Assembly: GCF_046119375.1 (NCBI RefSeq) | Contig: NW_027362764.1 | Span: 804,574,001 to 804,638,000, forward strand | Reading direction: 5' to 3' | Length of the DNA: 64,000 bases | DNA from: Phyllobates terribilis | Lineage: Eukaryota | The notes under the pieces: generated by a model | Told to the model about the DNA's origin: nothing | Databases searched by the model: none | Seen by the model: the letters and a program-made list of their open reading frames with translations, nothing else | Program-made: the position numbers and the translations under genes | Shown here: positions 1-64,000 of the stretch, in pieces | Layout: each line of letters opens with the position of its first letter | Numbering within the stretch: the stretch's first letter is position 1

Positions 1-3000
1 GTGAGGAGCAGCTGTTGTGACGGGACATGGAGCTACAGGAGGCAGGTGAGGAGCAGCTCTTGTAGTGAGGGGACATGGAGCAACAGGACGCAGGTGAGGA
101 GCAGTTCTTGTAGTGACGGGACATGGAGCTACAGGAGGCAGGTGAGGAGCAGCTCTTATAGTGACGGGACATGGAGCTACAGGAGGCAGGTGAGGAGCAG
201 CTCTTGTGACAGGACATGGAGCTACAGGAGGCAGGTGAGGAGCAGCTCTTGTAGTGACGGAACATGGAGCTACAGGAGGTAGGTGAGGAGCGGCTCTTGT
301 AGTGACGGGACATGGAGCTACAGGAGGCAGGTGCGGAGCTGAACTTGTAGTGACGGGACATGGAGCAACGGGAGGCAGGTGAGGAGCAGATCTTGTAGTG
401 ACGGGACATGGAGCTACAGGAGGCAGGTGAGGAGCAGCTCTTGTAGTGACGGGACATGGAGCTACAGGAGGCAGGTGAGGAGGAGCTCTTGTAGTGACGG
501 GACATGGAGCTACAGGAGGCAGGTGAGGAGCAGCTCTTGTAGTGACGGGACATGAAGGTACAGGAGGCAGGTGTGGATCAGCTCTTGTAGTGACGGGACA
601 TGGAGCTACAGGAGGCAGGTGAGGAGCAGCTCTTGTAGTGAGGGGACATGGAGCTACAGGAGGCAGGTGAGGAGCAGCTCTTGTAGTGACGAGACATGGA
701 GCTACAGGAGGCAGGTGAGGAGCAGCTCTTGTAGTGACGGGACATGGAGCTACAGGAGGCAGGTGAGGAGCAGCTCTTGTAGTGACGAGACATGGAGCTA
801 CAGGAGGCAGGTGAGGAGCAGCTCTTGTAGTGACGGGACATGGAGCTACAGGACGCAGGTGAGGAGCAGCTCTTGTAGTGACGGTACATGGAGCTACAGG
901 AAGCAGGTGAGGAGCAGCTCTTGTAGTGACGGGACATGGAGCTACAGGAGGCAGGTGAGGAGCACCTCTTGTAGAGACGGGACATGGAGCTACAGGAGGC
1001 AGGTGAGGAGCAGCTCTTGTAGTGACGGGACATGGAGCTACAGGAGGCTGGTGAGGAGCAGCTCTTGTAGTGACAGGACATGGAGCTACAGGAGGCAGGT
1101 GAGGAGCAGCTCTTGTAGTGACGGGACATGGAGCTACAGGAGGCTGGTGAGGAGTAGCTCTTGTAGTGACGGGACATGGAGCTACAGGAGGCAGGTGAGG
1201 AGCAGCTCTTGTAGTGACGGGACATGGAGCTACAGGAGGCTGGTGAGGAGTAGCTCTTGTAGTGACAGGACATGGAGCTACAGGAGGCAGGTGAGGAGCA
1301 GCTCTTGTAGTGACGGGACATGGAACTACAGGAGGCAGGTGAGTAGCAGCTCTTGTAGTGACGGGACATGTAGCTACAGGAGGCAGGTGAGGAGCAGCTC
1401 ATGTAGTTACGGGACATGGAGCTACAGGAGGCAGGTGATTAGCGGCTCTTGTAGTAACGGGACATGGAGCTACAGGAGGCAGGTGAGGAGCTGCTCTTGT
1501 AGTGACAGGACATGGAGCTACAGGAGGCAGGTGAGGAGCAGCTCTTGTAGTGACGGGACATGGAGCTACAGAAGGCAGGTGAGGAGCAGCTCTTGTAGTG
1601 ACGGGTCATGGAGCTACAGGAGGCAGGTGAGGAGCTCTTGTAGTGACAGGACATGGAGCTACAGGAGGCAGGTGAGGAGCAGCTCTTGTAGTGACGGGAC
1701 ATGGAGCTACAGAAGGCAGGTGAGGAGCAGCTCTTGTAGTGACGGGACATGGAGCTACAGGAGGCAGGTGAGGAGCAGCTCTTGTAGTGAAGGGACATGG
1801 AGCTGCAGGAGGAAGGTGAGGAGCAGCTCTTGTAGTGACGGGACATGGAGCTATAGGAGGCAGGTGAGGAGCAGCTCTTGTGACGGGACACGGAGCTACA
1901 GGAGGCAGGTGATGAGCGGCTCTTGTAGTGACGGGACATGGAGCTTCAGGAGGCAGGTGAGGAGCAGCTTTTGTAGTGAGGGGACATGGAGCTACAGGAC
2001 GCAGGTGAGGAGCAGCTCTTGTAGTGACGGGACATGGAGCTACAGGAGGCAGGTGAGGAGCAGTTCTTGTAGTGACGGGACATGGAGCTACAGGAGGCAG
2101 GTAAGGAGCAGCTCTTGTGACGGGACATGAAGCTACAGGAGACAGGTGAGGGGCAGCTCTTGTAGTGAAGGAACATGGAGCTACAGGAGGTAGGTGAGGA
2201 GCGGCTCTTGTAGTGATGGGACATGGAGCTACAGGAGGCAGGTGAGGAGTAGATCTTGTAGTGACGGGACATGGAGCTACAGGAGGCATGTGAGGAGCAG
2301 ATCTTGTAGTGACGGGACATGGAGCTACAGGAGGCAGGTGAGGAGCAGCTCTTGTAGTGACGGGACATGGAGCTACAGGAGGCAGGTGAGGAGCAGCTCT
2401 TGTGACGGGACATGGAGCTACAGGAGGCAGGTGAGGAGCAGCTCTTGTAGTGACAGGACATGGAGCTACAGGAGGCAGGTGTGGAGCAGCTCTTGTAGTG
2501 ACGGGGCATGGAGCTGCAGGAGGCAGGTGATAAGCAGCTCTTGTAGTGACGGGACATGGAGCTGCAGGAGGAAGGTGAGGAGCAGCTCTTGTAGTGACGG
2601 GACATGGAGCTATAGGAGGCAGGTGAGGAACAGCTGTTGTGATGGGACATGGAGCTACAGGAGGCAGGTGAGGAGCAGCTCTTGTAGTGAGGGGACATGG
2701 AGCTACAGGACGCAGGTGAGGAGCAGCTCTTGTAGTGACGGGACATGGAGCTACAGGAGGCAGGTGAGGAGCAGCTCTTATAGTGACGGGACATGGAGCT
2801 ACAGGAGGCAGGTGAGGAGCAGCTCTTGTGACGGGACATGGAGCTACAGGAGGCAGGTGAGGAGCAGCTCTTGTAGTGACGGGACATGGAGCTACAGGAG
2901 GCAGGTGAGGAGCGGCTCTTGTAGTGACGGAACATGGAGCTACAGGAGGTAGGTGAGGAGCGGCTCTTGTAGTGACGGGACATGGAGCTACAGGAGGCAG

Positions 3001-6000
3001 GTGAGGAGCTGATCTTGTAGTGAAGGGACATGGAGCTACAGGAGGCAGGTGAGGAGCAGCTCTTGTAGTGACGGGACATGGAGCTGCAGGAGGCAGGTGA
3101 TGAGCAGCTCTTGTAGTGACGGGACATGGAGCTGCAGGAGGAAGGTGAGGAGCAGCTCTTGTAGTGACGGGACATGGAGCTATAGGAGGCAGGTGAGGAG
3201 CAGCTGTTGTGACGGGACATGGAGCTACAGGAGGCAGGTGAGGAGCAGCTCTTGTAGTGAGGGGACATGGAGCTACAGGAGGCAGGTGAGGAGCAGCTCT
3301 TATAGTGACGGGACATGGAGCTACAGGAGGCAGGTGAGGAGCAGCTCTTGTGACGGGACATGGAGCTACAGGAGGCAGGTGAGGAGCAGCTCTTGTAGTG
3401 ACGGAACATGGAGCTACAGGAGGTAGGTGAGGAGCTGAACTTGTAGTGACGGGACATGGAGCAACAGGAGGCAGGTGAGGAGCAGATCTTGTAGTGACGG
3501 GACATGGAGCTACAGGAGGCAGGTGAGGAGCAGCTCTTGTAGTGACGGGACATGGAGCTACAGGAGGCAGGTGAGGAGCAGCTCTTGTAGTGACGGGACA
3601 TGGAGCTACAGGAGGCAGGTGAGGAGCAGCTCTTGTAGTGACGGGACATGGAGCTACAGGAGGCAGGTGAGGAGCAGCTCTTGTAGTGACGGGACATGGA
3701 GCTACAGGAGGCAGGTGAGGAGCAGCTCTTGTAGTGAGGGGACATGGAGCTACAGGAGGCAGGTGAGGAGCGGCTCTTGTAGTGACGGGACATGGAGCTA
3801 CAGGAGGCAGGTGAGGAGCAGCTCTTGTAGTGACGAGACATGGAGCTACAGGAGGCAGGTGAGGAGCAGCTCTTGTAGTGACGGGACATGGAGCTACAGG
3901 AGGCAGGTGAGGAGCAGCTCTTGTAGTGACGAGACATGGAGCTACAGGAGGCAGGTGAGGAGCAGCTCTTGTAGTGACGGGACATGGAGCTACAGGAGGC
4001 AGGTGAGGAGCAGCTCTTGTAGTGACGGGACATGGAACTACAGGAGGCAGGTGAGTAGCAGCTCTTGTAGTGACGGGACATGTAGCTACAGGAGGCAGGT
4101 GAGGAGCAGCTCATGTAGTTACGGGACATGGAGCTACAGGAGGCAGGTGATTAGCGGCTCTTGTAGTAACGGGACATGGAGCTACAGGAGGCAGGTGAGG
4201 AGCTGCTCTTGTAGTGACAGGACATGGAGCTACAGGAGGCAGGTGAGGAGCAGCTCTTGTAGTGACGGGACATGGAGCTACAGAAGGCAGGTGAGGAGCA
4301 GCTCTTGTAGTGACGGGTCATGGAGCTACAGGAGGCAGGTGAGGAGCTCTTGTAGTGACAGGACATGGAGCTACAGGAGGCAGGTGAGGAGCAGCTCTTG
4401 TAGTGACGGGACATGGAGCTACAGAAGGCAGGTGAGGAGCAGCTCTTGTAGTGACGGGACATGGAGCTACAGGAGGCAGGTGAGGAGCAGCTCTTGTAGT
4501 GAAGGGACATGGAGCTGCAGGAGGAAGGTGAGGAGCAGCTCTTGTAGTGACGGGACATGGAGCTATAGGAGGCAGGTGAGGAGCAGCTCTTGTGACGGGA
4601 CACGGAGCTACAGGAGGCAGGTGATGAGCGGCTCTTGTAGTGACGGGACATGGAGCTTCAGGAGGCAGGTGAGGAGCAGCTTTTGTAGTGAGGGGACATG
4701 GAGCTACAGGACGCAGGTGAGGAGCAGCTCTTGTAGTGACGGGACATGGAGCTACAGGAGGCAGGTGAGGAGCAGTTCTTGTAGTGACGGGACATGGAGC
4801 TACAGGAGGCAGGTAAGGAGCAGCTCTTGTGACGGGACATGAAGCTACAGGAGACAGGTGAGGGGCAGCTCTTGTAGTGAAGGAACATGGAGCTACAGGA
4901 GGTAGGTGAGGAGCGGCTCTTGTAGTGATGGGACATGGAGCTACAGGAGGCAGGTGAGGAGTAGATCTTGTAGTGACGGGACATGGAGCTACAGGAGGCA
5001 TGTGAGGAGCAGATCTTGTAGTGACGGGACATGGAGCTACAGGAGGCAGGTGAGGAGCAGCTCTTGTAGTGACGGGACATGGAGCTACAGGAGGCAGGTG
5101 AGGAGCAGCTCTTGTGACGGGACATGGAGCTACAGGAGGCAGGTGAGGAGCAGCTCTTGTAGTGACAGGACATGGAGCTACAGGAGGCAGGTGTGGAGCA
5201 GCTCTTGTAGTGACGGGGCATGGAGCTGCAGGAGGCAGGTGATAAGCAGCTCTTGTAGTGACGGGACATGGAGCTGCAGGAGGAAGGTGAGGAGCAGCTC
5301 TTGTAGTGACGGGACATGGAGCTATAGGAGGCAGGTGAGGAACAGCTGTTGTGATGGGACATGGAGCTACAGGAGGCAGGTGAGGAGCAGCTCTTGTAGT
5401 GAGGGGACATGGAGCTACAGGACGCAGGTGAGGAGCAGCTCTTGTAGTGACGGGACATGGAGCTACAGGAGGCAGGTGAGGAGCAGCTCTTATAGTGACG
5501 GGACATGGAGCTACAGGAGGCAGGTGAGGAGCAGCTCTTGTGACGGGACATGGAGCTACAGGAGGCAGGTGAGGAGCAGCTCTTGTAGTGACGGGACATG
5601 GAGCTACAGGAGGCAGGTGAGGAGCGGCTCTTGTAGTGACAGAACATGGAGCTACAGGAGGTAGGTGAGGAGCGGCTCTTGTAGTGACGGGACATGGAGC
5701 TACAGGAGGCAGGTGAGGAGCTGATCTTGTAGTGAAGGGACATGGAGCTACAGGAGGCAGGTGAGGAGCAGCTCTTGTAGTGACGGGACATGGAGCTGCA
5801 GGAGGCAGGTGATGAGCAGCTCTTGTAGTGACGGGACATGGAGCTGCAGGAGGAAGGTGAGGAGCAGCTCTTGTAGTGACGGGACATGGAGCTATAGGAG
5901 GCAGTTGAGGAGCAGCTGTTGTGACGGGACATGGAGCTACAGGAGGCAGGTGAGGAGCAGCTCTTGTAGTGAGGGGACATGGAGCTACAGGAGGCAGGTG

Positions 6001-8737
6001 AGGAGCAGCTCTTATAGTGACGGGACATGGAGCTACAGGAGGCAGGTGAGGAGCAGCTCTTGTGACGGGACATGGAGCTACAGGAGGCAGGTGAGGAGCA
6101 GCTCTTGTAGTGACGGAACATGGAGCTACAGGAGGTAGGTGAGGAGCTGAACTTGTAGTGACGGGACATGGAGCAACAGGAGGCAGGTGAGGAGCAGATC
6201 TTGTAGTGACGGGACATGGAGCTACAGGAGGCAGGTGAGGAGCAGCTCTTGTAGTGACGGGACATGGAGCTACAGGAGGCAGGTGAGGAGCAGCTCTTGT
6301 AGTGACGGGACATGGAGCTACAGGAGGCAGGTGAGGAGCAGCTCTTGTAGTGACGGGACATGGAGCTACAGGAGGCAGGTGAGGAGCAGCTCTTGTAGTG
6401 ACGGGACATGGAGCTACAGGAGGCAGGTGAGGAGCAGCTCTTGTAGTGAGGGGACATGGAGCTACAGGAGGCAGGTGAGGAGCGGCTCTTGTAGTGACGG
6501 GACATGGAGCTACAGGAGGCAGGTGAGGAGCAGCTCTTGTAGTGACGAGACATGGAGCTACAGGAGGCAGGTGAGGAGCAGCTCTTGTAGTGACGGGACA
6601 TGGAGCTACAGGAGGCAGGTGAGGAGCAGCTCTTGTAGTGACGAGACATGGAGCTACAGGAGGCAGGTGAGGAGCAGCTCTTGTAGTGACGGGACATGGA
6701 GCTACAGGACGCAGGTGAGGAGCAGCTCTTGTAGTGACGGGACATGGAGCTACAGGAAGCAGGTGAGGAGCAGCTCTTGTAGTGACGGGACATGGAGCTA
6801 CAGGAGGCAGGTGAGGAGCACCTCTTGTAGTGACGGGACATGGAGCTACAGGACGCAGGTGAGGAGCAGCTCTTGTAGTGACGGGACATGGAGCTACAGG
6901 AGGCAGGTGAGGAACAGCTCTTGTAGTGACGGGACATGGAGCTACAGGAGGCAGGTGAGGAGCAGCTCTTGTAGTGACGAGACATGGAGCTACAGGAGGC
7001 AGGTGAGGAGCAGCTCTTGTAGTGACGGGACATGGAGCTACAGGAGGCAGGTGAGGAACAGCTCTTGTAGTGACGAGACATGGAGCTACAGGAGGCAGGT
7101 GAGGAGCGGCTCTTGTAGTGACGGAACATGGAGCTACAGGAGGTAGGTGAGGAACGGCTCTTGTAGTGACGGGACATGGAGCTACAGGAGGCAGGTGAGG
7201 AGCAGATCTTGTAGTGACGGGACATGGAGCTACAGGAGGCAGGTGAGGAGCAGCTCTTGTAGTGACGGGACATGGAGCTACAGGAGGCAGGTGAGGAGCA
7301 GCTCTTGTAGTGACGGGACATGGAGCTACAGGAGGCAGGTGAGGAGCACCTCTTGTAGTGACAGGACATGGAGCTACAGGAGGCAGGTGAGGAGCAGCTC
7401 TTGTAGTGACAGGACATGGAGCTGCAGGAGGCAGGGGAGGAGCGGCTCTTGTAGTGACGGGACATGGAGCTACAGGAGGCAGGTGAGGAGCAGCTCTTGT
7501 AGTGACGGGACATGGAGCTACAGGAGGCAGGTGAGGAGCAGCTCTTGTAGTGACGGGACATGGAGCTACAGGAGGCAGGTGAGGAGCGGCTCTTGTAGTG
7601 ACGGGACATGGAGCTACAGGAGGCAGGTGAGGAGCAGCTCTTGTAGTGACGGGACATGGAGCTGCAGGAAGAAGGTGAGGAGCAGCTCTTGTAGTGACGG
7701 GACTTGGAGCTACAGGAGGTAGGTGAGGAGCAGATCTTGTAGTGACGGGACATGGAGCTACAGGAGGTAGGCGAGGAGCGGCTCTTGTAGTGACGGGACA
7801 TGGAGCTACAGGAGGCAGGTGAGGAGCAGATCTTGTAGTGACGGGACATGGAGCTACAGGAGGCAGGTGAGGAGCGGATCTTGTAGTGACGGGACATGGA
7901 GCTACAGGAGGTAGGCGAGAAGCGGCTCTTGTAGTGACGGGACATGGAGCTACAGGAGGCAGGTGAGGAGCAGATCTTGTAGTGACGGGACATGGAGCTA
8001 CAGGAGGCAGGTGAGGAGCAGCTCTTGTAGTGACGGGACATGGAGCTATAGGAGGCAGGTGAGGAGCACCTCTTGTAGTGACAGGACATGGAGCTACAGG
8101 AGGCAGGTGAGGAGCGGCTCTTGTAGTGACGGGACATGGAGCTACAGGAGGCAGGTGAGGAGCAGCTCTTGTAGTGACGGTACATGGAGCTACAGGAGGC
8201 AGGTGAGGAGCAGCTCTTGTAGTGACGGGACATGGAGCTACAGGAGGCAGGTGAGGAGCAGATCTTGTAGTGATGGGACATGGAGCTACAGGAGGCAGGT
8301 GAGGAGCAGATCTTGTAGTGACGGGACATGGAGCTACAGGAGGCAGGTGAGGAGCAGCTCTTGTAGTGACGGGACATGGAGCTACAGGAGGCAGGTGAGG
8401 AGCAGCTCTTGTAGTGACGGGACATGGAGCTACAGGAGGAAGGTGAGGAGCACCTCTTGTAGTGACAGGACATGGAGCTACAGGAGGCAGGTGAGGAGCA
8501 CCTCTTGTAGTGACGGGACATGGAGCTACAGGAGGCAGGTGAGGAGCAGCTCTTGTAGTGACGGGACATGGAGCTACAGGAGGCAGGTGAGGAGCGGCTT
8601 TTGTAGTGACGGGACATGGAGCTACAGGAGGCAGGTGAGGAGCATCTCTTGTAGTGAAGGGACATGGAGCTACAGGAGGCAGGTGAGGAGCAGCTCTTGT
8701 AGTGACGGGACATGGAGCTACAGGAGGCAGGTGAGGA
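1..8737. repeat. 48-bp tandem satellite (45-bp variants), ~180 units, runs off the window start
   Basis: Unit GTGAGGAGCAGCTCTTGTAGTGACGGGACATGGAGCTACAGGAGGCAG; 16-aa periodicity in all ORF-track frames; ends 9 nt from the H2B stem-loop. Confidence 0.98.
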
Positions 8738-8746
8738 CGGGGTGGT

Positions 8747-8762
8747 GGCTCTTAGAAGAGCC
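8747..8762 (-). promoter_or_regulatory. Histone 3' stem-loop of H2B
   Basis: Minus strand CCAAA-GGCTCT-TCTA-AGAGCC-ACCAC, 33 nt after the H2B stop. Confidence 0.95.
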
Positions 8763-8795
8763 TTTGGTTGCGGGTGCAGAGCACTGAGGAGCAGA

Positions 8796-9197
<402 letters not shown>

Positions 9198-9242
9198 TCA
9201 CAAGTGAGAAGAACAATAATTCTGCTCCTCCCAGAGCGGCAG

Positions 9243-9380
9243 TATTTATATTCCGGCCATGCAAATGAGCCCTGCTGTCAGATCACTATTCCACTGGGTG
9301 ACAAAGTCATGTGACCAAAAATGAAATAAGCACCGCCCACTGCAGCTCATTGGTGGCTCCAAAAGTCTTGTTTCCATTGG
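9243..9380 (-). promoter_or_regulatory. H2B promoter: TATA, octamer, two CCAAT boxes
   Basis: Minus strand TATAAATA (9243-9250), ATTTGCAT octamer (9259-9266, H2B subtype element), CCAAT at 9349-9353 and 9376-9380. Confidence 0.88.
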
Positions 9381-9399
9381 CCGTATATCTCCATAGAGT

Positions 9400-9800
9400 G
9401 CTGCAAACCCGGTGTAATGCTGTATAGCTCCATATACTTCAGTATAATAATAATTTTTATTTATATAGTGCCAACATATTCCACAGCACTTTACCCCCAT
9501 GTAATGCAGTATTCCCCACTTACTGCTGTATACCTCCATGTAATAATGTATCCTTCAATGTACCCCCATATAGTGCTGTATACGGTGACAGCTGTTTGTG
9601 CCTGTCCTGTACGTCCATCAATACAATGCTGTATACACCCATGTAGTGCTGTATAATCTACAGATGGTCTTGTAAACCCACATATACTCCCCATACAATT
9701 CTATAAACCCCATACAATGCTCTACACTTAATATAATGCTGAAAAGCCTTTATAGTACAGTATATGTCCCCAGTGCTGTATAACCTCTATGTAGTACATA
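9400..9800. repeat. Degenerate low-complexity repeat ((A/T)GTGCTGTATA motif)
   Basis: Recurring atagtgctgtata-like motifs; similar tract at about 56820-56920. Confidence 0.5.
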
Positions 9801-10362
9801 TACTCTCCATAAAGCGCCGAGTCAGACCCGAAACTAAATCTTTATCATAAGAGCCGGGTATAATGATCGGCAGCAGCCGTCACCGATCTGGGGAGCAAAT
9901 ATTAATAATTATTCAGTGGAGAAAGGTCGATCAGAGCGGAAGGGAGCACAGCTGAAAGCAGCGGAGCAGTGAAAGAGTTAACAGCCTATCCGTCCACAAC
10001 CGGCAGACCATGGGCTCAGGCGGCACTAGGACCTAGCGCGGGTGAGGGATGTGGTGACCGATCAGTAATGACGTCAGTAATCTCTGCTCTCAGCAGTGAC
10101 CGGTAATGATCCTCCGGAGAGCGAGCAGCGACTGAGCGGGAAATTCACATCCACCAACTGATCAGTGAATGAGAAGGAAACATTGGAGTAAAGCTCCGCC
10201 CACAGGAACCGACCTATCCACGACCACAAGTTTCCTCAATTCAACATTCACTAGTAGATCCCCAATAATTATACGGAAATAGTAACTGCGCGGAGAATAC
10301 GGAGGAGCAGAATGGTGGCTAATCATGAGAGTTCTGGATCAGCTCGTCTTGGAGGATTTGGT

Positions 10363-10378
10363 GGCTCTGAAAAGAGCC
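10363..10378 (-). promoter_or_regulatory. Histone 3' stem-loop of H3 copy 1, HDE-like AAGACGAGCTGA downstream
   Basis: Canonical GGCTCT-TTTC-AGAGCC followed by ACCAA. Confidence 0.95.
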
Positions 10379-10407
10379 TTTGTGTTGTCCTCGGGGCCCG
10401 GGCAGAT

Positions 10408-10980
<573 letters not shown>

Positions 10981-11179
10981 TGAAGAGTAAGCTCCGCCTT
11001 CCCCAGTAACCCCGCCCCTTCCACGATGTGCTCTCATTTCCCGCTGCTGTAAGAAATCAGGTCCCATCATCTCTTACACACGGCTTATGGAGCAGCGGCC
11101 GCCGATGTAACTGCACTGCCATGTCCCCATGTACACGGCGCTGTACAGTGCAGTTCCCGCATTATCACCAGGTCACACC

Positions 11180-11606
11180 TATTATGGAGACCCTCTTTGG
11201 TTTAAGGAGAACTTTGGTTTAGACAGCAAAGAGTCTTCACATTGCCGGCGAGATTCAAATGAAGGTACTTCATCGATGTAGGAAGAGAGACAGAATACAT
11301 GTGACAGGAATTGTCAGCAAGTAGAGTCTTCTGGTGTGGTAACCTAGACTCACCAATTTATTAGCTAGACAAAAAAGCGGAACTTCGTTTTTACATACAA
11401 CTGAACAGACAACCAAAATAGCTTATCCGTAACAAACACATTTCCCTTGACCAAGCGTAAAATCTTCTCAGAGACTTTCACAGGAAACCAGCATCTTAGT
11501 CAGACATTTCACAATGTATGTCTTAAAACACTCAAGCAGAGGCCTCATGAATCAGAATTGTTTTATCTAATTAATAATATCTAGGTATTAAAAATTAACC
11601 ATAACA
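11180..11606 (-). repeat. ERV 3' LTR
   Basis: T(A)TTATGG...CCATAACA; preceded on the minus strand by PPT AAAAAGGGAGGAAT (11607-11620). Confidence 0.9.
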
Positions 11607-11692
11607 ATTCCTCCCTTTTTATTATTTTACAAAACAATTTATTCATCAGCTACTTCCCCATGCTATAAAAGCCTGGAGGGGACGAATCCCGT

Positions 11693-13199
11693 TCACCGAC
11701 AAATATCTTGCTTGTAAATCTCATCATATATGTTTATAGGAGAAGTGGCATTATATTTCGCAGGCCTGTGATGTTTAATCTTGTGGGTTTTCTTGCATAG
11801 TCTCTTAATAGCAAATATACTAATCCTGGCAACTATATACACTAGTAATATCAAAATTCCTATTTGTAGAATACCTTGTAGGATATCCATTAGCCATCCA
11901 CCTATACCCTTGAACCAATTGACAGGATTAAGAAATGAGAAAGTGTCGCTCCACCAGGAATCTTTGTTGACATGATGTTCTTGGAGCCACGCTTCCCTCA
12001 TTTCTCTAACTATCTCTATCTTGGTATTTACCTGGAAATTTCCTGCAGGGTCTATGTAGTGGCAACAGGTAGGGCCTATTATCTGACACATCCCACCCTC
12101 TCTAGCAGTCAAGTAATCTAGTACTATGGTGTGTTGGTTAGTAACTGCAATTAGTTGTTTCTGTACAATATTAGATGTATTGAGAACGTCAAGAATCTGG
12201 AAGATCTGGTCATCTAGATAATCAGTCGCTTCTACTAACTTATCCCACATTTGCATTATTAATGGGTAAATGAATAAAACACTAAAAAATTTGTTAGCCA
12301 CCCCCATTTCTACAAGATGTGGTTTACCATTTGGTCAGGGTTTGTCGTCTGCAGCTCGTCTGTACAGTGTGTGTAGAGGGATTGCTTTAATATCTACTCT
12401 TGTGTGAGGTACTATAAAAGTAGAAGGTGTCAGAAAGGCCAGTGTGCAAACTCCTGTGAAATTGTTGAGTAACCACTTGTAAGCCTGATGTCCACATACA
12501 ATATATAATGTATCTGGTGATCCAACAACAGTGTTGTTGAACAAACTAGCAATCCATTTAGATAACAAGGTGGTGCTTAATTTTTCCATAATTCTTTCCT
12601 GATACTGAGTGTCATTTGAGGTAAAACCTGATATTAGATTTTGCAAGGTGACATTTACACAGTGAAGCTTAGGATTGAGAGTGGCATCAACCGCTATACA
12701 CTGCGTAGTAGTGGTAGCAGATCCATTACACTCTGAATAGTCAGCTATAGAGAAAGTAAACCCTCTGGATTTTATCTGAAGACAGCTGCAAGAGGTAAAG
12801 TTCGGATAACAGGAGAGGTTGACACGACTGGTCGCCCAAGGCATTTCAGTCTGACTTAGAGGAGGACCGCCATGGCTCAGTCACCCAAGCTGCTACAGTT
12901 AGACTTACAGCCTTATTTTTCTTTGTTGTTCTTAATCTAATAGGAAAAGTGTGGTTACTTAAGTAAAACATTTCATTCAAAGTCACTGGAATAGCTAAAT
13001 AAGGCATAGTATTGGAGGATATTGGACTATGGGTGCATATCCAACAGTTCTTAGGACGGTCATTAGAGTTCATGTCTTGGAGTAAGACTTGGTGATGCTT
13101 TATCAGTTTGTTATCCCAGTTCTCTTTAAGTACTTCATGGAGAGTTAGGGCAAATGGTACGGTTGCTATCACCATAGTCCAAACAAACAGGGTCATCAT
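11693..13199 (-). pseudogene. env: ERV env (gamma-type SU/TM), one frameshift and one stop
   Basis: Signal peptide, CWIC motif, ISD-like TNQHTIVLDYLTAREGGMC, CX6CC (CQIIGPTCC), TM helix; split over ORFs 12846-13199, 12335-12844 and 11693-12307. Confidence 0.88.
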
Positions 13200-15450
13200 C
13201 TTTGCTGCTGCTGGGGTTCAAAACCTTTTTACAATGGCTGGCGTGGATCCAAGTGTCCTTGCCTTGAAGCTTGACTGAAGTGGCAGTGGTTAACAGCACT
13301 TGGAATGGTTCACTGTATCTGGGCTCCAGTGGTCTCCTCATATGTCTCTTTACCACGACCCAGTCTCTTGGTACCAAAATGTGAGTGCCGCTGAGGCAAT
13401 TGGGGTCTGGGATGGAGGAAAGAACACGATTATGAGTAACAGTCAAATGTTTATGCAACTCCAGAACATATTCAGTGAGAGAACCATAGGAGGCTGCAGC
13501 TGCTGTGGGAAATACAACCCTGTCTTAGGGACACTACCAAACAGTATTTCATATGGGGACAGCTTCTCCCTCCCCCTTGGGGTGGTCCTCACTGAATACA
13601 ATGCTATGGGCAAACAATCTACCCAGGACAAGTGTGTTTCTTCCATGCACTTTTGAATTTTTAGCTTCAAGGTACCATTGAGGTGTTCCACCTTCCCACT
13701 ACTTTGTGGATGATAGGGAACATGGAAAGCCTGTTCTATCCCAAGAGTGACCATGATTTGTTTCATTAGTTCCCCAGTAAAGTGAGTTCCTCTGTCACTT
13801 TCTATAGTTTCGGGCACCCCATATCTACAAACCACCTCACTGAGCAATTTTTTTAGCAGTAGTTTTTGTGTTTGCTTTAGTCACCGCCCAAGCTTCTGGC
13901 CACCCAGAGAAAAGGTCAATGCTTACCAGGACGTATTCATAATTACCCACCTTAGGTAGCTGTATGTTGTCCATCTGCAGTCTCTGAAATGGGTAATCTG
14001 GTTTTGGTGTGCATTTTCGTGGGACTCGAATAGGCCTACCAGGGTTATGTTTTGCACAAACTAGACATTCTTGAACATACTTTGCAGCCGTATTCGGAAA
14101 CCCTGGGGCACACCAATTTTGTAGCACCACTGCACACATAACACCCTTTGAGTTATGCACCGGAGAATGTGCAAGGGCAGCCATCATGGGGAACAGGCAG
14201 CGTGGAAGGCAAATACGCTTGTTTACCTGCCATACCCCTGACACTGACTGTACAGCGCCCGCTTTGACCCATGCATTCTGCTCGTGAGGGGGAGCCTGGG
14301 TCTGGAAGACCTGCAGTAGCTCGAGGTCCACGGCCACTGGGACCGGTGCAGAGGATGTCTCCTTATTTGAAAGGGGGCTTCCTGCACTCCCTGACTCTGA
14401 GTCTCATGGGGTTCCCGCACTTGCGATAGCCAGTATCTTTGTCAGAGGTAATCATGCTGCTTCCTTAGCCGCCAGGTCGGCCAAAGCATTCCCTAATGCA
14501 AGGGGAGTTTGTTCCCGAGTGTGTGCTGACACTTTGACTATGGCTGCCCTTCGGGGAAGGGTGAGTGCTGTGAGAAGCTGCTCTACCGCTTGTGCACTCC
14601 TTATATGTTTGCCAGCAGAGGTCAAGAAATTAAGGCTTCGCCAAATGGCACCAAAGTCATGTGCAACACCATAAGCATATTGCGAGTCAGAAAATACATT
14701 AATTTCTTTACCTTTTCCCAGATTACACGCTGCAGCGAGTGCTTTAAGCTCTGCTTCTTCCGCAGAGCAGCTGGAGGGGAGTGGTTCTTGTATCACTGCC
14801 TTACCATTGTGGACTACTGCATACCCGGTGATGAATCGTCCTTGTTCACTGTCCCAAGCTCTGGAACCATCTACAAAATACTAAGCAGAGGGGTTAGTGA
14901 GTGGCACATCAGTAATATTTGCCAAGCCCTTTATTTCCATCAATGCCTGACAATCATGTTCATGTGCCATATCAAACTGAGCTTCCTCATCTGCTAATTT
15001 GAAAAACAGGGGCAAATCTTGGCTCATGGTCTCTCCCTCTTCCACATCCTGATACTTTCCTCCCTTTTCTAAATCCACTGGAAGTAGTGTAGCTGGATTT
15101 AGAACATTACAGCGTTTGATAGTTATATGGGGAGGTGTAAGGAGTGAGACTTCATATTTTGTCAACCTTGATGCTGAGAGGTGGCGGGTCTGAGCCTGTT
15201 GAAGTATTTCAGATGCACCATGAGGAACTTGAAGTGTGAGAGGGCTTCCTAACACTATGTCCTCTGTCTTTTTAACAAGTTCTGAAGCAGCTGCCACAGC
15301 TCTAACACAAGTAGGAGAACCCATAATGACTGGATCAAGGGTTACAGAGTAATACCCTAGAGGGCACTGCCTACCACCATGTTCTTGGGTAAGGACACCA
15401 GACGCATGTCCAGCCTGTTCGTGGCAGTACAAAGTAAAAAACTTGTCATA
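13135..15450 (-). pseudogene. pol: ERV pol remnant: RT connection, RNase H, integrase
   Basis: YCHEQAGHASGVLTQ; EEAELKAL...FSDSQYAYG; HSPVH..CLVC; ESDRGTHF...HPQSSGKVEHLN; several frameshifts. Confidence 0.88.
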
Positions 15451-16229
15451 AGTAAGGGTTCACTGCCTTTCTGCAGAATGAAAGAAACTAGATCATCCCA
15501 TGTGGCCCGATATGCCTCAAGAACACCCTGGAGGTGCATTCTGAATATTAAGGGGGTTTTTCGGGGATCTGGGAGCTGTGTAGCGAGGGCAATAAGTTCA
15601 CTGGGGGACCAAGGCCGATATGTTTCTATTGGCCATACTTGGGGGGGATCGTGTACTGTAACATTATCAACCATCCTAGGAGGTTGAAACTGTACATGAC
15701 TAGTGGTCCTCATAGGGAACAGAGGCACCCTGGGTGTTGTCCCTGGGTGTGAAGATCCACAGGACCTACAACAATTAACCCCAGAGGAATTCTGATGACC
15801 ACAATGTCTGGAAGTCCATCCCATTGACCCAACATAAGGCGGTGGTGCTGAAGGGGATGCAGAATTTACATCAGGTACAGAGACTACAGGGGTCTGAGAG
15901 TTTTTCAAACTATCATAGTTTACATAGACAGTTCCATGCCTGGTTTCCTCTGATTTATGTTCACTCATTGAGAGACGTTTTGCTACTTCTAACCACATCC
16001 TAGCCTGTTCTAGTTTGTTTTTATCTTTCAACCATCCTTCCCAATTGCAGATATATTTCTCCCATTCCTTCTCTTCCAAATTCCCCCACTTTCCCGTACC
16101 AAATTTCCTCAATACTATTTCACATCCTTCTACCGCTTCTTTTCCTTTTAGTCTCTCCGCTATCTCACATGCTGGAACTGGGGCCTCGCCCTTTAGGTTA
16201 GTCAATTCCTTACTGTTGCCAGTCCCCAT
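15450..16229 (-). pseudogene. gag: ERV gag (MA, late domain, start of CA), truncated
   Basis: MGTGNS myristoylation start; PSAPPPY late domain; YRPWSPSEL...YRATWDDL p30-like CA start; fused out of frame to the pol connection domain. Left boundary approximate. Confidence 0.82.
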
Positions 16230-17462
16230 GACTGCAACCACTGTGCCAGAGTTACCGCAGAGTTACCGCAGAACTCTCTTCAGCACACCTAGAGCCTCTC
16301 AGACTCTAAATTTGATCCCGTCCCAGTCTCCTCTGATCCTCGAAAGACGGATCTGATCCTGTCCCAGTCTCCCCTGAGCCTCGGAAGACAGATCTTTAAG
16401 GAAGTACTAACACAGATTTTCCAGCCCTGTGAGCTAGGGAGATTCTTACACACAACCAAACAAATAACAATACCAAGCCTACTGCTCCACCTACTATTGC
16501 AATTATTTCTGCATGATCATATAACATTTCCCAGTTCAGAGGTTTTCCTTCTACACCTTGTAAAGGCACTACGTGACAACTATATCTGCAATAAGAGTTA
16601 CCTTTTATACTATATGTTTCCCAGTCTGGGTATACAGGCTAAGCAAGAACTTCAGCTACTATGATTTTCCCTCTCTTGAGATTACACAAAACAGAACACA
16701 GACACTGAGGACGATTCTGATTCATCAAAAATGACTTAACAATACGTCAATCATTCAATCCACACTGCACAATCGCTGATATTAATCCCCCTGCTGTATT
16801 CGGGCTAAAAACTGCATTCAGTTACCCCTTTCTTGAGGGTGCCCTTATCAATTTACAGGGGAATTCAATACCCTCAGAGTACTACCTTACAATGAAGGAT
16901 TCCTCTGTTATAGGCAATCACACTTCCCTGATCCTCTTACGGACCGATTTTCCTCTCCACCACATGTGAAGGAACACACCTAACGGGATCCCTTATCAAG
17001 CAGAGACCGTAGTCCCTTATTGGTCAATCAAAAATCATTCAGTCCCACATTCAAGGATCCTCATAGTTTACAATATCATACCAGACATTTATGACGTAGA
17101 CAAAACAAACAACATAAAACAATCCCCTGACTCCTGAAATATACAGAAGAACTGCGGAGGTGCCTAATCCCAACATGCTGGGCAAGGTTGGTTACTCGTC
17201 ACTTCATTCAATTATCATTCAACCGTCATTCAATGGTCAATTATACATCTAAAAACCACATTGAAACATATAAGACAACAAAATCAGTCACAGGCAAGGG
17301 TTCAAAAATGATTGGCTTGTTAGGACCACCAATTACCCGTCCTGGAGCCCTCTAGGTAGTACTGAATTAGTAGTAATACAAGGGATTACTTACCGCGGAT
17401 TTCATTCAGTAATTCCCAGAGAGATCCTTGTTGATGGGTCCAGAGGAGGTCCGGTTATGACA

Positions 17463-17482
17463 ATCCCAGGTTTCAGGTACCA
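17463..17482 (-). promoter_or_regulatory. ERV primer-binding site, tRNA-Phe-like (imperfect)
   Basis: TGGTACCTGAAACCTGGGAT 5 nt inside the 5' LTR; resembles TGGTGCCGAAACCCGGGAT (tRNA-Phe 3' end recalled from memory). Confidence 0.55.
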
Positions 17483-17487
17483 TGTAC

Positions 17488-17930
17488 TGTTATGGAGACC
17501 CTCTTTGGTTTAAGGAGAACTTTGGTTTAGACAGCAAAGGGTCTTCACATTGCCAGCGAGATTCAAATTAAGGTACTTCATCGATGAAGGGAGAGAGACA
17601 GAATACATGTGACATATATTGTCAGCAAGTAGAGTCTTCTGGTATGGCAACCTAGACTCACCAATTTATTAGCTAGACAAAAAAGCGGAACTTCGTTTTT
17701 TACATACAACTGAACAGACAACCAAAATAGCTTATCAGCAACAAACACATTTCCCTTGGCCCAACGTAAAAACCTTCTCAGAGACTTTCACAGGAAGCCA
17801 GTATCTTCAGACATACATTTCACAATGTATGTCTTAAACACTCAAGCAGAGGCCTCATGGAATAGATAGATTAAATAAATTGATTTTCTAATTTAATAAT
17901 GATTTCTGAATATTAAAATTAACCATAACA
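17488..17930 (-). repeat. ERV 5' LTR
   Basis: TGTTATGG...CCATAACA 8-bp terminal inverted repeat; homologous to 11180-11606. Confidence 0.9.
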
Positions 17931-18565
17931 ATGTTAACAGGTACGCGGATGCAACAGCTCAGGCAATGAGGAGACAGTGGTACAGAACAACTATTTATTT
18001 GGCTAGCACAAATATCTATATATATGTAGCCATGGTGTCAAGGAGAATAATGACAGTATAGTAAATTATGGCACAAGCCAAACACGGTAATGCAACTAAA
18101 CAGGATATCTACACAATGTTATATAGGTATATATACTGTCCTCTATATTTACAGTTAAGGGACTATTATCAGTCCCCAGTCCTAATTCCCCAACCTAACA
18201 GGCATCACTCTCACTACCGGGCCCGCCATTGATGTCTTTTCTCTAGGTGGCTCAAGACTTCACACAGGCCGTAATTTCGGCTATAAGCCAACTCCCCTGC
18301 ATCGCACGTCCGTTCTGCTACAGGTCCAGGCTCCGACTCCTCCCGTTCTTTTCCTTCCCGGGCTTTCTAAAATTATTAACTACTCCAAAGCTGTCTCGGT
18401 GTCTCCTCCAATCTCTTCCCCAAGGAATCATGTACTTCACTCTTGGGTTCTTACTATTGTCATTCTCTCCTCTTTCTCTATTCTTATCATCTTTGGTCAG
18501 CAGATGGCGATGTTTGCTTGCAGACACACGGCTTAGACTCTATGCCAGTCATTGCACTAGCTGCC

Positions 18566-19204
18566 CATGAATTACAGGATCCAGTTTAAATTGGATGCGG
18601 CACCCCCCTACATCTCTTCCCTCATCTCTGTTTATCGGCCTACCCGTTTTCTACGCTCCTCAAGCGACTTTCGACTAACATCTGCACTAATCCGTACCTC
18701 CCACTCCCGGTTCCAAGACTTCTCCCAAGCTGCACCTATTCTTTGGAATGCTCTAGCCCAAGAAATTAGGACGAACCACAACTTACACAGTTTTAGACGC
18801 CCCCTAAAACACACCTGTTTAGGACGGCCTATCACGTTCCCTAATCAAAGTCCTTTTTATATTTTTAAAGCCCATTCATTATTTCTCCAAACATAAGTTT
18901 ACACCAAACTCCACCGAACCCAAAAGCATTACAGATACTGGCTGGTGATGATTTCATGCAGCCTTTATGTATCCTCAACCCCTCAAAATAGCTGGACCAT
19001 CACTGTAAATAAGCCCCTATACTTTGTGTCACCCCCACCTTATTGTAGATTGTAAGCTCTTACGAGCAGGGGCATCATTGTTTTTGCTTTAATTATTGTA
19101 TTATCTTTAACTATGTTACTTATGACTGTTGTATATGAATCTCTCAATTGTAAAGCGCTGCAGAATATGTTGACGCTATATAAATAAAGATTATTATTAT
19201 TATT
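18566..19204 (+). mobile_element. L2/CR1-superfamily LINE 3' fragment
   Basis: RIQFKL..APPYISSLI..Y.P.R.LRSS...SHSRFQDFSQAAPILWNAL ORF2 end; 3' tail AATAAA + (TAT)n. Confidence 0.85.
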
Positions 19205-21609
19205 AGACACTATTTTGTTTGGCTCTTCACTCCTACATCCCCTTACATATATACTGGGCTTCGCACTGACTGAGCACCGTATGTACCATGTGTAATGGGC
19301 TAGGAGGCTGCAGGGATGCTCATGTCCTGTTTGCCAGTAGCAGAATAAAGTGTCAGCACCAGACTTGCTAACTGTTTGATATTTTTTCTGGAGAGTTTTT
19401 CAAAAAATCACAATAAGCAGCAATTTTTTACTGCCATATTAGGTGATTATAATAAATTCTTAGGATTATAAGAAATACCCGTCTACAGACCTTAAATCTT
19501 ATATGAAGACATCAGTTGCCCTCACTGTTGTAGCGCCAGCGTCCCTGCACGTTGTTCCTCTTCCACGGCATTGACGTCAGTTCACTCACTATCGCGGCCC
19601 CTTACCCGCACTTACTCCTTCTTCTGGATCGGCGAGCGCTCGGGGTGTGTGCACAGCGTGCAGATCTCCGGGCACTGTGGTTAGGGGGCGTGCGCTCCCC
19701 GTCTCTTAAAGGGGCCGCACACACCGTCCTAGTGTCCCCAGCCCCAGCTCCTGCATAGAGGTGCCTGAGCAATGTTGTATGTCTGTCACTAACACGCTTG
19801 CCTTTTCTCAGGTCACAGTGCTAGTATCCAGAAAGCCTGCCTGTTTATCAGCCTTGCCCGCCTGCCTATCAGCCGTGCCCGCCTGCCTGTTTATCAGCCG
19901 TGCCCGCCTGCCTGTCTATCAGCCGTGCCCGCCTGTGCTTGCCAAGTCAACCATTCCTGGTCGTTGTTGCCTCCTGTCACTTGGGGGTCAGCTGCCATTC
20001 ACCCAAGGTCGGTCCTGGTGTAGCACCTGGTCCCGCCTTTCTCGCCCCTCCTCGGATCACGGTATCGTCAGCCGCCGTGAATGAGAAGTCGGACATGGTG
20101 AGGCACCTGGTCACGCCCTTCTAAGCTCTCCTTGGTTTACAGCAAAGTGGTTCCACCATCCACCCTGTTACAGTTTGCTCAGGCCATGGAATCCACTGGC
20201 TTTCAGGCTTCCTCCATCTCTGACCTATACCAGGAGGTCTCCCACCAGAAAACCCAACAAGACACAATACTGTCCTACCTGCGGACTGTTAACACCCGCC
20301 TGGTCGCACTGACAACTCTGGCTGCATCCGCATCAACCTAAGCTGCAACAACTACGGATGTGCCTCAGCAGTCTGCTATTTATGTACTAGGCTTTGGACC
20401 CTGTCTGTCTGCCCCTCCACGCTATGGTGGGGACCCTGCTCTATGTTGAGGGTTCATTAACCAGTGCATATTAGACTTGGCGCTCTTGGCCCATCAGTTT
20501 GTTTCCGATAGGGCCAAAGTGGCCTTCATTATGTCCCATTTCACCGGCGAAGCTCTAGCATGGCTTAATCCCCTATGGGAGCAAGGGGATCCCCTGATGT
20601 CAAACCTCCAGACCTGCTTAGAGCCCTTCCACAAGGTCTTCTATCAGGCCGCACTTTTTTTCCAGCATTGTCTCTGCTCAGGCTACGCTACGGTAACCTC
20701 ACAGTGGGCCAGTATACAGTTCGTTTTCATACCCTGTTGTCTGAACTCCCTTGGAATAATGAGGCTCTGGTGGCTACCTACTGACAGAGCCTCTCCGGGC
20801 GAATCAAGGACGAGCTGGCCGGTCGGCAAATACCCACCTCGTTGGATGACCTGGTGTCCCTGAGAGCCCAAATAGACATCAGGTTGCAGTAGCAAGCCAA
20901 TGAAGCGACCCACAAAAGAAGATCTGGGCACCTAGCCCCCACCTTCTAAAAGCCGATCACCCAGCAAGCCCCTGCTACAGCACCTCTCCTAGAGTCTATG
21001 CAGATTAACCAGGTGAAGTTGATTAAGGGTCATCAGGAGGTTTGTCGTGCAGAAGGAACATGCTTCTATTGTGGCAGTCCCGAGCACCTAATCCGATCCT
21101 GCCTGAAGAAATTGGAAAACTCCAGTGCCTAGAGTCTGTTGGAGAGGCTACCTTGGGTAAGAATCATTTTTCTCCATTACTGACTCGCTGTTGTTGACAG
21201 GCCGTTGTTGAGCAGTATAAAATCCCGATCCAACGTCGGCAGGATCCGTTGGTGGTTTCATCGGTGGATGGAAAGCCTCTTTATGAGACCATCCAGTTAG
21301 AGTGTAGCATCCCTACTTGCACGGGCTCTGAGAAGATACCTCTCTACGTGCTGTCAGGTCTGTCTCACCCCCTGCTATTGGGTTTGCCATTGCTGCAGAG
21401 ACACAAGCTTGTCTTGGACTGGAGATCTGGAGAAGTAATCCGTTGGGAATAGGAATACCGCATAACCTGCCTGGTTCCCATTCGTCCTGCTCGACCCCCG
21501 GTCTCTCCATCTAAGTTACTTAGTTTGCCGGCACCATATTGGACATACGCTGACATCTTTGACAAGTGGGAGGCTGTGACACTACCACTTCATAGGCCGT
21601 ATGACTGTC

Positions 21610-22426
21610 AGCTCACAGAAAAGGACAAGAATTTAAAACAAAAACATCACAGAAAAAAAACAGCCTTACCAACACCAGGTCAGATTACCAGAGCACAAGC
21701 AGGACGCGGCAGACCCTCATGATAAAGGCGGGGGCAGCACAGATGAGAAATACTGATGGGACAGCCACCCCCTCCATGAATTGGCAGATATGTGAGTGGC
21801 AGTGTAGTATTAGAAATGCACACAACTGCAGCTTGTATAGGACGCCAGTCACAGATATAGGTGTGGTGCACAGTGTCTGGCTTACAGCCTATTAATGACG
21901 CCCGTAATTTAAATTGAGCAGGCTGTCCGGCACTATATACGTGCACCACACAGGACAGATGCCCCAATTCACCCACCCAACAATAAAGGGCCTGGCCGCA
22001 TCCTGCAAAAAATGGAAAATGTGCAATAAAAAGATGAAAAATAATGTATAAGATAAATACATTACATGAGGTATTGGTAGATATTTTGGCCAAAAAAACG
22101 CAAGCTTGCAACCCACGTCAAGGGTCCTCTTACTTGTGAGTCCCTACACTAAAATTAAAAACAGTTCACAGAAAAGGACAAGAATTAAAAAAAAAAAAAT
22201 CACAGAAAAAAACAGACTTATCAACACCAGGTCAGATATATACAAGCCGCAGTTGTATGCATTTCTAATACTACACAGCCACTCACATATCTGCCAATTC
22301 ATGGAGCAGGTGGCTGTCGCATCAGTATTTCGCACCTGTGCTGCCCCCGCTGTTATCATGGGGGTCTGCTGCGTCCTGCTTGTGCTTTGGTAATCTGGTG
22401 TTGGTAAGGCTGCTTTTTTCCGTGAT
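21610..22426. mobile_element. Non-autonomous inverted-repeat element (possibly EnSpm/CACTA-like MITE)
   Basis: ~190-bp imperfect TIRs (21646-21839 / 22237-22426), termini CACAG/CACGG + A-run; inserted in the Gypsy LHRPYDCPI codons, flanked by duplicated GCCGTATGACTGTC. Confidence 0.65.
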
Positions 22427-22986
22427 GCCGTATGACTGTCCTATCAATCTCCTTCCAGGCACATCCCCTCCACGAGGTTGATTCTACCCCCGTCACAGGC
22501 TGAGACCCGAGCCATGTCCGAATATATCAGAGAATCTTGCTAGGTGATTTATCCAGAAATCTCCCCAGCTGGAGCAGGATTCTTCTTTGTAAAAAAGAAG
22601 GATGATTCACTTCGACCCTGCATTGACTATAGTGGACTAAATCAAATAAAGATAGAAAATAAATATCTTCTGCCTCTCATCTTCATGCTGTTCGATCGCT
22701 TTAAAAGGGTCCAGAGTCTTCACGAAACTCAACCTTCGGGGGGGGGGGGGGATTCACCAGGCCTTTAATACCTGTGATGGCCACTACGAGTATTGTGTTA
22801 TGCCGTTTGGACTCTAACGCACCTGCAGTCTTTCAAAAACTGGTGAACGACATATTCCGCGATCTTCTCTACACGTTTGTAGTAGTGTACTTGGACAATA
22901 TCTTGGTGTTCTCCCCCGATCTGCCTTCACACCAAAGAGATGTTCGCCAGGTTCTACAGAGGCGAAGGAAGAACCATCTGTCCAGC

Positions 22987-24005
22987 TGTGGCACCCACTA
23001 TTACAGGTACCACAGGACCCAAAAGGGTGCATGGACGGACTTCTCCACAAGAGGCCTTCATTACATAACAGACACCTCCACCCTTCCACCTCATACCACC
23101 AGAGGGAGCCTGTTAGGGATATATATACTGGAGGGTGGAGTTAGGCAGTCAGTGTGTGTGTGTGTTGGCACAGAGATCAGTGAAGAAGCAGCATGTGAGC
23201 TGCTATGCTGAGGGCCAGCCAGGGCCTTCAGCACATTCTGAAGCCCTGGGGGCCTAGAGCAGGGCCGGAGGCAAGGAGAAGAGTGAGAGGAGCTATGGGG
23301 GCAGAGAAGCATCTTAGGCTCACCCCAGAACACAAGCCAGACATCGGGTCCGCGCCTACAGGGTCCTCTACACCCAGTAGGAACAACCGGTATACCAGGG
23401 GGATTCTAAACCCCTGGTCAACCTGAAGCTACAATTATCTAAAGAACTAGGAAACACGAAGGTCCCAGTGTCCAGGGATAGTGGTAGCCAGAAGTAAGTT
23501 CTTACCACCAAACATACAGGTTCAGAGAGTGAAAGAGTACAGAAGCTAGGCCAAGTTCCAGGCTGGTCAGAAGCTTCAGATTGAGAGGAAGAAACGGATC
23601 AGGAGGCCTTATACCCGCTCTCTGGGGAGAGTCCAGAAGTGCACCCTTCCTATTAAGTACCCTGGACCGAACCTGCCGTCTACACCAGTAAAGGTACTGA
23701 AGCGAATCCCCTGTGTGTGTGTCCGTCATTCCCCTTGACCCGACTGGACCATCTCTCACCTGCATCCCTTCCATCAACCCTGCCCCAGGGGCCCGCTCCG
23801 CCTGTGGGGAGCAGAAACATCCCAGCTGCAGCAACGCTGGTACCCATTACCAGAAGCCACAGGTGGCGTCACGAGACAAACTGTTAATAAAAACCCCTTT
23901 TTAAGAGTGACCCCAGAGTACGGGCCCGGGAGCCGACTGCCGTGACATCTTAAACAAGGTAAAAGGCTCGGGTACCGAGTCCCCTATATCCCCCTGGGCG
24001 AGACA
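22987..24005. mobile_element. Solo LTR (~1.0 kb) of a Gypsy family related to the 34061-48393 element
   Basis: TGTGGCACCC...GGGCGAGACA; 4-bp flanks CAGC/CGGC; host RT reads through the site (HL.GKYKKCL). Confidence 0.75.
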
Positions 24006-24257
24006 CGGCAAATATAAAAAGTGCCTTTGCATCTTTAAAGCAGGCTTTCTCCTCTGCTCCTGTGCTGCATGATCCAGACATTAATAAGCAGAACTATCTG
24101 GAGGTGGACGCTTCTTCCTCAGGGGCAGGAGCCATTCTTAACCAGAAGATCTCATACAGCCGCAAGGTGACTTGCAGTTTCTTTTCTAAGATCCTCTGTG
24201 CTCCAGAATGCAATTACACAACTGGCGATTGGGAACTGCTTGCAATAAACCTGGCAC

Positions 24258-26114
24258 AACAGATAGCTGGCAGGCGCTTCCTGGTAATGCTGGCTGGTGA
24301 GCACGGCAGGTAACAGGCAGGTGCTTCCACGTAATACAGGCTGGTGAGCACGGCAGGTAACGGGCAGGTGCTTCCAGGTAATGCAGGCTGGTGAGCACGG
24401 CAGGTAACAGGCGGGTGCTTACAGGTAATGCAGGCTGGTGAGCACGGCAGGTAACAGGCGGGTGCTTCCTGGTAATGCAGCCTGGCACGGCAGGTAACAG
24501 GCGGGTGGTTACAGGTAATGCAGGCTGGCACAGCAGGTAACAGGCGGGTGCTTCCAGGTAAGCAGGCGGGCAGAGCCCATAGTCAGACTGGCGGACAGGA
24601 CTGTAGACAGACTGTCGGGCTGGAGAGTAGTCAGGCTGGCGGACTGGACTGAAGATTAGACTGGCGGACAGGATTGACTTGCAGAGGACCTAAGGGCTGA
24701 AGCAAAGAAAGTATCAAAAAGCAACAACCTTGCACGGGCACCTCCATATTGGAGGAGGTGCTTTCTATAGTGAAAGTCCTCCGGTCATTGACCGGGGACT
24801 TTTTAGGACGGCACGTGCGGCCCCTTTAAGAGGGAGGGAGCACGCACCCTAACCACAGAGCCTGGGAAGCTGTGTGCACCAGCAGCAGCTGCAGGGAGGC
24901 CGGAAGATGCCAGAGCAGGACCGCTGCGCTAAGGGGGACGGCATCTCAGCCTGGCAGGGGGCAGAGATGCCGATGCTACAGTACCCCTCCCTTTACACCC
25001 CCTCTTTTTCAAGCCAGCAAGAAATTCTTTAAGGAGAAGAGGGGCATGGATGTTCTCCCTGGGTTCCCAAGACCTCTCCTCCGGGCCAAAATGTTCTCTA
25101 CCTCATAGACGTCCTCAGCGGAGACTGGAGCTGGGGAGGTACCTGGATCGTCAGAAAAAGAATTAAGAACAACTGGTTTGAGGAGAGATACGTGGAAGGA
25201 GTTGGGAATCCGTAAGGTGGCCGGGAGTTTGAGCTTGTAAGCCACGCGATTGAATTGCTTGAGAACCTCAAACGGGCCGATGAACCGCGGACCCAACTTA
25301 TACGATGGTATTTTGAGCCGAACGTGTTTGGAGGAGAGCCAGACCCTGTCTCCCGGACGGAATTGAGGTGGATCCAGACGTCTCTTATCAGCATGTCTCT
25401 TCATCCGCTCAGAGGATTGAAGAAGTGCGGATCTAGTGTCTTCCCAAATAGTAGAAAATTCGCTGACCAGAGACTCCGCGGCAGGATTGTCCACAGAAGC
25501 GGAGACGGGAAAAGGAATCCGGGGTGTTGTCCGTAGACCACAAAGAACGGGGATTTGGAAGAAGACTCACTCTCATGGTTGTTATAGGAGAACTCTGCCC
25601 ATGGTAGGAGCTCAACCCAGTGGTTATGGTGAGTGTTGACGAAATGCTGGAGAAAGCTGGTAAGGACCTGGTTGATACGTTCCACTTGACCATTGGACTG
25701 AGGATGATAAGCAGAGGAGAAATCCAAGGAGACATCCAGCAGCTTACACGTAGCTCTCCAGAAGCACGCAGTGAACTGGACCCCTCGATCAGACACAATG
25801 TGGAGGGGTGGGCCGTGGAGATGAAAGATGTGATGGATGAAGTCCTTAGCCAGCACAGATCCGGACGGGAGACCAGGCAGAGGGATGAAGTGGGCCATTT
25901 TAGAAAAGCGGTCAGCGACCAACCAAATGACTGTACAACCGGCAGAAACAGGAAGATCAGTAATAAAGTCCATAGCAATGTGTGGCCACGGAGCGGAAGG
26001 TACGGGAAGAGGCAGGAGACGGCCGGCTGGAAGACGTCTGGGAACTTTGTTACGGGCACAGGAGGAACAAGCCGTGACTAAATTCGCAACGTCCTTGCGT
26101 AGAGAAGGCCACCA
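24258..26114 (-). mobile_element. Gypsy (chromovirus-type) 3' remnant: integrase, start of chromodomain, PPT, partial 3' LTR
   Basis: WWPSLRKDV..C..CARNK, MDFITDLP, SDRGVQF, HPQSNGQVER, GPF, VYEVENIL; PPT 24981-25004; LTR starts TGTAGCATC at 24980. Confidence 0.85.
24272..24565. repeat. 47-bp VNTR inside the LTR
   Basis: GCAGGTGCTTCCAGGTAATGCAGGCTGGTGAGCACGGCAGGTAACAG, about 6 units. Confidence 0.85.
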
Positions 26115-27057
26115 GTATCAGGACGTACAGCAGTATGTGGGGGTATCAGGACGTACAGCAGTATGTGGGGGTATCAGGACGTACAGCACTATGTGGGGGT
26201 ATCAGGACGTACAGCACTATGTGGGGGTATCAGGACGTACAGCAGTATGTGGGGGTATCAGGACGTACAGCAGTATGTGGGGGTATCAGGACGTACAGCA
26301 CTATGTGGGGGTATCAGGACATACAGCAGTATGTGGGGATATCAGGACGTACAGCAGTATGTGGGTGTATCAGGTCGTACAGCACTATGTGAGTGTATCA
26401 GGACGTACAGCACTATGTGGGGGTATCAGGACGTACAGCACTATGTGGGGGTATCAGGACGTATAGCAGTATGTGGGGGTATCAGGACGTACAGCAGTAT
26501 GTGGAGGTATCAGGACGTACAGCACTATGTGAGTGTATCAGGACGTACAGCACTATGTGGGGGTATCAGGACGTACAGCACTATGTGGAGGTATCAGGTC
26601 GTACAGCAGTATGTGGGTGTATCAGGTCGTACAGCACTATGTGAGTGTATCAGGACATACAGCACTATGTGGGGGTATCAGGACGTACAGCACTATGTGG
26701 GTGTATCAGGTCGTACAGCACTATGTGGGGGTATCAGGACGTACAGCAGTATGTGGGTGTATCAGGTCGTACAGCACTATGTGAGTGTATCAGGACGTAC
26801 AGCACTATGTGGGGGTATCAGGACGTACAGCACTATGTGGGGGTATCAGGACGTACAGCACTATGTGGGGGTATCAGGTCGTACAGCAGTATGTGGGGGT
26901 ATCAGGACGTACAGCAGTATGTGGGGGTATCAGGACGTACAGCAGTATGTGGGGGTATCAGGACGTACAGCACTATGTGGGGGTATCAGGACGTACAGCA
27001 CTATGTGGGGGTATCAGGACGTACAGCACTATGTGGGGGTATCAGGACGTACAGCAG
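26115..27057. repeat. 28-bp tandem satellite, ~34 units
   Basis: GTATCAGGACGTACAGCA(G/C)TATGTGGGG. Confidence 0.97.
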
Positions 27058-27864
27058 ATCGTCCCTCATATAATCTATGATAATAGATGAAGGTGAACGC
27101 TTCTGTGATCGGGGGATGTGATCTGCCGACTACACCGGACACCTCTCCTCCCCGGGGCCGGAGCGGTTCTCCCGCTCATTACACGGAGATGACACGACCC
27201 CTGTATACAGAGATTCCGCTCCATGTACAATGACCGGTAATAACCGCACGAGAACCGCTCGTCTTGACACCGCGTGAAGAGAAAGAGCGGGAGAAGCGGA
27301 GAGTGACTGAGCGGGAAGCTAAAACTCACAAAAGCTCCGGGCATCAGCCAATCAGCACCAAGCATCGAGCTGTAGCTCCGCCCTTCACCCAACACTAAAC
27401 CTGCACAGCTGATGGAAACGCGGAGCCCCAAGGAGCAGCTGTAGAAAATGCCGGCAGAGCATATCCCCCTGTAGATGGAGGAGAGGAGCGGTTAATAAAT
27501 GTCCCCGGAGTCCTGAGGATGATTGTGCGGAGGAAGCAGCAGATGAGCGCTGACAGCTCTATTCTATACAGACACGATCACACCATGTCTACATGCGGCT
27601 TCTACAGCATGAGCCGCCGATGTCACTGTATGTCTATATACCCGGCACACGGAGCTGTACAGCGGCTCCTCGATCAGTCGAAATCATTGGTGTTTTAATT
27701 CCAACATAGAAAAGCCTCACACTCCCCTTTCACTATTACAGACGCGGGTTACAAGCGGTGATTGATCAGGATGTAAGAAATAAGATTTCTTCAGGACATC
27801 GGCCCCTTCCCTCCAATAACTAATGACCCTGAAGCAGCTCCCTGTACACACTATAATATCTGCC

Positions 27865-28274
27865 GGGAACAAGGCGGTGGCACTGATCATACAGCTCTGC
27901 AGGGACAAGGTGGTGACACTGACCATACAGCTCTGCAGGGACAAGGTGGTGACACTGACCATACAGCTCTGCAGGGACAAGGTGGTGACATTGACCATAC
28001 AGCTCTGCAGGGACAAGGTGATGGCACGGATCATACAGCTCTGCAGGGACAAGGTGATGGCACTGATCATACAGCTCTGCAGGGACAAGGTGATGGCACT
28101 GATCATACAGCTCTGCAGGGACAAGGTGATGGCACTGATCATACAGCTCTCCAGGGACAAGGTGGTGACACCGATCATACAGCTCTGCAGGGACAAGGTG
28201 GTGACACCGATCATACAGCTCTGCAGGGACAAGGTGGTGACACCGATCATACAGCTCTGCAGGGACAAGGTGAT
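27865..28274 (-). repeat. 36-bp tandem array beginning at the H1 stem-loop; 11 HDE-like copies
   Basis: Plus-strand ACAGCTCT at 27891, 27927 ... 28251 (36-nt steps); 12-aa periodicity in the ORF track. Confidence 0.95.
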
Positions 28275-28290
28275 GGCTCTGATAAGAGCC
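28275..28290 (-). promoter_or_regulatory. Histone 3' stem-loop of H1 (loop TATC)
   Basis: CACAAA-GGCTCT-TATC-AGAGCC-ATCAC. Confidence 0.92.
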
Positions 28291-28320
28291 TTTGTGGTGT
28301 AATAACAGGACGGCTTTGGA

Positions 28321-28974
28321 CTATTTCTTGGCCGCGGGCTTCTTGGCTTTAGTCGCCTTCTTAGCTGGACTCTTGGCAGCTTTGGGTTTGGCCGCCTTCT
28401 TAGCCGGGCTTTTCGTCACTTTCTTGGGCTTCGGAGCGGCCTTCGGCTTCTTGGGGCTCTTGGCTGGTTTCTTTGCCGCGGCTGCTGTGGGCTTCTTGGT
28501 CTTTTTCGGGCTTTTCTTGGCCGCGGTCGGAGCCTTTTTGGGCTTCTTTGGGGATTTGGCCGCTTTCTTGGCTGCGGGTTTTTTGGGTTTGGCCGCAGCC
28601 GCCGGCTTCTTCTTGGCCGGCTTGTCTTTAGTCTCCTGCTTCTTATTCAGCTTGAAGGAGCCGGAGGCGCCGCTGCCCTTCACCTGGAGCAGGGCGCCCT
28701 TGGTGACCAGAGACCTGACGGCCAACTTCAGGCGGCTGTTGTTCTTCTCCACATCGTACCCGCCGGCAGCCAGAGCCTTCTTCAGGGCGGCCAGAGACAC
28801 CCCGCTGCGCTCCTTAGAGGCGGACACGGCTTTGACGATCAGCTCGGACACGCTGGGACCGGAGGGTTTCTTGCTCTTCTTGGCGCCCCCTGCGGCGGAT
28901 TTCTTCGGCTGCTTCTTGGCTTTGGCGGCCGGTTCGGCGGGAGGAGGAGCGGCGGCTGGCACGGTCTCTACCAT
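28321..28974 (-). CDS. H1: Somatic linker histone H1 (217 aa)
   Basis: [11 protein letters not shown]...; globular domain [45 protein letters not shown]...[14 protein letters not shown]; K/A/P-rich tail with SPKK motifs. Confidence 0.95.
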
Positions 28975-29042
28975 CGTGTGATGAGGAACAGACACAAGAA
29001 TCTCCTGGAAGGAAAACACTGAGGACGGAGCTGGAGGCGCCT

Positions 29043-29125
29043 CTTATATGTACAGTTACACTGCGCACTGATTGGCTGCCTCCTCCTGAGCTTCTATTGG
29101 CTAACACTGGACACAGGCCCTGCCC
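29043..29125 (-). promoter_or_regulatory. H1 promoter (TATA, two CCAAT)
   Basis: Minus TATAAG 29043-29048; CCAAT 29071-29075 and 29096-29100. Confidence 0.75.
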
Positions 29126-29500
29126 CTCCTGAGCCGAGTGAAGCTCCGCTCTCCCTTGTGCTTCCCTGCCCGGGATAAGAGCCCATTACCGGCCAGGACC
29201 GGACAGCAGAGCGCGCTTCCTCCGTGTCCTCCTCCTCCCTGACATCTCCCCTACATGTCTACAGCCGTAACTGGCGGAGGAGGAGGCAGGAAGGAGCCGG
29301 AGGAGGAGCCGGGATCTCCCCATAGTCCTCCCGGGCTGCACCTCACTGTGTATCTGCGGAGATAAAACCGCTGCGGGAGCTCGTCCCTTCTATTCCCGGC
29401 ACCGGTCACCATCACCGGGATCTGTACCCCGATCTGTATCGTGCAGGAAGCTAATTGTACGATGTGAGGACGACCTGGATCTGCTGAGAGGCCGGAAGGA

Positions 29501-30096
29501 GACACAGACGGCGGCTCCGCTCCCTGCAGCTCCTCTCCTGTTATATATATATATATATATATCAAGTGTGTGCAGTGTATGGGGGACACAGGCGGCTCCG
29601 CTCCCTGTAGCTCCTCTCCTGTTATATATATATATATATCCAGTGTGTGCAGTGTATGGGGGACACAGGCGGCTCCTCTCCCTGCAGCTCCTCTCCTATT
29701 ATATATATATATATATCCAGTGTGTGCAGTGTATGGGGGACACAGGCGGCTCCGCTCCCTGCAGCTCCTCTCCTGTTATATATATATATCCAGTGTGTGC
29801 AGTGAATGGGGGGGACACAGGCGGCTCCTCTCCCTGCAGCTCCTTTCCTGTTATATACAGTACACACCTTATCATTTAAAGAGAATGCAAAGAAGTCATC
29901 AAAGCAAAAGGTGGCTACTGTGAAGAACCTAGAATATAAGACATATTTTCAGTTGTTTCACACTTTTTTGTTAAGTATATAATTCCACATGTGGTAATTC
30001 ATAGTTTTGATGCCTTGAGTGTGAATGTGCAATTTTCATAGTCATGAAAATACAGAAAAATCTTTAAATGAGGTGTGTTCAAACTTTTGGTTTGTA

Positions 30097-30147
<51 letters not shown>

Positions 30148-30231
30148 GTGTGTGCAGTGTATTGGGGACACAGGCGGCTCCTCTCCCTGCAGTTCCTCTC
30201 CTGTTATATATATAAATCTAGCGTGTGCAGT
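29501..30231. repeat. Minisatellite of ~60-70 bp with embedded (TA)n, split by a Tc1-like MITE
   Basis: GGCGGCTCCGCTCCCTGCAGCTCCTCTCCTGT(TA)nCCAGTGTGTGCAGTGTATGGGGGACACA. Confidence 0.88.
29858..30099. mobile_element. Tc1/mariner-type MITE
   Basis: Left CAGTAC..ACACCTTATCATTTAAAGA; right TCTTTAAATGAGGTGTGTTCAAACTTTTGGTTTGTACTG; inserted in a TA run. Confidence 0.75.
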
Positions 30232-31575
30232 GCTAGACTCTGAAAGTCACAAAGCCTATCTTTATAAGGCCATCAGGCGGCCCTTACTATTCATAAAAGG
30301 CCAGCAGTCGGCCCTCTCTATTTTTAGAGAGCCAGCAGCCGGCTATGCTTTGTTGTTCCCATTATTAACAAGTGGGTCTCCTATACTGTTATTGCGTATG
30401 CAGTGATTGCAAGGGCTGCCAAAAATTCGGATGCAACCCAATACCCCTTTGAAGAGACAGAGGAGGGTCTCAGTAAAAAAAATGTTCCCATTATAAAGAA
30501 GCGGGTCTCCTATAGTGGTAATGCCCATGCTGTGACTGCAAGGGCTGCAAAAATTTGGCAAAAACACCACTAACAATTTAAAGACACACAGAGCAGGGCC
30601 ACAGTAACAAGGTAGGACATGTTCCCATTAGAAAGGAGAGGGTCTGCTATTCAGTTATAGGGTATGCAGTGAGTCCAATGGTTGCCAAAATTTGGTAAAA
30701 GTCCCACAATTTAAAGACACAGAGTAGGGCCACAGTAACGACAATTAGAAAGGAGAGGATCTCCCATACTGTTTGCCTATTTAGTGACTGACAAAATTAT
30801 GGAGAAACTCCAATGCCCCTTGCATGAGACAGAGGTCAAAGAGCTTCCTATAAACAATGTTCCCCTTATTAGGAAGTGGATCTCCCATAGTGTATGGCTA
30901 TACAGTGAAGCAATGGCTGCCAAAAATTCGGAGGCACTCCAATGCACTTTACAAGAAACGTAGATATGTTGATATGCTACATATGGTGGTGATATGGTGA
31001 TGGAGGATGCGAAGAATGAGGAGGAAAAGAGCAAATAGACAAAATTAGGACCTGTATACCCATGTGTGGGTGTGAAGACAGAGGTGCATGGGAAAAGTTA
31101 GACCTCCCCAAACAAAGATATTTGAGTTTATGTTACGCTGCTATCATTCGGTGGTGTTGAGAAGTCTCGCCCAATCCTGCCTTTGTTCATTTTTATAAGA
31201 GTCAGCCTGTCAGCATTTTCAGTTGACAGGCGGATGCACTTATCAGTTATAATTCCACCAGCGGCACTAAAAACCTGCTCTGATAAAACACTGGCGGCCG
31301 GGCAGGACCTCCAAGGCGTAGAGAGCCAGTTCATTCCACATATCCAGCTTGGAAACCCAATAATAAGGCACAGAGGAATCACGGAGGACGTTGGTACAAT
31401 CAGCAAGGTACTCCCTCCCAAACTTTGCACTCCTTGTGAGAGTACCCCGCACCTCAGGGCCTGTGCGATGGGAGGGGCTGAGAAAACTCTCCCAGAACTT
31501 TGACAGTGTTCCCCTGCCTCTGCTGGATTGGAGTTGTGTCTCTCTCGCCTGTACTCCTTGGTTTTCCAACGAACT
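30232..31575 (-). mobile_element. hAT transposon 3' fragment (dimerization domain plus subterminal repeats)
   Basis: YWVSKLDMWNELALYALEV...CPAASVLSEQVFSAAGGIITDK..RLS.EN.D.LT.IKMN; homologous to 52679-53120. Confidence 0.85.
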
Positions 31576-31958
31576 GTAATGATCCACCGGAGCGCGAGCA
31601 GCGACTGAGCGGGAAATTCAAATCCACCAACTGATCAGTGAATGAGAAGGAAACATCGGAGTAAAGCTCCGCCCACAGGAACCGACCAATCCCCGACGAC
31701 AAGATTAAGCCTTCTCTCCCCCAGCCCCGGCAGTGCACAGGAGCATCGCGCTGCTCTGGTCACACAGGTGCGGCTTCTATTACTGATCACGTGATGGATG
31801 TCACGTTATTCCTCTGCTTATTGCACTTTTCACAATATAGTTCACTCACTACTAGATCCCCTATAATTATACAGATAGTAAGTGCGCGGAGGATACGGAC
31901 AGAGGAGCAGAATGGCGGCTAATCATGAGAGTTCTCAGCTCGTCTTGGAGGATTTGGT

Positions 31959-31974
31959 GGCTCTGAAAAGAGCC
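31959..31974 (-). promoter_or_regulatory. Histone 3' stem-loop of H3 copy 2
   Basis: Canonical GGCTCT-TTTC-AGAGCC; HDE AAGACGAGCTGA retained. Confidence 0.95.
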
Positions 31975-32003
31975 TTTGTGTTGTCCTCGGGGCCCGGGCA
32001 GAT

Positions 32004-32492
<489 letters not shown>

Positions 32493-33111
32493 TCAGGCTC
32501 CGGTCACTGAGGAATTAGGAAATCACCGATTATGGAGAACGGCGACAAGAAATGGTTAACACTGGCGTCTCCTGTGGGCGGAGCCGTGACCTGATGCTCA
32601 ATGATGATTGGCTGAGCCCAGAATTTGAACTTCCCGCTCACTCCTCCTCGCTTTGTCCTCATCTATGTAACACGCGGCGTCAGTGCTGCGGATCTCGAGC
32701 GATCTGCTCGTGTATAGTGATCAGTGGCCGATCTCACTCCACACAGGGGAGATCAGACCCCAATCTGTACAGGGTCTTATGTCTCCAGATCCAGAATTCT
32801 CCCCTGATCACAGCGCAGACCCTCACTGCACTTCATGCCTCATTCTGCAGCCAGTGATCCTGTCGGATCCTCAGCCCTCACAGCTGCGACATCGGTCACC
32901 GATCACTTACACATCCCCCGATCTGCTCATCACCGAGCACTCGTCCCTTCTCTCCACGGTCACTGATGTGACGGATCCCGGGAGCTCAGGGTGGGGGCTT
33001 CTGTTTCTCTGTCCTGCAGATATTTCCCCTCATTACCGCAATCATCAGAGCACAGGACACAACCCCCGGCCCCGCAGCAGGAATCACAGCTTCTCCACTG
33101 TACATGTGGGC

Positions 33112-33127
33112 GGCTCTGATAAGAGCC
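33112..33127 (-). promoter_or_regulatory. Histone 3' stem-loop of H4 copy 1 (loop TATC), HDE-like GGAGAAGCTGTGA
   Basis: CCCAAA-GGCTCT-TATC-AGAGCC-GCCCA. Confidence 0.92.
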
Positions 33128-33159
33128 TTTGGGGGGTGAGGATGGAGCGGAGAACACAA

Positions 33160-33474
<315 letters not shown>

Positions 33475-33514
33475 TCAAGAAATCTTCCAACTGAAAGATC
33501 AGCGCTAATTCCTC

Positions 33515-33625
33515 CACTATATAGAGAGTGAGCGGACCAGAGAGAGAACCGTTCAGTGATGACGCCTCTGTGGGGCGTGTCGCATTTTAGGCTCCTCCCC
33601 TCACCTATCACTGATTGGCTGATCA
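33515..33625 (-). promoter_or_regulatory. H4 promoter (TATA, GGTCCGC H4 element, CCAAT)
   Basis: Minus CTATATAG; GGTCCGC (HINFP-type site); AGCCAATCAG. Confidence 0.75.
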
Positions 33626-34060
33626 CACGTCTGTATTTCCCTTTCCTTCTTTCTACTCAGTTATGTGTGATGAGTTGTGTAGTGATAATAACACATCCGG
33701 GCCTTGTGTATAATATCTGGACGTAGAGACTAGAAGGCGGAAGTGACTATAACTCCTATCCGGCCGACAGTGCGGGATCCTGTCCTGTTAGTTTCCTGCA
33801 TTGAGCCGTTCTCCGCAGTGACCACACGGGGGCGATATTATAACACATATTCGCTGCACTGTCTGATTCATTGCCCTCTAGTGGCAGATCTGAGAACAGA
33901 CACGTGTATCATTATTAGCCCATGTCGGGGGCACCGGCGCTTTGTCTTATTCATGGTATGAAACAAAAAGAAAGTCACAGGTAGAAGGAACTAGGCACAC
34001 CCAGAAATTATAAGTATAATGCTTAGTTCCTTGTACCTGTGGCTTTCTCTTTGTTTCAAA

Positions 34061-35088
34061 TGTGGCACCCCAGGGGTCTGGTTACCATAATAATAGAGAT
34101 ATTATGTCTGAGAGCAAGTGGGAGGTTTCTCCGGTCAGGAGCCCTAAGCATGCTACACTGCCCGCCCAGACCTGGGAGGGGAGGAATCTGCCCTTATAAA
34201 CTGGGTCTGGGGCGGGATTAGTGAGTGAAGTCCCAGACGGAGACGCAGTCTGGTCTGGAGGACAGCAGACACAGGGAAAGGAAGACCTAGGAGCTCTGTA
34301 GGAGTAGGAGCGAGTGCCAGAGGCTGGAAGCTAGATAGCTCGCCTTGGCTGAAGACACTAAACCCGGACACGGAGTCCGAGGCTGTGGGGACATCCAGGT
34401 CCAGCAGCAGAATCCAACCGGCAGGGGATTCCATGTCCTCTGGCCTTAGAAACCCGAAGGCACGGTCACAAGCAAGGGACCAGCACCGCCATCGTGAAGC
34501 GAAGGCTAACGGAAGGCCCCAAGTCACCGGCCATACGGGTGAGCACCACACGGTATACTCAGGGACGTGGGCTACTTCTACCCGCATAGAGCAAGGTAGC
34601 CAGGAAAGAGTGCAGATGGTCGGGGAGGCCTACAACTCCACCTGGCCAGGGGAGATCCTGCTTGCTTACAGACTGACCAGGCCCCTACTGCTAACCAGTA
34701 CTCCCGGGAGGGTCTGTGTTATACCATCAGTAAAGACCCTGAACTGCACCACACATCTCTGTGTTTCATCGCCGCACCAGCACCACTACTACTGGGACGC
34801 TCACACCATCACTCCCATCATCCACACTAGCTGCCCTGAGGCATTACTTCTCCCGTGGGGAGTTATCCCATTCTCGGCTGCGCAAACCACATCAGCCTCA
34901 GCGGTCTGCGGCGGTCCCCACTGACCGCAATCCACGGGTGGCGTAGTCGGACAATTACAATACCAATAGACTGCCACTGGTTTGACCGCCCTGGGCACGG
35001 ACCGGGTCACCGCCACACTGAGACTACAACCCCCAGCGATCCGGCTCCGGGTATCCCCCTGCACAGCACAGGCCCAGGGGGCGCGTCA
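34061..35088 (+). repeat. 5' LTR of outer Gypsy
   Basis: TGTGGCACCCC...GGGGCGCGTCA. Confidence 0.95.
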
Positions 35089-35092
35089 ACTT

Positions 35093-35111
35093 TGGCGTAG
35101 TCGGCAGGATT
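35093..35111 (+). promoter_or_regulatory. PBS complementary to tRNA-Ser 3' end
   Basis: TGGCGTAGTCGGCAGGATT, 4 nt after the LTR. Confidence 0.88.
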
Positions 35112-36156
35112 TCGTGCCCGCAACCACCGGGTACTGCGTGCCAGAAAAAGAGACTTTTATACTTACCTGTGGTGAAGTTTCCCGCAGTCCGGAGCCGTTT
35201 CCCGCCATCGGACGCCATCTTGGACCGTTTCCCGCCGTCTTCTGCCTTCTTCCCGCCATCCGCAGCTGCTTCCCGCCTTCGGACGCCATCTTCGGGACGC
35301 CGCACGGGAAGAAGAGGAGTGTGGACGCCGAAAGCGCGCGAGATCCGAAGCTCCGCCCCACGTTCCGACGCTGCGTAAGGTCCTGGAAGGGAGGAAGAGC
35401 GACGCTGACGTCATCGGAGCGCGACGCCAGGTCCTCAACCCCGACGATCGACTGCGGAGCCGCGGCCTACGGAAGAAGAGCATCGTAAGGTAGGCCACGG
35501 TCCACTAGGGGGGAAGGAGGATGTCGGACACAGAGGGGAGCTCCACCGCCACACCGGCCGCCAGCGCAACCGCTGCAGCAGTCATGCCATTCACCATGCC
35601 CTATATCCCGGGGGCAACCTGGCTATCCCAGTACTCAGGGGAGTCACATACCCTGAGTGACTTTAGGGAAAGACTTGATAGCCTCTTCCAAGTATACCCC
35701 CTCACGGAAGAGCAAAAAGTAAGCTGTTATGTTCTGCTACCAGAGCTAAGGAAAGAGAGGAGATCTGTCCCTACAATAGAACTTAGCTGAATCCCTACGA
35801 TGTAACAGGGAACCTGATCCTGCGATCAGACCTGCTAAAGTCCTAAGCTAGTCTGTACGGAGACCTATAGATGTGGGGAAGGAATCCCTACAAGTACTAA
35901 GGACTGGGAGGAAAATGGGACACCTCCTAACAGAAATAGTAGCAGACAGACGAACAAACAAAATATATAGAACATAGAGGTCCGTAGACCAAGCAAACTA
36001 ACAGAGTTAGATACAGAGCACAGGCTAGCTAGAAAGTAGTTATACAATGAAGTCCAGCAAAGCCAGAAGGGCGGAGCAGGATTAAATAGGCCAACAAGGT
36101 CATGTGACCAGCAAAGGAAAAAACCTAAGAGCAAGGTTCTAACAGTACCCCCCCTT

Positions 36157-39100
36157 CTAAGAGGATCCTCCGGATCCCCTAGGACCAGGCTTATCAGGAA
36201 ATCTCCTGTGAAACGCTCTGATAAGTCTGGACGCGGAAACATCATCTGACCTCACCCAAGAGTTATCCTCGGGTCCGAAACCTTTCCAGGCCACAAGATA
36301 CTGCAAACTACCTCTATACCGTCTAGAGTTAAGGATGCGAGAAATTTCATATTCCCCGTCCTCCACCACCGGAGGAACAGAGGCAGAGGCGTCACCATCC
36401 GACACAACAGCTTTTTTTAACAGAGAGACATGAAATACCGGATTAATTCTCCAGGAGGTAGGAACCTCCAACCTAACAGCAGATTGGTTAACAACCTGAA
36501 GCACCTTAAAGGGCCCTACAAACTTGGGACCCAATTTCTTAGAAGGAATCCTCAACCGCAGATTCCTAGAGGACAACCAAACCATGTCACCAACAGCGAA
36601 CAAAACCTCCTGTCGTTTCCTATCAAAGTAGTCTTTAGATTTTCTGTTGGCCTCCTGAAGATTACCACGCACATCCGTCCAAACTCTCTCCAAATCACCG
36701 GAAAAATTCTCCTCCTCAGGCACGGCAGATCCCAACTTGGAGAACGACCTAAACGACGGATGTCTCCCAGAACAACAAAAAAAAGGCGAACAACCAGCAG
36801 AAGAAGATGTATGATTGTTCAGAGCAAATTCAGCAAGTGGCAGAAACTCAGACCACCCCTCTTGATTGTCTGCCACAAAACAACGCAAGAACTGCTCAAC
36901 ATCCTGGTTTTTCCTTTCTGTCTGGCCATTAGATTCAGGATGATATCCGGACGAGAACGACAAATGAACTCCCAACCTGTCACAAAAGGCACGCCAAAAA
37001 TGAGCCACGAACTGAGGACCCCTATCAGAAACAATGTCAGTAGGAACGCCATGAAGTCTGACAATTTCCTTGACAAAGGCCTTAGCGAGAGTTTTAGCGC
37101 AGGGCAGTTTGACGAAGGGAACCAAGTGACACATCTTGCTAAAACGGTCCACGACCACCCAGATGACAGTAAAACCCTCAGAGGGGGGAAGGTCAGTTAT
37201 AAAGTCCATAGCCAAATGTGTCCAAGGAGCACTGGGAACCTCCAAAGGACAAAGCAACCCCGCAGCAGGAGTATGTGAGGACTTAGATCTAGCACATATA
37301 GTACATTGACGCACCCACTTAATGACCTCCTTCTGCCATCCAGGCCACCAAAAACTGCGACCCACCAGTCTCTTGGTCTCAGAGATTCCGGGATGACCTG
37401 CCAACCGAGACTCGTGACACTCAACAAACAAATCTCTCCTAAAGGTCCCAGGCACAAACAACCTCCCATGAGGAGTGTTTGATGGGGCATTCTCCTGTGC
37501 TTTAAGAATCTCATCTTCCAAAACGGAGTCCAAAGCAGCTATCACAACACCTTCTTGTAAAATGTTCTCCTCTTTCTCAGCACCGACTATGGGAGAAAAA
37601 CTGCGAGACAAGGCATCCGCCTTAACATTCTTAGTACCAGGGATGTAAGTAACGGAGAAATTAAACCGCGAGAAAAACAGTGCCCACCTAGCCTGACGGG
37701 CATTCAGGCGCTTGGCAGCATCAAGATATATCAGATTTTTATGATCCGTAAGAACCTGAACGGGAAATTCCGCACCTTCCAAGAAGTGGCGCCAGTGTTC
37801 AAATGCGAGTTTAATAGCCAATAATTCCCGATTACCAATATCGTAATTCAGTTCAGTCTCCGAAAGTTTTTTTGAAAAAAAGGCACAGGGATGTAATCCA
37901 TCCCCGTTATCCTGAGACAATACTGCGCCAACCCCCACAGAGGAAGCATCAACCTCAACCAAAAACGGCTTAGTCACATCAGGCTGCATAAGGATGGGAG
38001 CAGAGGTGAACCTCTCCTTGATATACACAAAAGCTTCAATGGCCTCAGAAGACCACTGAACCGCATCAGCACCTTTCCTGGTGAGATCGGTCAGAGGTTT
38101 CACAATACTAGAAAATTTTTTTATGAATTTTCTGTAATAATTGGCGAAACCTAAAAACCTCTGTATCGATTTCAAACCAATAGGCCTAGGCCATTCCTGC
38201 ACAGCTTGAACTTTCACCGGGTCCATCTCCAAACCTTCGCTGGAGATAATGTAGCCCAAAAAACTAATTCTCTGTACAGCGAACTCACATTTCTCCAGCT
38301 TAGCAAAAAGCGAATTGTCCATTAATAACTGTAATACCTCACGTACGCTCCGCCAATGAGATTCCAGATCCGGCGAATAAATCAAAATGTCATCCAAATA
38401 CACAACCACATTTTTGCCGATCAAAGGTCTAAGGATGTCATTAATCAGATTCTGAAAAAATGCAGGAGCATTAGTAAGACCAAAAGGCATAACCAGATTC
38501 TCAAAATGACCCACAGGAGTGTTAAAAGCAGTCTTCCATTCATCACCCTCCTTCATGCGCAACAGATTGTATGCCCCCTTAAGGTCAATTTTAGAGAACC
38601 ACTTGGCCCCCATTAACTGGTTAAACAGATCAGGAATCAATGGCAGTGGGTAAGGATTGCGTACAGTAATTTTGTTAATCTCACGAAAATCCAGACAAGG
38701 ACGTAAACCGCCGTCCTTTTTTTTTACAAAAAAAAATCCAACCGCCACAGGAGACTTAGAGGGCCTAATGTGACCGGCGGCCAAACTTGTCTGTATGTAT
38801 TCCTCCAAAGCCTTCCTCTCAGGAATAGTAAGGTTAAATAAACGACTTTTAGGAAGAGTCGCTCCAGGGACAAATTCAATAGAACAATCATAGTCTCTAT
38901 GGGGAGGCAAAACCTGCGATTCCTTCTCAGAAAAAACTCTCCAAAAATCCTGAATAGGAACAGGCAATTCTCCCCTATCCAAAGCTGCAATACGCCCGTT
39001 ACAACACTTGTCATAACATTTATGGCTCCAGGATTTAATTTCACTGGTAGACCAATCCAGTACAGGATTGTGAAATTTTAACCAGGGCAATCCCAATATT

Positions 39101-39789
39101 ACTGGAGAAGGCAAGTTATTCAAAACTACCAAATCCAATTTCTCATGGTGAACACCATTAATAGTGAGAGGAAATTCACAGACCTTGAGAGTAATATTCT
39201 TCAAAGGGGAACCATCCACAGAAACCACAGCAATGGGGGATGATAAAGGTTCGGGTTTTAAATTGAGTCTTTCCAAGAATCCCCCATCAATTACATTCAG
39301 AGTAGACCCACAATCAACAAACACCCGAAATTCCATTAATTTTTCCTGAGCAATCGTGGAAGCAGCTAAAAATACACCCTTGGAATTTAAACAGGCAATA
39401 CGGGCATGACTGACCTTTTTTTTTTCTTTCTTCATACGAAGCTCACAGCCTTTAATCAAATGACCAGATTTTCCGCAATAGAAACACAAGCCTTCAAAAA
39501 ATCTACGGTCTTTTTCTTGAGAGTGAGGTGCCACCGATCCAATCTCCATCGGTTCACCACTGTTAGTACACACATTCTCATAACCAGAAACTGACATAGC
39601 AGAGGATTTGCTCTCATTAACCCTTGCACGCAGTCTCCTATCCACCCATATAGCTAATTGCATAGCCTGTTGCAAATCTTCAGGTGTAGGATAAGCAATT
39701 AGCAGGTCTTTAACCCTTTCATTGAGCCCAGCAAGAAATAGACTTTTCAGAGCATATGAAGTGATGGTATGGTCACGGGAGAAATACAT
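36157..39789 (-). CDS. pol: Uninterrupted CCHC-PR-RT-RNaseH-IN-chromodomain ORF (1210 aa)
   Basis: CFYCGKSGHLIKGC; FVDCGS; YLDDIL; VEVDASS; HESRLAGH..CTIC; MDF..DRGPQF..GQTER; EYEISRIL...YLVAWKGFGPEDNSW. First 11 aa come from the inserted element. Confidence 0.9.
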   Translation of the reverse strand: MYFSRDHTITSYALKSLFLAGLNERVKDLLIAYPTPEDLQQAMQLAIWVDRRLRARVNESKSSAMSVSGYENVCTNSGEPMEIGSVAPHSQEKDRRFFEGLCFYCGKSGHLIKGCELRMKKEKKKVSHARIACLNSKGVFLAASTIAQEKLMEFRVFVDCGSTLNVIDGGFLERLNLKPEPLSSPIAVVSVDGSPLKNITLKVCEFPLTINGVHHEKLDLVVLNNLPSPVILGLPWLKFHNPVLDWSTSEIKSWSHKCYDKCCNGRIAALDRGELPVPIQDFWRVFSEKESQVLPPHRDYDCSIEFVPGATLPKSRLFNLTIPERKALEEYIQTSLAAGHIRPSKSPVAVGFFFVKKKDGGLRPCLDFREINKITVRNPYPLPLIPDLFNQLMGAKWFSKIDLKGAYNLLRMKEGDEWKTAFNTPVGHFENLVMPFGLTNAPAFFQNLINDILRPLIGKNVVVYLDDILIYSPDLESHWRSVREVLQLLMDNSLFAKLEKCEFAVQRISFLGYIISSEGLEMDPVKVQAVQEWPRPIGLKSIQRFLGFANYYRKFIKKFSSIVKPLTDLTRKGADAVQWSSEAIEAFVYIKERFTSAPILMQPDVTKPFLVEVDASSVGVGAVLSQDNGDGLHPCAFFSKKLSETELNYDIGNRELLAIKLAFEHWRHFLEGAEFPVQVLTDHKNLIYLDAAKRLNARQARWALFFSRFNFSVTYIPGTKNVKADALSRSFSPIVGAEKEENILQEGVVIAALDSVLEDEILKAQENAPSNTPHGRLFVPGTFRRDLFVECHESRLAGHPGISETKRLVGRSFWWPGWQKEVIKWVRQCTICARSKSSHTPAAGLLCPLEVPSAPWTHLAMDFITDLPPSEGFTVIWVVVDRFSKMCHLVPFVKLPCAKTLAKAFVKEIVRLHGVPTDIVSDRGPQFVAHFWRAFCDRLGVHLSFSSGYHPESNGQTERKNQDVEQFLRCFVADNQEGWSEFLPLAEFALNNHTSSSAGCSPFFCCSGRHPSFRSFSKLGSAVPEEENFSGDLERVWTDVRGNLQEANRKSKDYFDRKRQEVLFAVGDMVWLSSRNLRLRIPSKKLGPKFVGPFKVLQVVNQSAVRLEVPTSWRINPVFHVSLLKKAVVSDGDASASVPPVVEDGEYEISRILNSRRYRGSLQYLVAWKGFGPEDNSWVRSDDVSASRLIRAFHRRFPDKPGPRGSGGSS

Positions 39790-40979
39790 GTATTTATATT
39801 TGAATATCCTTAATATCCATTCATGGTGTGTAATTACATGTAAATAAGTCTATTGTTAATTAATTTGTCCTGTATTTATGCTCAGTTGTTACTGATGTGA
39901 CTCACAATACTAATACGTAGAGGTAATAACCATCAATGATACATGTGTATCTATAGAAGTATATATATATATTACGATATTTTGAATATTGGTGTCGTGA
40001 ATAACATCTATGTGTATTAAGGGACAATATAGGGGTAAATAAGGGCTAAAATGGTAATACCAGTATCTGTGTTAAAATAGGGCTTAGACAGCAGTGTTCA
40101 GTGTGATATGTGGCGGTAATCTACCATCGACTCTGTACGCAGGTGCACCGCTGTCCCCTCACGCCTGGTTCCTTCGACATCCTGGGTAGCGTTTTTGCTG
40201 CGATGCCGGAGGGTCCTGTTGTCTGGGTTACGGCGACGCACTCTGCGTCACTTCCGGGTCGTGGGGTACAATAAGCAGTGGTTATGTTGCTATGATGATG
40301 CCCATGTGATCACCCACTTCCGGGTCGTGTGATACATTAAATAGCGGCTATGTCGCTATGACGATGCCCACGTGATCGTCTACTTCCGGGTCGCGGGATA
40401 TTTCTAACAGCGGCTATGGTCGCTATGACGATGCCCATGTGATCGCCCTCTTTTTTGGAATGGGCGTGACCTTTACTTGATTGGCTAGAAACATGGGCGA
40501 CGTCATATTTAAACACTCCGGGCTCATCCAAGGCCATCCCCTTGAGAAAGGCATTAGCGCCGAAACGCGCGTCGGGGAATCACACAGAGTACCGGTGCCA
40601 CGCTACAAAGGTAACTAGATTCTACTCTTCATTTGCTTTTAGGGAGGAGAGGGAGAACACAGTATATTTGGGAGTCATTGCATATGACAATCTGTGATAT
40701 TTGGATGGTTTCTCCTTTTTCCCCTTATGTGTATTTTTTTCTATGTGACAATGAGTGGTGAAATGGGGATATCAGTGAGATATACACCGGTTACCTGTGG
40801 TGATCTGCTGTAATACTCATATATGTTTTTAGTATGTTTTAACTCACTCACGTATCGGTTGCATATTTGCGTCACTCCGGATACTGTTTAAACAATAATG
40901 TCTAATAAAATATTTTCTACTTTTTTCATATAATGGGCCTTAGACTTGTTGTTTTTGCTTCGGCATCCTTCCTATAAAA
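39755..40979 (+). mobile_element. Penelope-like element fragment (pseudo-LTR) inserted in nested gag
   Basis: AT-rich with CACTTCCGGGTCG repeats, a minimal hammerhead, a possible AAAG|GTAACT donor; flanked by 109-bp direct repeats of host gag. Confidence 0.7.
40537..40578 (+). ncRNA. Minimal type-I hammerhead ribozyme variant
   Basis: TCCCC-TTGAGAA-A-GGC-ATTAGC-GCC-GAA-ACGCGCGT-C-GGGGA: helix I TCCCC/GGGGA, helix II GGC/GCC, palindromic helix III, GUC cleavage triplet. Confidence 0.78.
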
Positions 40980-41558
40980 CCATATAGCTAATTGCATAGC
41001 CTGTTGCAAATCTTCAGGTGTAGGATAAGCAATTAGCAGGTCTTTAACCCTTTCATTGAGCCCAGCAAGAAATAGACTTTTCAGAGCAGAATCGTTCCAC
41101 CCTGTTTGAGTAGACCAACGACGGAAATGAGTACAATATTTTTCCACATTACCTGATCCCTGTTTCAAACGTCTCAACTCAGTCTCAGCTGATGCGACAC
41201 GGTCAGGATCATCATATAATAGTCCCAAAGCAGAAAAAAAACTATCCACTGATCTGAAGCATGTATCACTAGGTTGCAAAGAAAAGGCCCACTCCTGAGG
41301 CTCTTTGCGCAAAAGTGACATTATGAACCCTATGCGCTGGGATTCATCCCCAGAGGACTTGGGTCTCAAACGAAAATACAATAAGCAAGCATTTTTAAAT
41401 GAAAAAAATTCTCGGTGTTCACCAAAAAATAAATCCGGCAAACATACCTTAGGCTCCAAGAAATGTGCTCCAGGACAGTTACTCACGTGCTGACGGAGCT
41501 CGGCCACCTCCAGAGAGAGTCCCTGCAGGCGATGAACCAAATCCTGAACCGACACCAT
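40926..41558 (-). CDS. gag: Gag N-terminal part of nested element, truncated by the Penelope-like insert
   Basis: EPKVCLPDLFFGE...RIGFIMSLLRKEPQEWAF... retrotransposon gag; last 17 aa read into the insert. Confidence 0.8.
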   Translation of the reverse strand: MVSVQDLVHRLQGLSLEVAELRQHVSNCPGAHFLEPKVCLPDLFFGEHREFFSFKNACLLYFRLRPKSSGDESQRIGFIMSLLRKEPQEWAFSLQPSDTCFRSVDSFFSALGLLYDDPDRVASAETELRRLKQGSGNVEKYCTHFRRWSTQTGWNDSALKSLFLAGLNERVKDLLIAYPTPEDLQQAMQLAIWFYRKDAEAKTTSLRPII

Positions 41559-42657
41559 GATGGAACAGAAAATTCTTTCCTTAGAGAATTTGCAGGCTGG
41601 ACTTACAGTTATGTTCTGCTACCAGAGCTAAGGAAAGAGAGGAGATCTGTCCCTACGATAGAACTCAGCTGAATCCCTACGATGTAACAGGGAACCTGAT
41701 CCTGCGATCAGACCTGCTAAAGTCCTAAGCTAGTCTGTACGGAGACCTATAGATGTGGGGAAGGAATCTCTACAAGTACTAAGGACTGGGAGGAAAATGG
41801 GACACCTCCTAACAGAAATAGTAGCAGACAGACGAACAAACAAAATATATAGAACATAGAGGTCCGTAGACCAAGCAAACTAACAGAGTTAGATACAGAG
41901 CACAGGCTAGCTAGAAAGTAGATATACAATGAAGTCCAGCAAAGCCAGAAGGGCGGAGCAGGATTAAATAGGCCAACAAGGTCATGTGACCAGCAAAGGA
42001 AAAAACCTAAGAGCAAGGTTCTAACATAAGCATCCTGGTGGCCCAGTTAATCGGGGCAGCCCAAAGGGAGGTAAAGTCCTGGCCACCTGGGAGGAAGAGG
42101 ACTGTCAGAGAAATACTAGCCCGGCTGAAAGACACATTTGATACCCGCACCTCAGCCGAAATAAAGCTCAGATTTTACGGGTGCAAACAACGGGCACATG
42201 AAAGTATAAGAGACTATGCTCTAAACCTACAAGAGGCCATAAAACAGGCAGACCCTGACAGCGTGGGAAATGAAGACAAGCTGTTGACCGAACAATTTAT
42301 TGAGGGTCTACTGTGCAATGCCCACCGAACCCAGTTGCGGGCAATGGCCTTACAGGACCCTGACCTGGACTTTGCACAGTTCAAGGACAGAGCCATCCGG
42401 GTGCTCCGAGAATTGGCACCAGGTGGCGCTGTGACCGACAGGCGCCCTGCTATCACTTATCACCAGGACGCGGCGCCCTTGTCTGCAGGGCCTGTGGGAG
42501 CTGATGCGCAGGCTTTGAACAATGACCCGGCAACAGACCTGCACCATCAGGTCCAAGAGCTGACTAAGAGTGTTGCCGCGCTAACCAGAACTGTGCAGTC
42601 TTTACAGGTCTCTTCTCCAGAAAAGATCCAGCTGGCATCCGGACCGGAGGACGTCCC

Positions 42658-45600
42658 GTGGCGCCGACTGAGGAGGACCCCACCGTCCAGAGGAAGACAG
42701 AGCGACCGGTACAACGAGGACGGACAACCCATCTGACGCCGTTGCAATCAACCCGGACATATGGCAAGGTACTGTCATTTAAACAGGCACAACCTGGGGT
42801 AGAGGGCCAACCCCCAGGCATAAGATCATCAGGCCCATCAAACTGGCGTGACAAGTACGTAGGGGGACGTCCGGTCTTGCCTGTGGTACTGGACGGCATT
42901 CCTATGAGTGCCCTACTAGACACCGGGTCACAGGTCATCACCATCCCGTACGTGCTCTTCAAGCGGTACTGGAATGACTCGGACATAACCCGCTACCCAG
43001 ATGATGACCTGAGCATTATCGCCAGCAATGGTCAGCCCGTGCCACAGATAGGATTTAAAGAGGTGACCATCAAGGTCGGTAAAGTTGAACTGCCGGCACA
43101 AGGATTTATCATTGTGGACATTGACCGTCGCGAGAGTCACCCAAAAATAACCCTAGGTACTAACGTAATTGAAAACTGTCTTGCAGAGGTGATTCTCATT
43201 TTACAGCAGGTTGCCAAGAACGCCAGTTCCAGCCAGCAGCGTGTCCTCCAAAAAGAGATCCGGGCACTGATGAAGCGGCAACAGGTGGAACTATCTGGTG
43301 GTGAGATAGGTAGCGTGAGAATGTGTGACCCTTTCCCTATTGCCCTGCCCCCAAAAAGTGAGATGATGATTTGGTGCCGGGCAGCTATTGGTCTAAGAGG
43401 TAGAGACTACCAAGCAATGGTAGAACCCGTCTACTCAGACAGTAGGCCCACTATTTTGACAGCACGGGGGGTGGTTGATGTACGCCATGGGAGGGTGCCC
43501 GTCCGCATCATCAATATCGGGGAGAGAGAAGTATACCTGCCCCGGTATGCCACGCTAGCCAAATTGTTCACCATCAACCAGAACTCTGTACAGGCCGTGG
43601 AACCCTTGCCTCCATCTCCACCAGAGGAAGGTAACGGCTCTAAGAAACCAATGGAGGACTGGTGTCAGCAGCTGCATTTGGGTACTGACTCCACTCCCTC
43701 ACACCAAAAACAGGGAGTCTACCGGGTGGTTCAAGAGTACGAGAGAGTGTTTAGTAAACACCCGCTAGACTTCGGGCGAGTAAAGGGGGTAAAGCATCAC
43801 ATCCCCACGGGAGACCATCCTCCCATAAAGGAGAGATACCGACCCGTACCCCCTGCACACTATCAACACGCCAAGGGGATGCTAAAAGACATGAAGGAGG
43901 CTGGGGTAATTAGGGACAGCTGTAGCCCCTGGGCAGCTCCACTAGTCTTAGTGAAAAAGAAAGACAACACCATGAGAATGTGTGTAGACTACAGGAAGGT
44001 CAACCGTATCACACACAAAGATGCGTACCCGTTACCAAGGATAGAAGAGTCCTTAGCTGCATTAAAATCTGCTAACTTCTTCTCTACTTTGGATCTCACT
44101 AGCGGGTACTGGCAGGTTCCTGTAGCAGAGGCGGACCGGGAGAAGACCGCATTCACCACCCCGATGGGACTCAGCGAATTTAACTGTATGCCGTTCGGGC
44201 TCTGCAATGCACCAGGAACCTTCCAACGGTTGATGGAATGCTGTCTGGGACACCGGAACTTCGAGACGGTCCTACTATACCTGGATGACGTCATCGTCTA
44301 TTCCAAGACCTATGAGGACCATCTGGAACACCTGGCAGAAGTGTTTGAAGCCCTGGCAAACTATGGCCTAAAAGTAAAGCCCTCAAAGTGTCACCTACTG
44401 AAGCCAAAGGTACAGTACCTGGGACACGTGGTGAGTGCTGACGGAGTAGCCCCCGACCCTGACAAGATCACCGTGATTAAGGACTGGCCAAGACCATCCA
44501 GCATAAAGTAAGTGCGGCAGTTCCTCGGGTTGGTAGGCTACTACCGAAGATTCATTCCCGGTTTTACCAAGAAGGCAGCTCCTATGCAGGACCTCCTGAT
44601 AGGCCAGTCCAGGAAGGCCAAAAACCAGAAGCCACCCTTCAAATGGGAAAAGCTGGAAGAGGAGTCCTTCCACCAGCTGAAGATGGCCCTCACGGGGGAT
44701 GAAATCCTAGCGTACCCTGATTACAGCCAGCCCTTTATCCTCTACACGGACGCAAGCAACATCGGGCTAGGAGCCGTACTGTCCCAGATCCAGCAGGGGA
44801 GAGAGCGGGTAATTGCTTACTCCAGCCGAAAACTGCGACCCACGGAAAGAAACCCTGAGAATTGCAGCTCGTTCAAGCTAGAGTTCCTGGCAGTGGTGTG
44901 GGCAGTAACCGAACGTTTCAAGCATTACCTTGCCTCTTCCAGGTTCACCGTGTACACGGACAACAACCCGTTGACACACCTGGACACCGCAAGACTGGGT
45001 GCCCTGGAGCAGAGATGGATGGCCTGCCTGTCCAATTATGAGTTCACGATCAAATACCGGGCAGGACGCTCCAATACCAACGCGGACGCCCTGTCCAGGA
45101 TGCCAAACCTACCGGACGAAGGGGAGGATCCAGAAGAATTGGAAGCGATCGAACTCCCTGCGTTTCACCGCCATGGGATTACCCAGTATTCCCACCGTGT
45201 GAGGGGCCAGCGATCCGCTACGTTCAACCCCTTACCCCACTACAACTGGGCGGAGACGCAAGACAGTGATCCCGCAGTCTGTCTGGTGAAGGAGATGCTG
45301 ACGCCCGCCTGGACCCAGACACTCCGGAAGAGACCAAGCAACTGTGGACGGAAAAGAGCAGACTGTTTCTCTACAAGGAGAAGTTGTGCCGCAGAATGGT
45401 CAATTCCCGGACACATGAGCTGATCTGGCAGGTGGTGGTACCGAGACGGGACGCAGCTATGGTGCTGGAGGCCTACCACAATGGGGCAGGGCACTTCGGA
45501 TGGAAGAAGCTGGAGTTCCTGTTGCGTGAACGGTTCTGCTGGATAGGCATGAGAGGAGCCATTGAGAGGTGGTGTAGAGACTGTGGCCCGTGCAATCTAA

Positions 45601-46904
45601 GAAGAAGGGACCGTGCCAGCCAGAGGACTCCCCTGCAGCCCATCATCACCAGGCAGCCGCTGGAACTGGTCGCTCTGGACCATGTTAAACTGGCTCCAAG
45701 CAGAAGCGGGTATGTCTAGGCCCTAACCATCGTGGATCACTACTCCCGGTTCCTGGTGGTGGTCCCTGTCAAAGACCTGACGGCTCAGACAGCAGCCAGA
45801 GCCTTCCAGCTGCACTTCAGCCGCCCACACGGGTACCCGGACAAAGTGCTGACGGACCAAGGACCAGCCTTCGAAGCGGAGGTCTTCCAGGAGTTCTGCA
45901 ACCTGTATGGCTGCAAGAAGATAAGAACAACGCCCTATCACCCCCAAACCTATGTACTCTGCGAGAAGATGAACCAGGTGGTGATAGATCTGCTAAAAAC
46001 ATTGCCCCTGGAAGAACGCAGTCTGTGGCCTGAGAAGCTGCCCGATCTGGTGGACCTGTATAACCACATCCCGGTAGGTTCCACCAACTGTACCCCGGCT
46101 TACCTAATGCGAGCAAGACCTGGTAAGCTGCCTATTGACCTGGATATGGGAGTCCTGACGCCTGAGGACACCTCGCCAGAGGCAGACTGGGATACAGAAC
46201 GGCAGCAGCAGTATCGGAAAGTACAGGAGAGCGTCGAGCGAAGTCTGTCTCAAGCTAGAGAAAGGCAAGAGAAGGCTTATAACAAATATGCTCCCGCTGT
46301 TCCCCTGGTACCTGGAGAGCAGGTCTTGAAGAGGAAGAGGCGGCTCCACAAGTTGGACGACCAGTGGGAGAAGGACCCGTACACCGTACTGCCATCAAGC
46401 CATGAGAACCCAAAAATCTGCGTAATCAGTAAGGATGGAGGAGAAACCACAGCCATTGTCTCCAGAGACCACCTGAAGAAGTGTCCCGAGCAGCTGCAAA
46501 GCCCTGAAGAAGATCAAGGAAACCCTCAACCCGCAGAGGAAAGGGAAGAAATGATCAGTACCGTACTCGGAGACTTCCCCCGGTCTTGGACACAAGTAAA
46601 CGGCGCTGTCGTGGTACCCGTCCTCACCTTTCTCCAGCCAGCCCCGCAAGTGCCTACAGAGGAACCGGTAAAGCTGGAAGAGCAGCCGGCCCAAGAGGCA
46701 GAAGAGTCCACACCAGCAGTACAGGAGGATCAACCCTCTGCTAGTAGTGAGCCTGCCGTGCCCCTAGTGAGCCAAAGAGTGCGCAGACAGCTGCCCAGCT
46801 TACCCATAACACCTCCTACACCCTGTAGTGCAGAACCAGTTAGTGAGCTCCGGAGGTCCACTAGAGTCACTAGAGGTCAGATGCCCGCTCGCTGGAGAAT
46901 CTAA
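42658..46904 (+). pseudogene. pol: Outer Gypsy pol (PR, RT, RNase H, IN) with two stops and a frameshift
   Basis: LLDTGSQV; YLDDVIV; LYTDASNIGLGAVL; HNGAGH..CGPC; LTDQGPAF; ORF breaks at 44511, about 45400 and 45719. Confidence 0.92.
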
Positions 46905-47365
46905 ACGAATGCACTGTGAATTTATCTGTTAACTGTTTATGGTTTATGTTTGTTGCCTGTTATTAATTATGTTTCTCAGTTACCCTGCAGATTTTTATGG
47001 ACTAACAGGTTATGGACGCTGGATAACCGGAACAGTTTTGTAGATAGTTGCACCTTGGTGCCTCTTGCGAAGACGGCCGCGGAAGAGAAAACCTGTCTGG
47101 CGTGGCCTCCTTGCGGCCCAAAGTAGTTAGTCTACCCTTGCAGCCACGCCCAAGGACAACGCAAGGGGTTTGCTTTGGACAGGTCCCCTACTTCGCTTAA
47201 AACTTCACCTTGGGTGATATGGACACCCGGTTGCGGACACGCCGTGACCTTTAAAGAACTAAAGCTTCTTGTAAATATGTTATTGTATTAATGTTATACC
47301 CTGTATTTATGTTTCTTTAAAAAAATGTGTTTAGTCCCGGAGTACTAAAATTTACTAGGGGGGAA

Positions 47366-48393
47366 TGTGGCACCCCAGGGGTCTGGTTACCACAGTAATA
47401 GAGATATTATGTCTGAGAGCAAGTGGGAGGTTTCTCTGGTCAGGAGCCCTAAGCATGCAACTCGGCCCACCCAGACCTGGGAGGGGAGGAATCTGCCCTT
47501 ATAAACTGGGTCTGGGGCGGGATTAGAGAGTGAAGTCCCAGACAGACGCAGTCTGGTCTGGAGGACAGCAGACACAGGGAAAGGAAGACCTAGGAGCTCT
47601 GTAGGAGCGAGTGCCAGAGGCTGGAAACTAGATAGCTCGCCTTGGCTGAAGACACTAAACCCGGACACAGAGTCCGAGGCTGTGGGGACATCCAGGTCCA
47701 GCAGCAGAATCCAACCGGCAGGGGATTCCATGTCCTCTGGCCTTAGAAACCCGAAGGCACGGTCACAAACAAGGGACCAGCACCGCCATCGTGAAGCGGA
47801 GGCTAACGGAAGGCCCCAAGTCACCAGCCATACGGGTGAGCACCACACGGTATACTCAGGGACGTGGGCTACTTCTACCCGCATAGAGCAAGGTAGCCAG
47901 GAAAGAGTGCAGATAGTCGGGGAGGCCTACAACTCCACCTGGCCAGGGGAGATCCTACTTGCTTACAGACTGACCAGGCCTCTACTGCTAACCAGTACTC
48001 CCGGGAGGGTCTGTGTTATACCATCAGTAAAGATCCTGAACTGCACCACACATCTCTGTGTTTCATCGCCGCACCAGCACCACTACTACTGGGACGCTCA
48101 CACCATCACTCCTATCATCCACATTAGCTGCCCTGAGGCATTACTTCTCCCGTGGGGAGTTATCCCATACTCGGCTGCGCAAACCACATCAGCCTCAGCG
48201 GTCTGCAGCGCAGCGGCGGTCCCCACTGACCGCAATCCACGGGTGGCGTAGTCGGACAATTACAATACCAATAGACTGCCACTGGTTTGACCGCCCTGGG
48301 CACGGACGGGGTCACCGCCACACTGAGACTACAGCCCCCAGCGATCCGGCTTCGGGTATCCCCCTGCACAGCACAGGCCCAGGGGGCGCGTCA
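47366..48393 (+). repeat. 3' LTR of outer Gypsy
   Basis: Homologous to 34061-35088 with scattered substitutions and small indels. Confidence 0.95.
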
Positions 48394-49739
48394 CATACTA
48401 TATGTATCTCACAGGTCGCCTGTAGCCCCCCTCTCACACCTAGCTGTGCCCCCTGTCTCCTTGTTCTAAGCATTGTCTTATTTATGAGCAGTAATAATAA
48501 TTACACATTAGTAGGATATTAACGTGGCACAATTCTGGTAACTGGTGAAAGTGCAGCAATATCAGCAGAGAAGGAATGAGCTGAACTTACCCCTCATCTG
48601 TTAACCCCTTCCTCAACTAGATCCATTCTTCCTTTCTCTGTGTATTTTATCACCTTCATCATCCAAGTGTTGTGATCAGCGGATCTGTGAGATTCCAGTT
48701 CAGCAGATAATTTGATTTGAATCTTAGATATTTGCTGAGAACTGTATTTTCCTCATAATCTGATGTCTCTCCGAGCACTAGATCATCAGAGATAAACCCT
48801 CTCCGCTCACCTGTCCTTCCAGAGCAGACAGTCCTTTCCTCTGGTACAGGTTGGCCTCTGGCTTCACCAGGCATTTTATTTTCCTCTGTAAACCTGATGA
48901 TCTGCAGGTCACTATGTTTTTTTGGTGATTAATGCCCCCCATAATCAGTGCTGCACTTTGTCCCACATATACTGTACATCACTTTCTGTGATCCCTTTTT
49001 TGTGCTTTTTTTTACACTTTCGAACACTTATTATTTGATTTTGCAATCAGTAGTGCAGAGTAGTGTTGAGCGAGCACTAAAACGCTCGGGTGCTCGAAGC
49101 TCGGGCCGAGCTCACCGTGATACTCGGGTGCTCGACCCGAGCAACGAACCCAATGTTAGTCTATGGGAGACCCGAACACTTTTGCGGCGGCACCCCCGGC
49201 AGTCTTTTAAAAGCCTAACAAGTGCCCAAAACGATAGTGACAGTGCTCAAATGACACGGGGACAGCATGGGGATCGCCCCAGGAAGCATTTCTGACCCCC
49301 AGGTCACTGCTGTCAACAACGTGGTCAGAGGTATTAAGCCAATTTTAAGGGCTCACAATAAAACGTTCAAAAACTAATCTGAAACAATTTTCCTGTGAAA
49401 TATGTTAAGGAACTTCCTTTCCAGGGTAAAGACTTGTGTATAAGGTAAAATAAATAACCCAAAAAAAAATACTCCTCCACACCTTCGGCTATGTTCACAA
49501 GTAGCATTTTTTATGCGTTTTTGCACTTTTGTATTGCTTTCAACCGTGACAAATGCATTCACCGGGAAATGTCATTTTAACATTTTACAACCTTATCTGG
49601 CCATGTGATGTGTGACACATGCATACAGTGCTGAAAAGACATGGAACAGCATGGGGAAGACCCCTGGAAGCATCTCTGACACCCAGGTCACTGCTTAAAA
49701 GTGTGCCCATCAGAAGTGATCCTTGCCACATCAGAAGAT

Positions 49740-52445
49740 GCAGACTTGCAACTATCCCCGTGCAAGTCCTTGTCCCAAGGTAATGTTCAATTGTGCCTCC
49801 CCCATTCCTTGCAATGCAAGCGCAAATATGCAGCCAACTACCCACCCACCCCCAGGCTGCAATACCATACTGCTAGCTTGCACTTGAAATTGGACCTTTT
49901 AGGCATGTGGAGGCGGAATCTGGCCACCATGTCATGGCTGCGTTGGCGGCCTGGTATCCATACTCAGTCCCCAGACGCCCGGCGGTCGGGTGTCCACACT
50001 CGGTCCCCAGCCTCCAGGGGGGCGGCCGGGTGTCAATACTCGGTCCCCAGCCGCCCCGCGGCCCGGTGTCCACTGCTTTAGGGCAGCATTGGACGAGCCC
50101 ACCAGAGAACCAGACTCCTCCGGTGGGCCCTGGCTTCTCCATCAGGGGAGTTGAGAGTGCCAAGGTGAGGAGCATGATGATGATGATAGAAGTTAGCATC
50201 TGCTTTGTTTTCTTTTAATGCAAGTGTAAGTGTGCAGCCTGCCACCCACCCACCCCCAGGCTGCAATACCATACTGCTAGCTTGCACTTGAAATGGGGCC
50301 TTTTAGTTTGGAGGAGGCCGAAGCTGGCCACTACCTCATGGCTGCATCGGCAGTGAGGAATCCATACTCAGTCCCCAGCCGCCCCTATTTGTCCCGATGT
50401 GCCTTATACATAAGATTAAGCGCGCATACCAAAACTTTACCTATGCCCTCCCAAGTGCATTTAGTGGGAAGGACAGCCTATTCCGCTGTAGTGTGTGCAT
50501 GCCAAACCCCTGTTCATGGTACATGCGAAGATGCCTCCGATCCTGCACCTGTCGTTGCAGACTTGCAACTATCCCCGTTCAAGTCCTTGTCTCAGGGCAG
50601 TGTTCAATTGTACCTCTCCCATTCCTTGCAATGCAAGCGCAAGTATGCAGCCTGCCAACCACCAACCCCCAGGCTGCAATACCATACTGTTTGCTTGCAC
50701 TTGAAATTGGGCCTTTTAGGCATGTGGAGGCAGAATCTGGCCACCACGTCATGGCTGCTTTGGCGGCCTGGTATCCATACTCAGTCCCCAGACGCCCCGC
50801 GGCCGGGTGCCCACACTCGGTACCCAGCCGCCAGGGGGCGGCCGGGTGTCCATACTTGGTCCCCAGCAGCCCCGCGGCCAGGGGTCCACACACGGTCCCC
50901 AGCCACCTGGGGGCAGCCGGGTGTCCATAAACGGTCCCCAGCCGCCCCTATTTCTCCTGTCAACTTCCCCCCACACACTTTTCTTAGCCCGGCCTGCTTT
51001 AGGGCAGCATTGGACGAGCCCACCAGAGAACCAGACTCCTCCGGTGGGCCCTGGCTTCTCCATCAGGGGAGTTGAGAGTGCCAAGGTGAGGAGCATGATG
51101 ATGATGATAGAAGTTAGCATCTGCTTTGTTTTCTTGGAATGCAAGCGCATGTATGTAGTAGTGGCTAGGCCTGAGGTGGTCAGCGTTTTGGCGCATATCC
51201 TACCTCCTCCGAGGATTGCTGGATGTTTTCCTGCTACTATCCCAGTTCTATGACTCCCGTTAAAACAAAGCTTCAGGTGATGAATGATGGATGAGGTGGT
51301 GGCAAAGGAGAAAGAGCAGGAGGAACAGGGACCATTCACATCAATATCAGGCCAGTCAACCACAAATGTCTAGTAGGATATGTTTCTGTAACAAAACGAG
51401 CTGTTCGGCTACACAGTTATAGGGCATGCAGTGAGTGCAATGCCTACCAAAAATTTTGAGGCACTCCAATGCCCCTTGGAAATGACATGGAGGTCAGAGG
51501 ACCTTAACTAAACCGTTTTTTCCATTTATAGCAACTGGGTCTCCTGTGCACTGTTGGCCTAAGCAGTGAATGGAAGGCTTTCCAAAAATTATGAGGAACT
51601 GCAATGCCCCTTGAAACAGACGTGGATTACGGCGTACTAAAAACCTTCTACCCATTATTGGGGAGTGGGTCTCCCTTAGCTTTCGCCTTTGCATTGAAAA
51701 GCAAAAGCTGACTAAAATTAGGAGGAAATGCAATACCCATTGGAAGAGTCGTGGAGGTTAGAGGTAATTAAAAACAACATTTCAATGCCCCTTGGAAGAG
51801 CTGTGGAGTTCAGAGTGGTTTTACAAGACAGTCTTAATGCCCCTTGGAAAAGACGTGGAGGTCCCAGTAGCTTAAGAAGACGCTTTTAATGCCCCTTTGA
51901 AGAGACGTGGAGGTCACAGTAGCTTAACAAGAAGGTTTTAATGCCCCTCGGAAAAGTGGTGGAGGTCCCAGTAGCTTAACAAGACGGTTTTAATGCCCCT
52001 TACAAGAGCCATGCAGTACAGCATATTACAAACATTATTCCCATTATTGGGGAGTGGGTCTCCCATAGAATTTGCTTATGCCTTCCAAGCAAAAGTTGGC
52101 AAAAATTAGGAGGAAATGCAATGCCCGTTCAAAGAGTCGTGGAGGTTAGAGTTAATTAAAAACAACATTTCAATGCCCCTTGGAAGAGCTGTGGAGTTCA
52201 GAGTGGTTTAACAAGACGCTTTTAATGCCCCTCAGAAGAGACGTGGAGGTCCCAGTAGCTTAACAAGACGGTTTTAATGCCCCTCGGAAAAGTGGTGGAG
52301 GTCACAGTAGCATAACAAGATGCTTTTAATGCCCCTCGGAAAAGTGGTGGAGGTCGCAGTAGCTTAACAAGACGCTTTTAATGCCCCTTACAAGAGCCAT
52401 ACAGTGCAGCATCTTAAAAATATTATTCCCATTATTGAGGAGTGG
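49740..52445. repeat. hAT-internal repeats: duplicated ~0.5-kb blocks with GC-rich ~29-bp units, and a ~52-bp tandem within a ~390-bp duplication
   Basis: GGTCCCCAGCCGCCCCGCGGCC units at 49960-50070 and 50770-50950; AATGCCCC...GGAGGTC..AGTAGCTTAACAAGA units at 51781-52390. Confidence 0.8.
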
Positions 52446-52678
52446 GTCTCCCACAGTCTTTGCTTATGCCTTCCAAGCAAAAGCTGACAAATATAAGGAC
52501 GGAGGAACTTTCAATAGTGGCAACACGGACCACGGTCACCCTGGTGGTATAGTGGTGGTGGAGGCTGAGGATAAGGAGAAGAACATAAAACAGCCGACAT
52601 GAGGAAGCGTATACCCATGTGTGGGTGTGAAGCGGTGCATGTGAATACACCTCCCGAAATAACACAGTGGATTTGACT

Positions 52679-55600
52679 TTATGTTACTCTGCTGTCTTTT
52701 GGTGGTGATGAGAAGTCTGGCCCAATCCAGCCCTTGTTCATTTTGATAAGGGTCAGCTTGTCAACATTGTCAGTTGACAGGCGAGTGTGCTTATCAGTTA
52801 TAATTCCCCCAGCGGCACTAAAAACACACTCCGATAACACGCTGGCGGCAGGGCAGGCCAGGACCTCCAATGCGTACAGAGCGAGTTCATTCCAAGTGTC
52901 CAGCTTGGATACCCAATAATTAAAAGGCACAGAGGAATCACGGAGGATGCTGGTACGGTCGGCAAGGTACTCCCTCACCATCTTTGGAAACTTTCCACTC
53001 CTTGTGAGAGTACCCCGCGCCTCAGGGCCTGTAAGCTGGGCGGGTCTCAGAAAACTGTCCTAGAACGTTGACAGTGTTCCCCTGCCTTTGCTGGATTGGA
53101 GTTGCGTCTCTCTCGCTTGTACGCCTTGGTTGGTCAATGAACTGTGACCTCTGCCGCTAGCGTGTTCAGATGGGAATTTTTTTAACAGTTCTGCAGCAAG
53201 GGCCTTCTGGTACTGCCCCATTTTTGTAGACCTCTCCACCTCAGGAATAAGAGAGAGAAAGTTGTCCTTGTAGCGGGGGACTAAAAGTGTCACCAACCAG
53301 TAATGACTGTCACCCAACATTTTGACAACGCGAGGGTCACGGTTAAGGCAGCGTAACATAAAGTCAGCCATGCGTGCCAGACTGGTAACGGGCAAGACTT
53401 CCGTGTCCTCACCAAGATGACGACTGACCATGCTCTCCTCCTCCTCCTCATCCTCACCCCTGTCCTCAGGCCACCAACGCTGAACCGACGGTATGACAGT
53501 TGTACAGGTACTACCGTCTACAGCGCATGATACAAGCTCCTGTTCTTCCTCCTCCTCCTCCTCCTCCTCTCCCCCATTGTCCCCCGTTGGGATGAGATGA
53601 GGCTGGGCTGTGTGTAATCGCCCATTACGGCTTCTTGATCCATCTCATCATACTCTGGCTGCAATGCCTCCTCTTTAGTTCTCTGCAGAGGGCGTTGCAA
53701 AAGACAGACAAGTGGAATGCTGACGCTAATGATGGCATCATCGCCACTCACCATCTTGGTGGACTCCTCAAAGTTTGTCAGGATGGTACATATGTCAGAC
53801 ATCCAGGTCCACTCCTGAGGTCTTATGTGTGGAGTCTGACCTGAATATCGACGACTTTGTTGCAGCTGGTACTCCACAACTGCTCTCTTCTGCTCACAAA
53901 TCCTTTGCAACATGTGGAGGGTAGAGTTCCAACGTGTGGGGACATCACACACCAGTCGGTGTGATGGAAGCTGCAAACGCTGCTGCAACACAGCAAGGGC
54001 GGCGGAAGCTGTAGCCGACTTGCGAAAATGAGCTGATAGGCGGCGTACTTTGACGAGCAGATCTGGAAACTCGGGGTATGATTTAAGAAACCACTGAACC
54101 ATGAGGTTAAGCACATGAGCCAGGCATGGTACGTGTGTGATCTCTCCTCGCCTCCGAGCCGCCACCAGGTTACGGCCATTGTCACACACGACCATGCCTG
54201 GATGTAGGTTTAGCGGTCTCAGCCACAGATCTGCCTGCTCTTTCACAGCTGTCCACAACTCACAAGCAGTGTGAGGTTTCTCACCTAAGCTTAGGAGTTT
54301 CAGCACAGCCTGTTGCCGCTTGGCTGAGGCAGTACTGCAGTGTTTCCAGCTTGTAACTGATGTGGTGATATCTGAGATGGAGGCTGAACATGAGGAGGAG
54401 GAGGATGATGGCAAGGAGCTGTACACTGTGGGGGCAACTCTGACTGACAAAGGGCCCGCAATCCTCGGTGTGGGTAGGATGTGTTCCATCCCAAGGTCCG
54501 ACTGGGTCACGGCTTCCACTATGTTTACCCAGTGTGCCGTCAGGGAGATGTACCGTCCCTGGCCACAAGCACTTGTCCACGTGTCCGTTGTCAGGTGGAC
54601 TCTCCCGGTAACTGCGTTGTTGAGGGCACGGCAGATGTTTTGGGACACGTGCTTGTGTAGTGCAGGGATGGGACATCGGGCAAAATAGTGTCGGCTGGGG
54701 ACCGAGTACCGAGGGACGGCCACCGCCATAAGGTTGCAGAAGGATTCCGTCTCCACCAGCCTAAAAGGCAGCATTTCCAACGCAAGTAGTCGTGAAATGT
54801 GCGAATTTAGGACTGTGGCCTGTGGGGCGTTAGCTGTGAATTTCCGCTTTCGTTCAAAGGTCTGGGATATGGACAATTGAACACTGCGGTGGGACGTGGA
54901 CGTGGACGTTGATGCTGTTTCTTGAGAAACTGCCATAACAAGTGAAGACTGAGAGGAGGGGGCATCTTTGCATGCAGTATGGACAGGGGATTGCCTTGCA
55001 CACACAACAGGGGGTTCTATTGCACGCACAACAGCGGTAGAAGCAGTGGTGACACCCGCTGACACTGGTCGTGGACCCTGGGGTTCGCCCAACAAAGTCG
55101 GGTGCTTTGCTGACATGTGCCTGATCATGCTGGTGGTGGTCAGGCTGGTAGTTTTGTCACCCCTGCTGATGCTGGCATGGTGGTACAAATAGCCTTTTTG
55201 GGGTTATCAGCAGAGTCTTTAAAAAAATTCCAGACTCTGGAAGACCTACCTGTTGTACTGGCAACATCCCTCGTGTTGGTGTTATGGGGAACTGTTGCCC
55301 GCCTTCTGTGTGTGGCCACCACACTGCTTCTTCCTGCCTGTTGGGGTACTCAGCCTCCCTCATCCTGTGTGCTGCTGGCCTCGCTCTGCATGTCCTCCTG
55401 CCACGTTGGGTCAGTTACTAGATCATCCACCACTTCCTCCTCTTCCACTTGCGCACCACGATCCTCTTCCTCACTTCCTGGCAATTGTGTCTCGTCATCG
55501 TCCACCTCTTGTGACAGATTGCCAACGTCGACTTCCTGTGGCCGTGGCTGTTCAAATATTTGGGCATCGCTACATGGGATCTCCTCTTCCACCACTTCAA

Positions 55601-56027
55601 GCGGAGCAGGCGAGGGGCACAAATCTGGAAATGGACCAGTGAACAGCTTTTCAGAGTGTCCAAGTGTGGCATCAGTTGCTGTCTGACGACACTCGGCATG
55701 GTGGGAGGAAGGAGCATCAGGGTGAGGAGGAGTATGCGGTAGAGACTCACGGCTACTAAAAGTTGACCGTGTGGAAGACAGACCGGAGGTGGTGGTGCCC
55801 AAGTAACTGGAAGTATTATCTGCTATCCAATTAATAACCTGTTCACACTGATCAGTTCGCAATACTGGTGTTGTTCTGTGCTTCCCAAGTAATTCAGTCA
55901 AGAAGTGGGAGCGAGAAGATGTGGCTGTTGGTTGTGGCACATTTTCACCTTGACCACGGCCCCGTCCTCTGCACACACCATCACCAGAACGTCCAGTTCC
56001 ACGTCCCTTGCCACGCGCCTTGCCCAT
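52679..56027 (-). pseudogene. hAT transposase, frameshifted
   Basis: BED start SSRVWNFF..KAIC (second Cys lost at about 55190); VHLTTDTWTS; PCLAHVLNL; DVPTRWNSTLHML; C-terminal dimerization domain. Confidence 0.9.
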
Positions 56028-57856
56028 TGTAAAGGAAATAAAATAGCTAATACTCGCACTATCAATGGAAAAAGGGTAATAAAAAGTAGATTAGAGCCGT
56101 GGAAGAGGAAAACCACAGTTCTATTTCTCTGACCTACACCCGACTCTTTTAAACAATCTGAACAATCAGGGAGAAACTATTACTGTTTTTCTTTACGGAA
56201 AAAATACCAAAAGCTGAATAATAGAGATTTTTTACCGTGGAATGGCAAAACCACAGTTATTGTTCACTGTGGTATACCAGAAAATTTTAAATAGATATAT
56301 TTGCGGCTGAAAAGTGAGCAACACACTCAAACTGTTTTTTTTTAGGTAAAACTGGCCCAAAAGTGGATAATACAGAGGTTTGAACCGTGGAACTACAAAA
56401 CCACACTTGTATTTCTCGGGCCTACACCAGACTATTTTCAACAGATATATTTGTGTCTGAACAATCAGGAGACACTACAGTTTTTCTTTACGGCAAAAAA
56501 TGCAAAAAAGCAGGATAATACAGAGATATGACCCGTGGAGCTACAAAACCACACTTGTATTTCTCGGGCCTACACCAGACTATTTTCCTGCTCCCTCCTT
56601 CCTGCTCTCTCCTTCATGTTCCCTCCTTCCTCATGTGCTGAGGAGGAGGATCATTTATTCTCTCATCATCTGTCGCATTTGGTGAATGTTTTCATGTTTG
56701 GTGAACTAAGGAGATTTTAGGAATGTCATCCGGTGTAGTCGCTGGATACAATCCTCCCATCACAGACCTGTTCATCTTTATCTGTGTTCACTGAAATTAT
56801 GTATTAGATTTAGCGGATAGATGCTGTATATATATGTATACCCCCATATAGTGCTGTATATATATGTATACCCCTATATAGTGCGGTATATCCCGACATC
56901 CCAATATAGTGCTGTGTGTATATATTGTGTATATATATAAATATATATCATTTTTATCCAATATATATTTAAAAAATTAAACAAACAGAAATGTTACAAT
57001 GAGCGGGAAATTCTAAATCACTAATTGCTCTGTGACCGACCAATCAGAGAGAAGGAGATGAACGTGTAACCGGTAACATACACGCCCCTGTCCGCGTCAT
57101 CCGTCTCCTCTCTGGTCCGCACAGCCGGGTGCTCATCTGTCCTGTGCTCGGTGACTGCAGGGGATGTTCCGCCCGGTAGGACGATCGGGTGTGTATTTAT
57201 CCCCAGAGCAAACGTCAGGCTCCTGTCACTGAGGAATTAGGAAATCACCGATTATGGAGAACGGCGGCAAGAAATGGTTAACACCGGCGTCTCCTGTGGG
57301 CGGAGCCGTGACCTGATGCTCAATGATTGGCTGAGCCCAGAATTTGAACTTCCCGCTCACTCCTCCCTCGCTTTGTCCTCATCCATGTAACACGCGGCGT
57401 CAGTGCTGCGGATCTCGGGCGATCTGCTTGTGTATAGTGATCAGTGGCCGATCTCACTCCACACAGGGGAGATCAGACCCCAATCTGTACAGGGTCTTAG
57501 GTCTCCAGATCCAGAATTCTCCCCTGATCACAGCGCAGACCCTCACTGTACTTCATGCCTCATTCTGCAGCCAGTGATCCGGTCAGATCCTCAGCCCTCA
57601 CAGCTGCGACATCGGTCACCGATCACTTACACATCCCCCGATCTGCTCATCACCAAGCACTCGCCCCTTCTCTCCCCGGTCACTGATGTGACGGATCCCG
57701 GGAGCTCAGGGTGGGGGCTTCTGTTTCTCTGTCCTGCAGATATTTCCCCTCATTACCGCAATCATCAGAGCACAGGACACAACCCCCGGCCCCGCAGCAG
57801 GAATCACAGCTTCTCCATTGTACATGTGGGGGGTGAGGATGGAGCGGAGAACACAA

Positions 57857-58171
<315 letters not shown>

Positions 58172-58563
58172 TCAAGAAATCTTCCACCGACTGAGAGATC
58201 AGCGCAGAGCCCTTTCCTTTTGTAGAGGTTTTGCGGACCGGAGCGAGAACCGCAGAGATGACGCATTTCCGAGGCGTAATTTGATACAAAATTTGCATTT
58301 GAAGTCCCTCCCATTCTCTCTGATTGGCTGCACACAGAACAGTTGGTGATTTTGAATTTCCCGCTCATTGTGCTGTAATTTTCCCGCTTCTCTCCTCATC
58401 TCGGCGCCGCTGCTGCTCGGAGACTGGAGATCCTGCCTGCTCCAATAATGACAGCGGGAGATCCAGGCTGGAAATAGATTAATCTCTGGGAGATCATCGA
58501 TCAGACGCCTCCACCGGCCTGGAGAGCAAAGGGTGTGTGACATCAGAGGAAAATCAGTGAGAA

Positions 58564-59985
58564 AGTGGGTATAACCCCTGCTATTAGTGCTGGGCACAGT
58601 GGGTATAGTCCCTGCTATTAGTGCTTGGCACAGTGGGTATAATCCCTGCTATTAGTGCTTGGCACAGTGGGTATAATCCCTGCTATTAGTGCTTGGCGCA
58701 GTGGATATAACCCCTGATATTAGTGCTTGGCACAGTGGGTATAATCCCTGCTATTAGTGCTTGGCGCAGTGGGTATAATCCCTGCTATTAGTGCTTGGTA
58801 CAGTGGGTATAATCCCTGCTATTAGTGCTTGGCACCGTGGGTATAATCCCTGCTATTAGTGCTTGGCACAGTGGGCATAATCCCTGCTATTAGTGCTTGG
58901 TACAGTGGGTATAATCCCTATTAGTTCTTGGCACAGTGGGTATAATCCCTGCTATTAGTGCTTGGCACAGTGGGTTTAATCCCTGCTATTAGTGCTTGGC
59001 ACAGTGGATATAATCCCTGATATTAGTGCTTGGCACAGTGGGTATAATCCCTGCTATTAGTGCTTGGCGCAGTGGGTATAATCCCTGCTATTAGTGCTTG
59101 GTACAGTGGGTATAATCCCTGCTATTAGTGCTTGGCACCGTGGGTATAATCCCTGCTATTAGTGCTTGGCACAGTGGGCATAATCCCTGCTATTAGTGCT
59201 TGGTACAGTGGGTATAATCCCTATTAGTTCTTGGCACAGTGGGTATAATCCCTGCTATTAGTGCTTGGCACAGTGGGTATAATCCCTGCTATTAGTGCTT
59301 GGTACAGTGGGTATAATCCCTGCTATTTGTGCTTGGTACAGTGGGTATAATCCCTGCTATTTGTGCTTGGTACAGTGGGTATAATCCCTGCTATTTGTGC
59401 TTGGTACCGTGGGTATAATCCCTATTAGTGCTTGGCACAGTGGGCATAATCCCTGCTATTAGTGCTTGGCACAGTGGGCATAATCCCTGCTATTAGTGCT
59501 TGGCACAGTGGGTATAATCCCTGCTATTAGTGCTTGGTACAGTGGGTATAATCCCTGCTATTAGTGCTTGGCGCAGCAGGTATAACCCCTATTAGTGCTT
59601 GGCACAGTGGGTATAACCCTGCTATTAGTGCTTGGCGCAGTGGGTATAACCCCTGCTATTAGTGCTTGGCGCAGTGGGTATAATCCCTATTAGTGCTCGG
59701 CACAGTGGGTATAACCCCTGCTATTACTGCTTGGCGCAGTGGGTATAATCCCTATTAGTGCTTGGCACAGTGGGTATAACCCCTGCTATTTGTGCTTGGC
59801 GCAGTGGGTATAATCCCTATCAGTGCTTGGCGCAGTGGGTATAATCCCTGCTATTAGTGGTTGGTACAGTGGGTATAATCCCCGCTATTAATGCTTGGCA
59901 CAGTGGGTATAATCCCCGCTATTAATGCTTGGCACAGTGGATATAATCCCTATTAATGCTTGGCACAGTGGGTATAACCCCTGCT
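58564..59985. repeat. 34-bp tandem satellite (31-bp variants), ~42 units
   Basis: CAGTGGGTATAATCCCTGCTATTAGTGCTTGGCA; a 303-bp block is duplicated. Confidence 0.97.
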
Positions 59986-60558
59986 GTTTGTGACTCCTCA
60001 TTCATCACCTCAGTCCTCTGATGAAGCCAGCCTTGGACAAAACATGTCGGGGAGGCTTGGAGTGAACTCTTGATCAGCTGTGATGTTCTTGCAACTGACA
60101 TCTATAATTGTCGTTAGAAAAGCTATCCTAGCTAGTGGACTGCAGACAGCAATCTAGGTAGCAGATATATTCGCTTTAGGAGAGCGATATCCCATAGAGG
60201 AATCCCAAAGAAACGCTACACAGCAATATCACCTGGGTTATTTTAATCCTTGTTAAAAATGAGTGAAGTTTTAATCACATTCTGTCTATAGTCGGGTCTA
60301 TAACTTTTGGGTATGACTTTCTAGTTCTCACACGTTACTCTGTCCTTTTACACTCCTACTATTCTTTCACACTTCCCAATGCTTTCCCCTCACTTCTTCC
60401 CCTGTGTTACCTTCATACACCTCCCCCCATATTGTTTCTCACTTCCACCAATAAAGCCCCCTATGCCTCCCCCTTTCATAAGGTCCTCACTTTTTCCTTC
60501 CCCCCATATCCTCTCCCCCGAGATCAGCGGCGCCGGCTCTTGTGGGGACGGTGTGGGT

Positions 60559-60574
60559 GGCTCTTAGAAGAGCC
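60559..60574 (-). promoter_or_regulatory. Histone 3' stem-loop of H2A, HDE-like ACAAGAGCCG downstream
   Basis: CCAAA-GGCTCT-TCTA-AGAGCC-ACCCA. Confidence 0.93.
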
Positions 60575-60610
60575 TTTGGTTGTGTGGATTGAGGAGATCG
60601 GCTGCAGCGC

Positions 60611-60736
60611 TCACTTGCTTTTCTTGCTGCTCTCGGTCTTCTTGGGCAGCAGCACGGCCTGGATGTTGGGCAGGACGCCCCCCTGGGTGATGGTCACCCC
60701 ACCCATAAGCCTGTTCAGCTCCTCGTCATTGCGAAC
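60611..60736 (-). pseudogene. H2A: Histone H2A 3' fragment (5' two-thirds and promoter lost)
   Basis: [41 protein letters not shown]; joined to mid-LTR sequence. Confidence 0.92.
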
Positions 60737-61569
60737 CTGAAGCTACAATTATCTAAAGAACTAGGAAACACGAAGGTCCCAGCGTCCAGGGATAGTGGTA
60801 GCCAGAAGAAAGTTCTTACCACCAAACATACAGGTTAGGAGAGTGAAAGAGTACAGAAGCTAGGCCAAGTTCCAGGCTGGTCAGAAGCTTCAGATTGAGA
60901 GGAAGAAACGGATCAGGAGACCTTATACCCGCTCTCTGGGGAGAGTCCAGAAGTGCACCCTTCCTATTAAGTACCCTGGACCGTACCTGCCGTCTACACC
61001 AGTAAATGTACTGAAGCGAATCCCCTGTGTGTGTGTCCATCATTCCCCTTGACCTGACCGGACCATCTCTCACCTGCATCCCTTCCATCAACCCTGCCCC
61101 AGGGGCCCGCTCCGCCTGTGGGGAGCAGAAACATCCCAGCTGCAGCAGCGCTGGTAACCATTACCAGAAGCCACAGGTGGCGTCACGAGACAAACTGTTA
61201 ACAAAACCCCTTTTTAAGAGTGACCCCAGAGTACGGGCCCGGGAGCCGACTGCCGTGACATCCTAAACAAGGTAAAAGGCCCGGGTACCGAGTCCCCTAT
61301 ATCCCCCTGGGCGAGACACGGCAAATATAAAAAGTGCCTTTGCATCTTTAAAGCAGGCTTTCTCCTCTGCTCCTGTGCTGCATGATCCAGACATTAATAA
61401 GCAGTTCTATCTGGAGGTGGACGCTTCTTCCTCAGGGGCAGGAGCCATTCTTAACCAGAAGACCTCATACAGCCGCAAGGTGATTTGCAGTTTCTTTTCT
61501 AAGATCCTCTGTGCTCCAGAACGCAATTACTCAACTGGCGATTGGGAACTGCTTGCAATAAACCTGGCA

Positions 61570-63523
61570 CAACAGATAGCTGGCAGGTGCTTCCTGGTAA
61601 TGCAGGCTGGTGAGCACGGCAGGTAACAGGCAGGTGCTTCCAGGTAATGCAGGCTGGTGAGCACGGCAGGTAACGGGCAGGTGCTTCCTGGTAATGCAGG
61701 CTGGTGAGCACGGCAGGTAACAGGCGGGTGCTTCCAGGTAATGCAGGCTGGTGAGCACGGCAGGTAACGGGCAGGTGCTTCCAGGTAATTCAGGCTGGTG
61801 AGCACGGCAGGTAACAGGCGGGTGCTTCCAGGTAATGCAGGCTGGTGAGCACGGCAGGTAACAGGCAGGTGCTTCCAGGTAATGCAGGCTGGCACGGCAG
61901 GTAACAGGCGGGTGCTTCCAGGTAATGCAGGCTGGCACGGCAGGTAAGCAGGTGGGTGCTTCCAGGTAAGCAGGCGGGCAGAGCCCATAGTCAGACTGGC
62001 GGACAGGACTGTAGACAGACTGTCGGGCTGGAGAGTAGTCAGGCTGGCGGACTGGACTGAAGATTAGACTGGCGGACAGGATTGACTTGCAGAGGACCTA
62101 AGGGCTGAAGCAAAGAAAGTATCAAAAAGCAACAACCTTGCACGGGCACCTCCATATTGGAGGAGGTGCCTTCTATAGTGAAAGTCCTCCGGCCATTGGC
62201 CGGGGACTTTTTAGGACGGCACGCGCGGCCCCTTTAAGAGGGAGGGAGCACGCATTCCAAGCACAGAGCCTGGGAAGCTGCGTGCACCAGCAGCAGCTGC
62301 AGGGAGGCCGGAAGATGCCAGAGCAGGACTGCAGCGCTAAGGGGGACGACATCTCAGCCTAGCAGGGGGCAGAGATGCCGATGCTACAGTACCCCTCCCT
62401 TTACACCCCCTCTTTTTCAAGCCAGCAAGAAATTCTTTAAGGAGAAGAGGGGCATGGATGTTCTCCCTGGGTTCCCAAGACTTCTCCTCCGGGCCAAAAT
62501 GTTCTCTACCTCATAGACGTCCTCAGCGGAGACTGGAGCTGGGGAGGTACCTGGATCGTCAGAAAAAGAATTAAGAACAACTGCTTTGAGGAGAGATACG
62601 TGGAAGGAGTTGGGAATCCGTAAGGTGGCCGGGAGTTTGAGTTTGTAAGCCACAGGATTGAATTGCTTGAGAACCTCAAACGGGCCGATGAACCGCGGAC
62701 CCAACTTATACGATGGTATTTTGAGCCGAACATGTTTGGAGGAGAGCCAGACCATGTCTCCCGGACCGAATTGAGGTGGATCCAGACGTCTCTTATCAGC
62801 ATGTCTCTTCATCCGCTCAGAGGACTGAAGAAGTGCGGATCTAGTGTCTTCCCAAATAGTAGAAAATTCGCTGACCAGAGACTCCGCGGCAGGATTGTCC
62901 ACAGAAGCGGAGACGGGAAAAGGAATCCAGGGGTGTTGTCCGTAGACCACAAAGAACAGGGATTTGGAAGAAGACTCACTCTCATGGTTGTTATAGGAGA
63001 ACTAGGCCCATTGTAGGAGCTCAACCCAGTGGTTATGGTGAGTGTTGACGAAATGCTGGAGAAAGCTGGTAAGGACCTGGTTGATACGTTCCACTTGACC
63101 ATTGGACTGAGGATGATAAGCAGAGGAGAAATCCAAGGAGACATCCAGCAGCTTACACGTAGCTCTCCAAAAGCACGCAGTGAACTGGACCCCTCGATCA
63201 GACACAATGTGGAGGGGTGGGCCGTGGAGATGAAAGATGTGATGGATGAAGTCCTTAGCCAGCACAGATGCGGACGGGAGACCAGGCAGAGGGATGAAGT
63301 GGGCCATTTTAGAAAAGCGGTCAGCGACCAACCAAATGACTGTACAACCGGCAGAAACAGGAAGATCAGTAATAAAGTCCATAGCAATGTGTGGCCACGG
63401 AGCGGAAGGTACGGGAAGAGGCAGGAGACGGCCGGCTGGAAGACGTCTGGGAACTTTGTTACGGGCACAAGAGGAACAAGCCGTGACGAAATTCGCAACG
63501 TCCTTGAGTAGAGAAGGCCACCA
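61570..63523 (-). mobile_element. Second copy of the Gypsy integrase + 3' LTR remnant
   Basis: Same motifs as 24258-26114; LTR terminus at 62388; about 8 units of the 47-bp VNTR. Confidence 0.85.
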
Positions 63524-64000
63524 GTATCAGGACGTACAGCAGTATGTGGGGGTATCAAGACGTACAGCAGTATGTGGGGGTATCAGGACGTACAGCACTA
63601 TGTGGGGGTATCAGGACGTACAGCACTATGTGGGGGTATCAGGACGTACAGCACTATGTGGGGGTATCAGGACATACAGCAGTATGTGGGGGTATCAGGA
63701 CGTACAGCAGTATGTGGGGGTATCAGGACGTACAGCAGTATGTGGGGGTATCAGGACGTACAGCAGTATGTGGGGGTATCAGGACGTACAGCAGTATGTG
63801 GGGGTATCAGGACGTACAGCAGTATGTGGGGGTATCAGGACGTACAGCACTATGTGGGGGTATCAGGACGTACAGCACTATGTGGGGGTATCAGGACGTA
63901 CTGCACTATGTGGGGGTATCAGGACGTACAGCACTATGTGGGGGTATCAGGACGTACAGCAGTATGTGGGGGTATCAGGACGTACAGCAGTATGTGGGGG
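63524..64000. repeat. 28-bp satellite, second array (runs off the window end)
   Basis: Same unit as 26115-27057. Confidence 0.97.

Follow-up and report, generated by a model that had tools for sequence, protein, structure and literature searches.

A 48-bp satellite adjoining a histone H2B gene of a frog: probable origin in an HDE-bearing 3' flank

Background

That satellites can adjoin the histone clusters of amphibians has been established since the work on newt lampbrush chromosomes. In Notophthalmus, satellite 1 flanks histone clusters and undergoes read-through transcription on lampbrush loops (Diaz et al. 1981 and Gall et al. 1981, cited in PMC5615363). Sites for U7 snRNA are not confined to histone genes either, since HDE-like motifs in human HERV1/LTR12 elements are also bound by it (PMC11417402). 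On the side of the U7 snRNP, all U7 RNAs share the UCUUU box (PMC5054213), and SLBP can be dispensable for cleavage where the U7 duplex is strong, the cut tracking the position of the HDE (PMC7026596). In the literature searched, we found no published description of a satellite whose unit is a histone RNA-processing signal. The unit of the newt satellite measures about 220 bp and, to our knowledge, has not been described as HDE-derived.

The frog locus analyzed here, a stretch of 64,000 nt hereafter called the window, resembles the newt case in that long satellite arrays lie directly behind an amphibian histone cluster in a very large genome. The array is located directly downstream of a histone gene and in sense orientation, and by analogy with the newt read-through would be the obvious route to its putative transcription. 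It departs from newt satellite 1 in having a unit of 48 bp that bears a processing signal. Like LTR12, it is a repeated, non-histone sequence that matches the 5' arm of U7 almost perfectly, and those elements set a precedent for an action of U7 elsewhere than at the 3' ends of histone genes. The LTR12 motifs, however, are scattered among retroviral LTRs and influence transcription via NF-Y, with neither a tandem array nor descent from a histone flank.

Results

Structure of the array

Tandem repeat detection with TRF on the whole window places the array at 1-8737, with a period of 48, 183.1 copies and 93% matches; because it touches the start of the window, its copy number and length are lower bounds (at least 183 copies and at least 8.7 kb). 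Segmentation and column counts resolve it on the minus strand into 182 full units and a partial one (1-8735), 165 of them 48 bp long and the other 17 only 45 bp, in agreement with the roughly 180 tandem copies that a first-pass annotation had proposed behind H2B. On the histone-sense strand the consensus unit runs from CTCACCTGCC through to AAGAGCTGCTC and contains CCCGTCACTACAAGAGCTGCTCC. The 45-bp units occur in a recurring pattern, variants are spread block-wise along the array, and two adjacent blocks of 57 units and 2,712 bp each (1248-3959 and 3960-6671, minus strand) are 99.85% identical, with 4 differing positions, reflecting either a recent segmental duplication within the array or an assembly duplication. 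In its long head-to-tail arrangement, block-wise variants, length variants and internal duplication, the array behaves as satellite or minisatellite DNA evolving by unequal exchange. Candidate sub-repeats inside the unit (TRF periods 21 and 24) were dropped as too weak, at 53-66% matches. The remaining 55 kb of the window contain no fragments of the unit, and a 25-mer derived from it gave 0 matches in a metagenome scan.

The satellite has no protein-coding role, its open frames being a by-product of a stop-free unit. Two large protein searches, including HMMER, found no relatives of these frames; the HMMER matches obtained were of low complexity, and the best of them by identity, P0007 (64%), falls in an AT-rich 54-bp repeat that adjoins Calx-beta exons and is unrelated to the satellite.

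We regard it as very improbable that the array is real but that its length, the duplicate 2,712-bp block and a 16-nt gap at its junction with H2B (described below) are errors of long-read assembly. The few differences between the adjacent blocks would fit such errors, and public short-read contig sets from the same organism, which hold a share of 0.07-0.10 of the sampled words, as expected for collapsed repeats, provide no independent check. The array-wide variant structure and the 45-bp variants nonetheless look biological, and a 16-nt deletion is atypical of consensus errors. Word shares for the locus in sequencing runs range from 0.05 to 0.25 overall, compatible with a conserved H2B coding part together with collapsed repeats, and RNA runs of the same organism contain 0.05 of the sampled words of the array.

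The H2B gene and its junction with the array

All histone genes of the window are on the minus strand. The promoter region of H2B (9189-9400) displays an octamer, ATTTGCAT (9259-9266), a TATA-like box and CCAAT boxes, which we take to be its promoter elements, and the coding sequence (8796-9176) is open where readable, positions 8939-9075 being N-masked. The 3' stem-loop, GGCTCTTCTAAGAGCC followed by ACC (8744-8762), was located by pattern search; it scores 26.6 bits against Rfam Histone3, below the gathering score, and is identical in sequence to the H2A stem-loop at 60556-60574. Between its ACC and the first full unit lies the flank ACCCCGTC (8736-8743), which sets the array edge 8 nt from the ACC, and the CCCGTC (8736-8741) of the flank, read as ACCACCCCGTC, is common to flank and unit. 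Direct reading thus upholds the earlier proposals that the array begins at the H2B stem-loop and that the start of its unit overlaps the stem-loop flank.

The same proposal had placed a motif in register 17 nt after the H2B stem, and this placement turns out to be hypothetical. The first unit passes from CCCGTC directly to CTCACCTGCC, skipping the 16 nt ACTACAAGAGCTGCTC that hold the HDE-like motif and are present in every other unit, and the first actual AAGAGCTG downstream of H2B (8691-8698, minus strand) begins 48 nt past the final base of the stem. Lacking these 16 nt in the first unit, H2B is left without an HDE at working distance, and the actual first 40 nt of its flank pair with the U7 arm at -8.6 kcal/mol, the level of shuffled sequences. 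The motif was probably lost from the gene-proximal unit through a 16-nt deletion flanked by TC microhomology. The spacings given beforehand for the HDE-like motifs behind H1 (16), H3 (17), H4 (17) and H2A (18 nt) are all reproduced by counting.

The histone cluster around the array is decaying and the neighboring genes are largely defective: H4a carries a nonsense codon, no stem-loop is left behind the second H4 (H4b), and all that remains of H2A is a 3' fragment. The exact H1 protein of the window is on record solely in NCBI assembly GCA_046119375.1.

Origin of the unit

The most likely source of the satellite is the HDE-bearing 3' flank of H2B, as suggested by two comparisons within the window. 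The H2A 3' flank CCGTCCCCACAAGAGC (60536-60551, minus strand) is identical at 14 of 16 positions to the unit's CCGTCACTACAAGAGC, and the match falls in the same register and at the same distance behind an identical stem-loop (shuffle p 0.0015). The other comparison is with H1, where TRF and reading reveal a parallel array of 36 bp x 11.8 (27859-28283, minus strand) that starts inside the H1 stem-loop flank; each of its units carries AGAGCTGTA, and the first one is intact, with its motif in register 16 nt after the stem. The two arrays are alike in starting at a stem-loop flank, in carrying one HDE core per unit, in their orientation and in showing no sign of selection on the motif. They differ in the gene concerned, in units that are unrelated beyond the AGAGCTG core, and in their first units, intact in H1 and motif-less in H2B.

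These observations also bear on the alternative that an unrelated satellite was brought beside the H2B stem-loop by recombination and carries AAGAGCTG by coincidence, which we deem unlikely. In its favor, the homology at the H2B junction amounts to just 6 nt, the first unit is incomplete, skipping the motif, and the units of the H2B and H1 arrays show no significant similarity (p 0.12), their best local alignment being once more the HDE part. Tandem repeats, moreover, make up 24% of the window in 22 arrays, so that arrays beside genes are common. Nevertheless, an array edge within 13 nt of the stem-loop is found at 2 of 6 stem-loops, a joint coincidence with P of about 3e-4 despite that repeat content. 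Coincidence is likewise at odds with the register and extent of the H2A match, with the U7 pairing energy of the unit (shuffle p 0.0015, see below) and with the H1 array, in which the same process appears to have left an intact first unit. Given the short overlap and the damaged first unit, it is the comparison with H2A and the analogy with H1 that carry the case for descent from the H2B flank, and we infer its direction to be from flank to satellite. The first-pass annotation had derived the satellite from the HDE plus some 30 nt; the HDE-bearing flank is supported as a source by the evidence from H2A and H1. About 30 nt of the 48-bp unit match none of the window's histone flanks, a fact that also fits an unrelated satellite.

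Variation of the HDE-like motif

In histone-sense orientation, AAGAGCTG is exact in 117 of the 182 units, while 20 carry AAGAGCCG, 36 another single mismatch and 9 a worse match; its total of 120 occurrences compares with 3.6 expected. Mean variability is 0.054 in the motif window and 0.030 over the unit as a whole; among the 48 cyclic windows, just 4 vary more than that of the motif. The two most variable columns of the unit, 42 and 44, both fall within the motif, and substitution at motif sites is 2.5 times that of the remaining sites, a comparison in which units do not represent independent observations; by the column-table count, distinct alleles per site (about 1.4 in the motif versus about 1.05 elsewhere) are not clearly different. 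The motif is intact in 7 of the 20 gene-proximal units, as opposed to 72 of 105 farther out. Hence, the purine core shows no conservation or purifying selection within the array, and the HDE-like motif is unprotected, decaying no slower than the rest of the unit. Selection on each unit of a redundant array would be weak, and missing per-unit conservation is compatible with a function of the array as a whole. An AID-type AGCT hotspot was ruled out as the cause of the variable motif core, for the second AGCT (columns 17-20) is almost invariant.

Pairing with U7

The stretch CUACAAGAGCUG is complementary at 11 of 12 positions to CAGCUCUUUUAG of human and mouse U7 (arm from PMC7026596), just as the first-pass annotation had anticipated for the vertebrate arm. 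The consensus unit is predicted to pair with this mammalian-type arm, which may not be that of the frog, at -15.4 kcal/mol, compared with -10.5 to -14.6 kcal/mol for the genuine HDEs of the window and -7.2 +/- 2.0 kcal/mol for shuffled units (shuffle p 0.0015). With the same proviso that the arm may not be the host's, 154 of the 182 units pair at least as strongly as the weakest genuine HDE of the window. The commonest variants weaken the predicted pairing, to -8.7 kcal/mol for AAGATCTG and -11.0 kcal/mol for AAGAGCCG. No U7 gene was detected in the 64-kb window, either at the gathering threshold of Rfam or when E values of up to 1 were allowed.

The unit resembles a functional HDE in that its purine core AAGAG, together with the adjoining CUG, can pair with a mammalian-type U7 5' arm, and in a predicted duplex strength equal to that of the window's HDEs. 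It differs from one in its arrangement: a functional HDE follows a single stem-loop and its cleavage site at a distance of about 10-20 nt, whereas here some 180 copies have no stem-loop of their own and the nearest is 48 nt from the only one. The first motif of the array is hence outside the position of a functional HDE.

Discussion

The pairing data raise the prospect of a functional multivalent U7 array, in which H2B read-through RNA with about 150 U7-competent sites would provide back-up cleavage and trap termination, scaffold the histone locus body or soak up U7. The strength of the consensus duplex, at or above that of genuine HDEs, and the large fraction of units reaching the level of the weakest of them imply a high potential for U7 binding, and the array lies in sense orientation directly downstream of an H2B gene with a normal-looking promoter. 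With no HDE at working distance from H2B, read-through is likely, and it has a documented counterpart in newt oocytes (references in PMC5615363). Cleavage by strong U7 duplexes independently of SLBP, following the position of the HDE, and the action of U7 on LTR12 motifs would be further points in favor of function. Against it, the motif contains the two most variable columns and its commonest variants weaken pairing, the proximal units, where back-up cleavage matters most, are the most damaged, the first being motif-less, and the genes around the array are decaying. Furthermore, the predicted fold of the sense RNA pairs the motif core with the second AGCU of the neighboring unit. We therefore find such a function improbable, and the scaffold, sponge or termination trap suggested by the first-pass annotation is not supported. 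A bolder variant would have the histone 3' processing signal repeatedly seeding satellites behind H1 and H2B, with read-through RNA bearing hundreds of U7-competent sites that would concentrate or titrate U7 snRNP at the histone locus, or cleave and terminate run-away histone transcription, the surplus of motif-breaking variants in proximal units being due to a tuned binding load instead of neutral decay; we hold this to be improbable as well.

The explanation that we consider probable is that the 3' flank of a replication-dependent H2B gene gave rise to the satellite, which grew by tandem duplication and is now evolving neutrally. A stretch of about 48 bp starting a few bases after the stem-loop and including the U7-binding HDE would have been tandemly duplicated, and slippage and unequal exchange would have carried it to at least 183 copies, with expansion directed outward, since the gene itself occupies the stem-loop side. 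As reasons why histone 3' ends might nucleate arrays, we suggest that in S-phase genes the polymerase pauses and transcription conflicts with replication or, alternatively, that forks stall at the palindromic stem-loop. At the H2B locus the evidence favors a neutrally drifting repeat with no function, and we infer that the array has no required role.

If this origin holds, a defined functional element can seed satellite DNA repeatedly and independently, as in H1 and H2B with their different units, and the 3' end of S-phase histone genes would be a hotspot of tandem duplication. The array also constitutes a natural test substrate for how far from the stem-loop the U7 snRNP can reach and for whether many HDEs on one RNA recruit U7 or soak it up. 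At the level of the single unit, predicted RNA hairpins have z scores of -2.3 in sense and -4.3 in antisense, both arising from the two AGCT palindromes.

Structure of the satellite array

The sequence behind the H2B gene is occupied by a single tandem array (positions 1-8737; period 48, 183.1 copies, 93% matches in Tandem Repeats Finder), whose length of 8.7 kb is a minimum because the array reaches the start of the window. Segmentation anchored on the histone-sense (minus) strand, which carries every histone gene in the window, resolves 182 full units, 165 of them 48 bp and 17 of them 45 bp long, the latter without the three bases immediately before an 8-nt motif that resembles the U7-binding histone downstream element (HDE; AAGAGCUG on the histone-sense strand). 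In the unit, CCCGTC is followed by ACTACAAGAGCTG and the remainder, and the consensus includes CCCGTCACTACAAGAGCTGCTCC, as the first-pass annotation had stated; its description of the array is largely borne out. The motif reads exactly AAGAGCTG in 117 units and AAGAGCCG in 20, has another single mismatch in 36 and is worse in 9. Unit 24-mers, with up to four mismatches allowed, find no match in the remaining 55 kb of the window, and searches with the open frames of the satellite gave nothing related, as did a metagenome scan. Units 43-99 (3960-6671) and 100-156 (1248-3959) make up two blocks of 2,712 bp that lie side by side and differ at four positions; either unequal exchange doubled the block very recently, or the assembly has duplicated it. 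The unit also has two AGCT palindromes (1-8737, both strands), and one hairpin is therefore predicted per unit junction on either RNA strand (folding z -2.3 for sense and -4.3 for antisense RNA), the sense-RNA hairpin burying the core of the HDE-like motif.

Probable origin of the satellite from a histone 3' flank

Sequence comparison suggests descent of the unit from the 3' flank of H2B with its HDE, and this origin, which had been proposed from inspection, is probably right. The H2A and H2B stem-loops are identical, together with eight bases upstream, and the H2A flank CCGTCCCCACAAGAGC matches the unit stretch CCGTCACTACAAGAGC at 14 of 16 positions (local alignment of unit and flank, shuffle p 0.0015), at an equal distance from the stem when the CCCGTC of the unit is overlaid on that of the H2B flank. 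The other histone flanks offer no counterpart for about 30 nt of the unit, which presumably represent old H2B-specific downstream sequence. A parallel is found behind H1, where an array of 11.8 copies of a 36-bp unit (27859-28283) starts inside the stem-loop flank. Its first unit is intact, with AGAGCTGTA lying 16 nt after the stem, this element is retained in nearly every unit, and in the last one the repeat breaks down into unique sequence. The H1 array shows the process leading from flank to array in a cleaner state. A pattern search locates six stem-loops in the window (H2B, H3a, H1, H3b, H4a and an H2A fragment, a and b denoting the two copies of H3 and of H4), all of which are recovered by Rfam, and two of the six lie within 13 nt of an array edge, a coincidence with a chance of about 3e-4 despite a repeat-rich window (22 tandem arrays, 24% of bases). 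Full-text literature searches turned up no account of a satellite derived from an HDE. The seeding of satellites by histone processing signals is modestly novel genome biology, and the present locus is a further case of it.

The junction itself departs from what had been claimed. The HDE spacings reported behind the other genes are correct (16 nt for H1, 17 for H3 and H4, 18 for H2A), but the motif placed in register 17 nt after the H2B stem is not there. On the sense strand, the H2B stem-loop with its ACC (8744-8762, minus strand; pattern search and Rfam) is followed by ACCCCGTC and directly by CTCACCTGCC, the start of the next unit, and the 16 nt ACTACAAGAGCTGCTC that come after CCCGTC in all other units are absent. 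The first real AAGAGCTG (8691-8698) starts 48 nt past the last stem base, so that the 17-nt register applies to an inferred ancestor and not to the sequence as it stands; the first unit would subsequently have had 16 nt deleted between TC and TC.

U7 pairing and constraint on the motif

The array had further been proposed to act as a scaffold, sponge or trap for U7. Rfam detects no U7 gene in the window, and pairing was computed with the human/mouse U7 arm (PMC7026596), from which the frog arm may differ, the UCUUU box alone being stated to be universal in U7 (PMC5054213). With this arm the consensus unit pairs at -15.4 kcal/mol (shuffle p 0.0015), as compared with -10.5 for the genuine HDE flank of H3, -11.8 for H2A, -14.0 for H1 and -14.6 for H4, and 154 of the 182 units pair at least as well as the weakest of these HDEs. 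Provided that the frog arm is the same, the predicted U7-binding potential of the array would thus be real. The common motif variants pair less strongly (AAGATCTG at -8.7 and AAGAGCCG at -11.0 kcal/mol). Binding of U7 away from histone 3' ends has a precedent in human LTR12 elements, where U7 acts on HDE-like motifs (PMC11417402), and read-through from histone genes into satellite is documented on newt lampbrush chromosomes in the work cited as references 226-230 in PMC5615363.

Several features of the array speak against such use. No other column among the 48 of the unit varies as much as 42 and 44, where the G and T of AAGAGCTG stand; mean variability is 0.054 in the 8-nt motif window versus 0.030 in the whole unit, and only 4 of the 48 cyclic windows are more variable, a result that persists without the duplicated block and with distinct units only. 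Substitution per site in the motif is 2.5 times that in the rest of the unit. The units are not independent, since variants spread by amplification, and distinct alleles per site (about 1.4 in the motif versus about 1.05 elsewhere) show no clear difference, so that a fair statement of the sequence pattern is a lack of purifying selection on the motif, and not selection against it. The motif is kept in 7 of the 20 gene-proximal units versus 72 of 105 farther out (p 0.01), and the overall divergence of those 20 units is no higher than that of the others. With the motif unprotected, its common variants pairing less well and the proximal units damaged, a functional U7 array is unsupported, and for the H2B copy it is disfavoured. 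The actual first 40 nt of the H2B flank pair with the mammalian-type arm at -8.6 kcal/mol, on a par with shuffled sequence (-7.2 +/- 2.0), and this copy is therefore without an HDE at working distance. We infer that it would be processed poorly or aberrantly.

Decay of the histone cluster

The loss of an in-register HDE at H2B fits a relaxation of constraint across the cluster. The histone cluster around the array is decaying. The H4a copy (33160-33474, minus strand) is a pseudogene with a stop codon mid-gene, created by four clustered substitutions (GTCTTCCTG to GTTTAAATG), whereas its stem-loop and flank are intact. The H4b copy (57760-58171, minus strand) keeps an open frame, with two substitutions relative to H4a in an otherwise invariant protein (SGCGKGG versus SGRGKGG, and RKAVTAM versus RKTVTAM), but a clean 23-nt deletion, as judged against H4a, has taken its whole 3' stem-loop and left the HDE-like flank. 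H2A is represented by a mere 3' fragment (60534-60740, minus strand) that holds its final 40 or so codons and the stem-loop, with unrelated, repeat-like DNA in place of the gene upstream. Both H3 copies are also on the minus strand (H3a, 10408-10818; H3b, 32004-32489). H3a carries a substitution (REITQDF versus REIAQDF in H3b) although the protein is normally invariant, and in H3b a non-histone N-terminal extension replaces the first residues.

A series of 47-bp and 24-bp arrays, integrase fragments and a 28-bp array is found twice (24269-27056 and 61582-64000), about 37.3 kb apart, and the histone cluster itself is therefore a long tandem repeat. The spacers between histone genes are filled by long retroelement and hAT open frames (36157-39789, 42038-46904, 53518-55188 and 11693-16241). 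As named by eye from their translations, these are a 1,210-aa Gypsy-type Gag-Pol, a second, broken-up retroelement, a 556-aa hAT-like transposase and fragments of an endogenous retrovirus that resemble env/pol.

What the first reader, a model, noticed from the sequence alone, without database searches (positions are those of the whole stretch)
27865..28290. Independent second HDE array: 11 x 36 bp starting at the H1 cleavage site
Seen: the unit begins with the stem's 3' end and cleavage region (GCCATCACC) and contains AGAGCTGTA; the first copy sits 16 nt after the stem, and the 9 nt are a perfect complement of U7 UACAGCUCU. The rest of the unit is unrelated to the 48-mer. Inference: two histone classes independently amplified the same functional element, which points to a mechanism (selection for multivalent U7 binding, or instability tied to 3'-end processing/R-loops) rather than chance. 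With the H2B array this is the best candidate for an undescribed system here.
Basis: partly seen in the sequence, partly recalled or inferred. Interest (0 to 1): 0.8.

Follow-up and report, generated by a model that had tools for sequence, protein, structure and literature searches.

The report
Repeat array grown from H1 tail
Behind a poison-frog histone H1 gene, the short signal that tells the cell where to cut the H1 message has been copied about twelve times head to tail; the copying is real and seems undescribed, but the extra copies look like ordinary passenger repeat DNA and not a new RNA-processing system.

Summary
A 36-bp x 11.8 tandem array (27859-28283) starts inside the loop of the minus-strand H1 stem-loop. 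All 11 full units carry AGAGCTGTA, which is complementary to the UACAGCUCU stretch near the U7 5' end, and the first copy lies 16 nt after the stem. The 9-mer occurs nowhere else in the window. Unit 1 is very probably the working H1 processing signal.

Units 2-12 have no 5' stem arm and offer only a 9-bp U7 duplex, which published work found too weak without SLBP. HDE invariance over 11 units is not significant (P=0.11). In the companion H2B 48-mer array the U7-like motif is among the least conserved parts of the unit (intact in 55% of 166 units). RNA-library contigs show mature H1 mRNA and only traces of array sequence.

Arrays abutting two of six stem-loops is unlikely by chance (P~6e-4). 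One H4 copy has its stem-loop cleanly deleted. This favours a mutational hotspot over selection.

Best reading: a neutral minisatellite born from the H1 3' flank. The scan found the same 36/37-mer family before on other DNA of this genome, in arrays from 13 copies up to 43.8 kb, and those follow-ups reached the same verdict.

The parts
29040..29104 (-). Putative H1 promoter: two CCAAT boxes (from 29100 and 29075) and a TATAAG about 70 nt before the ATG
   Evidence: Direct reading of the minus strand and motif search. No AAACACA H1 box was found within 426 nt. Function is inferred.
28321..28974 (-). Histone H1 coding sequence, 217 aa plus stop, intact
   Evidence: Translation. Pfam Linker_histone at E=2e-22. 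Closest proteins are Phyllobates terribilis and Ranitomeya H1. RNA-library contigs cover it.
28291..28320 (-). Short H1 3' UTR between the stop codon and the stem-loop
   Evidence: Sequence. This exact UTR was not covered by the RNA contigs of organism A; the expressed paralogues carry a different UTR (loose ends).
28275..28290 (-). Histone stem-loop GGCTCTTATCAGAGCC (6-bp stem, 4-nt loop), the SLBP site
   Evidence: Pattern scan. Rfam RF00032 at 31.5 bits, E=3.9e-7, the only match in 27800-28400.
28270..28274 (-). Expected cleavage zone (ATCAC, 4-5 nt after the stem)
   Evidence: Inferred from the known rule for histone pre-mRNA (PMC7026596). Not measured; only assembled contigs were available.
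28250..28258 (-). First histone downstream element core AGAGCTGTA, 16 nt after the stem; the likely working U7 site of this H1 gene
   Evidence: Predicted duplex with the mouse U7 5' region is -14.0 kcal/mol and starts at +16, the same place as in the H3, H4 and H2A genes of this window (+15 to +17).
27859..28283 (-). Whole 36-bp tandem array (11 full units plus one partial); unit = loop/3' stem arm + cleavage region + spacer + HDE
   Evidence: TRF. Units in register. A profile search gives sharp limits at 27853-28283 and no degenerate copies elsewhere in the window.
27888..28247 (-). Units 2-11: passenger copies in three blocks of subtypes (units 2-4, 5-8, 9-11), each with AGAGCTGTA but with AGTGCC or AGTGTC in place of the stem arm and no 5' arm
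   Evidence: Variable sites fall at unit positions 1, 4, 5, 6, 8, 11 and 25.
27852..27887 (-). Unit 12: diverged edge unit (13 mismatches, one inserted base) that loses the HDE (GCAGA then TATTATA)
   Evidence: A decayed edge unit is typical of arrays that are homogenised in the middle.

Best explanation
This is a minisatellite that grew out of the 3'-processing signal of a histone H1 gene of the golden poison frog, Phyllobates terribilis. Unit 1 is the real signal. SLBP binds the stem-loop, and U7 snRNP pairs with AGAGCUGUA 16 nt downstream. CPSF73 then cuts 4-5 nt after the stem. This part is inferred from canonical anatomy. Units 2-12 are passenger copies. They were probably made by replication slippage and unequal exchange seeded at or in the small stem-loop palindrome, and they then spread and changed in number along with the tandemly repeated histone cluster. 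They are transcribed at most as part of the short-lived downstream cleavage product or rare read-through RNA. They have no stem-loop and only a 9-bp U7 duplex, so they are not expected to act as independent processing sites. The location next to the stem-loop reflects a local mutational hotspot, not selection for many U7 sites.
For: Shown:
- The array is regular, with subtype blocks and a decayed edge unit, as expected for unequal exchange.
- Unit 1 overlaps the true stem-loop, and its HDE sits at the canonical +16, as in the other histone genes here.
- Only one Rfam stem-loop match lies in the region.
- 24% of the window is tandem arrays, 18 in all.
- HDE invariance over 11 units is not significant (P=0.11). 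The clustering of variable sites in unit positions 1-11 is borderline after correction (0.05), and some of those sites are CpG-linked.
- Contigs from other copies of the family carry a G>T change inside the HDE and 37-mer variants.
- In the sister H2B array the U7-like 8-mer ranks 47th of 48 windows for conservation and is intact in 55% of 166 units.
- RNA-library contigs: in the run with the highest H1 depth (~15,000) the array bins reach 0-48 and the stem-loop bin 195. No run covers 27400-27855. An RNA search with the array stretch found almost nothing.
- Two other H1 genes, Spea bombifrons and an unnamed Logan contig, have one stem-loop, one HDE and no array.
- A third rearrangement sits exactly at a stem-loop: an H4 copy with a 23-bp stem-loop deletion between CCC microhomologies.

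Published: a 9-bp uninterrupted duplex gave under 5% processing with a stem-loop and none without (PMC7026596).

Earlier scan notes, unchecked here: the same family ranges from 13 copies to 43.8 kb, including one array behind a broken H1.
Against: - All 11 full units keep the 9-mer, and 24 of the 25 positions from the cleavage region to the HDE are invariant. Raw clustering P=0.0014, which could reflect constraint.
- Two arrays abutting stem-loops is non-random (P=6e-4). Selection could also explain this.
- Array sequence is present in RNA libraries of three species. In one library (X9) it reaches a depth similar to the coding sequence, so some transcription is possible.
- The array RNA is unusually unstructured (z=+1.86), which would leave the motifs accessible.
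- Units of the family are kept in two other species at 88% likeness or more.
- No raw reads were available, so phased cleavage was not tested.
Confidence: 0.78

Rival explanations
1. Fail-safe processing or termination array. If U7 snRNP misses the first HDE, the next copies, emerging every 36 nt on the nascent RNA, give further chances to cut. 3'-5' trimming back to the SLBP-protected stem-loop would then yield normal H1 mRNA, or the repeated cuts would speed polymerase release.
For: Eleven intact, evenly spaced 9-mers, each preceded at the right distance by a cleavage-region copy. The array RNA is unstructured. Contigs of organism C run past the stem-loop into units 1-2 at about 0.3-1% of coding depth, so the array is at least sometimes transcribed. 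Local U7 and FLASH concentration is known to limit histone 3'-end formation (abstract of PMC4896052).
Against: There is no stem-loop in units 2-12. A 9-bp duplex without SLBP was not cleaved in mouse extract. The sister H2B array lets its U7 motif decay. Copy number ranges from 12 to over 1,000, and one array lies behind a broken H1, which does not fit a tuned device (unchecked notes). Other frogs manage with a single HDE.
Confidence: 0.09
2. U7 landing pad or histone-locus-body scaffold. Read-through RNA carrying tens to hundreds of U7 sites concentrates, or alternatively titrates, U7 snRNP at the histone clusters, for example on oocyte lampbrush chromosomes.
For: Amphibian oocyte spheres (histone locus bodies) sit at histone loci and contain U7 snRNP, and read-through and satellite transcription occur on lampbrush chromosomes (PMC12046345). 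Array sequence is found in RNA libraries of three species. Large blocks of the family lie in histone regions (unchecked).
Against: There is no direct evidence. Array depth in RNA libraries may come from traces of genomic DNA, because the family is highly repeated. The region just distal to the array has zero depth. The motif decays in the H2B array. The duplex is weak at 9 bp.
Confidence: 0.05
3. Assembly artefact, or a chance motif in an unrelated minisatellite.
For: Arrays of short repeats are hard to assemble, and copy number here may be imprecise. One RNA-library contig joins units 144 nt (4 units) apart.
Against: Units of the array are seen in contigs of four independent runs from three organisms, and DNA runs from several samples hold the stretch. 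Unit 1 overlaps a genuine stem-loop with the HDE at canonical spacing. The 9-mer is expected about once in the window by chance and occurs 11 times.
Confidence: 0.03

Closest known systems
Canonical metazoan replication-dependent histone 3'-processing signal (stem-loop + HDE, SLBP + U7 snRNP + CPSF73)
   Same: Unit 1 together with the stem-loop has the full anatomy: a 6-bp stem with a 4-nt loop and an A-rich 5' flank, a cleavage region, and a U7-complementary core 16 nt after the stem, as in the H3, H4 and H2A genes of the same window.
   Different: The segment from the loop to the HDE is repeated about 12 times. Known histone genes, including the two other H1 genes fetched here, have a single HDE. 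Units 2-12 lack the 5' stem arm.
Minisatellites / VNTRs in gene flanks and satellite DNA in amphibian histone clusters (newt histone clusters embedded in satellite DNA with read-through transcription; from my own knowledge of Gall-lab work, touched on in PMC12046345)
   Same: A head-to-tail array with subtype blocks and a decayed edge unit. Copy number differs between paralogous clusters. It sits in a cluster where 24% of the sequence is tandem arrays.
   Different: The unit is not anonymous spacer DNA. It is a copy of the gene's own RNA-processing signal.
PcP190 satellite of hyloid frogs, derived from 5S rDNA
   Same: A frog satellite family whose unit descends from a functional genic sequence and has spread beyond its source gene (PMC11675491 and PMC4201667). 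For the H1 family, the spread rests on earlier scan notes.
   Different: PcP190 comes from a transcribed RNA gene and has a unit of about 190 bp. Here the source is a 36-nt cis-acting processing signal of a protein-coding gene, and the first unit is still in place and probably still working.

Membership tests
Histone 3'-processing signal (stem-loop + HDE) | 16-nt stem-loop with a 6-bp stem, a 4-nt loop and an A-rich 5' flank | tested here: met
   Unit 1 region only: GGCTCTTATCAGAGCC at 28290..28275. Rfam RF00032 gives 31.5 bits, E=3.9e-7, just under the gathering score of 34.
Histone 3'-processing signal (stem-loop + HDE) | U7-complementary element about 10-17 nt downstream of the cleavage site | tested here: met
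   AGAGCTGTA lies 16 nt after the stem and forms a 9-bp perfect duplex with the mammalian U7 5' region at -14.0 kcal/mol, in the same position as the other histone genes here. The frog U7 itself was not available.
Histone 3'-processing signal (stem-loop + HDE) | Each repeat unit is a complete signal with its own stem-loop | tested here: not met
   Units 2-12 carry only a mutated 3' arm (AGTGCC or AGTGTC) and no 5' arm. No second Rfam match lies in 27800-28400.
Histone 3'-processing signal (stem-loop + HDE) | Cleavage 4-5 nt after the stem in vivo | not testable with these tools
   Only assembled Logan contigs were served. No read ends were reported (table 6: none).
Minisatellite / satellite DNA | Head-to-tail units of constant period with high identity | tested here: met
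   Period 36, 11.8 copies, 94% matches, 0% indels.
Minisatellite / satellite DNA | Signs of unequal exchange: blocks of unit subtypes and a diverged edge unit | tested here: met
   Units 2-4, 5-8 and 9-11 form three subtypes. Unit 12 has 13 mismatches.
Minisatellite / satellite DNA | Copy number varies between loci or individuals | tested here: inconclusive
   A contig joins units 144 nt apart, and 37-mer variants exist. Earlier scan notes give 13, about 20, 40, 48, 320 and 1,200 copies at other loci; these were not re-examined here.
Minisatellite / satellite DNA | No coding or structured-RNA role for the repeat | tested here: met
   Repeat ORFs match no Pfam family above cut-off. The array RNA folds worse than 198 of 200 shuffles.
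   H1 array: invariance of the 9-mer has P=0.11, and a G>T change in the HDE is seen in other copies. H2B array: the motif ranks 47th of 48 windows for conservation and is intact in 55% of units.
   The duplex is 9 contiguous bp. Published work found 9 bp gave under 5% processing with a stem-loop and none without (PMC7026596). This inference carries over from mouse extract.

The most novel reading that the evidence does not exclude
The H1-tail repeat is a natural multivalent U7 snRNP landing pad. On nascent read-through RNA its evenly spaced HDE copies capture U7 snRNP. This would give back-up cleavage and termination for H1. In the large blocks elsewhere in the genome, it would help concentrate U7 in histone locus bodies of poison-frog oocytes.
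Probability: 0.07. Interest if true: 0.75.

Novelty: new member of a known kind. Interest (0 to 1): 0.3.

Why it matters
If it is neutral, as I think, this is a tidy and apparently undescribed example of a satellite or minisatellite family born from a cis-acting RNA-processing signal. It also hints that the small histone stem-loop palindrome is a hotspot for duplication and deletion: three breakpoints sit at stem-loops in this one window. That matters for annotating giant frog genomes and for understanding how satellites start. If the extra copies did bind U7 snRNP, the array would be a natural test of how site number and spacing affect histone 3'-end formation and histone-locus-body assembly. 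Nothing tested here supports that.

Tried and rejected
- Fetching genomic DNA around H1 genes of close relatives (Phyllobates, Ranitomeya) failed because the files were too large. The cluster look-up gave no Logan copies. Cross-species evidence for close relatives therefore rests only on contigs laid.
- No U7 gene lies in the window, and no open paper printing a frog U7 sequence was found. Pairing was therefore judged against the human and mouse U7 sequences.
- A coding explanation for the open frames across the repeat is rejected: there is no Pfam match above cut-off, and a 36-bp period keeps frames open trivially.
- A structured-RNA explanation is rejected.
- Common ancestry of the 36-mer and the 48-mer is rejected.
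- Decayed array copies in the flanks or elsewhere in the window are rejected. A local excess of AGCTGTA-like words at 27367-27653 amounts to only three hits on the opposite strand.
- The bacterial-type promoter and terminator scan does not apply to a frog and was ignored.
- A first profile attempt on the 48-mer returned no units. It was replaced by substitution-only matching.
- Literature searches for HDE tandem arrays or histone-derived satellites in frogs found nothing relevant.

Full report
**What is there**

The window is a histone gene cluster of a frog. The exact H1 protein is encoded on an 816.9-Mb chromosome of assembly GCA_046119375.1. The only protein hit whose longest contig has that same length is named Phyllobates terribilis, and the best-scoring hit comes from that species too.

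All histone genes in the window lie on the minus strand:
- H2B at 8796-9188
- H3 at 10408-10818
- H1 at 28321-28974
- an H3 variant from 32004
- H4 just above its stem-loop at 33112-33127
- a second H4 at 57857-58171
- an H2A 3' end with its stem-loop at 60559-60574

The cluster is itself tandemly repeated with an offset of about 37.4 kb, and the copies are 96.9% identical. Tandem arrays make up 24% of the window, 18 arrays in all.

**The observation**

TRF reports a 36-bp array of 11.8 copies at 27859-28283, with 94% matches and no indels. On the H1 sense strand, the stem-loop GGCTCTTATCAGAGCC (28290..28275) is followed by ATCACCTTGTCCCTGC and then AGAGCTGTA, so the motif starts exactly 16 nt after the stem.

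Read in register from the loop (28283), there are 11 full units and a diverged 12th. Every full unit contains AGAGCTGTA. The 9-mer occurs 11 times in the window, all in the array, against about one expected. A profile of the unit finds nothing else in the window and gives sharp limits.

AGAGCUGUA is the perfect complement of UACAGCUCU in the human and mouse U7 sequences printed in PMC7026596. The frog's own U7 was not available.

The predicted duplex with the mammalian U7 5' region is -14.0 kcal/mol and starts at +16. In the H3, H4 and H2A genes of this window the best duplex starts at +15 to +17 and scores -10.5 to -14.6. The first copy is therefore placed where a working HDE should be.

Rfam's histone stem-loop model matches the H1 stem-loop at 31.5 bits, just under its gathering score of 34. 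It finds no second match in 27800-28400. The unit starts inside the loop. And only units 1 and 5-8 read GCCATCACC.

**Where the array came from**

Unit 1 is the real signal. The later units copy the segment from the loop and 3' arm to the HDE, but with AGTGCC or AGTGTC in place of the arm and with no 5' arm. Because the stem-loop is a universal feature of these genes, the direction of descent is from gene to repeat.

The units fall into three blocks of subtypes (units 2-4, 5-8 and 9-11), and the distal edge unit is decayed. This is the usual mark of growth by local duplication and unequal exchange. The 36-mer shares nothing significant with the 48-mer behind H2B apart from the AGAGCTG core (p=0.12), so the two arrays are independent in sequence.

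Two other H1 genes have one stem-loop, one purine-rich HDE and no array in the 3' flank. One is from the spadefoot Spea bombifrons and the other is from an unnamed Logan contig.

**Is the location chance?**

Two of six stem-loops have an array starting within -10 to +15 nt of the stem end: H1 inside the loop, and H2B 10 nt after the stem. Random placement of the window's 18 arrays gives this in 0.06% of trials.

In addition, the second H4 copy has a clean 23-bp deletion that removes exactly its stem-loop between CCC microhomologies, while keeping its HDE and its open reading frame. That makes three rearrangements with breakpoints at stem-loops in one window. I read this as a local mutational hotspot, from hairpin-promoted slippage or transcription-linked breakage. 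This step is an inference.

**Do the extra copies work?**

Several lines argue against it.

1. Units 2-12 have no stem-loop, so SLBP cannot help U7 bind.
2. The duplex is only 9 contiguous base pairs. In mouse nuclear extract, a substrate reduced to 9 uninterrupted pairs gave under 5% product even with its stem-loop, and its stem-loop-less version was not cleaved. Only 15-16-bp duplexes are SLBP-independent (PMC7026596).
3. Conservation gives no clear sign of selection.
   - With seven variable unit positions, having none in the 9-mer has P=0.11.
   - The clustering of variable sites in positions 1-11 has P=0.0014 raw and about 0.05 after allowing for the choice of segment. Some of those sites are CpG-linked, or reflect the real stem in unit 1.
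   - Contigs from other copies of the family show a G>T change inside the HDE and one-base insertions that make 37-mers.
4. In the sister H2B array, which has enough units for a real test, the U7-like 8-mer ranks 47th of 48 windows for conservation. Its mean consensus frequency is 0.897 against 0.972 for the rest of the unit, and it is intact in 55% of 166 units. The first such 8-mer also lies 43 nt after the H2B stem, far from the canonical place.

**RNA evidence**

Only assembled Logan contigs were served, so read ends could not be examined.
- Contigs of four libraries from three organisms cover the H1 coding region.
- In the library with the highest H1 depth (organism C, about 15,000), depth falls to 195 in the bin holding the stem-loop, to 48 in the next bin, and to 0-37 further along the array.
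- No library covers the 450 nt distal to the array.
- A search for RNA runs holding the array stretch itself found next to nothing.
- One library of organism A shows array words at a depth similar to the coding region. These match internal subtypes and 37-mer variants, do not join this gene's 3' UTR, and could come from traces of genomic DNA, since the family is highly repeated.

Overall, the mature mRNA ends at the stem-loop and some read-through into the first units exists. Units of the family are present, at 88% likeness or more, in two other species.

**Earlier scan notes**

The scan has met this family before on other DNA of the same genome. Arrays were noted behind other H1 genes with about 13, 20, 40 and 48 copies, including one behind a broken H1. 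Stand-alone blocks of 11.7 kb (a 37-mer) and at least 43.8 kb were also noted. Four follow-ups judged them neutral satellite DNA, as did a follow-up on the H2B 48-mer. I did not re-examine those loci. My own H2B test and the 37-mer variants in contigs agree with them.

**Comparison with what is known**

Unit 1 is an ordinary histone processing signal. The array as a whole is a minisatellite. The closest parallel for a repeat family descended from a functional genic sequence in frogs is the PcP190 satellite, derived from 5S rDNA.

Amphibian histone loci are known to carry U7-containing histone locus bodies, and amphibian lampbrush chromosomes to show read-through transcription. This is why a U7-scaffold reading cannot be dismissed outright. 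Searches of the open literature found no description of tandemly repeated HDEs.

**Verdict**

Best explanation (0.78): a neutral minisatellite seeded at the H1 stem-loop, with only its first unit working.

Noticed in passing
window 57780-58171 (minus); compare 33060-33170: The second H4 copy has an intact 103-aa reading frame and keeps its HDE (GGAGAAGCTGTGA). A clean 23-bp deletion between CCC microhomologies has removed exactly its stem-loop, so its mRNA could not end in the normal way.
   Followed up: partly
window 8700-8762 (minus): The H2B gene has no U7-complementary element at the canonical +15 to +17 after its stem-loop. The first AAGAGCTG lies 43 nt after the stem, at the end of the first 48-mer unit, so the array seems to have displaced the original HDE. 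Within the 48-mer array that 8-mer is among the least conserved parts of the unit.
   Followed up: partly
window 1-64000: Tandem arrays make up 24% of the window (18 arrays with periods of 24-388 bp). The histone cluster is itself repeated with an offset of about 37.4 kb at 96.9% identity. Array copy numbers differ between the two copies: the 47-mer has 6.6 versus 8.6 copies, and the 28-mer has 33.6 versus at least 17 (the second is cut by the window end).
   Followed up: partly
window 27340-27500 (+ strand): A CCAATCAG box like the one in the H1 promoter, followed by an AATAAA-like stretch, sits between the 28-mer and 36-mer arrays and points toward the array. It may be a remnant histone-type promoter. 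No RNA contigs cover it.
   Followed up: no
window 28322 and 28325 (loose ends of RNA contigs): The H1 paralogues that dominate the RNA libraries carry a different 3' UTR from this copy (…GGACAGAGCGGCTGCGCT on the + strand). Expression of this exact H1 copy is therefore not shown.
   Followed up: no
window 36157-39789, 42658-46904, 53518-55188: Large retroelement pol-like reading frames (1210 aa; 617, 303 and 390 aa) and a 556-aa reading frame of unknown family sit between the histone genes, so the cluster spacers are filled with mobile elements.
   Followed up: no
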